Positions 1 to 64,000 of a stretch of 64,000 nt of DNA are shown here, in pieces. The stretch spans positions 62,001 to 126,000 of the forward strand of contig OZ025806.1 in assembly GCA_964019425.1 (NCBI GenBank), written 5' to 3'. The position numbers and the translations under genes are program-made. Position 1 is the first letter of the stretch. Each line of letters starts with the position of its first letter. Source of the DNA: Flectonema sp. DT1601 (lineage: Eukaryota). Under the pieces are notes generated by a model. It worked only from the letters and a program-made list of their open reading frames with translations, did no database searches and was not told the DNA's origin.

Positions 1-3000
1 CCTCGAGAAACTGCTTCCCGTGAACCAGATGTCACCGCTGCCGGTGAGCCCCTTGATCGACCCGATGGCCTCAACGTTCCCCTTGTCAATGGATGTCACG
101 TGATCGACGTCTACTTCCACAGTCTTCGCGTCTTCTCCCCCGTGGTCCGATACGAGCAACCTGTTCCGTCCGTCCACTCCGCAATTCAACGTCAGCTTCG
201 CAACCACCGAACTCAGGTCACCGCGAGGCAACTGTGCGGTGTCCGCATCCGTCTGGGTACCAAGCATCGACCTCGACGAGATCGAGATCGTGTTGTCGCC
301 TATCCCCAACCAAACAGTTGTCGGTATCAACACTCCCTGAACATTGACAATGTCGTCGTGCGTCGTCGTCGTCGCAATATCTTCATTCACCACTCCGCGG
401 GTCGTGATTTCTTCCTTCACCACCCCGCGGGTCAAGTCAACCTCCGATATCTCGAAGTTCAAGAACTCCAAAACCGCTCCGATGGAGGAACCAGCGCCGA
501 TCACCTTCGTCTGCGTCATGATGCATGCTTGGTTGTTGCAATCACCGGTCATGTGCAGTGTGTCATACCCGGCCCCGGAATCAACTGTTGTGAAACCGTC
601 ATCTTGAGAAATTGTCAAAGCGTCATTCCCATCACCCAATGAGAGCACGCTGTAGTAACTCATGCCAATCAACGTCACGTCGTCAACGAAGTCACCTCCG
701 GTCAGAAGGAATCGAGGAGCTCCTTTCAAAACTGTGAAACTGTTCGCGTGGTTCTCGGGTAACATTATCGTCACCTCCCCGACAACCGACGCGAATCCCG
801 GAAGCGCCACGCCCGAACCCGTTAGCCCCGTCAGCAAGCTCTGCTTAAACGACCCCGACACACCCGTCGTCCCTTCGGTGTTGTCCGCCACCAGGTTCAC
901 ATTGGAAACGTCTCCGTGCAGGCTCACCAATCCACGGACCCTCTGAGTGTTCCGATTCTTCCCGAGCTTCACGTATTCCGTACTCGAAGTGGAGTAGACA
1001 TTGATAGGGATGTTCGAATCTTCGATGATTACGTTCTCGCTCTGTATTTGAGCCAATCTAATTGTCATCTCGTGAATTTGACTGAAGGTCAAAGCCCTGG
1101 ACGAAACCGCAGGATTGAGCCCCAATACCGACTCCTCGCCGAAGGGATTCTTCCCGACGACGATGTCTCCCCCTTCGTTGGCTGAATGAATTACGAGTTG
1201 CGTCCGGAAGCTTCCCTGAATCTTCATTTCTCCGATGTCCCCGTTCGAGTAGATCTCGACAATCACCGGAACCACACTGTTGATGGTGAGGTCGAGCTTT
1301 GTGTTCTCAGGCAACCCAGTGATTACCAGAGGCGCAGGGTTACTACCATGACCGCAAGTCAGTGTTAAATGAGCAGTGTCGACCAACACCAAGCTATCCG
1401 ATCCGAAACCCGAGAAACCACTTTTTTCAATTCTTCCCGAACAGGTGTTGTAGGAAAAAGTTTTGTCAGACCTCGCTGGAGGCAGATCTTCTTGAACCTG
1501 TCGGATGCCAGTGAACCCCGCTCCGTTTTTGATTTCTGCCGGTGAGTTTTTGAAGTCTCTGTTCCACTTTCCCTCGTTGATGTTATCCCCAACAGTGTTG
1601 GCGTCGTCTATGAAGTCGTCCAGGAACTCGTGCGCCTTTTCAGCAACAGCAGTCATCTTTTCAACGGCCTCCTTGTGAAGAGAATCGGTGGCGGCATTGA
1701 TCTCGTCAACCTTGTCGAGGTTCACGGTACGCGCTTGAGATATCACCTCACAGACTCCGTCGAAACTCCATCTCTGTACTCGCAAAATCAGAACTTCGTA
1801 CGGAATCGATTCGTCGTCTGAGGAATACGTTGGGGGAGAGCAAGAGATAGCATTCGATGGAGTACCCGCAGGGCATCTCAGCATCTGTGTCTTCGGTGGG
1901 CATTGGGAGACCAAGTCCGACACATCACTCACCTTCCCCATGATGTTTCGATCAATATTTTTCCTTGCTTTCTTCAAGAACGCTTCTTTCTTTTTCTTGT
2001 CGGCGTCCGAGCAGATTCTAAACTTCGTAACCAACTCTTTTAAGCATTTCGCGAATTTAGAAGCCAGACCACTGATGTGATCTGCGAATTCCGACATCGC
2101 TGCGAGCGCCTTCTTGGCAGCAGCGCCAACAGCTTTAGCGACTTCACCAGCCAACGCGACGATCGCTCCCGATATGTTCTCCGTCATTGAGAAGTCCAAG
2201 GAGAACTTCTTTTTGTTGATCCCAACTGTGGCTGATACAGTCCAAGTTATTAACTTGAGGTCAGTCGTTGCAGAAAATGTTATCTCCGACTTCGAAACCT
2301 TGAGCGTAATCTTCACGGAGACAAACATCCTCACCGAAACCTTGGCGGAGAGAGTGAATGAGGAACCGCTGAGCTCGACACTGATTTGGTTGATTTTCAC
2401 AATCCCCACGTTAAAATTTTTAATCGAAACCGCAAGTTCCGGTGCCGAGAGAACAGCCACACCCCTGCTGCTCTCATCATCGAGTTTTGCGATTTCACGA
2501 TCAGAAGTGGATCCGTACTTGAGCTTGATAGTTGCCTCCGGGTTGACGATTCCCTTGAAGAAACTCAAGCTCACATCAAACTCTACATACACTCCTCTGA
2601 TTGAGGTCTTCAGAACTGCTTTGATGTCGGCGCTGATGTGCAAAGCAGGGATTTCTGCCTTTCCCACAAGGGAGAAATCGAGCTTCGGATTGATGGCACG
2701 GACCCCCAGATCAAGAGTTGCGTCGATGGTGAGCACATTCGCAATACTGAGGTGTCCAGAAGCCGACAGGTCGACTCCAGTATATGCGCTGCCCGCAACC
2801 GAGAAGTCCATGATATTCTGTGAGCCGAAAATGTTGCGAATCGATCCCGAAGCTTGCACACCCGACAGCAAACCAGCACTGAAGAACGCTTTGCAATCCG
2901 GATCAGTTGCCGACGGACACTTGCCGTCGAACTTCGAGTTCCACGACACTTCTAAGTTTCCCAAAAATCCCGGAAGAGTGAACGCGTCGGCGATCGATCC

Positions 3001-6000
3001 GGGAGGCTTGCCGACCAGCACCTCAACAAAATTCATGGCAATGTTCATCATACTTTCCAATGACATGCTACTGACTCGCACATCTATTCTGGTCGAAGGC
3101 ACATCAAACACGTCATAAAACAAATCAACAGACGCGTGAATGCACTTACTCGAAACCTTGTCCCACACACCACTGGAAGAGTCGTAGCAGTTATTCTTGT
3201 ACCCAAGATGGATGCTTCCTGAGATTTCAATGTACGTTGGGACTAAGGTATTTAAGTTCAGTCCAACGCCAACCACCGGGTCTTCCAGAGTCACAGGGAG
3301 TCCCAACAGAGATTCAATCACTCCAAAATACGCCAGCCTTCCCCGCACTTCCACACCACCCGGCAAGAAAGTCACTCGAAGAGCACCCTCGACCGTGAAC
3401 TCCTGCCTGCTTGCCCTGTTGCAGTTCTTCAGACAGATCGTCAGCGGAAGGTACACAGATCCGATCGCCCCATCAGGAAGCGCATGCCCCAAACTCACAA
3501 CCATTCCACGCTCACCATCAGCCGATGCGATTGAGAAACCATCCGAAACCTTCACCGGTGGGGTCTTCAAGTCAGCGAAAGTTGCCACCCGGGCCGCGGA
3601 AATCTGGGCTTCGAACGCCAAACGCCAACCGTCTCCGAAGAGCGCGTTCGTGAACGGGACGTCACTTACAACTCGAACAATAACTTCATTCGGTGAAAAT
3701 GTCAAATACACTTTCGCATTCGTAAGTCCGAAATCCTTTATCTCATCAGGAAGTGGTATCAATCCATCTAAAGTAGCTGACACTAATCCAGACAACGTCA
3801 CTTCCACTTCATCAGCCAATGCAGTTACTCCATCCGCCGAAACACACGCCAAGGGGTAGAAGTCTCCATAAATAGCATCTCGACTACTCGGCTTCACACT
3901 AGTACTCTCCGGATATCCATTACATTCACCAAAGCAAAGTGTAGTGTGAGTGTTTAGAAGTACTGCAGTATCCACTAGTAAGTCAATTGCATCCTCCGTG
4001 ATCGCTAACTCTGCAGCACTCCTCTCGGCAACTGCATCGCTCTGCACTTCAATGCCTCTTTCCGCAGTACAGCTACTATCAAAAGAGCCACCGAAATTAT
4101 CGTAAATGGCAATGGCTGGGTAGGCTTGCCAGAAACTGTTTCCAATAGTAAGCTGAATTAACAACCAAGTCTTGAATCCAAACCTGGGAGTTTTCGGTTC
4201 AGGAGTTATGAGTTCAGGAGTTTGCTGTTTAGGAATTTTATCATCGGTCTTTTTCTCTTTCTGTTTTTTTTATTTTTAGTTATGAAAGTAAGTTCTATTA
4301 ATTGTCAGATAATTTAATCCTTCTTACTGGGTCTTTCAAAGAAAACTACAAACATAACAAAAATAAAATAAAAGTCATACAAAAGCAAGTTCCTTCACAA
4401 AATTCAACTGCAACACCTTTAATTCAACACCAACAAGTTTTAATGATTTGAACCAACCAATCGGATTATCTGTGACGCATTCTAAGCCGGTGTTCGCGAA
4501 CACAAGTGTGACCGAATCAAACACATTATTGTCCTCCACAAATTTGAGTGTTCGGCCCCAATAACTGTTTTTCTTCTTTTGTTCCCGTTCTTCCTCCTCT
4601 AGTTCCAGTTTTTCCCCGTTTTTTATCTGTTTTCTCCCATCTCGTTCCTGTTCTTCCCCTTCTTTTATCAGGCTTTCCCCATCTCGTTCCTGTTCTTCCC
4701 CTTTTTTTTTTTGGCTTCTCCCATCTCGTTCCTGTTGTTCCCCTTTTTTTATCAGGCTTTCCCCATCTCGTTCCTGTTGTTCCCCTTTTTTTATCAGGGT
4801 TTTCCCATCTAGTTCCTGTTGTTCCCCTTTCTTTATCAGGCTTCTCCCATCTCGTTCCTGTTGTTCCCCCCGTATCAGGTCCCCTTCTTTTTTAGTTTTT
4901 CCTCCCTTTTCTATCAAGTCACCCCCATCTTCTTGCATTTTTCCCCCATCTAGTTTCTTTTTTTCCCCGTCGTTTATCTTCTGTTTCCCGTCTTTTATCT
5001 CTTTTTCCCCTTCTTTTTTATTTTTTCCTCCCTTTTCTATCAAGTCATCCCCATCTTCTTGCATTTTTCCCCCCTCTAGTTTCTTTTTTTCCCCTTCTTT
5101 TTTATTTTTTCCTCCCTTTTCTATCAAGTCACCCCCATCTTCTACTTCTTTTCTCCCATCACTTATTTTTTCTCCAAAGTATCTGTCTCGAGCTTTACCA
5201 ATCTCCATAAACGCATCCCTCTTGAAGTCAATGTTGAGAGCTGATCCTCCGAAGTTGCTGGGGTCCCACATGAACCCCAGAGAGAACGATGGGCTAAGTA
5301 GCCCTTTCGCAAAGTCTTTTTTAAATTCCTTCTCCTTAATTCCCTTCTTAATATTCCTTAAACGCTCTTTCACCTTTGCGAAAAAGCTTTTCTTTGGAGG
5401 TTTTTCTTCCGGAAGTTTAGGCGTTAGTTTGTCTGCTACAAAGTCACTAGCAATCGAAGTAATATTAGTCGCAAGTCCCATACCAAAAAACACGTCCCCA
5501 GCCTCGCAATTGTCGGCACCCCCCAGATGAAGGGAAAAGTCAAAGTACTTTAGGATTTCCCAGTCGAGAGCTGCATAAACGAGGGGATGTTTTGGGTTGT
5601 TGTATTTGCCATCCCACTCAGGAATATCTTTGCAGATTTTTCTACTTCCACTACTTCCACTACTTCCACTGTCTTTGTTACTAGAATTTTCCAATACCTG
5701 ACTCATTCTGTGAAATACCTGTTCCTCAGTCGACATTGTCTTCGGGCCATTACCCAACGAAGTGAATTCCGTGTCCGTACATCTGTCTTCAAACAATGCT
5801 GCTATAGCTAATGCTTGATCTGTTAACTTAGTAATCTCACCCATGAATGGAGGATCTAAATCATCAAGCAAATCAAATGCATCAGCGAGGACTTCAGAGA
5901 TTGGTTCTGCGTACTGACTGATGTTTAGAACTTCAGTCACACCACTCCGGTCAACTAAATCAGTCACCGATTGGATCATAACATCCTTCATTATCTCTGC

Positions 6001-6120
6001 CATGCTATCCTTTATGGAACCCTCCGACTGACTGTCGATAGTCTTCTTACTCTCAGCTACCCCAACAGCACCCAACAGGCAGATGGAGCAGCTGATTAGC
6101 TGCGTGACGCCGCGTAACAT
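1..6120 (-). CDS. Giant secreted/surface protein, >2000 aa, 3'-truncated by the window: join(6120..4381, 4260..<1). Signal peptide, charged repeat region, beta-rich middle, RTX/Ca-binding-like C-terminal part
   Basis: ORF 4375..6120 starts with a signal peptide (MLRGVTQLISCSICLLGAVGVAES) and ends at a TTT|GTATGA donor. After AAAAAAAACAG the frame resumes (KEKKTDDKIPKQQTPELITP...) and I found no stop when translating down to base 1 (...IKGLTGSGDIWFTGSSFSR). LGDGNDALT and DSGAGYDTL motifs lie near 560-640. Confidence 0.85.
4261..4380 (-). other. Spliceosomal intron, 120 nt, phase 0
   Basis: GTATGA...ACTAAAAATAAAAAAAACAG; removal joins two open frames. Confidence 0.85.
4600..5145 (-). repeat. 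Coding tandem repeats: 42-nt unit (EQQERDGESLIKKG) x~6 and 84-nt-type unit (KKKLEGGKMQEDGDDLIEKGGKNKKEGE) x2-3
   Basis: Repeated cccatctcgttcctgttgttcccc and ttttcctcccttttctatcaagtca on the + strand; Gly every 7 residues. Confidence 0.9.
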
Positions 6121-6620
6121 TTTGAAGAGGCTTCTCTTCTTTTCTTATTTTGTGTTGGATGTGATTTAAGATAAAAATCTGTGGAAATGTTGCGTAATAA
6201 TCCTGGTAGTACTCCGTAACACTTTATGATTAATATTACCATCGTAGTCATCCATATCTGCATAACCGAAGGGAGAGTTAATGAACTGAAAAGCTGCTAT
6301 TGCAAAAAGGGGGCCAAAAACCCCCCGAAAATGGTGAAAAACGCTATGACAAATTGTGCCAAATCGTCAGATGGTCGCGATATTTTGTATCCTGAGTGGG
6401 ACGGAGAGATCAAAACATTCTTTAAGAAAGCATTCGATTCTAGAGCACTCCACACGTGTTAAGTGTTTCAATAAGAAACAGAGCTGGACGTATACTGGTG
6501 TATTTTAATTATTACGACTTTGCCAAGTTTCACTGGCTGATGTCCTAATGTTTGTCTACTGAAGGGGGTGGAATATTAATATCGTACCACAGGATAATCT
6601 TGAATCCTTCACTAAAAGAA

Positions 6621-6741
6621 AACCATTCAGATAAAGCCATATATTTCATTGATCGCAGACAGTAATACCGACAACACATAACATTTTGACATAATAAATA
6701 AAACAGCTCTTAATCTGAATAGTTTCTTCTCCGACTTCGTC
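6621..6741. repeat. Dispersed repeat family A, copy 1 (hairpin-forming, ~120-150 bp)
   Basis: AACCATTCAGATAAAGCC...GCTCTTAATCTGAATAGTTTCTTCTCCGACTTCGTC; shared with copies at 46951, 49774, 57107, 58968. Confidence 0.85.
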
Positions 6742-7491
6742 GGTGCAAAAAGAAAAAAAATGTATTTACACGCTAGTAGTCATAAAAAGAAATGACTTAA
6801 CTAAAACGAGTGTCGTGGACATTTTTTGGTGACCAAAGACAATGCTCGAATATCAATGTGAGAGACCTGTATGTTGCTAAGACGGTAACGATTGTGCACT
6901 AGAGAGCATTAGAAAGTTTTCATAACAACAGCAGACGATATCTCCATATGAAGGATACCATCACAAGGTAATCAGGTATACCAATGCGCTCTCTTAACAA
7001 CAAGAAGTACAAGTCACAACTGACATTTTGACAGGTACTGGCTTTGGTGATAATATTAATTTTTCGCTTTCGCTTTCGCTTTCGCTTTCGTTTCGTTTTT
7101 TTTTTTTTTTTTTTTTTTAAAAAAACAAATAACAAGTTAAGTAATACCAGTCAAGGCATAATTAACTAATGACACAAAGTGATACTTTTTTAACTTAACC
7201 CTAAAGAAACTAACCAATTAGACTTCTCAGTCTCCCCATCAATGTGGCGCCAAAGAAAGATCGAAGTGAACGTAGCGGAGTGGATGATGGTTCGTAAAAG
7301 ATTTTTTTTTTTTTTTTTTTTTTTCCCCTTCTTCCCGTTTTTTTTTTTTTTTTTTTTTTTTTTTTGAGATATTATTAAGTACTCGCAATACAATCCAAAA
7401 ACTAACTTGAGGAGATACCATTTCGGTGAGTACTTTAAGAAAGTACTCAATTCCAAATCTACTCGCATGATCCTTCTTAATAGAAACACCA

Positions 7492-9000
7492 CTAAGAAGT
7501 AATCGCGAATAGAGCGAATACCTGCCTGTGATCTGTGTGTAGTGTGGTCACTGAATAATCAAGACATATAACACCAACTGACACCATTTCTTTAGGAACA
7601 TCTGGAGCAGAAGATGGAGCAGTTGGAAGTGGATGTTCAGAGTCTGGATACTCTGGAATGGGTCTCACAAATAACGGAGGAGGTCTCCACATTCTGAGGA
7701 CAGCAGTCGGTTTGTAGTCCCTAGAATAGTACAACACTCTGTCTGTGAAACTTGGAAGATGATGAGCTTCCGTCTTAATGTTATAAAAGTCAAGTGTTTT
7801 TGACGACACATCCATCGTCAGATGTAATTTGTACGTCGGATAAAATAATATGTCAGCTTCATGAAATTCCTGAAAAGCTCCTTCACTGCCGTCTTTAGTG
7901 CGAGCCTCACTTAACTGGTCGTAAGATTGAATTGCTTTTGAAACATTTTTATTTAAAGCTGAAAGAATACCTTCCGTAGCAGTTCCTTTAGAGAATGAAC
8001 CTCCTTTCATTCGGTAGTTTAAATCTCCAGTAAAAAATACATAAGAATGTTCTAAAATAGTTATAGGGCTGGAATCGAACTTGCACTGCTCAAGAATGTG
8101 TCGGTACATAGCATTTCTTTTATCATTTCCTTCTGGGTGAGCTGCTAAGTGGCTTCCAATGAAACAAATTGATTTACTTTGAAAATCTAGTCGGATACAA
8201 ACAGCTCCCTTATTGCCAGCTGTGGCTAATCCTCTGAGAACTTTTCCTCTCCAAAATGTAATTGCACAATTTTCAACTTTCCCTTGAGATGATTTCTTAA
8301 CCCACAACAATATTTGAACGGAAGCCTCGTGACCTGAAGAGATTAGTTGGTATTCAGGTATCAGGCTCGTGAGGTAATCTTGCCAGGCAGCTGCCTTTTT
8401 CGTATTCTTTTCATCAGAAATAACCGCATCGGAGGCAATGCCAGACACCGACATGTCAACCTCCTGCAAAGAAACACAAATCAGTTCCGGTTCATCCAAC
8501 TTTGACTTAATCCATGATGTGGCTGCCACATTATTTTTTCCTGTTAGCCAAGAGGTCATTTCCTTGTTATAAGCAGAGAAACTCAGAGGTTCGATCCCCG
8601 CAACGTTCCATGTCGCACATCTAATTATGGGAGTTGTTTCTGATAATGTTAGTTTTTGTGATTTTGTTTCTACTCTTGATTTGCAGGATTCAACTGATTT
8701 CTTCAGGACGCGTGACCATTCTGCAGCTTCTTCATTGGTCTTACCAGTTAATATGTATTTATGTGGTAGAGTCTTGCCAGATAACGTTAATGCTTTCCCC
8801 GACTGTTCTATTAGTTGAACGTCAGCCAAGCAGATGCATCCAGCGAAGCTTTGAGGATCGTCTCCATTACGGATTCCAGGTTTCTCTTTGTAATAATATA
8901 ATTCTCTCCCACGAAGGTCAAACCAGCGAGTTTGATTTCTTCTAATTACAGATCCGCCCATCTTCGATAGGAAACCAGATTTCTGTACTGGCGTATCCAT
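7492..9000 (-). CDS. PH-domain inositol polyphosphate 5-phosphatase (IPPc/EEP fold)
   Basis: N-terminal PH domain (KSGFLSKMG, RWFDL, LYYYK, EAAEWSRVL); 5-phosphatase motifs TWNV, SLQE, GNKGAV, SHLAAH, TGDLNYR, DQL, PTYK, PSFTDRVLY, TDH. Confidence 0.92.
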   Translation of the reverse strand: MDTPVQKSGFLSKMGGSVIRRNQTRWFDLRGRELYYYKEKPGIRNGDDPQSFAGCICLADVQLIEQSGKALTLSGKTLPHKYILTGKTNEEAAEWSRVLKKSVESCKSRVETKSQKLTLSETTPIIRCATWNVAGIEPLSFSAYNKEMTSWLTGKNNVAATSWIKSKLDEPELICVSLQEVDMSVSGIASDAVISDEKNTKKAAAWQDYLTSLIPEYQLISSGHEASVQILLWVKKSSQGKVENCAITFWRGKVLRGLATAGNKGAVCIRLDFQSKSICFIGSHLAAHPEGNDKRNAMYRHILEQCKFDSSPITILEHSYVFFTGDLNYRMKGGSFSKGTATEGILSALNKNVSKAIQSYDQLSEARTKDGSEGAFQEFHEADILFYPTYKLHLTMDVSSKTLDFYNIKTEAHHLPSFTDRVLYYSRDYKPTAVLRMWRPPPLFVRPIPEYPDSEHPLPTAPSSAPDVPKEMVSVGVICLDYSVTTLHTDHRQVFALFAITS

Positions 9001-10691
9001 ATTGTAATTACCTTGTGTAGTAGAGTAGAGGTATTGGTAGCTGGCTGTGTGTGTTTTGTTAATACGGTCTACTTGTTCTCATATTTAGTTGTAACTGGAT
9101 GGCTAAAGTATTTAATAATTTTCTATAAAATTGAACTATAGATTTCTTCTTGAGCAGCATGTGGAGACTCGGAAGTCAAAAAAAGAAAGTGAGACACCTC
9201 ACAAACGAACCCGTTTGTATTGGCAAAACCTAAAGCAAAAAAAAAAAAAAAAAGAAAGAAAGAAAAAAAAGAAGAAGAAGAAGAAGAAGAAGAAGAAGAA
9301 AAACAAAAACATGATGCAGGGGGGTGAGCGTAGTGGGATTTTTTTTTTTTTTTTTTCCAATCTTTTTTTTTTTTTTTTGCACACGAAATCCATTGTTCGG
9401 ATCCGCTGTGAAAAACTACAAAGATAAAGATTGTGCGTGCCGTTAGGATGAGTCTGACAACATAAAATGAACATGACCCCACATCTGTGAGATAATTTTT
9501 TTTCCTTTCATGCGTTGTACCTCAATCATAAGCGAGGAAGCAATTGCACCTTTTCAAACTTGAGAAAGCTTCGCTCAGTTTTTTGTTATTACATACAAAA
9601 GTGACGATGCATGCTCATAAAACATACTAAAAAAGAGGGTTATTGGTTTAATATACTTGTATCAAAAAAGTTAATGCAATTATGATACAGTAAAAAATAG
9701 TTTAAAGTAGGTAAACACAAGCAAGTGTCAAGCAACAGAGACCCAACACTGCAGTAGTATGGATAAAATAAAAAGATTGTGATGCAAGAAACAAATTGCA
9801 GAAAAACCAAAAATAGATAACACTTTGATTAGGAACTGCTGCACGGTGATTACAAAAAAAAAAAAAAAGAAGAAAAAAAAGGTGGGGAAAAAAGAACATA
9901 GTTTTTTTTTTTTTTTTTTTTCGGTAAATTAATTTCGTTCGGTTCCTTTTCTTTTTTTAAAAAAAGAAAAAAAAAAAAGCAACGTGCTGATTAACAATAA
10001 TCTCTCTCTCCCTTTTTTTTTTTTTTTTTTTTTTTTTGTCTTACATCTTTATTTCAACATTTACAGCTCCAAGGAGGAAATGCCTAATATAAAAATATAA
10101 AAGAAATAAATGGAAAGATAAAGGGTGGGAAAATTGCTAGTCAGTGCAAAAAAAACACACACACAAACAGACCAAAAAAGGAAATCAAAAAAATCGAAAA
10201 CATTCAAAAGGACCAGCCTTAGCACACGTGTTTTTCATTTTTTTTAAAGACAGCTCGCATTCAAGAGAGAAAACAACAACAAAAAAAAAAATTAAAAAGG
10301 GAACAGAATAAATGTGATGAGGACTACAGTTCGATTTAAAAAAGAAATGTCGCAAAAGCTTTTTTTATTGTTGTTAAGAAGTAGTCCATATTCATTCAGG
10401 AGATTACTTTTTTGGACACAAAAATCAACTGAAACCTTTCTTGAATAATATACAGCCAACAAGGAGACAGTGCAACCTACGAAATTCTCTCTTCACAATT
10501 GTTTCCATTTTAAAGAAGAAGAAAAAAAAAATAAGACCTCCGCTTCGTACAGCAACTTTCACTTGATGCTTGTTGCTGGGGTTTCAATATATTTTTATGT
10601 AAAAAAAAAAAAAAACTTAAAAAAAGCGGCCTCTTAGCACCCAGTTTATTTGTTTATTTTATTTTTTTTTTTTTTTTCGTCGCTCGTACTG

Positions 10692-10722
<31 letters not shown>

Positions 10723-11511
10723 AGACTTAACAAAAAATGGGTAATCTTTTAATAGGACTGTGGAAACAAAATAGAGTTCGCTGCCCAACACTCCCCCAGT
10801 CGCTCTTATGATGCTTTTGCAAGAAAAACGGGGGGGGAGCGGGATAAAAAAAGAATTGGCTTTAACTTAAACTATACAGAACACAGTAGTATAACTATAA
10901 CACTAATCGATGTTTCACAAAACTGACATTGAGACATTTCGCCTCATCACACTAATGACCCGTAGTTACAGTCAGTGAATATGCACATCAGAAACATACA
11001 CAACATTGGTTCTGCTACCAGGTGCACCCCCTTCTAGAATATTAGGCACCCCGACAATTGTCTAGTCTACTTTCTGTGACATCGACGTATAGAAATGTTG
11101 TGTTCATGTTGGTACACAAAACCGTAAAACTATGAAAGCAAAAGGAGGTTTGCGTGTGCTGCCAAAAACCTTTTCAGCTTTTACAATACTTGTTAGATGG
11201 AGAGAAAAAGAAATTTAAAAAAAAAAAGAAGCAACAATAAAATAAGTTTTACTTTTTCTGGACTGTGACGCTGCATTGAACAGATAGGAAAGAGTCCGCA
11301 ATTTTTTTTTTTTTAAAAGAAAAGAACAGAAGGGGAAGGAAGAAATTGGGAGAGAAGGAGCGCTCATTCACTACCTTGCCGGAAGCGAGAACCACACAAC
11401 CGAAACACGGCACGAATGAGCTTGTTTTTCGTTTGTACTTTTATATGTGTTTTTTTTCTTTCTTTTTTTTTTCTTAGTTTTTTTTCCACTTAAACTTGAG
11501 GAGAAGAAAAA

Positions 11512-11551
<40 letters not shown>

Positions 11552-14500
11552 AGTCACGCTCTGAAATGCGTGAAGTCACTTAACTACTTTCTTTTAGTAT
11601 TTCTTTTTTTTTTTTTTTTCAGACAGATACAGCAAGGTCCCTCCGAACAACAACAGAAACATCCCGTCGTCAAAATGCGAACCGCAATTGGACAAAAGGA
11701 GATAAAGATTCAATTCAGATATTAGTGCGCATACTTCCGTTTGTAATGTATGGCACTCAGTGTACCCTGGCCTGTTAAAAGAGACGCTTTTTTTTATGTT
11801 GCGTTTCTTGCTATCAGTGCGGGCACATCTACTCTGGTATGTGAAATCCACAGCGATTCTCCCCTTGGCGTGAACTTCCTTATTTCTTCTTTATTTCCTT
11901 TTTAATTTTTCTTAAAAAACGGACAAAAATTTCTGAAAAGAAGAATTGGCGTATTTATTCTTCTTCCGCGCCATTGAAAAAATAAAAAAGTAATACTGAG
12001 ACTAAAAGATAAAGATACTTGGGCATATTTTGTTCTGTTTCTGGTTTTTTTTAAATATTGTGTTTCTTTCCCTATGTTTCGTTCTCAGAAAACAGAAAAA
12101 ACAAACAGACGACAAACAACAACCCGTAAGGAGAGCCTTCGTAATGTCGTTTTTTTTTTTTTTTTTTTCTACTGACATAATTTGTTTGTTATAAATAGTG
12201 CACCAAATCAAAAATATAAAATAGAAGTTTTTTTTTTTTTTAAAAAAGAAGAGGGGAAAAACGAAAAAAAAAAAAAAAAAAAAACGCTAATACTTGTACT
12301 CCTCCTATTCTCCTTCGTAATATGAAAGGATTCCCCAAAGGATATGATTGGGGTGATAGAGACAATAAGAATCCTTGGGGACTGTAGAAATGAAAAAGAA
12401 ATTGGTATTTGGGAGTCACAACACATGCCATACGCCTAAACACCATGCCTTGCCACTGTACTGGACCTGACAATTTTGTTTTTTTTTTTGGGAACACCGA
12501 ATGCAAGATAATTTAAATATAAAAAAAAAGATGTAAAAAAAAAAAAAAAAGGTAAATTGATATCGGGATGATAGAGACCAATATCGATCTTGGCTACTGA
12601 CTTCACTCTAATGTTAAAGAGAAGCAAGAAAAGCAAAGAACAAAAAAAAAAAAAAATAATAATTCTTTCGAATAACGTACGAGATTGCCGAATTGCAAAA
12701 AAAATGGTCCGACCAGAAAAACTACTAACACGGTTGCCTCAGATCTGTAGGACGCTCGCGATCTTAAGTGGCAAATTGTTACTTTACGGGAGGTAGGAAT
12801 TATTATAATTATTATTATTATTATTATTTTTATTTTTATTACTGCGTTCGTTCAACAATACCTAGTAAATGTGATTTTGATTCCAAAATAGAAAAAGTCG
12901 TAAGTAGATATTTTAATAAAAGAGACACAAACCCTTTATAGTTAACTGATTTACTTTATGAATTTAGTTTTTTTTTTTTTTTTTTTTTTTTTGTTACTGT
13001 TGGAATCAAAGAGGCCATTTCAATGAATACCCTTCAATCAAAACAAGAAAGTACACTGTAATAGAGAAAAAACGAAGAGAAACAAATCCATCTGACTGCC
13101 AACTATTGTTCAACAGACAGTTTTTAGATGATCATTTTAGCTAACTTTTTTTTTTTTTTTCTTTTTTTTTTCTAATACAGGGTAAATACAAAAAAAAAAA
13201 AAAAAGAAATAATAATTAAGGGTGACTACTAACACAGATTACGAGCGTCCTGCAGAATGAACACTTCACTTTTTTAAGGAAAAATAAATAAACGACTCCG
13301 TCCATGAAGGAAACTGCAGTGCCCTTAGAGACAAGAAATAATAAAAAATTAAAAAAAGGGGGGGGGGAGCACGGCTGTTCAAGATGCCTTAAATGATACT
13401 TTGTCAACTTCACCTAAACAACAATATTTAAGACTCGAGAACTAAAGAAAGAGTAACAAGAACCTGACTATGATGTAGCAAGACGCGAGAGTTTGTGTGT
13501 CCCAGCCAAAACCAGTCAGGTGTGACTATTTTTTTTTTTTTTTTTTTTTAAATTTGTTTAGTTAGTTTGTTAGTTAGTTGGCGAGTCCAACAAACCACCT
13601 AGAATCGGTTAGGTAGAGTTGGTGTTGTTGTTGTTTACAGAAGGAAAAAAAATCAGATTTCTAGTAACAGGAAACTCCTGCACGAAAAAAGACGGGTAAA
13701 CCAAAAAATATAAGCCTAAGGCATACCCATCAAGGCAGACAGAGAGTATGGCCGATATAAATTCGACAAAAAGGCGTGCGTTGCATTTTGACAACATAAA
13801 AACCGAAAGAATTATTAATTTCTTGTTCATAAACGAAATGCTATTAGTGGGCAATAACTTTTGTACCAATCGGGTGAGAGGAGAGAGTTTGGTGCGCCCT
13901 CATTTTTGCACTCAGTAAAGTTAATTTCATACCTAAGAGTAAAATCTCTCTTAGGCCTTCCAAATAAAGGTGCGGGGTATTTTTTTTTTTTTTTTTTTTT
14001 TTGTAGCGAATAAAAGAACAAGAATGAGTGAGTAAAATAAAATAGTGAAAAAACATCGATTTGTTTGGTGGGTTTATAAAAACATGTCGAACCCTTAAAC
14101 ACGCTACCCGCAACTACTAACATATGTGAGGTTACACGAGGGTCAAACCAAAACCTGGTTTGTGTTATTCGCTAACATCGACACCAAACAAACAGAAAGA
14201 TCTTTTTTTTTTTTTTTTTGTTGTTGGAAAAGGGAAAAATCCCCGAAAAATTCTAATTTTCTATTTTTTTTTCTTTTTTCTTTTTTTTCCCGATCCTCCT
14301 CTGAAACCAATTTCTCCAGAGGAAGTAGAAAGAGGAAGATATTTCCTATCGTAAATGCTTACTATAAAAAAAATTTTTTTAAAAAAAAAAAATGAGAAAA
14401 AATATGTTTTGGGTGAAACTATAAAAATAAATGTTCGTGTTGTGGACTGGCCAAACAAATAACTGTATCGGCCTTCCATATATGTTACAACAGGGGGAAA

Positions 14501-14985
14501 CAATCAGGGTTCATTTTATTTTTTATGTGGGAGATGATGTTACTTGCTCAGTGCTAGACAAACGTCTGGAAAAAAAAAAAAAAAAAAAAAAAAAAGAAAA
14601 AAAACAACGCCTGGTGGGCATTGTGATTTTTTACGGTATTTAATATTATATACATAATGACATATTTTTTTTATTTTTTTTTTTTTGAAAAAAAAAAAAA
14701 AAAAAAAAGGAAACAGCTGAGCATTATCAGTAACAAAAGAACACTTCACGAAATACACAAAACGTTTTTTTTTTTTTTTTATACCCTTATTATGGAAGTC
14801 GTGTTTGCAACCAAAAAAAACGATTTTGGTAACAACACAACTAGTAATGGCGCGCTGACTAACTAAATATGGAAGTCAGTGCACCAAATTTGCTTGTCTG
14901 TACTACCTATCATAATTTTTTACAATACTTTTTTTACAAAATACAAAAAAAAAGAACAATTATTCGTTAAAAAGAAATGAAAAAG

Positions 14986-15056
14986 AGAAAGGGGTGAAAC
15001 TTTGACAGTACGGTGACTGAAAAGAAAAAAAAACATTTGTAGTTGTTAATCAAAGA
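14986..15056. repeat. Dispersed repeat family B copy
   Basis: AGAAAGGGGTGAAACTTTGACA..GTACGGTGACTGAAAA..ATTTGTAGTTGTTAATCAAAGA, matching blocks at 58376-58521. Confidence 0.75.
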
Positions 15057-15943
15057 AAAGAGAAGAGGGAAAATCCAACAAAGCCTTAAAATAACTAGTC
15101 AGCCTACATGACACTACCACCTCAGCTGCAGTATGTGTTAATACAGAATGCTATCTGTGGGGAGGGTGACGTTCGACAACTGACCCAATGAAACAACAGC
15201 TTTTGCTTGATTTAAATTGTGAAAAAAAGAACAGAGAAAAGATAAAAGGAGATAACTTTATATAGGTTAAATAAGAAGGGAAAGGATGTGTTTCTATGGG
15301 GGAAAAGAAAAGTAAGTCGGGTTACATATGACTTCACATTGCCGTTTTTTTTTTTTTTTTTTTTATAGCAAAAATGAAGCTAGATAATGGAACAACACCA
15401 GGAAGAAAAAAAAAAGAAATCCGATTTAATTCGGACAAACATGATTAAACCAACCATTTAATTATAATTTAGTTACAATAAAAATTAATATTAAGAAAAG
15501 TGGGTATTGGGTAAAGAGGGTATGTAGGTAACTTTGATACTGTAATTAAAATATAAAGCAACTTGGTTGCCACGTAATAAAGAAAAAAAAAAAAAAAGAT
15601 GAAATCCTAACACGGGTTGGATTCAAAGTCCGTTTTTTTTTTTTTTTTGTATTTTTTTATATTTTTGTCAAGTACATGACAAGGCTCTTAAGGCAGCCAC
15701 TCCAAGTATATAACGTACAAAATGGACTACCGTGGCTGTAATGAGAAAAGAAGTTTTCTGAAAAAAAAAACAGAAGTTCAGTTGTACAGTCTCCTAATGC
15801 CAGGGTTTTTTTTTTTTTTTTTCAGAATTAATTTTTTTTTTTTTTTTTTTTCATAAATTAACTTTTAACTTGATGGAAAAGATTTCAAAAAAAAAATACA
15901 AAAAAAAAAAAAAACTAAACGGGGTGTTATGAGTAAGAAACAG

Positions 15944-15980
<37 letters not shown>

Positions 15981-17583
15981 AAAAACTATGTCGGTTAACA
16001 AACAAAAACAAAAAAAAAAGAATTCTGAGATTCCTTCTCAGACGATACAATAGAACAAAAAAAAGAGGTTGGTGTCCTTACACCACAGAAATAACACCAC
16101 TACTCTAACAAAGTGTTGCAGTATATAAGCGAAGGAGGTAATTCGATGGTTCTGTGACCACCTGTAAAAAACAAAATATAAACATTGCACGCTCCTTAGT
16201 TAAATTGACAATAGAACAAAAAAAAGTGGAGGAAAAAATCTTTCTTTTTTTTTTTTAGGGACATGGTCAGTCAGGGTTCTCTCAAGGGGAGCTGTCTTAG
16301 GGAGGCTTGATATCAGCAAATAAGAGCTATTTTACGATCATCGCTCGGGTTACGAAAACGCGATAGATGAAAACTGCTTTATGGTCATTTTTTTTATCCC
16401 TTCTTTTTTTTTTTTTTTTTTATATAAAAAAAAAAAAAAGACTCTGTCTGGCAAGGTTAACACAGTAACTGTATTTTTTTTTTTTTTTTATTTTTTTGTT
16501 AAAATTGTATCCAAAAAAAAAAACAGGGTAATATAGATATAGTTAGTAGGTATTTATAATTTATAATACTTTGTGTTACTGGTTACCTGATATATTGAAG
16601 GAGGTGGGAGAGAGATGGGGAAATTAATAAAAAATGGCATTTTATTTGCCCCTCAAAAATAGAATCGAAAAACAATCACGTTCTCAAGGGTTAAAAGCGT
16701 TCCTCCAAAATCAGTAACTGACTTAGAGGGAAGGAGAGCAAACGACAACAACAAAAAAAACTGAGTCTACTACAGAACGCGTAGACAACAAAAAAAAACA
16801 AAACCAAACTTCTTTGACAGAAAAGAAAAAAAGAAGAAAAACAGAGTATGTCCGCACATATTATTAAAACGAAATAATTTAAAAACAGGCTTGTTACCAC
16901 CAGTCTTTGTTCGTTGATAGCGCACGTCTCAAAAATTTTATTTTGCGCACTTAAGGAATCCCTTTTATGAGATTCTGTATCTGTTGCCAAATTATTTATT
17001 TTTTTTTTTTTTAAATCGGGAAGACAAATTATTCTGCAAAAAAAAGAAGGGAAAAAAAAAAAGAAAAAAAAGGAGAACAAAAAAAAAAGAAAAGGAGAGA
17101 ATAACAATATAAGTGAGGCTTCGTTTGTGAATCACAAAGGCATACATGAAGATTTAAAAAAAAAAAAAAAAAATTAATTTAATTTCCCACGAAAAAAGTG
17201 CGAACAAAGAAGGGGAAAAAAAAAAAAAAAAATTGCTTACTCTGTGATCTTGTTACATGTTAGGTGGAGAAGATTTCTTGTACTTCTCCACCATTCCTCT
17301 GTAAATATTTTTTTTTCGTCAAAAGCTAACTATTACTTTTTTTTTTTTTTCTTTCGAAGTAACCCTATTCGAGGGACAGGTAAAAACACAAAAACACAAA
17401 CTCTCAGGGAGGACCAGCCTGAGACCGGGGAAGAGACTCCAAGATAAATGTGATGTCTGCGGATGAACTCACCCTCCCTTAACATTTGCCCGCTCCCCAC
17501 AACCTCACACCCACCGAAACAGATACTTTTACGTGTGTCACTGTGAGACCAAAAAAGTCGATCTGTTAGTGAAGCCTTGACAT

Positions 17584-18021
17584 TTAACACTTAGGGTTGC
17601 TTAGCTCTTCCAAACTAACCAAAGCAGAACAGAATTGACTACATCGAAAGACAAAACTGACGGCGAGTAAAGAAGAAAAAAGTAAAAGACTTAGGCAAAG
17701 CATACAGCAGATTATTTGGGATTGAATAACTGCCGTCACACAGAAGGGTGATGAGTAAACCAGGGAGGGGGCAAAACTAACAACGAGGTCCACTAGGCTG
17801 GTGACAATGTTTCCAATGCAGCATGCTAATGCTAGGACAAGAAATACGCCTGATGTAAGTGGAGTAGCGTCTTGATATTTTAAAAGCAGTCTTGTTGTTT
17901 TCTGACTACCCTCAAGACACACCACAAGAGGCAACTCGTATAATTGCCTTACACATTTAAAGACTGCCAGAAGAATTCCAGCAGACAAGAAAAGTAAAAG
18001 AACTTTACTAAAGTAAAGCAT
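17584..18021 (-). CDS. Possible small hydrophobic membrane protein (145 aa from ATG at 18021)
   Basis: Same strand as all genes, free of homopolymer runs after the ATG, about 3 hydrophobic segments; no recognisable family. Confidence 0.3.
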   Translation of the reverse strand: MLYFSKVLLLFLSAGILLAVFKCVRQLYELPLVVCLEGSQKTTRLLLKYQDATPLTSGVFLVLALACCIGNIVTSLVDLVVSFAPSLVYSSPFCVTAVIQSQIICCMLCLSLLLFSSLLAVSFVFRCSQFCSALVSLEELSNPKC

Positions 18022-19023
18022 GTGTTTTCTTCCCGGTATTTTAAAAAAAAAAAAAAAAAAAAAGCCATAACAAAAATCAAAGAATGTGCACGAACAGAGA
18101 AAAACAGAACGAAATACGGGGCATATATATAGGTATATAATGGGATTTTTTTTTTGTTTTTTGTTTTGTTGTTGGAAAAAAAAAAAAAAAAAGAGGAGAA
18201 AAAATAATATATTATATGAGAATAATAACCATAAGAAATAAGAAAGGAAAGATAATTCCACGGCCTAGTCCACTCCACTGAATTCGGGAATTCAAAGGCA
18301 AAGGTTGTAGCTTTTATTTATTTTTATAAACGAGCAGGATGCCCGTTTGATGAGCTACGGTAATAATAAAAGAGTACAGAATATAGTACCGGATCTATTG
18401 TAAAGCCAATCAATGCTCGGAATAAAAGAAAAAAAATTTTAAAAAAAAGGTAATGATAAAAATTCCCATAAATTAGTTTTTTTTTCTTTTTTTTTTTTTT
18501 TTTTTTTTTTTCTTTTTTCTCTTTTTTTTTCAGTTATACCTTGAGGGAGGCATCATCCTTCCTCTCACCTATCCTCCCCCTCACCCGACACACAACACAC
18601 AGATACACAACAGCAGTTGGCCGACGCATTAATTATTTATAATATCTCATTCATCAAGAAAGCAATCCCAAAGAAAGCTGAAATAGCGAGAAGAAGAAAA
18701 AAAAAAACAGTCTAAAGACACTAAAGGAAACAAGGCACTATTCACTGCCAACCTTTTTAGATCAAAAAGTTTTTTTTTTTTTTTTTTCTTTTTTTTTTTT
18801 TCCTTCCTCTCTTCATTCCTTTCTTTTTTTTTTTCTATTCTTTCATTTTTTTTTTTTTTTTTTTTCCCTCTTTAAAATAGAACAATCCATGTGAAACACT
18901 CACAGGTATATTTTTTTTTTTCTTTTCTCAAGACGCTACCGAAGATCAATGTCGACGATGCACCCAATAAGGTTGCTCTGTGGACACAAAGCAGTGATGT
19001 TAGGTCCCAGTAGTGGAAATCAA

Positions 19024-19917
19024 CTACTGAGTGTTGGAACGAAAAGTTGGAGCCGATCCCCTAATTGGAGTCGTCACTTCAGGAGCCCAGGTAGTGTGCT
19101 TAACAGCATCCGACTGAGAACGGGTTAGTCGTCCACTAGCTGTTTTCAAAATAGATGTCACTCTGGTATACGCCATACTGGACAAAGTAGGACATGATGT
19201 CGCTGGCTGATTGTCTTCTTCATCATCGAGTGCGGATAAGAATAATTCACAAGATTTCGTCTTTCTAATTTTATGTCCAACTGGATCATTAAAAGACCCG
19301 TTATTGAAACTATTGTTTCCATTGAAATCTTCTGTAGCATCGAGGAGGGAAGGTAAACGAGGCTTCTTCTTGCTCTTAAACGCTGACCTCTTGAGAAAGG
19401 TTTCCGGGCTGTTAATTGATGAAGCAATTGAGGAATTAGGAGATGAAGTTGGAGAAACAGTTCTACCGATGCTGGCGCTCTCATTTGTGTCTTTCCACTC
19501 CATCACATCTGACTCTGATCCCACAGAAGATGAGAAACCTGGGAAGCAGAAACTTGATGACAAAGTGTGATCCTGAACATCGTCATCTCCATAACACTGA
19601 GCTCTCAGCATACCAAATAGTGGTGTTGAGGCTGGGAGAGGTATTGGTTTAGATCCGAGTTCCAAAATAATACATCCGCGGCCGCGTTTCTTCATCCTCG
19701 CAAGAGCATCTTTTATCTCATCGCATTCAATGTTTTCATTGCCGTCGATTGATACCAACTTACATCCACATTCAATGCCTGCCTTCTCACCAAGACTGCC
19801 TTCTTTAACAAACAGTACTCTGGTTTCTCCTGCACCTACGGCTTCCCATTTCACCCCGAGCATCATCCCCTCAGTGATGTCGATGTTGCAAACTTTCTGC
19901 CCTACTTCGGACTTCAT
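19024..19917 (-). CDS. PDZ-domain protein with Ser-rich disordered tail
   Basis: LGVKW...RVLFVKEGSLGEKAGIECGCKLVSIDG fits the PDZ pattern. Confidence 0.75.
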   Translation of the reverse strand: MKSEVGQKVCNIDITEGMMLGVKWEAVGAGETRVLFVKEGSLGEKAGIECGCKLVSIDGNENIECDEIKDALARMKKRGRGCIILELGSKPIPLPASTPLFGMLRAQCYGDDDVQDHTLSSSFCFPGFSSSVGSESDVMEWKDTNESASIGRTVSPTSSPNSSIASSINSPETFLKRSAFKSKKKPRLPSLLDATEDFNGNNSFNNGSFNDPVGHKIRKTKSCELFLSALDDEEDNQPATSCPTLSSMAYTRVTSILKTASGRLTRSQSDAVKHTTWAPEVTTPIRGSAPTFRSNTQ

Positions 19918-20580
19918 CTTTGAGTGAAACGGGGAGGGGTGATCCTTTGATGAAAGTAAATAAGAATGTTATTCATCCGACACGTTTCTAAATATTAATT
20001 CCATTCGAGACTTTGAATTGTTCACATGTTTTGTTTTATCTTATAAATAAGAAATCTCTTCTCAACAATTAACTAATTCATCTCAACATTCACAGCTGCC
20101 GAATTCCAATCGACGGTCGGGTGAAGGCTACTAAAAACAATAGGAAGCCTCTGCCTTCTTTTCTTTTTCTTTTCCTTTTATCTTACCTTTTTTTTTCTTT
20201 TCCCCCCCCCCTCGAAAAACCAAACCAGGGAGAAGGAAAAATAATTATACATTTTCTTACTTTTGAGAGAAAGTAAGGCTACCTGTAGGCCAACTACCTC
20301 TGGAGCAATAAAAAAGGGATAATTGGCCACCACAAGTGACTATGTACAGGAATGGCTACATAGTGACTCTCTCTCCAACTCGAGAAAGTACCTTTGCTGG
20401 ATCGCCTTAACATGAGTGGATAACATAAATATAAAAAGTAAAATAAAAATTCCCATTCACACTTGTGAGAAGCTTCTTCCTCCCCCCCTGGGTACTACAA
20501 GAGGCAGCTTACTGTATGTTGAACTTGTCTGTAAATGTTATCGAAGGTATGCTTTGACACGAAAAGGTCACTCAAGAAGT

Positions 20581-21048
20581 CTACTTCTCGCACTCAACTT
20601 CACCAGAGGAACCTTTTTTGATTTCCGCCTGGCAAGCAAGTCGGCGATCACCAGCATCTCCAGCAAAGAATGCTGTCTCTGGATCAGTGAGTGAATTAAG
20701 AAGGTTACCACCTTTGTTAACATCGACTACACAAGTTCCACAAGTTCCTTCAATACAACTAAATTGAATTCCCTGCTCTTCACAGAATGGATGAATCTTT
20801 TGATCATTTCCGGAAGTATCGAAGTCTTTAGTCTCACCGTCAACTGTTAACTTTACACAACACTTTCCTGATCCGAGTTCTCGTAGCATTTGAGACACTC
20901 TCCCTGTTGGTGCTGTGGCTGTTCCCATTTTCAAGGATTCGTTCATCAGCAAACTACCAACAGATCCACCAGCCTGTACTCCTCTCATTGCAATCGCTGG
21001 GACTGACGTGCTCTTTGAGAATCCAGCCAGTGAAGGAACGGCTGCCAT
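20581..21048 (-). CDS. 2Fe-2S ferredoxin with ~60-aa N-terminal extension
   Basis: FSCIEGTCGTC (Cx4Cx2C) plus RRLACQ fourth ligand. Confidence 0.92.
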   Translation of the reverse strand: MAAVPSLAGFSKSTSVPAIAMRGVQAGGSVGSLLMNESLKMGTATAPTGRVSQMLRELGSGKCCVKLTVDGETKDFDTSGNDQKIHPFCEEQGIQFSCIEGTCGTCVVDVNKGGNLLNSLTDPETAFFAGDAGDRRLACQAEIKKGSSGEVECEK

Positions 21049-21742
21049 TTCTCAGTTCTTTTTGTTGTTACGGTTGGCTCGTTTTTATTTTATTTTTTTC
21101 ACTGAGAGGAAATTGAATATTATTCTGAACTTCCTTAACACACTACAGGCTGTAACGCCATTAAAGACTACCTGCGATGTGACAGTTTGAGCAACTGACG
21201 GTAAATACTTAAATAGTAATTCACTTCTGTTGGGGGGGAGTATGTGATGGTAACGACGTCGTAAAACTGAACGCTGCTGGTCCTTTCTTTTTGGTGCCTT
21301 CAGTGAAGCTGCTTTTTTTTTCTTCTTTTTTTTTTTTTTTTTTCTTTTTTTCTTCCTTCGTTACGTATGGCACTGCAGTCTGGAGCTGCTTAGAACTACA
21401 GAAACCTGATTGGATGCTTCATTTCTTTTCCTTTTCTCCCTTCTTCCCAATGATTTCTTTCTCAAATAACTACGACTCGAGGTCAGTACAGAGTATAGTC
21501 ATTTCCAGCTTTCAATGCCGCTGCTGAAACACGCTGCGGGATCACCGAACAGGAAATGTTAAAAACCCTTACTACCTTTGATAAGTCTAATTAAGTGAGG
21601 GAAGGCAGAGGAACCAACGAAAATAAAATAAAATAAAGGAAAGGAAAACAGTGGTGAGGTGGGGGGGGGAAGCAAAAAAAGTTTTTCGTAGCTGAAAAAA
21701 TAAAAATTTAAAAAAAACCTGAATTGGAGTGTCACAATATTC

Positions 21743-22522
21743 TTACTCGGTCTTCTTCTGGTGAAGTCCGCACTCCTTCTCGGCGGCGGTCTCCCACCAC
21801 CAACGTCCCTCACGCTCGTGCTGTCCTGGAAGAGTAGGTCTAGTACATGGCTCACATCCAATGCTGACGAATCCCTTGGAGTGAAGCTGGTTGTATGGAG
21901 CACCAGTAGTTCTAATCTGTCCCCAGACGTCTTCCTTTGATACGCTTGACAAAGGGTTGTATTTTACAAGGTTTCCACCTCTTCCTGGGAAGACTGGGTC
22001 CTTCTGAACAACTGGAAGGTTAGTTCTGGTAACAGACTGGTCCTGTCTAACTCCAGTAATCCAAGCATCAAGAGATGACAACTTCTTCTTAAGTGGTCCA
22101 ACCTTACGAACACCACAGCACTCAGCGTGACCATCCTTGTAGAATGAGAACATACCCTTCTCCTGAACCAAGCTCTGGGTCTGATCAGCATCTGGGAAGG
22201 TGTACTCGATCTTAATTTTGTAGTGGTCCTCAACAGCCTGGAACAACTGGTAGGTTTCTGAGTGAAGTCTTCCAGTGTCAAGGGAGAAGACACGGAATGG
22301 CTTTCCAGTCTGGTGAGCCAACTCAATCAACAATACATCCTCAGCTCCTGAGAAACTGATGCAAACCTCCTCGTGGTCTGCGAATGCCTTTGCTACGATG
22401 TCAACAGGTTTCCAGTCCTTCATCTCCTCTGCGAGGTTGGCGAAGTCAGTTTGGAAACGAACCTGCTGTTGTCCTCTGAACGCCGATCTGGCAACGGAAG
22501 GAAGAACTCTGCGCATGGCCAT
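21743..22522 (-). CDS. cysH: APS (adenylylsulfate) reductase, CysH family, 4Fe-4S type, with mitochondrial-type presequence
   Basis: [42 protein letters not shown]; Arg-rich, acid-free N-terminus [23 protein letters not shown]. Confidence 0.95.
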
Positions 22523-22768
22523 CTTTAAGTATTGATAACAAAAGTTCTAAACAACAAATAAATTAACTTTTTATCAAATCAAAGAAAACAATCAAACAAA
22601 CACAACTCATACTGACCACCCTCTGAAAAAAGAATGAAACATAAACAAATCCAAAGAGCAACGCACTCATACTTTAGATCTAACTCCCAACAAGGAATTT
22701 CGTAGAGATAAAATAAAATGTATCCTCACCTGGAAAGGTGAAGCGATGAACGGATATCTGCCGACCGA

Positions 22769-23041
22769 TTAAATAGCAGTAACAGAACGCCTTCCATGAG
22801 ATGCTTGAGTAACATGTTTTACAGATGATATACAACAGGTAGTGCAGTAACCTTCACTAACAGCAAAGTACTCACACTTGATGGTCTTACATCGTAAACT
22901 GATAGCGTCAGTTGGTGGGGTTCGTGGTGCGACTTGTTCAGTTGTCACACCAGATACTAAATTTTCTTTGTCACAATACCCCTCAGCAGAAACATAAGAC
23001 TGACCTGATCTACGACCATGAACTATTCCTTTCACTTCCAT
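22769..23041 (-). CDS. Small protein with possible A20-like Cys4 zinc finger
   Basis: RCKTIKCEYFAVSEGYCTTC (C-x4-C-x9-C-x2-C); ATG start, coding strand, no homopolymer runs. Confidence 0.45.
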   Translation of the reverse strand: MEVKGIVHGRRSGQSYVSAEGYCDKENLVSGVTTEQVAPRTPPTDAISLRCKTIKCEYFAVSEGYCTTCCISSVKHVTQASHGRRSVTAI

Positions 23042-24414
23042 TTGGTATGGAACTGTCTTGGTGGGAAATATAAATTATATAATTCTCTTCATTTTTTTTT
23101 TTAAATGCCCAATCCACACATTGTCCTGAAGAATGAAGAACATAAAGACATCAGAACACTTCTAAAGATACAGTTGCAGAGGGGGAAAAGAGTCTTCTCT
23201 TAGAAACTGCTAGCAGCAGGAATTGTAAAAAAGTATTAAAAGTGAAAATAAAATAGTGTAATGTGTGAAAAGGGATTGTCCTAACCCCGCAACTCAAAAT
23301 CTGTTTTTTTTTTTTTTTTTTTTTCTCCCCCACAAAAAAGTAGGGGAAAAAAAAAAAAACTCCGACAAGTTAAATCGTCAGGAACAACAAAACGCATCAA
23401 ATTATCTTTATTTTGGTATTCTACCATTTCATTGAAAACCACCAGGATAAGACCACCTCAGATGTCATTATTTAAGGGGATTGTGTAACATAAGTAGGCT
23501 GTTCACAAGTCAAAAGAGGATGAAACTTTGACAATTAAAAAAAGTTGAGATCAAGGAGAGAGAGAAAAAAAAAAACAGGCCTGATCGGAAATTTTAAAAA
23601 AAAAAAAAAAAAAAAAAAAATGAGAAATTAAAAAAATTGGCCAATAAAAAATGTTTTGTTCGACAACGTGTAAATCGGCACAAAATAAAAGAATAATAAT
23701 ATTTATGATTTGATTTTTTCGAAGTGCCTCGTCATCCTCACTGGGCTAACAAGTCTTCCATGACGGCACTCAAAATGGTACATTTGATATAATTAATTTC
23801 AATTGTCGATATCGTTGCCGATTAAAACAAAGAATCGTTGATACAAAAGTTCAATAATAAACGGAATGAGATGGCCACACGTATTAATTACAAACAGAGA
23901 ACGTGTTTAACACTAAAGCAGGTAACTTGATTACTTAAATCAGTTTGAAAAATTGAAATCCAGAAGTTCACCAAAGGAGAAGGTCCAGTGATAAAAATAA
24001 AAAAAAAAAATAAAATTTAAAAAAGAAAAAAAAAAAAAAAAAAAAGATCTTATCCTAATTCGTGATTTCCATCAACGTTTTGTGCTACAAAAGGTTGCTA
24101 ACAACAACAACAACAAAAAAAAAAAAAAAAAAAAAAAAAAATACGAGAAATCAGATTTCGTGATACCAGTAATTTTCAAGTAACTTGAAATTACCCAAAA
24201 TCAGTGATTTCACGTAAGAGAAGAGGAGGGCGTAATGCTCAATGTGTAAGGGAATAGAGTAAGGGGACGCCAACTGTAATCGCTGGGTTGTTTTGATTAT
24301 GAATTTGTGTAAAAGAACTACTAAAAGATAGGTCACCAGGAGGGATCACTATTCTTCCTATTTATATAACAACCATACCACACAATTATATTATCGCATA
24401 TAACTCTAGTAAGT

Positions 24415-27400
24415 CTATTCATCCCACGTGAATAACTCCTTTTCAACAACAAACGAAGTACTGCTCCCAACCCATCTGGTTTGTCTTTCATAGCACTGCG
24501 GTGGTTGTTTACAATGAGATGGTGCGGAGGTATCATTGAAAACAGCAGACCAGTTTACCGAATAGTTTTGATCATGAAGAGTAGACAGCAGGACTTTAAA
24601 CATTCTTTCTTCATCTTTATCGCGATGCATAGTTACCATCGGTGATACTGAAGTATTCTCATAAATAGATTTCGACAGCACCGGGTGAGGTGATATTTCT
24701 GTAAAGTGAGTCACTCCATTCTCAGCTGCCAATGCCGTCGCTGAGCTGAAGTCAACTGTGCTAGTTATTTGACTTGACCAGTACTGAATGTCAGTGACAG
24801 GATTCATCTGCTTAGACATCGAAGTAGAGAACATATCAATATTTGGGTACTTTGGAAATCCAAAACTACCCTCACTTGTTACTTCCCTTTCTAACTCTGC
24901 CGCCTGGGCCTTCATCTGCCTGCTGTGAAAGGCGTAGTCGACCTTTAGTTGTTTATATTGAATTCCATTATCGTCTGCTCGCTTCTTTGCTTTTTCCAAT
25001 TCTACGTCACACCCGGACAGTACGATGTTTAAGTTCGTGTTCCGAGATGCAACATCAAGTTCGGTTCCCGCACATAAGAGTTTTTCATCTGACGGTGAAT
25101 TTAAGTCAAACGAAATCATGGATCCGTTGCCAGTCATTTTTTGCATGACGACAGAGCGAATGTAGATGAGAGTGACAGCCGATTGTAATGTTATCGAACC
25201 GCTGACGACAGCTGCGGATATCTCTCCAAGCGAATGACCAATAACACAATCTGGAGTGATCCCAAATGAGTGTAGTAGTTCTATTGTAGCCAAGTGAAGA
25301 GCAAATAATACCGGTTGTGAGATAGCTGTGTTGTTTAATTCACTGTCTTCTAATTCACAAGTAAACTGATCCATAATACCACCTGGTAAACAAGAGATCA
25401 AACAGCTACTTTTAAATCGCGATCCGAGTTTTTTCGACGTTGCTGAAAACAAGTCTGAAATAAGTTGGACCTTATCTCTAAAGACGGGATACTTCTGAAG
25501 AAGCCTCCTTCCCATTCCACACCATTGAGGACCTTGACCAGAGAAAACAAAGCAGAGTTTGTTTTTGTGTAATGGTCTTCTTTGTTCTGATCTCTTGACT
25601 AATGAACTTAACAACTCTTCTCTACTAAACCCGACAGCAGAATATCTAAAGTGTTGGTGTTGTGAGCGGAGTAATAGCGATCGAGACAGAGATTGTAATT
25701 TAGTGTCATCAGTGGATCGAACCAACGCTGCAACAGCTTGTTGCTGCTGATACAACATCGAACTATTACTGTGAGAGACAGGGATCACGACTGGTGGCCG
25801 CGAAAAGTTTTCATTAGAAGTGCTTTTCTTCGATTTCTTAGGAGCCTCGCACATTACAACGTGACAGTTGGTCCCTCCGAATCCAAAACTCGACACGCCA
25901 GCAGCTAACGTCTTTGATGGATTAGGCCAAGCAGAACCAACCTTCTGAAGGATGTCGTCAACAAACGTCGCATGTTCATTTGGAGTTTTGTAGTTCACAG
26001 AAGGAGGTAGTTTTCTATTATACAAAGACAGACAAACTTTAATAAGACCCGTGATACCAGCAGCAGCTTCAGCGTGTCCCGTATTACTCTTGACTGAACC
26101 GATTCTGAAGTTTCCTGAAGACAGATGTTGTTCACCAAAAACACTTTTGATCGCCTCCAACTCAATTGGATCTCCTAAAGGAGTTCCTGTTCCATGAGCT
26201 TCAATGTATTGGATTGCACTGCTATCGGTGGATGCATTTAGTAGTGCTTGCTTAATACAATTGCGTTGAGATGTTTGGTTCGGAGCAGTGATTCCATTTG
26301 TCTTACCGTCTTGGTTAATATTCGATCCGCGTATCACGGAATAGATTCTGTCGTTGTCAGATATTGCTTTCGATAATTTCTTTATTACTATCATTCCAGC
26401 ACCTTCAGATCGGCAGTAGCCGTTGGCGGAGTTATCGAAGGTGTTACACTTTCCGGTTTCACTTAAAAAGTTTGAATTTTTAAAAGAATTTGACGCCTCT
26501 GGAGTCAGCATCAAATTAACACCTCCGACAACTGCGTGTTCACAGTCGCCGTCTCTCACTGCTGCACACGCTTCATGAACAGCAACTAAGGAACTACTGC
26601 AAGCAGTATCAACACTCCTTACTGGTCCAGTCACCTGAAGGAACTTAGCAATTTGAGCGCTAGCATTCGACTTTGAGTTATGTTCGATTCCGACAAACGG
26701 TGCTTTCTCAGAGCAAATTTGCTGATATTCGCTGTGTGATATTCCAACAAACACACCTGTCTTTGAGCTTCCCTTCGACAGCATGTCTGGAGTGATGGCA
26801 GCGTCGAGAAGTGCTTCGTGAGTGACTTCCAATAACATCCGATGCTGAGGATCAGTACAGGAAGCTTCCTCGAGTGACATTCCGAAGACGTTGTTGTCAA
26901 ATTTCATTACTTTCTCGTTGCTTAAGAATGAACCGAGTTTGAAATTTGGACCTTCGCTGTCATCCCACTCAGGCCTCCCAGGAGGTACTTCTCTGAGATT
27001 AGTCCCCTTTCCTGTTTTGAGTAAATCCCAAAACTGATCAGGTGTGTCAGCTGAGGCAACTCTACAACCAATTCCAACGATGGCAATATCAGAGGGAGGG
27101 TGGAGTTCTTTTTCTGAAACCATTTCTGAAATCGGTTTAGTGACCAGTGCCTCCACTCTCTCAGAAATAGCTGATGTGGTTATCGTAGGCGGTGATCGGC
27201 AAATTAACTCATCATCAAAGTGAGTTACTGCTAATTGAGAACTCAGCGTCTTCTTCCCTCCCGCAGACACCACTGGTCTCGGAGTAGCTGCAGGGCTGAC
27301 CTGCGGAGTGAAAAATACAGTTTCGCAATCTACGTCGTCAGAATCCAACATAACTCTCAGTTGTGATGAAACATTCTTACTACAAACATTACGTAAAGGT

Positions 27401-30400
27401 TTACCTGGATGAAGTGGTGGCACTAGTGATGTTGATTCTTTCAATTCAATATTTGTTGTGTACTTCGCAAGTAGTTCCCATGAGCAATTAGAATCCTTCT
27501 CACAGAGTAATTTATATTCTTCTTTTGAAGCGTTTCTTTGAATCTTTCCACTCGATGTTTTACAGATACTCCTGGCTGGGATGAGGATGACTTCAATAGG
27601 AGCAATACCATGAATGACACAAAGATGATGAGAAATATCTTTTGCTAAAGTACTAAGATTAACTGAAGCAGTTGAAACACGATCTTGATCCACTTCACAA
27701 ATTATGATGTAGTTACCACTTTCTGTTGACTCAAACGCAGCGCTGCATCCCTTTCGTAGTACATTGCTAACAGTTTCTGCGGTAGCTTCAAAATCCTGAG
27801 GATAGTACTTAACACCATTAATGTTTATTATGTCTTTACTACGACCACATATAAAGACTTCTCCTCCAGGAAGTATAAATCCGAGGTCACCTGTTCTGAG
27901 AAATCTTTTCCCATCTAAAATATTTTGAAATATTTCCTCAGTCGTTGTTTTGTTATTCCAATAACCGGATGCTACTGTTGGACCGCTAACTATGATTTCA
28001 CCAACAGAGTAGGGGGGTACTTCGATAAACGTTTCAGGGTCAACACAACGAACATCATTATCTAACCACTTAACACCTTGCGATACTATTGAACTATACT
28101 TCGATGTTTTAATATCTTCGTCTGTGGCGTCCACTACCTTTCCTCTTGAAAGGGATTCGCTGTTAAGAAGTATTTGTGTTGGTTCCATTCTCACACACTT
28201 GTTCGCTATTATCAAAGTTGATTCCGCAAGTCCATAACCAGGATAAAACGTTGACGATTTAAAAGATGGGAACTCCCTACAAAAATGTTTCGCCGTTGAT
28301 ATCTTAACAGGTTCTGCTCCACAGAAAGCTATCCTCCAGGATGACAGGTCGCATTGTTCCTTTTCTTCTTTTGTACATTTCCTCGCAGTCAAGTCGTAGG
28401 CAAAGTTCGGTCCTCCCGAGAAAGTTCCCTTATACTTAGTCATTGCCTTCACCCATCGATATGGTTTTTGTAAAAACAACTCAGGGCTCATCAAGTACAA
28501 AGGGAATCCTAAATACACAGGACACAGGATACCAGCGATTAGACCTAAGTCGTGGAACTCTGGACACCAGGAAACTCCTACTTCGTTTTCATCCATTTCA
28601 CCAGCGACTCGGAAGGTTTCGAGATTGAAAAGAAGATTGAAATGTGTTACCATCACACCTTTTGGAGCTGATGTAGAACCAGAAGTGTATTGCAAGAAGG
28701 CGATATCATCAGCCGCAACGCTTACCTGGTTCCAGTCGGAGGCGAGGTTTGCCGACAATTCATCAGTCGCTACCAGCGGGATGGATGCAAGTTGTGGAAT
28801 CTGGTCGGCCAGTACCTGCGCCATTTCCTTTATCTCTTTAGTAGTAGCAATCGCAGTCGGTTTACAATCTTCAATGATACCGAGCAGCCTCGGTAACAGT
28901 CTCGCCAACCTCGCAGGATGAGGAGGATAACTCGGAACTGCAACTGCTCCCATCATCAAACATCCAAAGAACGATGTCACGAATTCTAAATTCTGAGGAT
29001 ACAATAACAGAACTCTATCTCCCTTCTTAACACCATGAGATGAAAGACCTTGAGCAATAGATTGAGACTTAGTGAGAAGTTGATTGTAGTTTAGACTCAC
29101 GTCTTCTATTTCACCATTCTTAAGACTAGTGAAAGCATGTCTTTTGGGATGTTTTGCTGCTCTCCAGATTAGCACTTCAGCGGGGGAGCAGAATTTTTCT
29201 AACGGAGGAGTGCCGTCAAATGCCGCCAGTCGTTCCTTGCTGTATGCTAGTTCCATACTTTGTGCCTTCAGCTTAGCCAAAGCAACGGGTGTTGGTCGGT
29301 GTGAGAATTTTCTAGCCTCTGTAGGATCTGTTGGTAAATGTTTTACCTCATCGTTGTAGTGTTGTTTCCAATGAAATAACGTAAAGGACTCTAATTCACC
29401 AGAACAGAAGGCGATCCGAGTGGCATTTCTTTGAATCTTACCACTAGTTGTCTTACAGATATTTCCACGAGATAAAAGTATCATCTGAGATACTTTGATA
29501 CCATGAACTTTATAAACAGTATCAACAGCGAGTTTACACTTGTCTGAGAGATCAGGTGCTTTGGAGAATGCATCGTCGATTTCCTGAGCAATAATAACTT
29601 GTTGTTCGGAAGAAGTCTCGTCATCGATTGCGAATGCGGCTACGCTGCCGGGTTTGAATGATTTATCAGTCGATTCAGTTGTCCACTCTAAATCGTGAGG
29701 ATAAATATTAACACCGTTAACAATAATAACATCCTTACACCTTCCAGTTATGAATATCTCTCCGTCAGTAGTCATGAATCCTAAGTCACCAGTTTTTAAA
29801 TATTTACCTCTCAGTCCAATCAGGTTAGACGTGTCATCACCAGGTAACACTCCACCGAATATGTCATTTGTGATTTCAGGTTTACCCCAATAGCCGTGTG
29901 CAACTGTTGGTCCTTTGACCCAGATCTCTCCCACGTGATTAGGAGGGAGTGATAAACCTGTAGTAGTGTTGACTATTTGAATAGTGTTGTCTAACCAAGA
30001 CCATCCTTGAGATACAATTGATCGATACTTGTCTGATTCAATGTCAGTTGTGTTTGCCTCAACAGCAACTCCATTCTCAAGAAGATCTGCAGTCTTTGCT
30101 AAGAAGTGTGACGGTCTACTTTGGGCAAAGTTATTCGCTATTATTAAAGTTGATTCCGCAAGTCCATAACCAGGATAAAATGTCGTTTGTCTAAAAGATG
30201 GGAACTCTGCATGAAATCTCCTGGCTGTTGCCATCTTAACAGGCTCTGCTCCACAGAAAGCTATCCTCCAGGATGACAGGTCGCATTGTTCCTTTTCTTC
30301 TTTTGTACATTTCCTCGCAGTCAAGTCGTAGGCAAAGTTCGGTCCTCCCGAGAAAGTTCCCTTATACTTAGTCATTGCCTTCACCCATCGATATGGTTTT

Positions 30401-32202
30401 TGTAAAAACAACTCAGGGCTCATCAAGTACAAAGGGAATCCTAAATACACAGGACACAGGATACCAGCGATTAGACCTAAGTCGTGGAACTCTGGACACC
30501 AGGAAACTCCTACTTCGTTTTCATCCATTTCACCAGCGACTCGGAATATTTCTAAGTTATAAATAAGATTAAAGTGTGATACCATTACTCCCTTTGGAGC
30601 TGATGTAGAACCAGAAGTGTATTGCAAGAAGGCGATATCATCTTTTTTAAGATCTATCTGCGTCCACTCTGCTGCAAGAGACGGTTGGATTTCATCAGTC
30701 GCTACCAGAGGGATGGATGCCAGTTGTGGAATCTGATCGGAAAGAACGTTCGCCATTTCCTTTATCTCTTTAGTAGTAGCAATCGCTGTCGGTTTACAAT
30801 CTTCAATGATACCGAGCAGCCTCGGTAACAGTCTCGCCAACCTCGCAGGATGAGGAGGATAACTCGGAACTGCAACTGCTCCCATCATCAAACATCCAAA
30901 GAACGATGTCACGAATTCTAAATTCTGAGGATACAATAACAGAACTCTATCTCCCTTCTTAACACCATGAGATGAAAGACCTTGAGCAATAGATTGAGAC
31001 TTAGTGAGAAGTTGATTGTAGTTTAGACTCACGTCTTCTATTTCACCATTCTTAAGACTAGTGAAAGCATGTCTTTTGGGATGTTTTGCTGCTCTCCAGA
31101 TTAGCACTTCAGCGGGGGAGCAGAATTTTTCTAACGGAGGAGTGCCATCAAATGCCGCCAGTCGTTCTCTACCGTAAGCGAGTTTATAGGCCGCGTCTCT
31201 ACGGTTTTTTATGTGTTCAGGAGTTGGTCGAGTTGAGTCTTCAAAGATTTCCTCCACAGTCAAAGTCTTTGGAACGTATTCCTCAACCTTTGGCTCTTCT
31301 CCAACTGGTAGTGGAGGAGGGTTTAATTTCATTACTGTTTCAACGTATTGGTTCTCAGCATCTGTTTTACTTATGTTTGAATATTTGTTCCATTCCATCC
31401 ATTTCTTTTGTCCAACCAAATCAAACATCCCAGGCTTTGTAGTATTGCAAACACCAACAGTTGATCTTTTATACAATCCATACAACTTTAGTCGTACTTC
31501 TTGAGAAGGTTCGGTGGAGACTAATTTAAGTCTCTTTACAGAGTCGTCAAAAGTAACGGTTTCCGACTGCAGTTGTGGTGGGTTCAAACTGAGTACGAGT
31601 TTGATGTATTTTTCTTCAGCAGTTTGTTTTGTCATGTCAGCATATTGGGTCCAGGAATTCCATTTTTTCTGATCAACGAGTTCAAACATTCCAGGCCTTG
31701 GAGTATTACACACACCCACAGTTGTTTGTTTGTATAACCCGTACAGCTGTAGTCGAACTTCTTGGGAAGGTGGAGGATCGACAAGCTTAACACGAGAGAC
31801 TGCCTCTGAAAATGAAATATCGCTCACCATTTTATTCATATCTTCTACTGGAGTGTATTGTCGCACTAAATCAACGTATTTGTAAGCGGCTAGTTTAGTT
31901 GTTGTTCCTTGTAGTTTCGACCAGGCATCCCATTTTGCTCCTCCGACGTAGTCGAGGATGACATTTTTAGGTCTTTCGGTATTAATATCACCGACTGTTG
32001 CTTGTTTGTACAAGGCGTAGAGTTGTAGTTTATCGTTGTTACCGATGCCTGATATTTCTTTTATTGTTGTTGATGCTCTGTTGAATGTGTTGTCATCGAC
32101 TGTGTAGTCACTTACATCATCATCGGAGATTTCAACAGGCGGTTGTTTCTCTGGTGTTGCTGCTGGAATTCCAAACGACAGTTTTCTCAATAAGCCAATC
32201 AT
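24415..32202 (-). CDS. Type I PKS/FAS-like megasynthase: ACBP x3 - FAAL - FAAL - degenerate ACP-like linker - KS - AT (2595 aa)
   Basis: ACBP motifs LQLYALYKQATVGD...KWDAW, LQLYGLYKQTTVG...KKWNSW, LKLYGLYKRSTVG...KKWMEW (~31320-32090). Two FAAL domains with FLQYTSGSTSAPKGV, HDLGLI, YGLAESTL, TGDLGF, KT(T/S)SGKIQR (~29370-31155 and ~27470-29220). KS with DTACSSS, HGTGT, GHAEAAAG (~25840-27090). AT with FSGQG, GHSLG, YAFHS (~24660-25560). Confidence 0.95.
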   Translation of the reverse strand: MIGLLRKLSFGIPAATPEKQPPVEISDDDVSDYTVDDNTFNRASTTIKEISGIGNNDKLQLYALYKQATVGDINTERPKNVILDYVGGAKWDAWSKLQGTTTKLAAYKYVDLVRQYTPVEDMNKMVSDISFSEAVSRVKLVDPPPSQEVRLQLYGLYKQTTVGVCNTPRPGMFELVDQKKWNSWTQYADMTKQTAEEKYIKLVLSLNPPQLQSETVTFDDSVKRLKLVSTEPSQEVRLKLYGLYKRSTVGVCNTTKPGMFDLVGQKKWMEWNKYSNISKTDAENQYVETVMKLNPPPLPVGEEPKVEEYVPKTLTVEEIFEDSTRPTPEHIKNRRDAAYKLAYGRERLAAFDGTPPLEKFCSPAEVLIWRAAKHPKRHAFTSLKNGEIEDVSLNYNQLLTKSQSIAQGLSSHGVKKGDRVLLLYPQNLEFVTSFFGCLMMGAVAVPSYPPHPARLARLLPRLLGIIEDCKPTAIATTKEIKEMANVLSDQIPQLASIPLVATDEIQPSLAAEWTQIDLKKDDIAFLQYTSGSTSAPKGVMVSHFNLIYNLEIFRVAGEMDENEVGVSWCPEFHDLGLIAGILCPVYLGFPLYLMSPELFLQKPYRWVKAMTKYKGTFSGGPNFAYDLTARKCTKEEKEQCDLSSWRIAFCGAEPVKMATARRFHAEFPSFRQTTFYPGYGLAESTLIIANNFAQSRPSHFLAKTADLLENGVAVEANTTDIESDKYRSIVSQGWSWLDNTIQIVNTTTGLSLPPNHVGEIWVKGPTVAHGYWGKPEITNDIFGGVLPGDDTSNLIGLRGKYLKTGDLGFMTTDGEIFITGRCKDVIIVNGVNIYPHDLEWTTESTDKSFKPGSVAAFAIDDETSSEQQVIIAQEIDDAFSKAPDLSDKCKLAVDTVYKVHGIKVSQMILLSRGNICKTTSGKIQRNATRIAFCSGELESFTLFHWKQHYNDEVKHLPTDPTEARKFSHRPTPVALAKLKAQSMELAYSKERLAAFDGTPPLEKFCSPAEVLIWRAAKHPKRHAFTSLKNGEIEDVSLNYNQLLTKSQSIAQGLSSHGVKKGDRVLLLYPQNLEFVTSFFGCLMMGAVAVPSYPPHPARLARLLPRLLGIIEDCKPTAIATTKEIKEMAQVLADQIPQLASIPLVATDELSANLASDWNQVSVAADDIAFLQYTSGSTSAPKGVMVTHFNLLFNLETFRVAGEMDENEVGVSWCPEFHDLGLIAGILCPVYLGFPLYLMSPELFLQKPYRWVKAMTKYKGTFSGGPNFAYDLTARKCTKEEKEQCDLSSWRIAFCGAEPVKISTAKHFCREFPSFKSSTFYPGYGLAESTLIIANKCVRMEPTQILLNSESLSRGKVVDATDEDIKTSKYSSIVSQGVKWLDNDVRCVDPETFIEVPPYSVGEIIVSGPTVASGYWNNKTTTEEIFQNILDGKRFLRTGDLGFILPGGEVFICGRSKDIININGVKYYPQDFEATAETVSNVLRKGCSAAFESTESGNYIIICEVDQDRVSTASVNLSTLAKDISHHLCVIHGIAPIEVILIPARSICKTSSGKIQRNASKEEYKLLCEKDSNCSWELLAKYTTNIELKESTSLVPPLHPGKPLRNVCSKNVSSQLRVMLDSDDVDCETVFFTPQVSPAATPRPVVSAGGKKTLSSQLAVTHFDDELICRSPPTITTSAISERVEALVTKPISEMVSEKELHPPSDIAIVGIGCRVASADTPDQFWDLLKTGKGTNLREVPPGRPEWDDSEGPNFKLGSFLSNEKVMKFDNNVFGMSLEEASCTDPQHRMLLEVTHEALLDAAITPDMLSKGSSKTGVFVGISHSEYQQICSEKAPFVGIEHNSKSNASAQIAKFLQVTGPVRSVDTACSSSLVAVHEACAAVRDGDCEHAVVGGVNLMLTPEASNSFKNSNFLSETGKCNTFDNSANGYCRSEGAGMIVIKKLSKAISDNDRIYSVIRGSNINQDGKTNGITAPNQTSQRNCIKQALLNASTDSSAIQYIEAHGTGTPLGDPIELEAIKSVFGEQHLSSGNFRIGSVKSNTGHAEAAAGITGLIKVCLSLYNRKLPPSVNYKTPNEHATFVDDILQKVGSAWPNPSKTLAAGVSSFGFGGTNCHVVMCEAPKKSKKSTSNENFSRPPVVIPVSHSNSSMLYQQQQAVAALVRSTDDTKLQSLSRSLLLRSQHQHFRYSAVGFSREELLSSLVKRSEQRRPLHKNKLCFVFSGQGPQWCGMGRRLLQKYPVFRDKVQLISDLFSATSKKLGSRFKSSCLISCLPGGIMDQFTCELEDSELNNTAISQPVLFALHLATIELLHSFGITPDCVIGHSLGEISAAVVSGSITLQSAVTLIYIRSVVMQKMTGNGSMISFDLNSPSDEKLLCAGTELDVASRNTNLNIVLSGCDVELEKAKKRADDNGIQYKQLKVDYAFHSRQMKAQAAELEREVTSEGSFGFPKYPNIDMFSTSMSKQMNPVTDIQYWSSQITSTVDFSSATALAAENGVTHFTEISPHPVLSKSIYENTSVSPMVTMHRDKDEERMFKVLLSTLHDQNYSVNWSAVFNDTSAPSHCKQPPQCYERQTRWVGSSTSFVVEKELFTWDE
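28200..31165 (-). repeat. Internal duplication: ~1-kb near-identical blocks at ~28200-29235 and ~30130-31165 (offset about 1932 nt)
   Basis: Long identical DNA and protein stretches (e.g. ERLAAFDGTPPLEKFCSPAEVLIWRAAKHPKRHAF... occurs twice). Confidence 0.95.
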
Positions 32203-32908
32203 ATGTGTTGTTATTGATGTGTAGTTTCTGCGTGTAAGATGCAGATGGGGGGATGGGTTTTTTTTTTTTCTTTTTTTTTTGGGTGGTTACGATGATTCTG
32301 GATGAAAACAAAATAAAAATTTTAATTTCAAAAAAAAAAAAGACCAAACTACTCCAACACTCGCGAAGGAAAAAAAAAAAAAAAAAAAGTTATCTCATTT
32401 GTCACAGTATAAATTTTTTGTTTCTTCTTTTTTTTTCGACAGCAGTGTCGCAATTAAGTCCCCCCAAGGGATAATCGCCCCCCCGTATTAACATGGGTGG
32501 GCATACGGTATGGCACAACGTGCAATGTTAAAATACATAAATAAATAAAAAAAATTCTTTTTTAGACTTCTGGTGAGGCTTGGAAATCAGCTTTTTTTTC
32601 TTTTTTTTTTTTTTTTTTTCTATAAATTTGTGTAGTTTGTCGTGCACAAAATTAAACAGTTAACTGTCTATTACTCAAAACAAAAAAAAAAAAAGTTGTT
32701 GTCATTTTTTGTGGAGGAAAAAAAAATATAGTACAGAAAAAGAAAAACCGTTCAAGGCCCTACCTGTAAATCATCATCAGTCTGAAGGAAAACAAACACT
32801 ATGGCTGTTTCTAGGCGGATTAGACAAGAGGAAGAAGTCACGTCTGTAAACACATCACCTTTGAGTGTGGAAGAGGTTCCTCAGAGCCAGTTAAAAGAGA
32901 AATGGCTT

Positions 32909-35206
32909 TTAGGGCCCAACAGGATTCCAACTCCCAACGTCTTTGGGAACAGAACAAAATCCTTTCTCATAAATAGGACCCTTCGATCCAGTGAGGAGTT
33001 TTCCTGAAAACCATTTTTGGTAGACTGCGAGCGCCTGTTCTGCGTTCTGAGCTGCGTAGAAACAATTACTGAGCCACTCTGATCCTTGAATGACACCTTC
33101 TTTAGTATTGCGAGCATACCTCGCAGAGATCTTTTGCTCCCAATAATCTTCATTTCCGAATAAGATCATCGGAGTTGGCGGTGTTGTTCCGACTTTACGA
33201 CGGACCTCCTCGAGACCAAATTCAAAGTCAGTTCCGATCCCGCCGAGTAGGAAGATGGGGAAGTCTAGTTGAAAGTCTGATTGTCTCTCAACTAGTTTTT
33301 CTAATTTATAAGTCATCCAAACATCAACAAAAGGATTCCTCTTTTGTTCATTTACAGTCACGGTTCCTTTTTTAGAAAAATCACAAATATTTCCACAACT
33401 GAGAACACCACATTGCTTCGCCACTCGATTCCCGACTTCCATAGCACCAGGTCCGCCACCAGTTACAATAGCCAGAGGCTTTCCTGGATGCAAGAGAGGG
33501 TTTTGAACGTGGTTTCGCATATCTTTTACTCCTCCTATTAATTTCATGAGCTCTGACTCTAAGTCACCTTGTTTAAGGTTCGATCCGTACACACCAAATG
33601 CAGTAGCACCCAAGTAATCTGAAATCAAGTCTGTTGGATAGACTGGTACAAAGGCTCCGTGATCTCTTCCTTTCTTATGAACGTATTTAAACATCTTCTC
33701 TTGGTCAGGACAGATGTTAAAAACTTCAACTCCGAACAGGGACAAGTCATACAAAAGAGATCGATCTTCTTGTGATAAGAAACAACCATTCTCTTTTGAA
33801 CAGGTTTGAAAATAAATTCTTTTAAGGCAAGCGGACACCGTATCAGAGAGAAGTAAATTTTTAAGAACCGGAGAAGGAAGATATCTCGTGAACAAGACGC
33901 CATGTGATGAAATATCTCCAATTGATATTGCCTTAAGGATTCCATAGCAAGCTTGTTGTCTGACGTATTCTCTTACGGAAGCTCTTTGTTTCTCTGGTTC
34001 AGTAATCCCTGGATAGTCTCCTTTAACTGGAGTAGTTGATATCCAGTCAGAAGCTTTCAAGTTCTCAAGTTGTTCTTTCTTAACAACATAACAACTCATT
34101 TGAGAACCCTGATTTGCTTCGCTCATTTTTAAAAATGATTTAAATATTAAACGAGGATTGCTATCAAGGACTCCCTTGAACTCATCTTCAAAGTATAAAT
34201 GTTCCCTCCAAGGCTCCAGTTGGTATATTTCAAATGGTAATTCAGTCAAGTACTGAGCTGAACTTCCATAAAAACAGAATGTTCGACCCTCTTCCTCATC
34301 TATCCTAAATGAGTTGACGGGTTCCAAGATGTTACTTGTGCAGCATTGGATTCCCTCAGGGAGAAGGTCTACAGCTATTCTTGCATAACAATTTCTAAGT
34401 ATGAGTGGATACGTTCTTACCATTAGCATTTGATGTGGAACTGCTACTCTACTTCGATCACAGTCGTGGTGTTGATGGAGTCGAATGATGTGTTTGCATT
34501 GAATCTTCTTCTTTAAACATCTTCCAATAGCTGGTAGTGATCCGTGAATATCTCCATCGTATCTAACAACTCCTTCTCGTAATTTAACTTTAAAAATTAC
34601 TCTTCCGTCGATGTTGTTGCAGCTCCAATGACCTTCGTCTCCGAGATGAACCAGAGGCACTCCCTTTCTATCAACTCTGGTTATCAATCTGGTTAAATAA
34701 TTAGAATTAGTTACACGTCTGGCAACGTCTCTGCAAAATAATTTTCCAACCTGAGTACCGAGAGTCACTTCATCTAGAGCTAAGATTCCAAGTGGTGAAA
34801 TTGCTATCAAATCAACTGTTAGTTTACAAGAGAGGTTATCATGATTGAAAATGATGTCGTGCCCTGTTCCATTCACTCCAAGTTGAGACAGAGTACTCTT
34901 CAAATTAAAAACAACAGAAACGTGATAACTTGAATTCCATCCAGCGAATCTCGATGAAATACAACTAATTACTATCACACAAGATAATGATTTCCGATCT
35001 CGACTTCTTTCAAAACTTGTTACTTCTCCATCTGGGGTTGCTAAATCCCAAGCTTTATCATTCTCAATAAAGTGTCTTCTCGCATTTGTATAACTAATAG
35101 ATCGCTCTCCAGGGACACTTGCTAAGTCTGGATGGCATCCGTACGGTCGATACTTATGAGCTGTTATAGGAGGTGGAGTACAGTCTCGGTATCGACTAGG
35201 AGTCAT
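32909..35206 (-). CDS. Large LOG/SLOG-fold protein, apparently a full-length homolog of the chlamydial CT387-type family
   Basis: C-terminal LOG motifs VYGS, VTGGGPGAMEVGN, LVERQ, LGGIGTDFE. N-terminal blocks (DLATPDG, FNLKSTLSQLG, GVVRYDGDIHG, NILEP, GSEWLSNCFY) match my recollection of the chlamydial family. Confidence 0.85.
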   Translation of the reverse strand: MTPSRYRDCTPPPITAHKYRPYGCHPDLASVPGERSISYTNARRHFIENDKAWDLATPDGEVTSFERSRDRKSLSCVIVISCISSRFAGWNSSYHVSVVFNLKSTLSQLGVNGTGHDIIFNHDNLSCKLTVDLIAISPLGILALDEVTLGTQVGKLFCRDVARRVTNSNYLTRLITRVDRKGVPLVHLGDEGHWSCNNIDGRVIFKVKLREGVVRYDGDIHGSLPAIGRCLKKKIQCKHIIRLHQHHDCDRSRVAVPHQMLMVRTYPLILRNCYARIAVDLLPEGIQCCTSNILEPVNSFRIDEEEGRTFCFYGSSAQYLTELPFEIYQLEPWREHLYFEDEFKGVLDSNPRLIFKSFLKMSEANQGSQMSCYVVKKEQLENLKASDWISTTPVKGDYPGITEPEKQRASVREYVRQQACYGILKAISIGDISSHGVLFTRYLPSPVLKNLLLSDTVSACLKRIYFQTCSKENGCFLSQEDRSLLYDLSLFGVEVFNICPDQEKMFKYVHKKGRDHGAFVPVYPTDLISDYLGATAFGVYGSNLKQGDLESELMKLIGGVKDMRNHVQNPLLHPGKPLAIVTGGGPGAMEVGNRVAKQCGVLSCGNICDFSKKGTVTVNEQKRNPFVDVWMTYKLEKLVERQSDFQLDFPIFLLGGIGTDFEFGLEEVRRKVGTTPPTPMILFGNEDYWEQKISARYARNTKEGVIQGSEWLSNCFYAAQNAEQALAVYQKWFSGKLLTGSKGPIYEKGFCSVPKDVGSWNPVGP

Positions 35207-35569
35207 GTTGGTGTAGCTGTTTCAATACAAAACATAGAATAGAATAATTTTAATTTTAATCAGGTGAAAAAGATTTCACTATTTAATCATCTTCGTTATG
35301 TTTCCACTTCTGATGGAAGTTGTTGGGATGATTGTTTTGAGCTTTTTTAAAAAACAAAACAAAAAAAAAAAAGAGAAAAGAGAAATGGAAAATATGTTCA
35401 GGCAAAAAACTACTTTTCCTTTTTTTTTTTTTTTTTTTTTTTCGAATAAATATTCAAAACAAGTTATTAGCAAACATTCAGGAAACTAAAAATTAAACAA
35501 AAAAAAAAACAAAAAAAAAATGGAAAAAAAGAAAAAGGTCATGCACATGATTATAAGGCATCGAAACTA

Positions 35570-35601
<32 letters not shown>

Positions 35602-35780
35602 ATAACTCACGCACGAAGGGAGTGTATTGATGCTTCTTTTCTTGCCCTTTTTTTTGGTTTACTTTTTTTTCTTCTTTTTTTTTCCCCCATAGTTATAGAA
35701 GCTATTTAATAACTATTGACACGACTAAGACTAGCCGTGGCTTAGTCTCAGTGAGGAGAGACCAAGAACCGCCATGCTGG

Positions 35781-35816
<36 letters not shown>

Positions 35817-36885
35817 GATTTTAACGGCAGTAACATTTCTAGCAGGGTTGTTCATTGACTCATAGACAGAGCAGCATTTCTGTAGGAAGTGTTCGTTTTA
35901 TGTAACGTGACCGCCCACTGAATTTTGCATCCCCGTCTCTGAATAGCAAGCGAGGGGAATTCAGGTACGTATTCTTTACATTAATAACCAAACCTAATGA
36001 AGTAATATGTGAGGGTTTCTTTTTCTTGTTTTCTTTTGTTAAAAAAAATTAGAGGGAAGAAGAAAAAAAAAAAACTCTGATAGATGAACAGCACAACAAA
36101 AGCATTTTCAGTTCTGTTTCTGAGAATATTATTAGTGTTGTAAACAAAGACAGAGAGGGGATCGTTTTTTTTTCTTTTTTCTTTTTTTTCTTTTTCACTC
36201 TTTCGTTTGGTTTTCTTTCTCTTGACTTTTTTCCCACAACAAAAAAAAAAAAAAAAAAAAAATCAAAAATCAAAACTTCGCGCAAGGGGTATATAGTTTG
36301 CTTGTGAGCAAGACTGTTCTTTTTTTTTTTTTTTTTTTTTTTTCCCTTAATCACCGAGAAGTTTTGTGACTAACCATACCTGATGCTATTGAAGATGGGT
36401 TTGCGTTGGACGTTTGGAGGGAGAAACAGGAGTTCAATCCTCCTCTCCCTTCTTAGACCAAAAGACCAATAATAATAATAATAAATGGTTGATCATAATA
36501 AACATGAGGAGGAGGAGTAGGAACACCTTTCGCTACAAAAAAAGATAACAATATTGATTTTTTTTTTTTTTTTTTTTTTCAGTTCCAGTTCGTGTTAACA
36601 ATTTCGTTTGTACACAAAATTGATTGGGCTAGCTGACAGGGGAACAAAACAAAAGAAGGGGGAGGGGTGAAGAAAAAAGAAAAAAAAAAAGATAAACCAA
36701 CTCCTTCTATCAATTATTTTATATTTCTTATCTCCTAAACCTACTTGATGCGTATCAAGGTATACAATAACACGCAGGATCTTGTTGATAGTTATGTCTT
36801 GCAGTAGATCCGCGTTAAGTGTCATCAGACTTACGGTCGGGTGATGAAGTCGTTCAGTCGTCTGCAGTTGTTAAGATGTTTCAGA

Positions 36886-37866
36886 TCAGATTTTATTTTT
36901 GTTAACAAACTCAACTCTGTTTGACGGAATCAGTCCAGTTACTGTCGGATTACTTAATAGAGATGCAGACCACCAGTTACCATCATGTTTATGGATTTTA
37001 AGAATATCACGTTGACCAAATGACATTTCATCATCATTCTCAGCAGAGTATGGATACAAAGCGACTGCTAAACTATCTCCGTGAGTGCTTTCATTGATAG
37101 AAAGTTCGTTAGATTCGTCTTCGTAACAACGAGTGTATTCAGAGTAGTTGTCTTCAATATTTTGTTTAGCAGTTGTCGCTGTCACACTTTTATATCTTTT
37201 ATAAACTTTCATCAGTCCCAAGTATATCGCTATTCCTACAAAAAGTGTTATGAGTTGTTTTTTGAGACTCTTTCCAACCCAGGAAGCTGTTCCACCAGCG
37301 GATTTGGCGACCTCAGATGCCTGTGGCATCTGTTGCATGCCACCCATTTGTCCCATTTGACCCATCTGTCCCATACCTGGCTGGCCCATCTGTCCCATTT
37401 GCCCCATCTGCCCCATGGAATTAGCTTGTTGGAGTTGAGCATATGTACATGATGCTGTCACCGCGAGAATAGCAAATTGTGTGCTGACTTCTAAAAGGCT
37501 GACAAAGGCCTGGCTAACTTCTTGTATTCCAGAAAGGATTATTTGAGTTTTGTTTGCTTGTGGCTGAGCTGGTTGTCCTGCTGGTTGATTTCCTCCTTGA
37601 GTTGGGTTGTTTAGATTTCCGTTCAACCCAGGCTGACCATTCTGGTTGTTATTATTATTATTATTATTATTATTCATCATGTTGTTGTTGTTGTTGTTGT
37701 TGAGGCCACCAAAAGTGTTGTTGTTGTTGTTGTTACCAAATCTGTTCATTCCATAACCGCCCATCCCTCCTCCCATACTACCATATCCTCCTCCCATGCC
37801 TCCCATTCCGTAACCGCCTCCCATCCCCATGCCGCCTCCATAGCCACCCATTCCCATGCCGTACAT
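36886..37866 (-). CDS. PEX13: Peroxisomal membrane docking protein PEX13
   Basis: Tyr-Gly/Met-rich N-terminus, two hydrophobic segments, C-terminal SH3 (ALYPY...EMSF...NWW...GLIPSNRV). Confidence 0.85.
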   Translation of the reverse strand: MYGMGMGGYGGGMGMGGGYGMGGMGGGYGSMGGGMGGYGMNRFGNNNNNNTFGGLNNNNNNNMMNNNNNNNNNNQNGQPGLNGNLNNPTQGGNQPAGQPAQPQANKTQIILSGIQEVSQAFVSLLEVSTQFAILAVTASCTYAQLQQANSMGQMGQMGQMGQPGMGQMGQMGQMGGMQQMPQASEVAKSAGGTASWVGKSLKKQLITLFVGIAIYLGLMKVYKRYKSVTATTAKQNIEDNYSEYTRCYEDESNELSINESTHGDSLAVALYPYSAENDDEMSFGQRDILKIHKHDGNWWSASLLSNPTVTGLIPSNRVEFVNKNKI

Positions 37867-38586
37867 CTTTCTTGCTTGTTGTTGGGTTTTACCTTCCTCG
37901 GTTCTGTCAATAATAAATAAATTCTAATAATAATAATAAAAAGAAAACTCCAAACACAAACTAAAGAAATAAAAAAAAAGAAATTGGTAGTCGCGTTGCC
38001 GACGGCAAATCGCGGGGTTTAAATATAATACCGAGCAGGTGGGGACTTGGATAAATAAATCAAGGTTAACACACAACTAATTAGACATGAATCATTATAA
38101 CTGGATTCTGTCCACACAAAATCGCATGTTTTAAGGTGGGGGGAAGAATATAACATAATTTAAAAAAAATTAAAAAAAAAAAAAAAAGGAAAAAGGAAAA
38201 AAAAAAAAAGAAGGCAGAAGTGGTTAGAGGAAGTATACAATCAGAACACTGATCTTTAAAAAAATAGAGAGGAAGAATCAAGAGGAAGGAAAAAAAAAAG
38301 AAAATAGGCGGTTAAAACCCTCTTAGCTAACTAACTGACTAACTAACTAATAAAAACAGAAACAAGTTGACCACAACTCGATGCTGTTTCAGAGGAACAC
38401 AAAAAAAAAAGGGTAGAATAAGGAATTGTTTAAGAAAGTTTTTTCTTTTTTTAAAAAAAAAAACTCAAAACAGTTTTTATATGAAAAAAAGAGAGGAAGA
38501 GAATGGTCATCGAGGTGTTGCTGTGAGAGGCAACTATCAGGAGACGAGTTGTGTATAAAAAACAAAAAGAGGAAAAAACCGAATCC

Positions 38587-41500
38587 TTATATAGAGTGCT
38601 TTCTGACAGGTGGATAAGGTTGTGAATATCTGTAGTAGTCATCTCGTGGTGTTTCCATATCAGGATCTGGAATCCTAAAGTCGGCCAGAGGAAGTGAGTC
38701 CCGACTGTTTCGATATTTTATAGCGCCGATGGTAGCTAAAACCCCACAAAGAATCCCTCCGACAATGAAGGCGGCGGTTACATAACTCGGCTTCCAGCTA
38801 TCGTCATTTTCAGTTACGGTTTCTTCTGCAGTCGGAACACCAACACTTTCAGGAGCACCACTACTATTAGGAGCACCACCACCTGGAAGTGGTGGCCAAG
38901 TATATGGTTTTGGTGACTTACCGTCTGGGGACTTCGTAACATCTCCGGTTGGAGATTTCGACTCAGGAATAGAAGTAAAAGGTACTAAAGTTCTCTGAGG
39001 CCTATTTGGATCAAGAGTTGGTACTTTGGTATTGCTAGTCGGTGACTCACTCGGAGACTTACTCACTGCTGCTGTTGGAGAAGTGGTCGCATCCACAGTT
39101 GGAGAATCCGTACCAGCGGGTGTGGAGGGGCTAATCGCTGGGGCGTTGGTTCGCACGGCAACAGTCGGGGAATCAGTAGTACCCCCAGCCGCTGGAACGT
39201 TGGTTCTCACCACGGCAGTCGGTGAATTAGTACCTGTGGGCGTAACACCAATTGCTGGGACAGTGGTTCCCACTGCTGTTGGAGAATCAGTACCTACGGG
39301 CGATGCGCTTGCAGGTGGGGCAATCACCACAATTGGAGAATCAGTAGCACCTGCAGGTGTAGTGGTAGTCGCTGGAACGTCAGTTCTCACAACAGTCGGA
39401 GACTCAGTAACACCAACGGTGAGAGGTGAATTAGTCACAGCTGATGGTGAGCCAGTCACAGCTAAAGGTGAGTTAGTCACAGCTAACGGTGAGTCAGTCA
39501 CAGCTGATGGTGAGTTAGTCACAGCTAACGGTGAGTCAGTCACAGCTGATGGTGAGTTAGTCACAGCTAACGGTGAGTCAGTCACAGCTGACGGTGAGTT
39601 CGTCACAACTGACGGTGAGTTAGTCACAACTGACGGTGAGTTAGTCACAGCTGAGCTAGTCGGTACTTCAGTTACAACAGGAGCGGAGGGAACACCAGTC
39701 GGGATAGCCGTAGGAACACCAGTCGGGATAGCCGTAGGAACACCAGTCGGGGTAGCCGTAGGAACACCAGTCGGGGTAGCCGTAGGAACACCAGTCGGGA
39801 TAGCCGTAGGAACACCAGTCGGGATAGCCGTAGGAACACCAGTCGGGATAGCCGTAGGAACACCAGTCGGGGTAGCCGTAGGAACACCAGTCGGGGTAGC
39901 CGTAGGAACACCAGTCGGGACAGCCGTAGGAACACTAGTCGGGATAGCCGTAGGAACACTAGTCGGGGTAGCCGTGGGAACACTAGTCGGAGTATTCGTT
40001 GAACAACTTCCAACTAATGTGATGGGAAATGACATTCTCCCAGTACATCTTTCCATTGTAGACAACTTCCCGCTACCAGTTGCTAGTGCCAGATTGAAGT
40101 CACCTTCAGAAAGTTTTATATCGTTTGAGTTCCCCGTCTCCAACAGTCTCCAAAACACAAGACTAACAGAACCACGTGAAGTAGTAATACTTTCTGTTAT
40201 GATATCAATTGTTGGGGAGCTACGAGAAGGAACATCTGTTGGAAATCCGTTCAGCTTTTGCATATCGAAAACCTCACTTTCTGTAGTGTCCCACGCCATA
40301 GGGAATATACCTAACATGTTATTATTATCGGTGACGGTTCTGAAGCCAGCAGCTCCCCAGAATTGATTATTGCCAGTGTTTGTAACTTGGAATCGAATGG
40401 CTTCCTCACCAGAATCAGATTCAGTACCAAATTCATACGACAGAGTTATTGAAATATTAGTAACAGCAACACTAGTCGGTACTGATCCAGGACAAGGTTT
40501 AAATACTCTTGGTGAGGATGGAGCTGTATTTGGTGATGGTGTTCTTGGAAGCTCTCGTGAAGACCTAAACTTATTACGAGGAATATCATCAGGAATTGGT
40601 TGAGTTGTGAAGACTGGTCCCTTTCCGAAATCTACTCCATTTTCTTGGACTTGATTCCAAGCCTCAGCAAAGAATTTAAAAAACAGCTTCTTATCATCTT
40701 CCATCTCCCTCATTACAACCATTAACCTAATATCAGCTCTTAATATCATATCGATGGGTAAGACGGTAAATCTCGGTGAAGGCCCACCGAAATATTGTAA
40801 ATCAGTTCCTCTCGTTGTTGCTGTAGATGGTCCCCATGGACCGTTTGCCATGTTCTTAAAGTATTCGCAATCAAAATGAAAAACATTTATTGTCCAATTA
40901 CCTTCATTCCCAGAGACCTTTTTATGCATTGCTCCTACAGTGTGAGCTCCCATTAAGGCTACAATTTTGTGGAATCCGTCTACGTCAGTTTCAGTACTTA
41001 TTCCCATTTCAGCAAATTTTTTAAATAAATAATTCCTCGTGTGTTCATGCGGTAAGTTGTCATCTTTTCTTCTCTTTTGAGGAAGTCTTTCATCATCTCC
41101 AACGCAGAGAGTTGGAAGGTCGGCATCACTAAAATCTTTTCGACCAGGTCTCCATACGATATTCGGACCCCCCATAAACTCGATTGCAACGTTACCAGCA
41201 AGCTGATATAAATCAGCGTACGTAATAAAGGGATGAGAAGTTTTTACTACTTCCAAAGCAAGAGTAGCGACATCCAGTCCTTTGTTGTCTTTTAGACCAA
41301 GTTCAGGATTGCCTCTGACGCAGCCACCGTTGCTTCCTCCGATTGGAATTATTCGAGGATCGAATGTTGATAACCCATGAAACGCCAATCTAAGTAACAG
41401 AGGTCTGAATGGAGGATCTTTCGATTGTATTAATTGCACTAAAGATTCAACTACAGGAAGGTACTTAGATTTAGCACTTTCAGCAATCAGTGCTCCTGGT

Positions 41501-41607
41501 GTTGTCAATGGTGTCGTCGGCACTGGAAGCCGCTGTGTCCTCTGACAATCCACCAATAGCAGCAACAGCAGCAGGATTATCGATACCAACAAGGTGTGTT
41601 GTTGCAT
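38587..41607 (-). CDS. Type I membrane heme peroxidase (APX/CcP-like domain) + DOMON-like domain + mucin-like stalk + TM helix
   Basis: First ATG at 41607 (MQQHTLLVSIILLLLLLLVDC signal peptide); LLRLAFH, GGSNG, TYADLYQLAG, PGRKD, LMGAHTVG; DOMON-like WGAAGF...M...VFWRLLETG..D; PT-rich repeats; TM YVTAAFIVGGILCGVLATIGAI followed by KYRNSR. Confidence 0.9.
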   Translation of the reverse strand: MQQHTLLVSIILLLLLLLVDCQRTQRLPVPTTPLTTPGALIAESAKSKYLPVVESLVQLIQSKDPPFRPLLLRLAFHGLSTFDPRIIPIGGSNGGCVRGNPELGLKDNKGLDVATLALEVVKTSHPFITYADLYQLAGNVAIEFMGGPNIVWRPGRKDFSDADLPTLCVGDDERLPQKRRKDDNLPHEHTRNYLFKKFAEMGISTETDVDGFHKIVALMGAHTVGAMHKKVSGNEGNWTINVFHFDCEYFKNMANGPWGPSTATTRGTDLQYFGGPSPRFTVLPIDMILRADIRLMVVMREMEDDKKLFFKFFAEAWNQVQENGVDFGKGPVFTTQPIPDDIPRNKFRSSRELPRTPSPNTAPSSPRVFKPCPGSVPTSVAVTNISITLSYEFGTESDSGEEAIRFQVTNTGNNQFWGAAGFRTVTDNNNMLGIFPMAWDTTESEVFDMQKLNGFPTDVPSRSSPTIDIITESITTSRGSVSLVFWRLLETGNSNDIKLSEGDFNLALATGSGKLSTMERCTGRMSFPITLVGSCSTNTPTSVPTATPTSVPTAIPTSVPTAVPTGVPTATPTGVPTATPTGVPTAIPTGVPTAIPTGVPTAIPTGVPTATPTGVPTATPTGVPTAIPTGVPTAIPTGVPSAPVVTEVPTSSAVTNSPSVVTNSPSVVTNSPSAVTDSPLAVTNSPSAVTDSPLAVTNSPSAVTDSPLAVTNSPLAVTGSPSAVTNSPLTVGVTESPTVVRTDVPATTTTPAGATDSPIVVIAPPASASPVGTDSPTAVGTTVPAIGVTPTGTNSPTAVVRTNVPAAGGTTDSPTVAVRTNAPAISPSTPAGTDSPTVDATTSPTAAVSKSPSESPTSNTKVPTLDPNRPQRTLVPFTSIPESKSPTGDVTKSPDGKSPKPYTWPPLPGGGAPNSSGAPESVGVPTAEETVTENDDSWKPSYVTAAFIVGGILCGVLATIGAIKYRNSRDSLPLADFRIPDPDMETPRDDYYRYSQPYPPVRKHSI
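39425..39990 (-). repeat. Coding minisatellites: 24-nt (PTGVPTAI/T) x~12 and 21-nt (VTNSPSA/VTDSPLA) x~11
   Basis: gccgtaggaacaccagtcggg and ggtgagttagtcacagct repeated in tandem. Confidence 0.95.
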
Positions 41608-41851
41608 ATTATAAAGTAAGTAATCTGGAGAAGACAATAAATTATTTTGATCAACAAGTTCAATAAATATTTAATTCTCGCGCCTAAACAAGTCAGGCGG
41701 GTGAACGCAATCAGTACTCTGAAAGTAGGCTAGAATAGGAAATATTAGAGAGGAATATCACACACCGACAGTGCGAGGTAAAAGAAAGTATCTGTAAAAG
41801 CTTGCTAGGGATAATTTTATGCACAACTCTTTGCCGCTTCTTAACCTGACC

Positions 41852-42877
41852 TTACGATGATAGGACCTCCCTCAGCAGTAACTTTGAGGCTTCATTCTCC
41901 TTATCTTTCGCAGTATCGATAACTGTCTTACCGAACATACTTTTAATGGACAGGTCTGGTTTCTTATTTAATAATAATTTCATAACATCGGCTCTGTTAA
42001 AGTGCAGGGCGACGTGTAATGGCGTGTACCCTTGACTGTTAAGAGAGTTCAAGCAAACATCCTTCTCAAGAAGTAATTTTGCAATTGTAATTTGACTGTA
42101 TCGGATTGCACAGTGAAGTGGTGTTTCACTTGAGGACCCTCGTATTGATAAACATCTTTGAGGTAATATATTAATTAAGATTTCTGAAACGTCTCTCATC
42201 ATCCCACCAATTGAATCGTGTAATGGTGTATTCCCAGTTGGGGATCTCGTATTAGCCTCAACTCCATGAGATAATAGTAACTTTGCTATTTTAGACTGAT
42301 CAGCTATAATAGATAAATGAAGAGGACTGATATCGCGGTCATTCAACTGGTTTGGATCGACTCCACTCGACAACAACAACTCCACACAACTAATTTGATG
42401 ATAAGTAATCGCAATCGTGTACAGTCGATTGCTATCAATGTTAGCTCCGCTATTTATAATAAGCCTTGCTGTCTCTGTCTCTCCTGTAGAGAGAGAAGCC
42501 GTTAAAGGACACATTCCCTGACTTCTACAGTTAACATCAATACCAATATCTACGAAGCTTTTTGTGTACGGTGCTCCTTTTCTTGCTGCTGTGATGAATG
42601 CTTTGGGTGTTGGTTCGATTCCTCTTTCAACCAAGTCGTTTAACGCCAATACTTTCTTTGATGTGATTGTGTTGATTTCATCGTCTGCGCAGACTCCGTA
42701 TTCCAACACCGTTTTGTGTAATTCTAATTGGTGTCCTTCGTATGATAATTCTATCTGTTCCTCATCAATACCACTTTCCTCACAGAGTAACTCTCGTAGT
42801 TCTGCAACAGTGGTCGTGGGTGTTACTTCAATTGGATAGTTACCTTGATGAGTAACAACAGATACAATTAAGGACAT
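41852..42877 (-). CDS. Ubiquitin-like domain + ankyrin repeat protein
   Basis: N-terminal Ubl (IEVTPTTTVAELRE...QIELSYEG..L...EYGV); ankyrin motifs SPLHLS, GNTPLH, ETPLHCA, GYTPLHVA. Confidence 0.9.
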   Translation of the reverse strand: MSLIVSVVTHQGNYPIEVTPTTTVAELRELLCEESGIDEEQIELSYEGHQLELHKTVLEYGVCADDEINTITSKKVLALNDLVERGIEPTPKAFITAARKGAPYTKSFVDIGIDVNCRSQGMCPLTASLSTGETETARLIINSGANIDSNRLYTIAITYHQISCVELLLSSGVDPNQLNDRDISPLHLSIIADQSKIAKLLLSHGVEANTRSPTGNTPLHDSIGGMMRDVSEILINILPQRCLSIRGSSSETPLHCAIRYSQITIAKLLLEKDVCLNSLNSQGYTPLHVALHFNRADVMKLLLNKKPDLSIKSMFGKTVIDTAKDKENEASKLLLREVLSS

Positions 42878-44028
42878 CTCTGCTGTCTGTGTTTGAAAAT
42901 ATGAAGGTACATTTACACCTTTAAAACAATTTTTTTTTTTTTTTTTTTTTTCAAATCTCCCTGTTTCAAACTTTTTTTTTTTCTTTCCTTGTAGCTATGT
43001 TGCCTTGTTTTTTTTTTTTTGTTTCTTTTTTTTTTTTTTTTTTTTTTTTGTTGTGATCCCTGCGGGGGGATCTCTTTATGACGGCAAAAAAAAGGCAAAT
43101 GTGCTACCCAGCAATGACGCAGGTGTTGTACAGTGACTAGTGATATGTAACGTGCTTTAACACACGAAAGAGGGAAAAAAAAATACAGACAGCACCCGCT
43201 AGTAGATGCAGGAGAGCGAGCAGTTTTTTTTTTTTTTTTTGAACCACAATCCAAAGTGCAATTTGAAATATTTTTTTTTCAGAAAGAAATAAAGGAAAAA
43301 AAAAGTACTTAAGCGGAAACGTGATGGAACCCAGTACATCAATAAGAAGAAAGTATTCCTTTTTGTTTCCCACATTTTTTTTTAGTTTTCTCTTTTTAAA
43401 ATAGAGAAACTAAAAAAGAAAATAAAGAAAAAAAGACCACGACAGTCTCATACGGATAAGTGACGACTACTTTTGGAATTGTCAGTCAGTCTGTAGCACA
43501 GTTAGTTTGTTTTTTTTGGTTTTTTTTTTTTGGTTTTTTTGATTAGCGCACCTCTAAAAGAATAGAGAACGCCCATCGATAGGTCGAAGTAGCGAGTTAA
43601 ACAACAGGCAAATCTAAGAAAACTTGTCGTTATCTTACTCAACCACATCAAACTTTTCTTTTTTTTTTTTTTTTTTCCCCCCCCATTATTTTTGTTATAA
43701 TTTTCCCCTATTTGAAGAGGGAAAAAAACAAAACAAAAAAAAAAATTGGAGAAAAAAAAAAATGGAAAATGAGGCCTAATTTCAGAGACTTACAAACAAA
43801 AACGTTGATGAAAGCAGCTCCTTGATTCTCTCAAGTCAGGTAAACGAGTAAAAACTGATAAGTGAATAAATTGAACAAGAGATTGTGTTTGCGTAAGATA
43901 TTTATAAATGTAAATTAGTACAGCCGGGTCACCATCAAGGGTGTTATCCGACGCGATGTATTAATGTTTCAAAAATAAAAATAATTCCTACCAACCCTTT
44001 GAATTATCATATTGACAATCCTCAACGT

Positions 44029-44078
44029 ACACAAATATCAGAACCTCATTAGTAAGACCGTCACAGGGAACAAAGTGC
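44029..44078 (-). promoter_or_regulatory. Candidate SECIS-like element (GUGA/UGA core, atypically short upper helix)
   Basis: Minus strand GCAC...GUGAC-GGUCUU-ACUAAUG-AGGUUC-UGAU...GUGU, ~170 nt 3' of the Sec codon; helix II is only ~6 bp versus the canonical 11-12. Confidence 0.3.
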
Positions 44079-44228
44079 TCTATTTTGATGTTATTGTGTT
44101 TTTACAACAAAAAATACATAAAAAAAATAAAAAACTTCCAATTGAAGTGAGTAAGTTCCTACTAATCAACGGCAGTGAACTCGAAAAATCAATATAAAAA
44201 AAGATTAATCGAATGTTTCACTGCAATC

Positions 44229-46083
44229 TTATCCTCAGCATCCGGCTTGTTCGGCGGAAACACCACTGGACTTGGTCTGTGTTGTAGGTGTTTTTATTTG
44301 TTTTTTTTTATTGTATGGCAACAAAATATAATTAAGATTAACATACTGTAGTGAGAGTGGTCATCATTTCAGCCACTGTTGGATGAATACCAACGGTGTC
44401 GTCAAAGTGTTGTTTGGTGGCACCAGCACGCATAGCAACAGCAACTCCCTGAAGAACTTCTCCTGCATTTGGACAACAAATATGGAATCCGATAACGCGT
44501 TCATTAGCATCCAAGTCGGTAATTATTTTAATGTAACAAGCGTTAGTTGGTTTCTGTGGTACTGTCCACTCAAGAGGAGTGAAGTACGAATGGTAGACTT
44601 CGATGTTCTTATACTTTGCAGCAGCATCCTCTTCACTGTAACCACACACACCATACTCAAGTGGAGTAAAGACAGTAGTTGCGACGTTACCGTAGTCCAT
44701 TAGCTGAGTCTTCTTGTTGTACAATCTGTTAGCTAAGTATCTACCACTCTGAATAGCAACAGGTGTGAGTTCCAATCCGCCTTCAATCACATCTCCGATA
44801 GCATAGATGTGAGATGCCGAGGTTCGCTCCCCGGCGTCGACGATAATTCTTCCACTGCGTTCGTGCGTCTTCACACCTGCGGCTTCCAAATTAATAGCTG
44901 CGTCAGGGGCTCTGCCAACAGCGAACAATACATTGTCACATTCTTGAGTAGTTCCATTGCTTAGCTTAACTGATAGTCTACCGTTGTCGTTCTTTACGAC
45001 TTCTGTTGGAGTAGCTCCCTTGATGAAAGTAGTTCCTTCAGATTCCATGTGGTTGACGATGATTTCAGCCATCTGTTGATCAAATCCACGAAGAGGGATT
45101 GATCTCATTAAAACAGTTGTCTTATATCCGAGACCAGTAAGGAAACCAGCACACTCAAGTGCGATGTATGAGGCTCCTACAACTAACGTTTCTCCAGGAG
45201 AATCCTTCAGAGAGAAGACATCGTCAGAAGTAATTCCGTACTCCTTAGCACCAGGAATGTCAGGGTAGTTTGGTCTTCCTCCCATTGCAAGAAGTACTCT
45301 TCTGGCAGTTACATTTTCCTTCTCACCCTTCTTGTTGGTGCATTCGATAGTGTGAGGATCAATAAATCTACCCAAAGCATTCTTGTACTTTACGTTACCA
45401 GTACGAAGTTCTGAAACAGATCCAAAGTTCAAAGACTTGATGTGCATTTGAATGTTCTGACGAACAGAGTCCCAGTCAGCTGGTGCTACTTTTGACATCG
45501 ATTCGTCAGCACCAAAGTATGGAGAGTGAGTGATGGTGTCTCTGGTCAAAGCGGCAGTGTGGAATAACTTCTTTGGAATACAACCGACGTTTACACAAGT
45601 TCCTCCAAATCCCCATTTGGTTCCAATTGGTGATGGCTTTACGAAGTCAAGACAGCATACTCGAGGTGGGATTCCAGAGTCTTTAGGAGTAAGAAGCTCT
45701 GCTGCAGCCTTGGAGGTTGCCATACCTCCTGAACCACCACCGACGACGATTAAATCGAAGTCGTAGCTGTGCTCTTCAGGCTCGTCATTGTCAACAGTCT
45801 TGTAGTCAGACTGGTCCTGTTCAGCTTGAGCAACGTACGAGAGTGTGTCATCACATCCTCCTAAGAACTTACCGTCTTTAGTTACAAGAGGACTAGTGGT
45901 GTGAGTGACTCCTAATTTCCCACTGGCATCACCAACCCAACCTCTGAATGCATCTCTAGCCATAGTATTAACATCAACAGTGAATTGACCAGGGAACTTT
46001 GTTTCCAAAGCCTTTGCTGCCTGAGCAGCTCTGGCATGAAATCCACAACCATCCCATCCTGAGATTACTATTGTTGTTGGCAT
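44229..46083 (-). CDS. Selenoprotein thioredoxin reductase with N-terminal glutaredoxin-like domain (TGR-like); join(46083..44347, 44276..44229), Sec TGA at 44235-44237
   Basis: GGGSGG, GGTCVNVGCIPKK, VGASYIALECAGFL, GIHPTVAE; Grx-like CGFH...TSP...FLGGCDD; spliced exon 2 reads TKSSGVSAEQAGC-TGA-GGA-TAA. Confidence 0.93.
44277..44346 (-). other. Spliceosomal intron, 70 nt, phase 0
   Basis: ACA|GTATGT...ACCTACAACACAG|ACC; removal restores the conserved TrxR tail. Confidence 0.92.
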
Positions 46084-46950
46084 CGTAGAATAAGATCTGA
46101 ACTGATGTGTTTGCGGTTTGATAAATTGAAATCCGTTCTCTCGATAACCAGAAGTTAGTTTACGGAGAAGTCTGCGACCAAAGAGAGCCACTTCCTAAAA
46201 CAATCTGAAGGGGGGGTAACTTGATATTAATATTAAATAGAAAACAATTTCAAACTGGCAAAAAAAAAAAACGAATATAGAATTGTCGTACCTGTTTGAA
46301 AAGGGGTGAAACAGTTTTAGTTTTCGACCATAACATCTTTATAATAAAACACAAATAACTTATTAACTTAAAGTGGTTCTTTCTTTGGTTTTTTGCAGCC
46401 CAAAGAACACAGGAAGTCAAAATCAATTGCACTACCTTCAGGTGCCCAAGTGCAAGCTTTACTAAGGTCAACATGAGAAATTCTTTTGTATGTGAGGCAA
46501 GTAAAAGATTCCCGTTCTTTTTTTTTTTTTTTCTTTTTTTTTTTTCCCCCAAGCAAACAAACAATAATCTCTTTTTACTTTAAAAAAAAGTTTCAATGTT
46601 AGCTAAGCCGAGAGACTTTTGAGACCTTAAAAGTCAGTCTTTTTTTATTATTATTATTATTATTTAACTTTCTTAAAAACCAGTACCTCCCGTTTATTGT
46701 CGGTAAATTTCTTTCATAGCATTAAATTAAAAACACAAAGTACTTGACAACTGAAGAATAAAAGCAAATTATTGGGAGAGAGAAGTGTCCTAATAAATAA
46801 CACAGCCAAATGTTCGCTGGACAATGCAATGCTGTACCTTACTATTTTGTTTTCAACCAGTACAAAATCCTAATAAGGTAATAGATAAAGTCACGCTGTC
46901 ACGAGTCTCTTTCTACTATACAGTAGGGTTTTTTGCAGATACAAAAAGAA

Positions 46951-47096
46951 AACCATTCAGATAAAGCCATGTTTTTTATCACAAACAGTAATACTGACAC
47001 AGCACACAAGGGGAAATAGATAACATTTTTTTTTTTCGACATAATTAATAAAACGGCTCTTAATCCGAAATATGTTTTCCTTTTTCCGACTACGTC
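46951..47096. repeat. Dispersed repeat family A, copy 2
   Basis: AACCATTCAGATAAAGCCAT...AAAACGGCTCTTAATCCGAA...TCCGACTACGTC. Confidence 0.85.
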
Positions 47097-47757
47097 ATGC
47101 AAAAAAAAAAAAAAAAACCATTTTTATTGTGTTGTGTGTAACCGATGCAAAGTTCCAATAAAAGAAAACTAATTTAAAGTTACACTTCAGTCTTCGATGG
47201 TTGTCAAATGATAAAAGAGTATCCTGGGGGATGGTAACGATCGACATCTGCTACGAATACAACTAACTATTAAAGTAATTATTTTGAGATAAGATCGAAT
47301 CACCCAAATGAGTACTCCAGAGGACTCAGGACTCAATCCGTAGTAACCCTTAGTGGTAGTATTAATTATTAAGTAGCTTTAAGTAATAAATAGAGGGAGA
47401 TGGGGGGAGTTGGGAATATACTGCAGAAACGGAGAAAACAAAATAAGGCTAGGCATTTTAGTTAGATTACGACAAAGGATTGTTTATTTATCCCTGCGGG
47501 GGAGCAATTGTCATTGAACACCCTCTAGTGAGAGATAAAGTTCCAGTTCTTTTGTTGATCCGAATATTCCAACATCGATTTAAGTCAACACCTGAAATTT
47601 CTTGTCATCGTAGTTTCGAAACAAAATCAAGAACGTATTGAGGAGAAGGTTTATTCTTTTTTATCTTTTGTTCTTTTGGTTGTTCTTTTGTTTTTTTTCA
47701 ACCCCTGCGGAGGCTAAGAAGATTTCTTAACACATCAGAACTCACGAGAGCAGCAGG

Positions 47758-48843
47758 TTATGAAGAAATGACTGGTTGTTCTGCATCCTTGAATTCTTTC
47801 ATTATAGCAGCACTATGAGTCATCTCAAATGTGATGAAATCCCTATCATGAACAGGCTGTGGAAGTTCTTGAGGAGAATCCTGAACTGTCGGAATAGAAA
47901 CTTGAGATGGCGGCGACTGTTGTGAAGGTGAACTCACTTCTGTACGACGTTCAGGAGACTGTGATTGCATTGCTTGTTGTGTAGACATGTCTCTCATCAA
48001 ACTTATGATCGTTTCATCTGATGGAATAGTTGACTTGTATTCACTTCCTTTTAATAATAAATCACCAACTTCCCTACGCTGAGGAGACGCCTCTTCCACT
48101 GCAATACTGCGTTCTGGCTGTAGTTGTTGTTGTGGTTGTTGTGGTTGTTGTGGTTCCACTGGTTCCGGTTGAGGGGCTTTCTCCTCAACTACTTTATTGG
48201 GAGAGGAGTCTCTAGCTGGTACTCTCGCAGGACTCTTGTCTGAAAATATATGTTCTTCTGACATCTTCAAAGTTCCGTAGGCTATAGATCTATCTCCAAA
48301 TATAGAAGTCATCTTCTGTTCGAGTGCTTCACCTTTTATCTTAGCCTTCGTGAATTTAAAAAGTTCATTCAAATATAAAGGAAACTCACTTGGATGAACA
48401 CTATCAAGACTTGACTGGAGGAATTCGAACGCTTGTTCTTTCTGAGGTGATGTTTGTTTCAAATTAAATTCAACTGAGAATCGATACAAACAGAAATACC
48501 GACTCTCATGAGAAGTGTAACAAACTCTTCTACGATCACGAATCGAATAGCTGAATGCTTGACCCTTGATCGGAGAGTAAATACACTCACTCTTACCATG
48601 ATTTCTGTATGTTAAGGCACCATTGGGTTCCATACTGAATAGCATCGGGTCATTCTTTTCTAACATTAATATAAACCTTTCGACTACCCAAGCGTGTTTA
48701 CTACTACTATAGTCCTTACGACGTGACACTACTGTGTACCAATCTCTGTCGAGGAGATCTCCAGCAATTTCTTCCATTGTTTCTTGTAATCCAAGACTTT
48801 GAGCCATGGTACTCAAATTCGGTGACTCTTCGTGTGCTAACAT
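47758..48843 (-). CDS. Hypothetical protein (~361 aa), globular N-terminal half and Q/P/S-rich tail
   Basis: Long ORF on the coding strand; first ATG at 48843 (MLAHEESP); no family recognised. Confidence 0.75.
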   Translation of the reverse strand: MLAHEESPNLSTMAQSLGLQETMEEIAGDLLDRDWYTVVSRRKDYSSSKHAWVVERFILMLEKNDPMLFSMEPNGALTYRNHGKSECIYSPIKGQAFSYSIRDRRRVCYTSHESRYFCLYRFSVEFNLKQTSPQKEQAFEFLQSSLDSVHPSEFPLYLNELFKFTKAKIKGEALEQKMTSIFGDRSIAYGTLKMSEEHIFSDKSPARVPARDSSPNKVVEEKAPQPEPVEPQQPQQPQQQLQPERSIAVEEASPQRREVGDLLLKGSEYKSTIPSDETIISLMRDMSTQQAMQSQSPERRTEVSSPSQQSPPSQVSIPTVQDSPQELPQPVHDRDFITFEMTHSAAIMKEFKDAEQPVISS

Positions 48844-49773
48844 AATGATGTTACCGTAGATTAGGGAAAAGGGGGGAGATACTGAGAACAAAGAAAAAGT
48901 TATTATTCGGTTTGAAAATTGAATTCAGTTTTTTTTTTTTTTTTTGCTAACAACGGTAACACCCTTCAAGTAAACACTACAACAATGTCAGTAGTGTCGC
49001 TCATACATTGTGATTGTTGAGTATAACTGAAGAAGAATAATCTATTTTAAAAAATAAAAGTAAACAAAAAAAAAACAAATAAGAATGAGAATAAGAATAT
49101 CCCACCTACAGGGTGATAGTCTGTCGCGCGAAAAGGAGAACGAAAGAAAAAACCATTGGGGAAATAAAATAACAAAGAATAGAATAGCTTTATAAACATG
49201 CATCGTCAAAGAGGTTCTGCGGAAATTATTTCAGCACTTTGGTCTGTATTACCACTCACAACAAGTTTATTGGTGCCAATCATATTGTTTCCAGATTGAG
49301 AAACAAATATTTATTTTATCAAAGCAAAGCAATACCTTCCACCGAACTAAAGAACAGACTTTCAAATGCAAAAAAAAAATGAAAAAGGGAGCGAAAAGGG
49401 TGTAGTGAATAATGAGAAGGGAGGCAAGCTGGTAAAGTGTGTGTGTGGTTGTTGTGTGTGGTTGTTCTTTCTTTCATTTCTTTTTTTTTTTTTTTTTGGA
49501 TTTTATCCAGTCACTTTCGTAACACGAAAATCTATCTGCAGTCGTTGAGACTCTCACCGAAGAGAAAAGACGCAAGCACATAACGGTTACCAAGACTGCA
49601 TTCACAGGCAGGTACGGCTGATTTCATCATCAATAGTCGGTGGATATCAAAAACAAAATAAAATAAATAATAAAAACAGATGCTTTCAACAAACTGAGTA
49701 GAAATACTCACATTTTCTTTATTTGAAAGCCCCAGTGTGTGTAATCAGTGGATTTTTTTATAAAAAAAAAAAA

Positions 49774-49904
49774 AACCCATTTCCAGATAAAGCCTTATAT
49801 TTCGTTGAACGCAAACAGAATCCTGTCGCATGGGAAATATAAATCATGACATCATGACAGAAATAACGGCTTTCAATCTGAACAGTTTCTTCTCCGACTA
49901 CGTC
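49774..49904. repeat. Dispersed repeat family A, copy 3
   Basis: CCAGATAAAGCC...GGCTTTCAATCTGAACAGTTTCTTCTCCGACTACGTC. Confidence 0.8.
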
Positions 49905-51380
49905 GGTACAACAAAAAAAAAAAAAAAAAACTTTGGGCTTTGACATTTCAAATTCACAGCTATCAAAACACTACTATTGACTTGGTTGTTAGTTCAGATA
50001 TGAAGGGATTGCAAACAGACGAAATTATTCTTTTCTATTTTTTTTTTTTTTTTTTCCATTCAATTATTGCACATCTAACAGCCGGAGTAATAGAGAGTAG
50101 GAAAGAATAAGGGATAGCAAAAATAAGGGAGAAGATGAGGGGGGGAAACGGAAAAGAAAGAAAAGTAGGGCAACAGAGAGAATTGGCAATACAAGAGGGG
50201 AGCTGAGGTGAACCAGCAACAACAACAAAAAGGAAAAAGTAGACTATGAATTTTTTTAATATAATCTCAGATAATGAGCTGGTTTTTTTTATCATAAGTG
50301 TCTACTTAGACGACAGAGTGGTTTTAAATATAAAAAAAAGAAAAAAAAAAACACTTTATAATAAAATTATTAAAATATATATAAAAAAAAAAAAAAAAAA
50401 AGGCAAATCATTGAACACGTCTCACTGCTGAAATAGAATTCAGCAGTGACGAACACAGAAAACAATACCAACAAATACCTTAGCAAAACACTATAAAACA
50501 AGTAAACGGGTTCACGCTGATCAGTGATTTTAAAACACTCGTCGGTAAAGGTACTTTTGGCTAATGATGATAATTTCAGATTGGATAAAAAAAAGTATAT
50601 TCAGCAAAAAAAATGTTGGGGAATATGGCTGGATGGCTGTATATTATTGAGTTATCCTTTTATTTTGTACAAGACAAGAAGACAGTAAAACCTTAGCAAG
50701 AGACAGGTTGATTCTACTTTGAAGTGGAAGAAAAAAAAAAAAAAAAAAAAAAAAAACAACAACAACCCAAACATCATCCAACTGATATCCTCAATTGAGG
50801 AACTTACTTTAATAATCAATAAATACCCATGACTGAATAGGGAGGATTTTTTTTTTTTTTTTTTAATTAGTAAATTCCTCAGAACCCTCAGTATGAATTG
50901 ATATTATATAAAAGATTTATGACGTTCCTACTAAAGATTAAAAAAAACACAACACAGTACCCGAGGTGTGTCTGCTACTCTCATTCTCAGAGACTATATA
51001 AAACAGTCACAAGATACGGGTCGATTTTTTTTTTTTTTTTTTGTGTGTTTTTTTATTTTTTTTATATTCATAGTTACAACAAAGGATAGCTGTTGTTTTT
51101 TTTTTTTTTTTTTTTTTCCTTTGAAAGCGTAAAAAAGCCTTCCTTGAAAACTCCTGCAATCAACAAGAATAAGATTGCAAAATATTAATATCATTTATTT
51201 GATATAATAACGGTAACGGTATGTAATACTAATTAAGAAAACCCCCGAGAGAGTTAATCACGTGTACTATTTAACAAGTAAAGTGACGATAAGCCTCCCA
51301 CTTATAACGACACCCTCGTAATGAAACTGTTTAAAGAGGATGTATTATTCTCGGGTACTTGATCAGTACTACGCCCGTAG

Positions 51381-52046
51381 TCAATGTGATGATATTAAGA
51401 AAAACCCGCAGACGGAGAGCATCGTCCCAGGAAGAATTATGTACCACAGCATTATTAGTCGTCCTCGACCTTCAAAACGAGATTGGACTCCCCTCTCGGG
51501 AGGAGTTGATAATAAAAAAGGAGATAATTGTGACAATGACGAGATCAGGTTTGGTCTTCTTCTTATTGGATTATGAGGACTAGCTAGACGGAAGAATTGA
51601 TTCTCAACTGGTTGGATATTAAATAAGAAAGCCCTAAAGTAAACATCAGCTGCATACAATGTTGAGATAAAGTGTTGTCGTTCTTGACAGAGGAAGTGAC
51701 GAGAGATGGCTTCAATCTTTACCACATCAGAATAAAGTAATAATGACGAGGTACTCACCTCAATTGTTATTTCTGATTGGTTAGTCACTTGAGAATCAAC
51801 AGCAGTTGCTGTACTGCTAATGATCGATTCACAATCACTTATGTTCTGTAATGCTTCTAAACTTGACAGAGAAGAGCTTTCCTTTAAAGTTTCACTCTCA
51901 CTGCTGCTCTTATCACCGACCAGCGATAAGCAACTTTTTACAACCATCCAACGAGTTGAACTGACGCTTCCTTTTTCACACATATCCCAACTGAAGTTAC
52001 TTCCCGTAGACGGTTGTGGCGACTGACAATCGTCTCTTTCCTCCAT
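51381..52046 (-). CDS. Hypothetical Ser-rich protein (221 aa)
   Basis: ATG-initiated ORF on the coding strand without homopolymer tracts; no family recognised. Confidence 0.45.
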   Translation of the reverse strand: MEERDDCQSPQPSTGSNFSWDMCEKGSVSSTRWMVVKSCLSLVGDKSSSESETLKESSSLSSLEALQNISDCESIISSTATAVDSQVTNQSEITIEVSTSSLLLYSDVVKIEAISRHFLCQERQHFISTLYAADVYFRAFLFNIQPVENQFFRLASPHNPIRRRPNLISSLSQLSPFLLSTPPERGVQSRFEGRGRLIMLWYIILPGTMLSVCGFFLISSH

Positions 52047-52790
52047 GTGAGTAACCTGATAACTGATGAAAAGGGAAATATACTTTTGAAAAAAAATATT
52101 TGTTTTTTTTTATCTGGACAGACTGCACTCATCTTTTTGACGTCCTGGTATCACCACGTAATTAAAAAAAAATATATATTTATATCATCCAGAACTTATG
52201 CGCAGATACTACATGTGATCGATGAACGCCCACGTTTTTTTTTTTTTTTATTATATCATTATTTCTTTTTGAAATTTTTTTCTTTCAAAAAATTGGTGGT
52301 ACAAATCGCGCACATAAAAGTGTTGAGCGTGGAGCCCTACGAAAACGTTTTTTTTTTTTTTTTTTCTTCTGTTCAAACTCCTAAGGTTGTTTGAAACACT
52401 ATTCTTTTTCGTTTCTCCGTTAGTTGTTTTTTCTATTCCCTTGACCTTCCTCCGTAGGTTTTGCTTTTTTTTATTTTGCTTTCCCCAGAAAACAAAACAA
52501 CAAAAAGAAAATTCGTAGAAACATCAGGAAACTACATAACGGACACTCACACACACACTGCATGTCATATTTTTCTTTTCAATTTTTTTTTTCATTTTCT
52601 GTTTTTTTTTCCCCCTCCCTCACTTTTTTTTTTTTTTTTTTTTTTCAGATTTTTTTTTTTATAAGCTCTCCACAGAACAATAGGTATATATCAGCCATGA
52701 AGGTTCCCCGTTGAGGGAAAGAGGGTGGGAAAAAAAAAAAAAAAAAAAAAAAAAAATGTACGTTTACGAAAAATGAACCGGAAGATTCAT

Positions 52791-54389
52791 CTACAGAGGA
52801 ATGTTGCCATGCTTCTTCCAAGGGTTCGTCGATTGCTTGTTTTTTAATCTCTCGAGATCTTCGCATATCTGTTTTTTTTTTTTTGTTGTTTGAGTTAAAA
52901 GTGAACATGAAAAAATAATAAAAACTAAAATCAATAAAAAAAAACATACCAAACGACGAGTGTCAGACGGTTTAATGACCGCATCGATGTATCCCTTCTT
53001 CGCAGCCTCAGTTGGAGTACAGAACTTTGCCTGGTATTCATCGATCTTACCCGGAAGTTGATCAGAGTCAAGTTTTCTGTGAATGATTTCACAAGCACCC
53101 TTAGCACCCATTACAGCTACTTCTGCTGTTGGCCAAGCGTAGTTCATATCACCTCTGATGTGCTTTGAGGACATAACATCGTAGGCACCTCCATAAGCCT
53201 TTCTTGTGATTACGGTAATCTTTGGAACAGTTGCTTCGCAGTATGCGTACAATAGTTTAGCCCCATGGCGGATAATTCCATTCCACTCCTGACCAGTACC
53301 TGGAAGGAATCCAGGAACGTCTACGTATGTTATGATTGGAATATTAAAGGCATCAGCAAATCTTACAAATCTAGCAGCCTTTGAAGAAGAATCAATGTCC
53401 AACACACCAGCATTGTGTTTAGGCTGGTTGGCAATGACTGCTACAGTCTTTCCTTCCATTCTACCAAATCCACAGACGATGTTTTTAGCATATTTCGGTT
53501 GAATTTCGTACCAAGAACCCTCATCCAAAATAGGAATAACCACATCCTTTATATCATAAGCGGTAGTGCTCTCTGGTGGGATGACTGTGTCTAGAACAGT
53601 AAGGTCTCTGTCTCTCGGGTCTTGACATTCATACTGTGGAGGTGATTCTTTATTATTCAGTGGCAAGTACGAATAAAATGATCTCAGATTCTGAAGAGCT
53701 GTCAGCTCATTCTCAAATGAACCGTGACAGACACCAGACTTAGATTCGTGAGCAGTCGATCCTCCCAACTCTTCTTTTGTTACATCTTCGAATGTGACGG
53801 TTTTGACTACTTCAGGTCCAGTGACGAACATGAAACTGTTATTTTGAACCATAAAAGTAAAATCTGTCAACGCTGGACTGTAAACAGCACCACCAGCACA
53901 CGGTCCCATAATAACTGATATTTGAGGAATTACCCCTGAAGCCATCGTATTACGTAGGAATACATCAGCGTAACCAGCTAACGATGTGATTCCTTCTTGA
54001 ATTCTCGCACCTCCACTGTCGTTGAGACCGACAACTGGGACTCCAACACTGAGAGCTTCGTCCATGATTTTGCACATCTTTGCTGCGTTTGTTCCACTCA
54101 TGGATCCTCCAAGAACCATGAAGTCTTGACTGAAGACATAAACAGGTCTTCCGTGTATCATTCCAGTTCCTGTTATCAATCCGTCACCTGGTGGATGTGT
54201 TTTTCCCAAACCGAAATCATTACAATTGTGAACAACACCAGCATCTCTCTCACGGAAGGAACCAGGGTCACAAAACAGCTCAATTCGCTCTCTCGCTGTT
54301 AACTTGTGTTTTGCGTGTTGTCTATTTACCGCCTTATCACTGGCCGACACGAATCGACGGCTGGCGAATCTCCTTGAAACCAGCATCAT
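52791..54389 (-). CDS. PCCB: Propionyl-CoA carboxylase beta chain, mitochondrial; join(54389..52950, 52868..52791)
   Basis: [76 protein letters not shown]; Arg-rich presequence. Confidence 0.97.
52869..52949 (-). other. Intron, 81 nt, phase 0, in-frame and stop-free
   Basis: TTG|GTATGTTTTTTTTT...AAAAAAAAACAG|ATA; removal restores DTRRLICEDL. Confidence 0.92.
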
Positions 54390-54945
54390 CTTACAGAGTT
54401 TTATTCTGATATGTAATTAGAAATTGTTAGAAAACAGAGAATGAGATTTTAGATTCGTGACGTCAGAGTTCTGTAGGTAACTTAATTAGTCTTTAACCAC
54501 ACTCATCAACAACACTACGCACTGCCGAGGTCGGATTCGCAATCGGAGTCCAACTCCCGGTAAAGAAAACTGAAAGGAGGAATAGAACGAAGGAGGGGAT
54601 TTCTCTTTTTATAAAAAATAAAAATAATAAATTTTCTCTTGTTTTTTTGAAAGCTGCGATCGAGGCTCTACCCATAAAAGGTGAAATCCCAACCGGTCTT
54701 CCCAGAGGTAGCACCCACCGTGAAAAAGGCATGGCAAGCTTCCCCTGTTTACGTTTTTTTTTTTTTTTTTTTTTTTTTTTTCAACCTTTTCAGTTTTTTG
54801 ATAAAAACTTTTTTTTTTCTTGAAAAACTATTTTAATCATGATAAGGATTTTGTGTTTATTTATTTTTTTTGTGTTTGAACGCCTCTGTCTATCACTTAC
54901 GTACTAGACAAAAGCACCCTATAGTCTTATGAATAGCTCTGTTGC

Positions 54946-55185
54946 TTACAGAGTCTTAAGTCCCTCAGGGATGTTAAGGGTTCTTGGCTTCTCCCAAGTG
55001 AATCCCTTCTCACTAGTTCTACCAAAGTGACCCATCGACGCGGTCTCGGAGTAGATTGGTCTTCTCAAGTCCAACTCCTTGATGATGTCGTATGGGCGAA
55101 GCTTGAAGTTGGCGTTGATGATCTGTTTTATTGAAAGTTGTTTATTTTAAGGAACAGAATTAATAAACAAAAAAAGAGAGATGAC

Positions 55186-55219
<34 letters not shown>

Positions 55220-56442
55220 TGACAGAAATCAACTAAAAGTCAACAGAATAATAATACATACGGCCAAAAGGTCAGTGTCTGAGTACTTTCCGGTTCCGTA
55301 ACTGTCAACGTGGATTGAGAGAGGCTCAGCAACACCGATAGCGTAAGCCAACTGAACCAAACATCTCTTTGCGAGTCCGGCGGCAACGATCGACTTGGCG
55401 ATCCAACGTCCGGCGTAGCACGCGGATCTGTCAACCTTGCTAGGATCCTTTCCTGAGAACGCACCTCCTCCGTGTGCTCCCCATCCACCGTAGGTGTCTA
55501 CGATAATCTTTCTTCCGGTGAGACCAGCGTCAGCGTTTGGTCCTCCGAGAACGAATCTGCCAGATGGGTTCAAGTGGTAGATGGTCTGTTTGTTTAGTTT
55601 GGTTTGGTTTGGTTTGGTTTGCTCGGCAGAACAGAACAGAACAGAAGTGAAGAGAGAAAGTGATAGAAAAGGGGAAAGTCGGAATTCCAAAGGGAAAGGA
55701 TACCTCCACTTCCTAGTTTCCGCAAATGATTTAAGAAAAGAATAGAAAAGAAACACACCTTGTCATCAAGGTACTTGGCTGGGATGACTTCCAAGCAAAG
55801 GGCCTTGAGGTCCTCTCTGATCTTCTCGTTGGTGACTTCCTCAGTGTGCTGACTCGAGATCAAGATGCAGTGAACTCTAAGTGGAGTCAACAATCTCTTA
55901 CCGTTGCTCTCATCGATCTCGTACTCAACAGTTACCTGAGTCTTGGCATCAGGTCTAGCCCATGCGAGGCTTCCGTTGTTTCTCTTCTCAGAGTGCTTCT
56001 GGGCCAATTGACGGGCCAATTCGTATGACAAAGGCATGAGAGTCTCGGTCTCATCAGTCGCGTATCCGAACATAAGTCCCTGGTCACCAGCTCCAAGTGC
56101 TCCCTCATCATCGTACTGGGTGCACTGACCAATGTCAGGTGACTGTTGCTCAATCGCAACTAACACGTTGCAGGTCTTGAAGTCAAATCCCTTCTCACAG
56201 TGATCGTATCCGATCTTCTGAACAGTCGCACGAAGGATGCTCTGGTAGTCGATAACGGCCTTGGTGGTGATCTCTCCGAACACCATAACCAATCCGGTCT
56301 TACAGCAAGACTCACATGCGACCTTCGACATTGGGTCGGCGGCAAGGCACGCGTCAAGGACGGCGTCAGAGAACTGATCGCACATCTTGTCAGGGTGACC
56401 CTCAGTCACGTGCTCCGAGGAGAACATAAAAGTACGTGGCAT
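54946..56442 (-). CDS. MAT: S-adenosylmethionine synthetase (394 aa); join(56442..55759, 55585..55262, 55122..54946)
   Basis: [47 protein letters not shown]; third exon [35 protein letters not shown]...FTWEKP. Confidence 0.97.
55123..55261 (-). other. MAT intron 2, 139 nt, phase 0, contains a (CAT)n microsatellite
   Basis: GCC|GTATGT...CAATAAAACAG|ATC. Confidence 0.92.
55586..55758 (-). other. MAT intron 1, 173 nt, phase 0
   Basis: AAG|GTGTGT...(CCAAA)n CTAAACAAACAG|ACC. Confidence 0.92.
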
Positions 56443-57106
56443 TTTGATAAAGTAAAGTTGATTGATAACTGTGAAAGTAATGATAAAACAGTTTATTTAA
56501 TATACATTCTTAAGAATGAATTAGGAAGCTACTCGACTACCACAACTCCTCAGAAAGATATCCCAACAAAAGATAAGATGTCATTCGTAAGACTCTCACT
56601 CTCTTGTTTCAGTAGATCTTTTTGGATATAAACATAGTTGAGTTGTGAATGTAAAGAAGAACTAAAAGGTAACATTTAACAGGTGACTAGACGACCCTCA
56701 CAAACAGAATCGATGAAGGGTTTAAATAAACCCTTCGTAAACGAAAAAAGATAAAATACAAAAAGATCGAACTTAAAAATAATAATTACAATTAATCTCC
56801 TCCCTGTTGGGAAATTGTCATCCCCACACACCTCCCCCCCCGTCGGATTTTATCAATGTAATTACTAGGGGAATCTCACTCTTTAACTTTTCTGATAAGA
56901 GGTCCGTCCCCCCCTACGCAAATACATTGATTTGGTATCCGTGAGAGATGAGTTTATATGTTGTAGAAAAAAAAACACGGTTTTTCCCGAGCGAAAAAAA
57001 TAATTATTTATCTCAACAGAGAATATACGTATTATTACAGTTCTATTGTTACAAAAGAAAGCAAAGAAAAAAAAAAAAAAAAATTTAAAAAAAAAAAGAA
57101 AAAAAA

Positions 57107-57234
57107 AACATTCAGATAAAAGCCTTTTATTTTGGTGATCGAAGAGAGTATTACTGGCGCACGGGGGGAAAAATTGATAAACGGTGTCGAATAATAAATA
57201 AAACAGCTCTTAAATCTGAATAGGTCTTCTTCTC
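57107..57234. repeat. Dispersed repeat family A, copy 4 (tail truncated)
   Basis: CATTCAGATAAAAGCC...ATAATAAATAAAACAGCTCTTAAATCTGAATAGGTCTTCTTCTC. Confidence 0.8.
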
Positions 57235-58056
57235 AATATTTTTTTTTTTTTTTACCTCAAACAAAAAAAAAAAAAAAAAAATTATGAAAAATCGAAAAAT
57301 CAAAGCATTCAGGTCAAAAACCCGAATGCTTTGATAATAACAATAAAAATTTAATTATTTATTTATTTACGAAGCCTAGGAAGCCAAAAGCCAGGAAAAG
57401 CTCACAGAGTAACAGTTATATCGCTACCAGCAACCGTGAGACTCTCACAGACGATAAGAGACGTAGAATTAAAAAAACTATTTTCAAAAAGAAAAAAATA
57501 AATAAAAACAAAAAATAAAAAACTACAATAACTACTGGAATTGCAAATTAACGATCACACACACACAGGATTTCACAAATGACACTAACCTTCAGCAATG
57601 TATACTAAGCTATATTTATTCTCTACGCTATCACCAAGTTTTCCTCCAGCCGAAGGCACTTCTGTAAAAGTTCGATGACGCTTACACATACATAATGATA
57701 CAATAATCACACGCTTCTCCAATGCTCTTCTTCCATCTTCCCTGTTACTCTGGCGAGGTACAGTGAGAGGGGAAAAAGAGTACTTTGCAAGAAGAATATA
57801 AAAAAGTTCATTACATCGCACCGCGCAACACCAATACTGCAAACTACGAAGCTACGAGGCAGAAGCAACACTCCAATTTTGTGTCGTCAGAATTGGTTTG
57901 GTAGCTCAAGGATCCGAATATAACTATGTCATTGTCAGCAAAGGGAAGGGGAACAAAAAGAATAATTTAAAAGAAAATAAATAATCCTCGAAAAATTCCG
58001 ACTGTTCGGTTTTCAGCAAAGAAGGTAACTTATTAAAAACAGAGATAGTTCAACAG

Positions 58057-58521
58057 CACAGAGAGAGGGGAAACTATGTAAAAACAGTAATAACAATTTT
58101 AGGTATTAAAAACACTTTTTTTTTTTTTTTTTGGGAAAAATCGCTAATTCCAATACAGAGGTTTCTGAACTTATTTTCTGTGGTAGGGGGAAAAAAATAA
58201 ATAAATAAAAAAGAGGTCTCCCGATTCCAAGTAAAGCAATATATTTATTAAAGCTTTACACCAACGGATGGGATGTTTGCTGAGCATCCTGCCACCCATT
58301 AAAAAAAAAAAAGGAAAACCTAAGCAAACACAAGCAAACACACAAAAGAGGAAACTGACCGAAGAAAAAAAACGTATTTGTAGTTGTTAATCAAAGACAC
58401 GCACAGAAAGGGGGTGAAACTTTGACAATGTAAAAACAGTAACAACTTTAGAGTATTAAAAACAAAATTAATATCAAAGTACTGTGACTGAAAAAAATAT
58501 TTGTGGTTGTTAATCAAAGAC
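58057..58521. repeat. Dispersed repeat family B, locally reiterated blocks
   Basis: TTTGT(A/G)GTTGTTAATCAAAGAC twice (~58377 and ~58500); ATGTAAAAACAGTAA...GTATTAAAAACA twice (~58076 and ~58428); GGGGTGAAACTTTGACA shared with ~14990. Confidence 0.75.
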
Positions 58522-58967
58522 AAATTACGTTTAGAAAAAAGAAAACATAAAAGGGAAAATTATATTTTTTTTTTTGTCTTATGATCAGAAGACGTTGTCG
58601 AATCTGGTAATTCGAGGACCACGTACAGTCAGGTTGAGCATCCCTGTAATACGTTTTAACTTATACTTAAATAAAGTCAAAAAAAAGGGGGGGGAAAAAA
58701 AAAACAGTTTTTTATTCTTGCTATAGTTTGTAGCACACTACTAGCGGCGCACTTTTTTTGTTATAAAAACAAAAAGTATAACGTTTTGAGGATATTCTAA
58801 AAATTCATAAATGAGGGAAAAGTACATTTGTGCACTTCTTTTGATGTGAAGCTAGATCTAATCTTGTAATGCCGCAACCATTGCAGCGTTGTCTTTTCTT
58901 CACATACTTGCAGAGTGCAGATACGGTTCATTACCTGCACAGAGAGGTAAACTAAATCGATATTCGA

Positions 58968-59072
58968 AACCCATTCAGATAAAGCCTTCAGATATTAATC
59001 GAAAGACTGCAGCAATACCGACACCACAGTGATATGGATAATCTGAATTAGTTTTCTTTCTCCGACTTCGTC
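58968..59072. repeat. Dispersed repeat family A, copy 5 (internally deleted)
   Basis: CCATTCAGATAAAGCC...CAGCAATACCGACAC...AATCTGAATTAGTTTTCTTTCTCCGACTTCGTC. Confidence 0.8.
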
Positions 59073-59139
59073 ATCGAAAACGCTTCAACAGATTTTTTCC
59101 GAAAACTTTTTTTTGTTTTCAGATCGAAAGTAAAAATCG

Positions 59140-60645
59140 TCAAATCGTAAATTTATCAACCCGACTAGAAACACTCGAGGGCTGTACTTCATAAATATAG
59201 TTATGGAGATAATTTAATAATGAAATGTTCACTTCCATTTGTGCTTTACAAGATTCCACTGAGACTTCAGGAAGTGACACAGAGGCTGGTGTGCCATATG
59301 TTGTTTTTAGTGCAGTAAAAAACGGACATGGAGGAGGAATAATCGGAGCATAAATCATGTCTGACGGGTATTCTCTATCTCTGCAGTTCATTGGTAGAGC
59401 AACTGAATCTGTGAAGACGTAATTTGTTGATTTTTTAGATGAAGAGCTACTCGAACTACTGTCTTCATCACTTTGGTCGTCAAGTTCACTACAGAACACA
59501 AGAGTTAATTCTTTATCTCTCTGTGAGATCGGGTCTAAATCAGTCATTTCTTTTATCGAAATACCATTGACCGATTTCAAATATGATTTTATGAAACAGG
59601 CTCCTCCAACATCACAAGCGAGGGTATCGCTGTAGACTCCGCTGAGCATTTTATTTTTATGAAAGAGGAATCCACTGTCAACATCGGTTGAAATACGAGG
59701 AATTGTTATTCTATCTCTGAGACCAACTGTGAGATTAGTATGAATCCGATCAGAAGGTAAACTACCCAAAACTTTATCAAAATGAGACTCAGAATGAACA
59801 GGAACTCCTTGAGCATGAGTAATGCTTAATCCCACGGCGTTACTAATCCCAGGGACTGAAGCAGTTCGAGATGACCCGTTCACAGCAGAAATAATTAAAT
59901 CTGACGTTATGAGACCTACATCATAAGCAGGTTTAGAGCAGTCATATGGAATGCAATATGTCTTTGATTCTACTGAAGGTTCAAACACCGGCTTAGCCCA
60001 TTCAATTACACTACTTTTTACAATTGGAGATTCAGGCTGTTGTCGAGTTGGTGACACTACAGTGTTGGTGGTTGCCTTATCTCGATCGATTTTATTCATG
60101 AACTTATCTGATTCATTATTACGTCTTTGTTGTTTTATCAAAGTCAACTTTTCTTTAGGATTAAGGTATCCCTTTCCTTTTCTCTTACATATGTATTGAA
60201 GGTCACCAATATTTGCAACCTTTTTAACAGGAAGAGGTGTATTTCTTTTATTATTTATCGCAATGATAGAAAGCCATGCCTCTCTAGCACTAGAAGTTTG
60301 TGCATCCCACGTCATGCTTGGTTCTGGTTCATTGGGTGATGGCATTAGACAGAATCGCAGTCCCTTATCAGTGTGACAGTAAACCACTCCTTGAATTTCA
60401 GAGGCGCTTAGTAATCGTAAGATCTGTCCTCGTTTTCCTGATATCATGATTACTCCGTCATAGTTTGTTGTTATAAGTAATCCAACATTCTTAGATCCTC
60501 CTTTCGTATCTATTTTTCTTACTTTAGCATAATGAACCAGATCAGATGCTTTTCCAAAAGCATAGTCAGATTTTACTGGTGGAATAGGTATCGAACCTGG
60601 AAGAGGAAGAGCGGTGTCCTCAGGACCTGGACCCTCATACGACAT
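59140..60645 (-). CDS. Hypothetical protein (501 aa), possible PH-like N-terminal domain and two degenerate PDZ-like segments
   Basis: Long ORF; HYAKVRKI...LLIT...ILRLL..SEI (PH-like); VGL...ISAV...ITHAQGVPV and SGFLF...LSGV...LKSVNGISI (PDZ-like). Domain calls are tentative. Confidence 0.8.
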   Translation of the reverse strand: MSYEGPGPEDTALPLPGSIPIPPVKSDYAFGKASDLVHYAKVRKIDTKGGSKNVGLLITTNYDGVIMISGKRGQILRLLSASEIQGVVYCHTDKGLRFCLMPSPNEPEPSMTWDAQTSSAREAWLSIIAINNKRNTPLPVKKVANIGDLQYICKRKGKGYLNPKEKLTLIKQQRRNNESDKFMNKIDRDKATTNTVVSPTRQQPESPIVKSSVIEWAKPVFEPSVESKTYCIPYDCSKPAYDVGLITSDLIISAVNGSSRTASVPGISNAVGLSITHAQGVPVHSESHFDKVLGSLPSDRIHTNLTVGLRDRITIPRISTDVDSGFLFHKNKMLSGVYSDTLACDVGGACFIKSYLKSVNGISIKEMTDLDPISQRDKELTLVFCSELDDQSDEDSSSSSSSSKKSTNYVFTDSVALPMNCRDREYPSDMIYAPIIPPPCPFFTALKTTYGTPASVSLPEVSVESCKAQMEVNISLLNYLHNYIYEVQPSSVSSRVDKFTI

Positions 60646-61298
60646 TATTTATTACTGCATTCTGTTCTCAAAAAAAAAAAAAAAAAAAAAAAAATAGAAT
60701 AGAATAGAATTACATTTGGATTGTCACACAAGATTTTCCAAGATGATTGTCGTAAGCGACGTACAAAGATATAAAATAATCAAAATATCAACACGAGTAA
60801 GAGACATATACAATTACAAATGGTGACTCCCAGGATGTTCAATGATGCTGAAGCCTCGTTTCTGAGTAGCGATTCCGATGTTGCTGTGAAAACAACCGAC
60901 GAAACCTAAAATTACATTTAAGTGATCCTTATGGAGGACCGTGTTCTGATGTAAAATATAAATAAAATATTTAACACTCGCAAAATATAAAAACTAGCAA
61001 AAAAATATCAGCAAAAAAAATATCACAAAAAAAGTGATCCCGTAGCAGTGTAGCATTCATTTAACCATCGTTTTTTTTTTTTTTTTTTGTTTGTTTATTT
61101 TTTCCCCCCCTCATTCCTAAATTCCGGTTAAATCCTTAAAATACACATATAACAATCAACAGCGACAACAACAAATGAAATTTCTGAAACGTATGCGATC
61201 GGAGACAGTAGAGTTAAGAAGACAGAACTTTCCTCAAAGATCAAAGGAGGGGCACAACAAACAACATAATAATATTTGTAATAAAAGTGTTCTCCTTC

Positions 61299-63254
61299 TC
61301 AATTATCCAATTCGATAGTTTTGTTATTTGAAGGAAGCACAATGAGACCATCACTACCAGCACCACCAGATGCAGAAAATGGAGTCTTTCTTTGAGAGAC
61401 GAGATGGAATGTGGGAGTCAGACCTCCAATACCACCACGGCATTGAATAGAACCTGAATTTTGAAATGATCGTTCAGAACATTTTATTTGAATACAACCA
61501 CCTGATCCGCCTCCTCCTCCAGAAGTTCCCTGAGTAGGACCAGAGTCACCAGGTGTGCCATTGCAAGAGATGGTTCCGTTATTTTCAAAAACAGAAGTTG
61601 TAATTAATAAACATCCTCCACCATTACCTCCTTTAATACACGTATTAACTCTTTGAGATAGGAAAGTGTCATGAGAAGCTGTTGAGGAAACGCTTCCCGT
61701 GTCAGAGTCACAGAGAGGGGCAAATGGATGACCTCCTCCACCACCAGCACCCATAAAAAATGGTTTTGAATTTTGGGACCCACCTTTACCCCCAGCTGTG
61801 GTCGAACGTCCTGAAGTACCCGATAGGATTGCTCCTCCCCCTCCTCCCCCGCCTGATTCTCTTCCAGTTTGGGCACTGCCACCACCACCTCCAGAATTAT
61901 TGCATGCAGTGCTGTAGGTTCCTTCTCCTATGTCAGATTCACCTTGTTGAGCTTGGTCTTGATTATGTTCACAAAGATATTCCCCTCCACGATAACCTAA
62001 ACCATCAAGTATTATTGAACCACCACTTTCTATTATAATTGTGTCACATTTTATATCAATGCTGCCTCCAGATTGGCCATTCCACGGCCTAGTTCGAATA
62101 CATCCGCCGTTTTGAATAATTACAGAACCGAATACGTGACTTCCAGGGAGGAGAAATTCTTCAGAATCTACGAGAAGGCTGACTACTTGTGTCGATGCAG
62201 TAGTGACTAATAATAATAAAGAGAAAGTAACTCCAGTAATAGCTGCATCACTTATGATATTATCAGAATCAGATAGAGGATCAGGTAGGGAAATAGAATC
62301 ATCAGTTGCACAATTAGTTTCTGCGATCATAGTAAGCAACTCCTGTGTTGACCGCTCTGGACTAGGCGATGACGGAATCACAGCCGGTAATGCACTCTTG
62401 AGCTGTTTGATACCTGGAATTGCAAGCTGACCACGTATTGTGATATAAGAAAGTTCACATAATAAAAATGACCCAGGACTCGTACTGTCAATAGGATTTA
62501 TTCTTGGATAACCAATTGATGGTAAAACTTCTGACAGGTCATTTACTTGCGACAGATCATTCAAAATAGATGGACTCACTGAAACACCTCTCAGACTGTC
62601 AGCAGCTATCGCAGCCCTAATCGCTCTGAGTGAGTTGAGAAGCCATGGAAGCACTCGTTTAGTTAGTTCTGTTTTGTGGGTTTGTAGTTTTTCTGTTTCA
62701 CTGCGACATCTGTCCTGAAGAACGTTTGCTCTGTTTTTAATTCTACCCATCTCATCGTATTTCGTGACCTTAGTTGATGAATAGGCAACTTGATCAACGA
62801 GGAAATCAGCGTACAATGCAACCTGATAAGCAGAGTCGTGAACAGATACTAACGCGTCATCAACGTCACTCGCAAACTGTTCAACAACAGCAAAAGCATC
62901 CCCGAGAAGGATCTCCCAAGATTCAAGAACTTCTCGTCTGGGTACAGTTGTTATTAAACACATCGCATCAGGTGACTCACGGACTTCTGACAACAATGAG
63001 AATGTCTCTGGTGAGGGTGAGAGGGTACATCTATTTTGATGATTCTGCATTAAGCTATGTATCGCAACCCATTCTTTATGGATTACTCCTATCTCATGAA
63101 TTGTAAAAGACAGTTCTTCGAGTGTCTTTGTCTTGTCTTGCAGAACTACGTCACCAAAACTCAACGCTCGTGAACTCAACCTCCCTAAAAATAAATTCCA
63201 TAACCTATGTGCCTGAGCTAACTTCTCGGGTGATTCCTCAGCATTAAGCTGCAT
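61299..63254 (-). CDS. Hypothetical protein (~651 aa): helical/coiled-coil N-terminus, C-terminal glycine-rich (ALK/LTK-GRD-like) domain
   Basis: First ATG at 63254; GGSIILDGLGYRGG...GGGGGGGA...MGAGGGGG...GGNGGGCLLI...GTISCNG...GGGGGSGGCIQI. Confidence 0.8.
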   Translation of the reverse strand: MQLNAEESPEKLAQAHRLWNLFLGRLSSRALSFGDVVLQDKTKTLEELSFTIHEIGVIHKEWVAIHSLMQNHQNRCTLSPSPETFSLLSEVRESPDAMCLITTVPRREVLESWEILLGDAFAVVEQFASDVDDALVSVHDSAYQVALYADFLVDQVAYSSTKVTKYDEMGRIKNRANVLQDRCRSETEKLQTHKTELTKRVLPWLLNSLRAIRAAIAADSLRGVSVSPSILNDLSQVNDLSEVLPSIGYPRINPIDSTSPGSFLLCELSYITIRGQLAIPGIKQLKSALPAVIPSSPSPERSTQELLTMIAETNCATDDSISLPDPLSDSDNIISDAAITGVTFSLLLLVTTASTQVVSLLVDSEEFLLPGSHVFGSVIIQNGGCIRTRPWNGQSGGSIDIKCDTIIIESGGSIILDGLGYRGGEYLCEHNQDQAQQGESDIGEGTYSTACNNSGGGGGSAQTGRESGGGGGGGAILSGTSGRSTTAGGKGGSQNSKPFFMGAGGGGGHPFAPLCDSDTGSVSSTASHDTFLSQRVNTCIKGGNGGGCLLITTSVFENNGTISCNGTPGDSGPTQGTSGGGGGSGGCIQIKCSERSFQNSGSIQCRGGIGGLTPTFHLVSQRKTPFSASGGAGSDGLIVLPSNNKTIELDN

Positions 63255-64000
63255 TTTGTTCTCCAGTTGAGTGTCTGTATACCGAACAACCCTTGTTTGG
63301 ATGATGTAAAAGATAATAATATTTGGAAGCAATGATCACTTCATTCGACTACAACCAACCACTCGAGAACAAATGTTAACATTGAAACGTAAACTGTTAA
63401 ACGAAGTAAAACTTTCTAATTGCAAGTAATAAGACTGTTTCTCTGGATCTCTCTTGTTCTGTATGAGAACGAATTTCGATGTTTATTCACTTTCGACGGA
63501 AAGGGGAAAATGTCAGAAAAAAGTTTTTCAACTAACAAAGCGACGGTGATTACAGGAAATCCGTATCAAAAACACTCTCTGAGGGGAAAATTCTCTTTTT
63601 CCTTTTTTTTTTTAAAAAACGTTTTTTTTTTTTTTGTTGCTTTCTTTTTTTTGTTTCGCGCACGAAAAATCACAATTCTTGTCAAACCGTAGAAGTCCGA
63701 ATAGAGTTGAGCTTATGAGTTGCTGCAAACAATAACCTTTTTACTGACAAAGGGGTTGTTCAGTATAAAAGAATTCATAAAGAAGAAGAAGAATAAAAAA
63801 AAAAAAGAAGAGCAGGATATTAATTACTAATAATCGTCCTCTCATGATATCCACATCCTGATAGTTTCTTTTTTATATTTTCTTCGCTAGCGAGGGGAGG
63901 CAACTCTTAGAAGTTTTCTCAATTATTATTATTTCAAAAAAGGTACGAGTGAGAGTATATCATTCCTCGAACAAGTATTGCTGAACAGAAATAATTTCTT

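Follow-up and report, generated by a model that had tools for sequence, protein, structure and literature searches.

Fatty acyl-AMP ligases (FAALs), like type I ketosynthases (KS), are held to depend on a phosphopantetheinylated acyl carrier protein (ACP), which normally forms part of the same polypeptide or is encoded in the same gene cluster. In the window, i.e. the whole 64-kb stretch of DNA that was analysed, one gene joins two FAALs to a KS and an acyltransferase (AT) behind three acyl-CoA-binding (ACBP) domains, and no carrier domain is recognizable between them. This raises the question of what holds the acyl chain on its way from the ligases to the KS. The answer proposed here, at a probability of approximately 0.48, is that the protein may salvage and elongate fatty acids with the help of a free ACP, most probably that of the mitochondrion.

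A complete gene with an ACP-less domain order

The gene is a single open reading frame on the minus strand, running from position 32202 to 24415 of the window, with 2595 codons and no internal stops. The domain order was found to be leader-ACBP-ACBP-ACBP-FAAL-FAAL-linker-KS-AT-tail, then stop, as follows.

32298..32392 (approximate limits), minus strand: poly-T tract ending in AG, read from the sequence approximately 95 nt before the ATG; candidate trans-splice acceptor
32152..32202, minus strand: N-terminal leader without acidic residues, aa 1-17; mitochondrial presequence or membrane helix candidate
31849..32091, minus strand: ACBP domain 1, aa 38-118 (Pfam PF00887 and alignment)
31585..31824, minus strand: ACBP domain 2, aa 127-206 (Pfam PF00887; best PDB match the ACBP of human ECI2, 2CQU, E 4e-21)
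31324..31560, minus strand: ACBP domain 3, aa 215-293 (Pfam PF00887)
31126..31233, minus strand: family-specific helical extension before FAAL 1, aa 324-359; three short helices predicted, pLDDT 42-81
29368..31125, minus strand: FAAL 1, aa 360-945; has the catalytic motifs as well as the elements that block CoA
29194..29301, minus strand: the FAAL extension of this family again, before FAAL 2, aa 968-1003 (alignment across the family)
27508..29193, minus strand: FAAL 2, aa 1004-1565; motifs present, N-terminal half a near-duplicate of FAAL 1
27094..27507, minus strand: FAAL-KS linker, aa 1566-1703; the ACP site in bacterial homologues, here Ser/Thr/Pro-rich with no ACP signal
27292..27345, minus strand: acidic tract and F-F-T-P-x-x-S-P, aa 1620-1637, common to Hemistasia; candidate phospho-FFAT or ACP relic
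25843..27093, minus strand: KS, aa 1704-2120; Cys1868-His2003-His2043
25561..25842, minus strand: KS-AT linker domain, aa 2121-2214 (Pfam)
24568..25560, minus strand: AT, aa 2215-2545; GHSLG (Ser2324) and YAFHS
24415..24567, minus strand: post-AT linker and acidic-aromatic tail, then TAG; a similar tail closes every full-length orthologue

A Pfam search of the protein returned three ACBP domains (E 4e-72), two AMP-binding domains, the N- and C-terminal KS domains, the KS-AT linker and Acyl_transf_1, and no PP-binding, KR, DH, ER or TE domain at E<=1. Together with the catalytic motifs, this confirms the ACBPx3-FAAL-FAAL-KS-AT order and the lack of KR, DH, ER and TE that had been proposed in an initial annotation. 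No Pfam match at E<=10 was obtained for the C-terminal tail or for any of the three inter-domain linkers. The host genome carries cis introns; GC3 was even (0.32-0.40) across all segments of the reading frame and homopolymers reached at most 6, which gave no hint of a read-through intron, and an unremoved intron in the linker was rejected on composition. Both start and stop are backed by homologues, the Hemistasia protein having a similar leader and ending in ...GEWDD compared to ...FTWDE here. The end at 24415, which had been put forward as the true end with no downstream exons, is shared by transcriptome orthologues. A decayed DH exon 3' of the stop (G-R-I-V-I-P-P in one downstream frame) was rejected since the frames are stop-ridden and the orthologue ends coincide. 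No description of this architecture was found in the literature searched, where most subscription journals lay outside coverage; in the initial annotation, too, no described PKS with N-terminal ACBP repeats was known. The ids of three orthologue transcripts were absent from 6 supplements of PMC7052976.

Orthologues form one family in two euglenozoan groups

Orthologues were found in Hemistasia, Apiculatamorpha, Papus and one metagenome, and all end at the matching point. Since four independent sources have the same architecture and end point, the gene is not a truncation. The family appears to belong to diplonemids and early-branching kinetoplastids (prokinetoplastids), which are predatory flagellates. 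Its members form one clade in the FAAL tree and likewise in the KS tree, both trees divide the family by host group, and catalytic residues are kept at 48-57% identity among members. These trees indicate that the family has a single origin. Descent from bacterial tandem-FAAL PKSs was unsupported, as those FAALs sit elsewhere in the tree. In the 4 of 64 parts of the metagenome contigs that were scanned, at least 78 loci were found at 37-46% identity, all of them short of the identity seen within the family and all lacking an ACBP. No relative was found in viral contigs, and the ESM Atlas held no ACP-less FAAL-KS cluster; its best match (0.77) was a bacterial ligase-thiolase fusion, which is a lead only.

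Loss of the carrier domain

The phosphopantetheine motif G-x-[DH]-S occurs nowhere in the 2595-aa protein. An ACP-linker HMM was built from 40 bacterial FAAL-KS linkers and tried on 40 held-out ones, all 40 of which scored at least 44 bits; the linker of the window scored -1.4 bits, identical to the shuffle median of -1.4. A second HMM, for which the full set of 80 bacterial linkers was used, gave a best E value of only 0.28 against the 1160 six-frame segments (at least 30 aa) of the window. In the linker, an ACP relic seen by eye was discarded because its HMM score lay within the shuffles. Neither Pfam nor the custom HMM matched an ACP in any family member. Moreover, the linker is 40-47 residues long in three orthologues, compared to 98 for the shortest of 83 other linkers, which is too short for an ACP; these three have lost it outright. 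The missing acyl carrier domain noted in the initial annotation was thus borne out in the protein, in the six-frame window and in the family. With no ACP on the same polypeptide, the protein is classed by its domains as a non-canonical type I PKS/FAS module.

The acidic tract in the linker was scored with the phospho-FFAT algorithm of Table EV4 in PMC7705450, where the criterion is a score below 3 in a disordered cytosolic segment. The score here was 3.5, which is weak (reached by 373 of 5000 shuffles), compared to 1.0 in the Hemistasia linker (1 of 5000 shuffles). The motif was absent from the three prokinetoplastid-type linkers (scores 7-8.5). An AlphaFold model of the FAAL 2 C-domain-linker-KS-AT segment was poor overall (mean pLDDT 46.7, 5 sequences); its linker was coil at pLDDT 23-30, to which little weight is given as parts of the KS were low too.

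Both ligases retain the features of FAALs

Motifs A3, A5, A7 and A10 are present in both FAALs (YTSGST, YGLAE, TGDL and KT(T/S)SGKI, respectively). The canonical CoA pocket of FAALs is blocked by W224, M231 and F279 (EcFAAL numbers) and a FAAL-specific helix, and removal of such elements gives FAALs CoA-ligase activity (PMC8460268). When these positions were located by spacing from W224, rather than by alignment to the 3PBK sequence, W224, P226, the FAAL-specific helix 251-259 and F279 were found to be kept in all eight FAAL copies of the family. The M231 position was Leu in 8/8 copies compared to 15 of 419 others, 30 further sequences without the anchor motif being left out of this count. Family-wide changes concentrate around the FAAL pockets, M231 to Leu among them, and no new invariant Arg or Lys was gained in the family FAALs. 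P226 of the proline-lined alternative pantetheine pocket is present in 8/8 copies, and the YPPHP loop is invariant. The insertion region could be aligned with that of the Ols FAAL, the top structure matches were FAALs, and the profile matches were to NF038339 and NF040607, both under their own cut-offs. By motifs, blocked CoA pocket, pantetheine pocket and insertion, both domains appear to fit the FAAL class.

The FAALs are 35-46% identical to bacterial FAALs. The helical extension precedes each intact FAAL in the family, and the best-matching bacterial stretches mostly begin downstream of it. Over 1060 bp, the N-terminal half of FAAL 2 shows 92% DNA identity to FAAL 1, and two stretches of 359 and 302 bp match perfectly. 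Tandem FAALs are also present in Hemistasia and in Apiculatamorpha isoforms, and the middle FAAL of Apiculatamorpha is degenerate (20% identity).

The KS is conserved and the AT decays in part of the family

The Cys-His-His triad of the KS is intact in 5/5 members. Only one family-specific position was found in comparison with 310 other KS, none of the changes being a new invariant Arg or Lys able to grip CoA phosphates, and the KS is predicted to be conventional. The AT has lost its catalytic serine in 3/5 members, having decayed in the prokinetoplastid-type ones. The AT Ser and His are intact here and in Hemistasia, the two domains being 43% identical, and the AT at aa 2215-2545 is presumably malonyl-CoA-selective by motif rules. 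The intact KS and AT (GHSLG) reported for this locus at the outset are therefore supported by the catalytic residues. The acidic-aromatic character of the tail is kept in 5/5 full C-termini.

The ACBPs and the leader

The columns equivalent to F5, K13, L25, Y28, K32, K54 and Y73 (bovine ACBP numbering), which we take to be the acyl-CoA-binding residues, are invariant in 6/6 aligned ACBP domains, and the domains thus seem to keep the predicted binding residues. Outside the family, no ACBP match was found among the 488 proteins fetched. In every member with a known N-terminus, ACBP gain and ACP loss coincide. A predicted complex of ACBP domain 2, a KS dimer and CoA scored 0.18, against a mark of 0.34. 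Upstream of the ACBPs, similar leaders occur in three orthologues: in all four N-termini known, the first 12-21 residues are without acid and hold 2-3 basic residues, with the first acidic residue at 18, 22, 13 and 14. The leader here has 1 Arg, whereas two more distinct mitochondrial presequences encoded in the window have 4-5 Arg.

A free ACP acting in trans and the alternatives to it

In the mechanism proposed, each FAAL would make acyl-AMP and load the acyl group onto the phosphopantetheine of a holo-ACP in trans, from which it would pass to KS Cys1868. An intact cis AT would supply malonyl-ACP (here and in Hemistasia), and where the AT is dead (Papus and Apiculatamorpha) a separate transacylase would do so. 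The KS would release 3-ketoacyl-ACP, two carbons longer, and free type II reductases and dehydratase would complete the cycle. The ACBPs would bind long-chain acyl-CoA as a sensor or as a second primer feed to the KS. The sequence likeness suggests that the enzyme likely derives from a bacterial FAAL-ACP-KS-AT module whose own carrier has since been lost.

A free-standing ACP and a holo-ACP synthase, and no FAS I, are listed for Hemistasia, PhF-6 and PhM-4 in PMC7052976 Table S8, with a malonyl-CoA:ACP transacylase in PhF-6 and PhM-4 and without an entry for Hemistasia. A separate transacylase is thus listed only where the AT serine is lost (PhF-6 and PhM-4) and none where the AT is intact (Hemistasia), in agreement in 3/3 named hosts. 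The transacylase is missing in 6 of the 18 species of that table, and no homologue was seen in five of these 6, so that the match may be due to chance or detection failure. The CoA-blocking and pantetheine-tunnel features in all FAAL copies, the conventional KS and the four acid-free N-termini argue for a free ACP, and the live AT in the two diplonemid-type members makes most sense with an ACP to load. The larger share of the confidence in this proposal rests on the ACP being the mitochondrial FAS II one. Several features point the other way: the leader is Arg-poor, the strong phospho-FFAT of Hemistasia would work only in the cytosol, M231 is replaced by Leu throughout, and the ACBPs would be left accessory although their binding residues are invariant.

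In a less likely alternative, reprogrammed ligases would make acyl-CoA, or release acyl-AMP, and the tethered ACBPs would capture the product as a non-covalent carrier and present it to the KS cysteine, so that the cycle would run without any phosphopantetheinylated protein. Working in the cytosol, perhaps anchored at the ER, the KS would then use free malonyl-CoA to form 3-ketoacyl-CoA, with the AT as a fading relic. In vitro, substrates borne on CoA can be condensed by E. coli FabF. Consistent with such chemistry are the coincidence of ACBP gain with ACP loss, the invariant ACBP residues, the AT dead in 3/5 members beside a KS intact in 5/5, the changes near the FAAL pockets including M231 to Leu, the Hemistasia phospho-FFAT, and the listing of no FAS I, hence of no known cytosolic ACP, for the three named hosts (PMC7052976 Table S8). 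In contrast, W224, F279 and the FAAL-specific helix are all retained, no invariant Arg or Lys was gained in KS or FAAL, and the AT has stayed intact in two members that differ at more than half of its positions. The choice between CoA/ACBP chemistry and an ACP in trans had already been framed in the initial annotation, and the framing holds; its headline option, the CoA/ACBP system, is disfavoured by the FAAL CoA block (8/8), the conventional KS and the AT-transacylase match (3/3).

Two further explanations are improbable. In the first, the ACP-free tandem FAALs would serve lipid homeostasis by acylating something other than a thiol, for instance a glycerolipid, at a membrane contact site; the ACBPs would sense acyl-CoA, and the KS would either relay acyl groups or be a side activity. 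Dip2, a didomain of two FAAL-like units in tandem that lacks an ACP, has a degenerate second domain and acts on DAG at contact sites (PMC9342972); the degenerate middle FAAL of Apiculatamorpha and the FFAT-like motif are reminiscent of it. However, the FAALs here are far closer to bacterial ones than Dip2 is (approximately 16%), and both KS decarboxylation histidines, needless for a relay, are kept in 5/5 members. In the second, equally improbable, a type I PKS making a lipid-like metabolite would be split, with the present protein as its first subunit, docked through the acidic-aromatic tail to a partner that supplies ACP, KR, DH and a release domain. The conserved tail and a domain order matching bacterial FAAL-(FAAL)-ACP-KS-AT loading modules would fit this, but no ACP-like segment lies within the 64-kb window, one partner ACP must serve FAAL and KS both, and no transcript with at least three FAS-type domains is entered as FAS I for any of the three named hosts in PMC7052976 Table S8, a screen that also missed the present protein. 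Lastly, an assembly artefact, a truncated gene or what is left of a transferred bacterial PKS in decay, for which the perfect FAAL repeats could mislead an assembler and cis introns make further exons possible in principle, is largely refuted by the shared architecture and end point, the recurrence of tandem FAALs, the kept catalytic residues and trees that follow host groups.

Whichever carrier is used, the ACP was dropped and acyl-CoA-binding domains were gained in evolution, and the product has been retained in two euglenozoan groups that are deeply separated. Use of a free type II ACP would represent a new route of dietary fatty-acid salvage and a natural type I/type II hybrid, and an ACP-free, CoA-fed enzyme would break two rules at once and offer engineers a carrier-independent extender. 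The protein would also fill a gap in euglenozoan lipid metabolism, no FAS I having been found in the three named hosts (PMC7052976 Table S8).

Comparison with known systems

The nearest sequences and structures are those of bacterial FAAL-primed type I PKSs (FAAL-ACP-KS-AT), which likewise have a FAAL with CoA-blocking elements followed by KS-AT; the nearest solved FAAL is that of the Synechococcus olefin synthase Ols (PDB 7R7E-G). Some bacterial proteins (P0019, P0024, P0029, P0060 and P0113) have the order FAAL-FAAL-ACP-KS-AT. In contrast to these modules, the family has no ACP between FAAL and KS, nothing past the AT, between one and three ACBPs at the N-terminus and its own FAAL extension. 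Mycobacterial FadD32-Pks13 is similar in that a FAAL feeds a KS by which a long acyl chain is lengthened, and the two profile matches under cut-off, NF038339 and NF040607, also fall on this side. Unlike this family, Pks13 carries ACPs of its own together with a thioesterase, and the ligase FadD32 is not fused to it.

Opisthokont Dip2/Cmr2 also has eukaryotic tandem FAAL-like domains without ACP, one of them sometimes degenerate (PMC9342972). Dip2 is without KS, AT or ACBP and far more diverged, its DMAP-binding domain had no Pfam match in the present protein, and the family is judged by sequence identity to be a bacterial-like acquisition separate from Dip2. Human ECI2 resembles the family in having an ACBP fused to an acyl-thioester-handling protein, and ACBD5 in having an ACBP paired with an FFAT motif. 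Unlike in this family, neither is joined to a FAAL or KS. Free fatty acids are salvaged onto a stand-alone ACP for elongation by AasS, cyanobacterial Aas and plant AAE15 with type II KAS enzymes. AasS, Aas and AAE15 are single FACL-type enzymes, whereas here the proposed job would fall to fused FAALs and a type I KS-AT.

Domain architecture of the synthase and its family

The synthase was found to be encoded by a single unbroken open reading frame:

32202..24415, minus strand: ACBP x3-FAAL-FAAL-KS-AT synthase, 2595 codons

In Pfam, ACBP matched three times and AMP-binding twice, followed by a KS, a KS-AT linker and an AT. The catalytic residues of the KS (Cys1868, His2003 and His2043) and the AT (Ser2324 and His2426) were present. 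This confirms the domain order with intact KS and AT proposed in the initial annotation. No Pfam match to a carrier, reductive or release domain was found in the protein. The ACBP columns corresponding to acyl-CoA-binding residues were invariant in six of six aligned domains. FAAL1 and FAAL2 shared 92% DNA identity across a 1060-bp stretch that includes perfect runs of 359 and 302 bp. Their C-terminal protein halves, by contrast, showed just 30-54% identity per 50-column block, a pattern that fits gene conversion.

When a 5.8-billion-protein set was searched three times (each time the best 120 of about 7990 scored candidates) and 1.84 billion representatives once (best 150 matches), the same architecture was found in four further sources among the matches listed. 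Identity to the window protein was 52-57% in the FAAL and 48-52% in the KS.

Table. Family members besides the window protein (source: protein handles)
Hemistasia phaeocysticola: P0002, P0237; species name taken from the label Hpha and from PMC7052976
Apiculatamorpha spiralis: P0081, P0121
Papus ankaliazontas: P0123, P0489
Metagenome protein: P0124, N-terminus missing

ACBP copies varied among members (3, 2, 1 and 1; P0124 uncounted for its missing N-terminus). Hemistasia isoform P0237 terminates within the beginning of the second FAAL extension, and Apiculatamorpha P0121 has the order FAAL, degenerate FAAL, FAAL. Tandem FAALs recur in the family, in the window protein, Hemistasia and Apiculatamorpha. 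Both Papus isoforms carry one FAAL, which may be genuine or a transcript collapse. No ACBP occurred outside the family among the 488 fetched proteins, and no trypanosomatid, Bodo, Euglena or other diplonemid homologue was among the matches listed, from a collection that may not include all of these taxa.

Loss of the ACP and retention of most CoA-blocking elements

Among the 488 fetched proteins, 88 had a FAAL directly followed by a KS. The linker between them was at least 98 residues long in all 83 non-family proteins, and 40, 42, 47, 115 and 139 residues in the five family members. With three very long linkers left out, an HMM trained on 40 of the remaining 80 recovered all 40 held-out linkers at 44 bits or more; family linkers scored -1.4 to 3.8 bits, the window linker scoring the same as the median of its shuffles. 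When the HMM was rebuilt from all 80 linkers, it gave no match in whole family proteins and, across the window in six frames (1160 segments), no ACP (best E 0.28). No PP-binding match was found in any family member with Pfam at E<=10, and the G-x-[DH]-S motif was absent throughout the window protein. The absence of a phosphopantetheine site noticed initially held, and the ACP is really gone from the family.

CoA rejection by FAALs involves W224, M231, F279 and a FAAL-specific helix, and the ACP arm uses a proline-lined tunnel, according to PMC8460268. When mapped by spacing from W224, the CoA-blocking elements other than M231 were kept in 8 of 8 family FAAL copies; the M231 position is Leu in family copies and in just 15 of 419 others. 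Ten FAAL positions were family-specific, several lying close to the substrate pocket by our reading, as was one KS position (against 310 other KSs), and no new invariant Arg or Lys was gained in either domain. These findings suggest that the ligases are still ACP loaders and that the KS is unremodelled. CoA/ACBP chemistry without an ACP, to which the invariant ACBP columns and the lost carrier lend some weight, therefore seems rather unlikely; if true, the family would be categorically new.

A candidate free carrier in the hosts

Table S8 of PMC7052976 lists for Hemistasia, Apiculatamorpha and Papus one stand-alone ACP, holo-ACP synthase and acetyl-CoA carboxylase, and no FAS I. The mitochondrial FAS II ACP is the sole candidate carrier on record. 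The AT serine was present in the window protein and Hemistasia, with G-x-G in the other three members. Malonyl-CoA:ACP transacylase is listed in the same table for both dead-AT hosts and not for Hemistasia, and is missing from 6 of the 18 species tabulated (PMC7052976). Across these three species, this is how the transacylase should be distributed if it and the cis AT both serve to load one free ACP.

The best supported mechanism, to which we give a probability of about 0.48, is one in which the FAAL would load an acyl group onto free holo-ACP, the KS would lengthen the chain using malonyl-ACP, type II enzymes would complete the extended chain, and the ACBPs would sense acyl-CoA or feed it. 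Hemistasia is a predator that eats eukaryotes. Papus and Apiculatamorpha are likewise predators of eukaryotes, as stated in PMC7859406. Such a diet would be in keeping with a role in recovering fatty acids from prey, a link that three species cannot establish.

As to location, the four family leaders were acid-free and less rich in Arg than a pair of clearer presequences encoded in the window. The one linker motif common to the window protein and Hemistasia, picked by eye before scoring after Table EV4 of PMC7705450, had a phospho-FFAT score of 3.5 here and 1.0 in Hemistasia; roughly one in ten human proteins has a score under 3, according to that source.

A Dip2-like role (compare PMC9342972), suggested by FAALs standing without an ACP, is improbable beside a KS with its catalytic residues. 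A split PKS whose partner is unseen would account for the missing domains with equally small probability; all full family C-termini share an acidic-aromatic tail ending shortly past the post-AT linker. This common end and the similar leader of the Hemistasia orthologue make the start and stop of the window protein look genuine. The sequences of the two prokinetoplastids, both cultured on bodonid prey (PMC7052976), might conceivably be prey contamination, in which case the source would be euglenozoan all the same. An artefact is very improbable.

Origin and genomic setting

A midpoint-rooted FastTree was built from 85 of 457 FAAL domains: every family and tandem copy, the top hits, and 45 drawn at random. 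In it, the eight family copies formed one group (support 1.0), divided into window plus Hemistasia (0.98) versus the prokinetoplastid type (1.0), and repeat copies clustered by species. In a midpoint-rooted IQ-TREE of 55 of 316 KS domains, the five family KSs grouped together (SH-aLRT 100). Neither tree names a donor. Bacterial FAAL-FAAL-ACP-KS-AT proteins exist and are positioned away from the family in the FAAL tree. We infer that a bacterial FAAL-ACP-KS-AT module was acquired once, in an event predating the diplonemid/kinetoplastid split, after which the ACP and all downstream domains would have been lost and a eukaryotic ACBP gained.

Two or three tandem FAALs precede the ACP in seven bacterial-type proteins (P0005, P0019, P0024, P0029, P0060, P0113 and P0357), six of which also have KS-AT; in such proteins more than one ligase would feed a single carrier. 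Another ACP-less eukaryotic multi-FAAL, the 3878-aa algal protein P0122 (Chrysophaeum taylorii), carries acyl-CoA dehydrogenase domains alongside four FAAL-like matches, has no ACP listed, and attached to the family only weakly on a long branch.

Beyond position 4375 of the window, all ORFs with an above-cut-off family match lie on the minus strand, and the spacers hold long A/T runs. The GT-AG intron of the SAM synthetase gene demonstrates cis-splicing in this genome. The window is eukaryotic, and gene orientation, A/T spacers, this intron and both trees point to a diplonemid source. Other features were:

100-642, 2114-3118, 3197-3859, plus: the only plus-strand ORFs of the window not antisense to a gene, all within 1-4375, without Pfam match; first 4 kb GC-richer (49-55%), possibly a strand-switch region or repeat
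20581-21048, minus: 2Fe-2S ferredoxin directly downstream of the synthase, long N-terminal extension
21743-22522, minus: APS reductase directly downstream, Arg-rich mitochondrial-type leader; TIGR00424 the best match at E 4e-103, short of its cut-off
32909-35206, minus: upstream neighbour, 765 aa, no Pfam match; C-terminal part weakly matching LOG-family phosphoribohydrolase (PDB 9US2, E 5e-6; TIGR00730, E 0.002), about 570 N-terminal residues without explanation
38587-41637, minus: haem peroxidase domain, then about 700 residues without Pfam match; an antisense ORF of 446 codons overlaps it where the sequence is GC-rich
52791-54389, minus: acyl-CoA carboxylase carboxyltransferase subunit with a leader of mitochondrial type; 20 kb away from the synthase, with no evidence of a link
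55586-55758, minus: SAM synthetase GT-AG intron; probable second intron from near 55261
61299-63332, minus: 677-aa protein, weak match (E 4e-12, well short of the cut-off) to NF047640, a model of the N-terminus of myxobacterial AgmC

Comparison with known systems

Full-text literature searches, with subscription journals mostly beyond their reach, found no description of ACBP-FAAL-KS-AT without an ACP; within that literature, the initial view that no PKS with N-terminal ACBP repeats had been described was borne out. Neither ACBP nor Euglenozoa occurs in the main text of a 2026 FAAL survey (PMC12820801), a term search of PMC12055004 gave no match, and the orthologue identifiers do not appear in their source paper's readable supplements (PMC7052976). 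The window protein would work similarly to the first module of a FAAL-primed PKS, but that module requires a cis ACP and the window protein has none, which places it outside that class.
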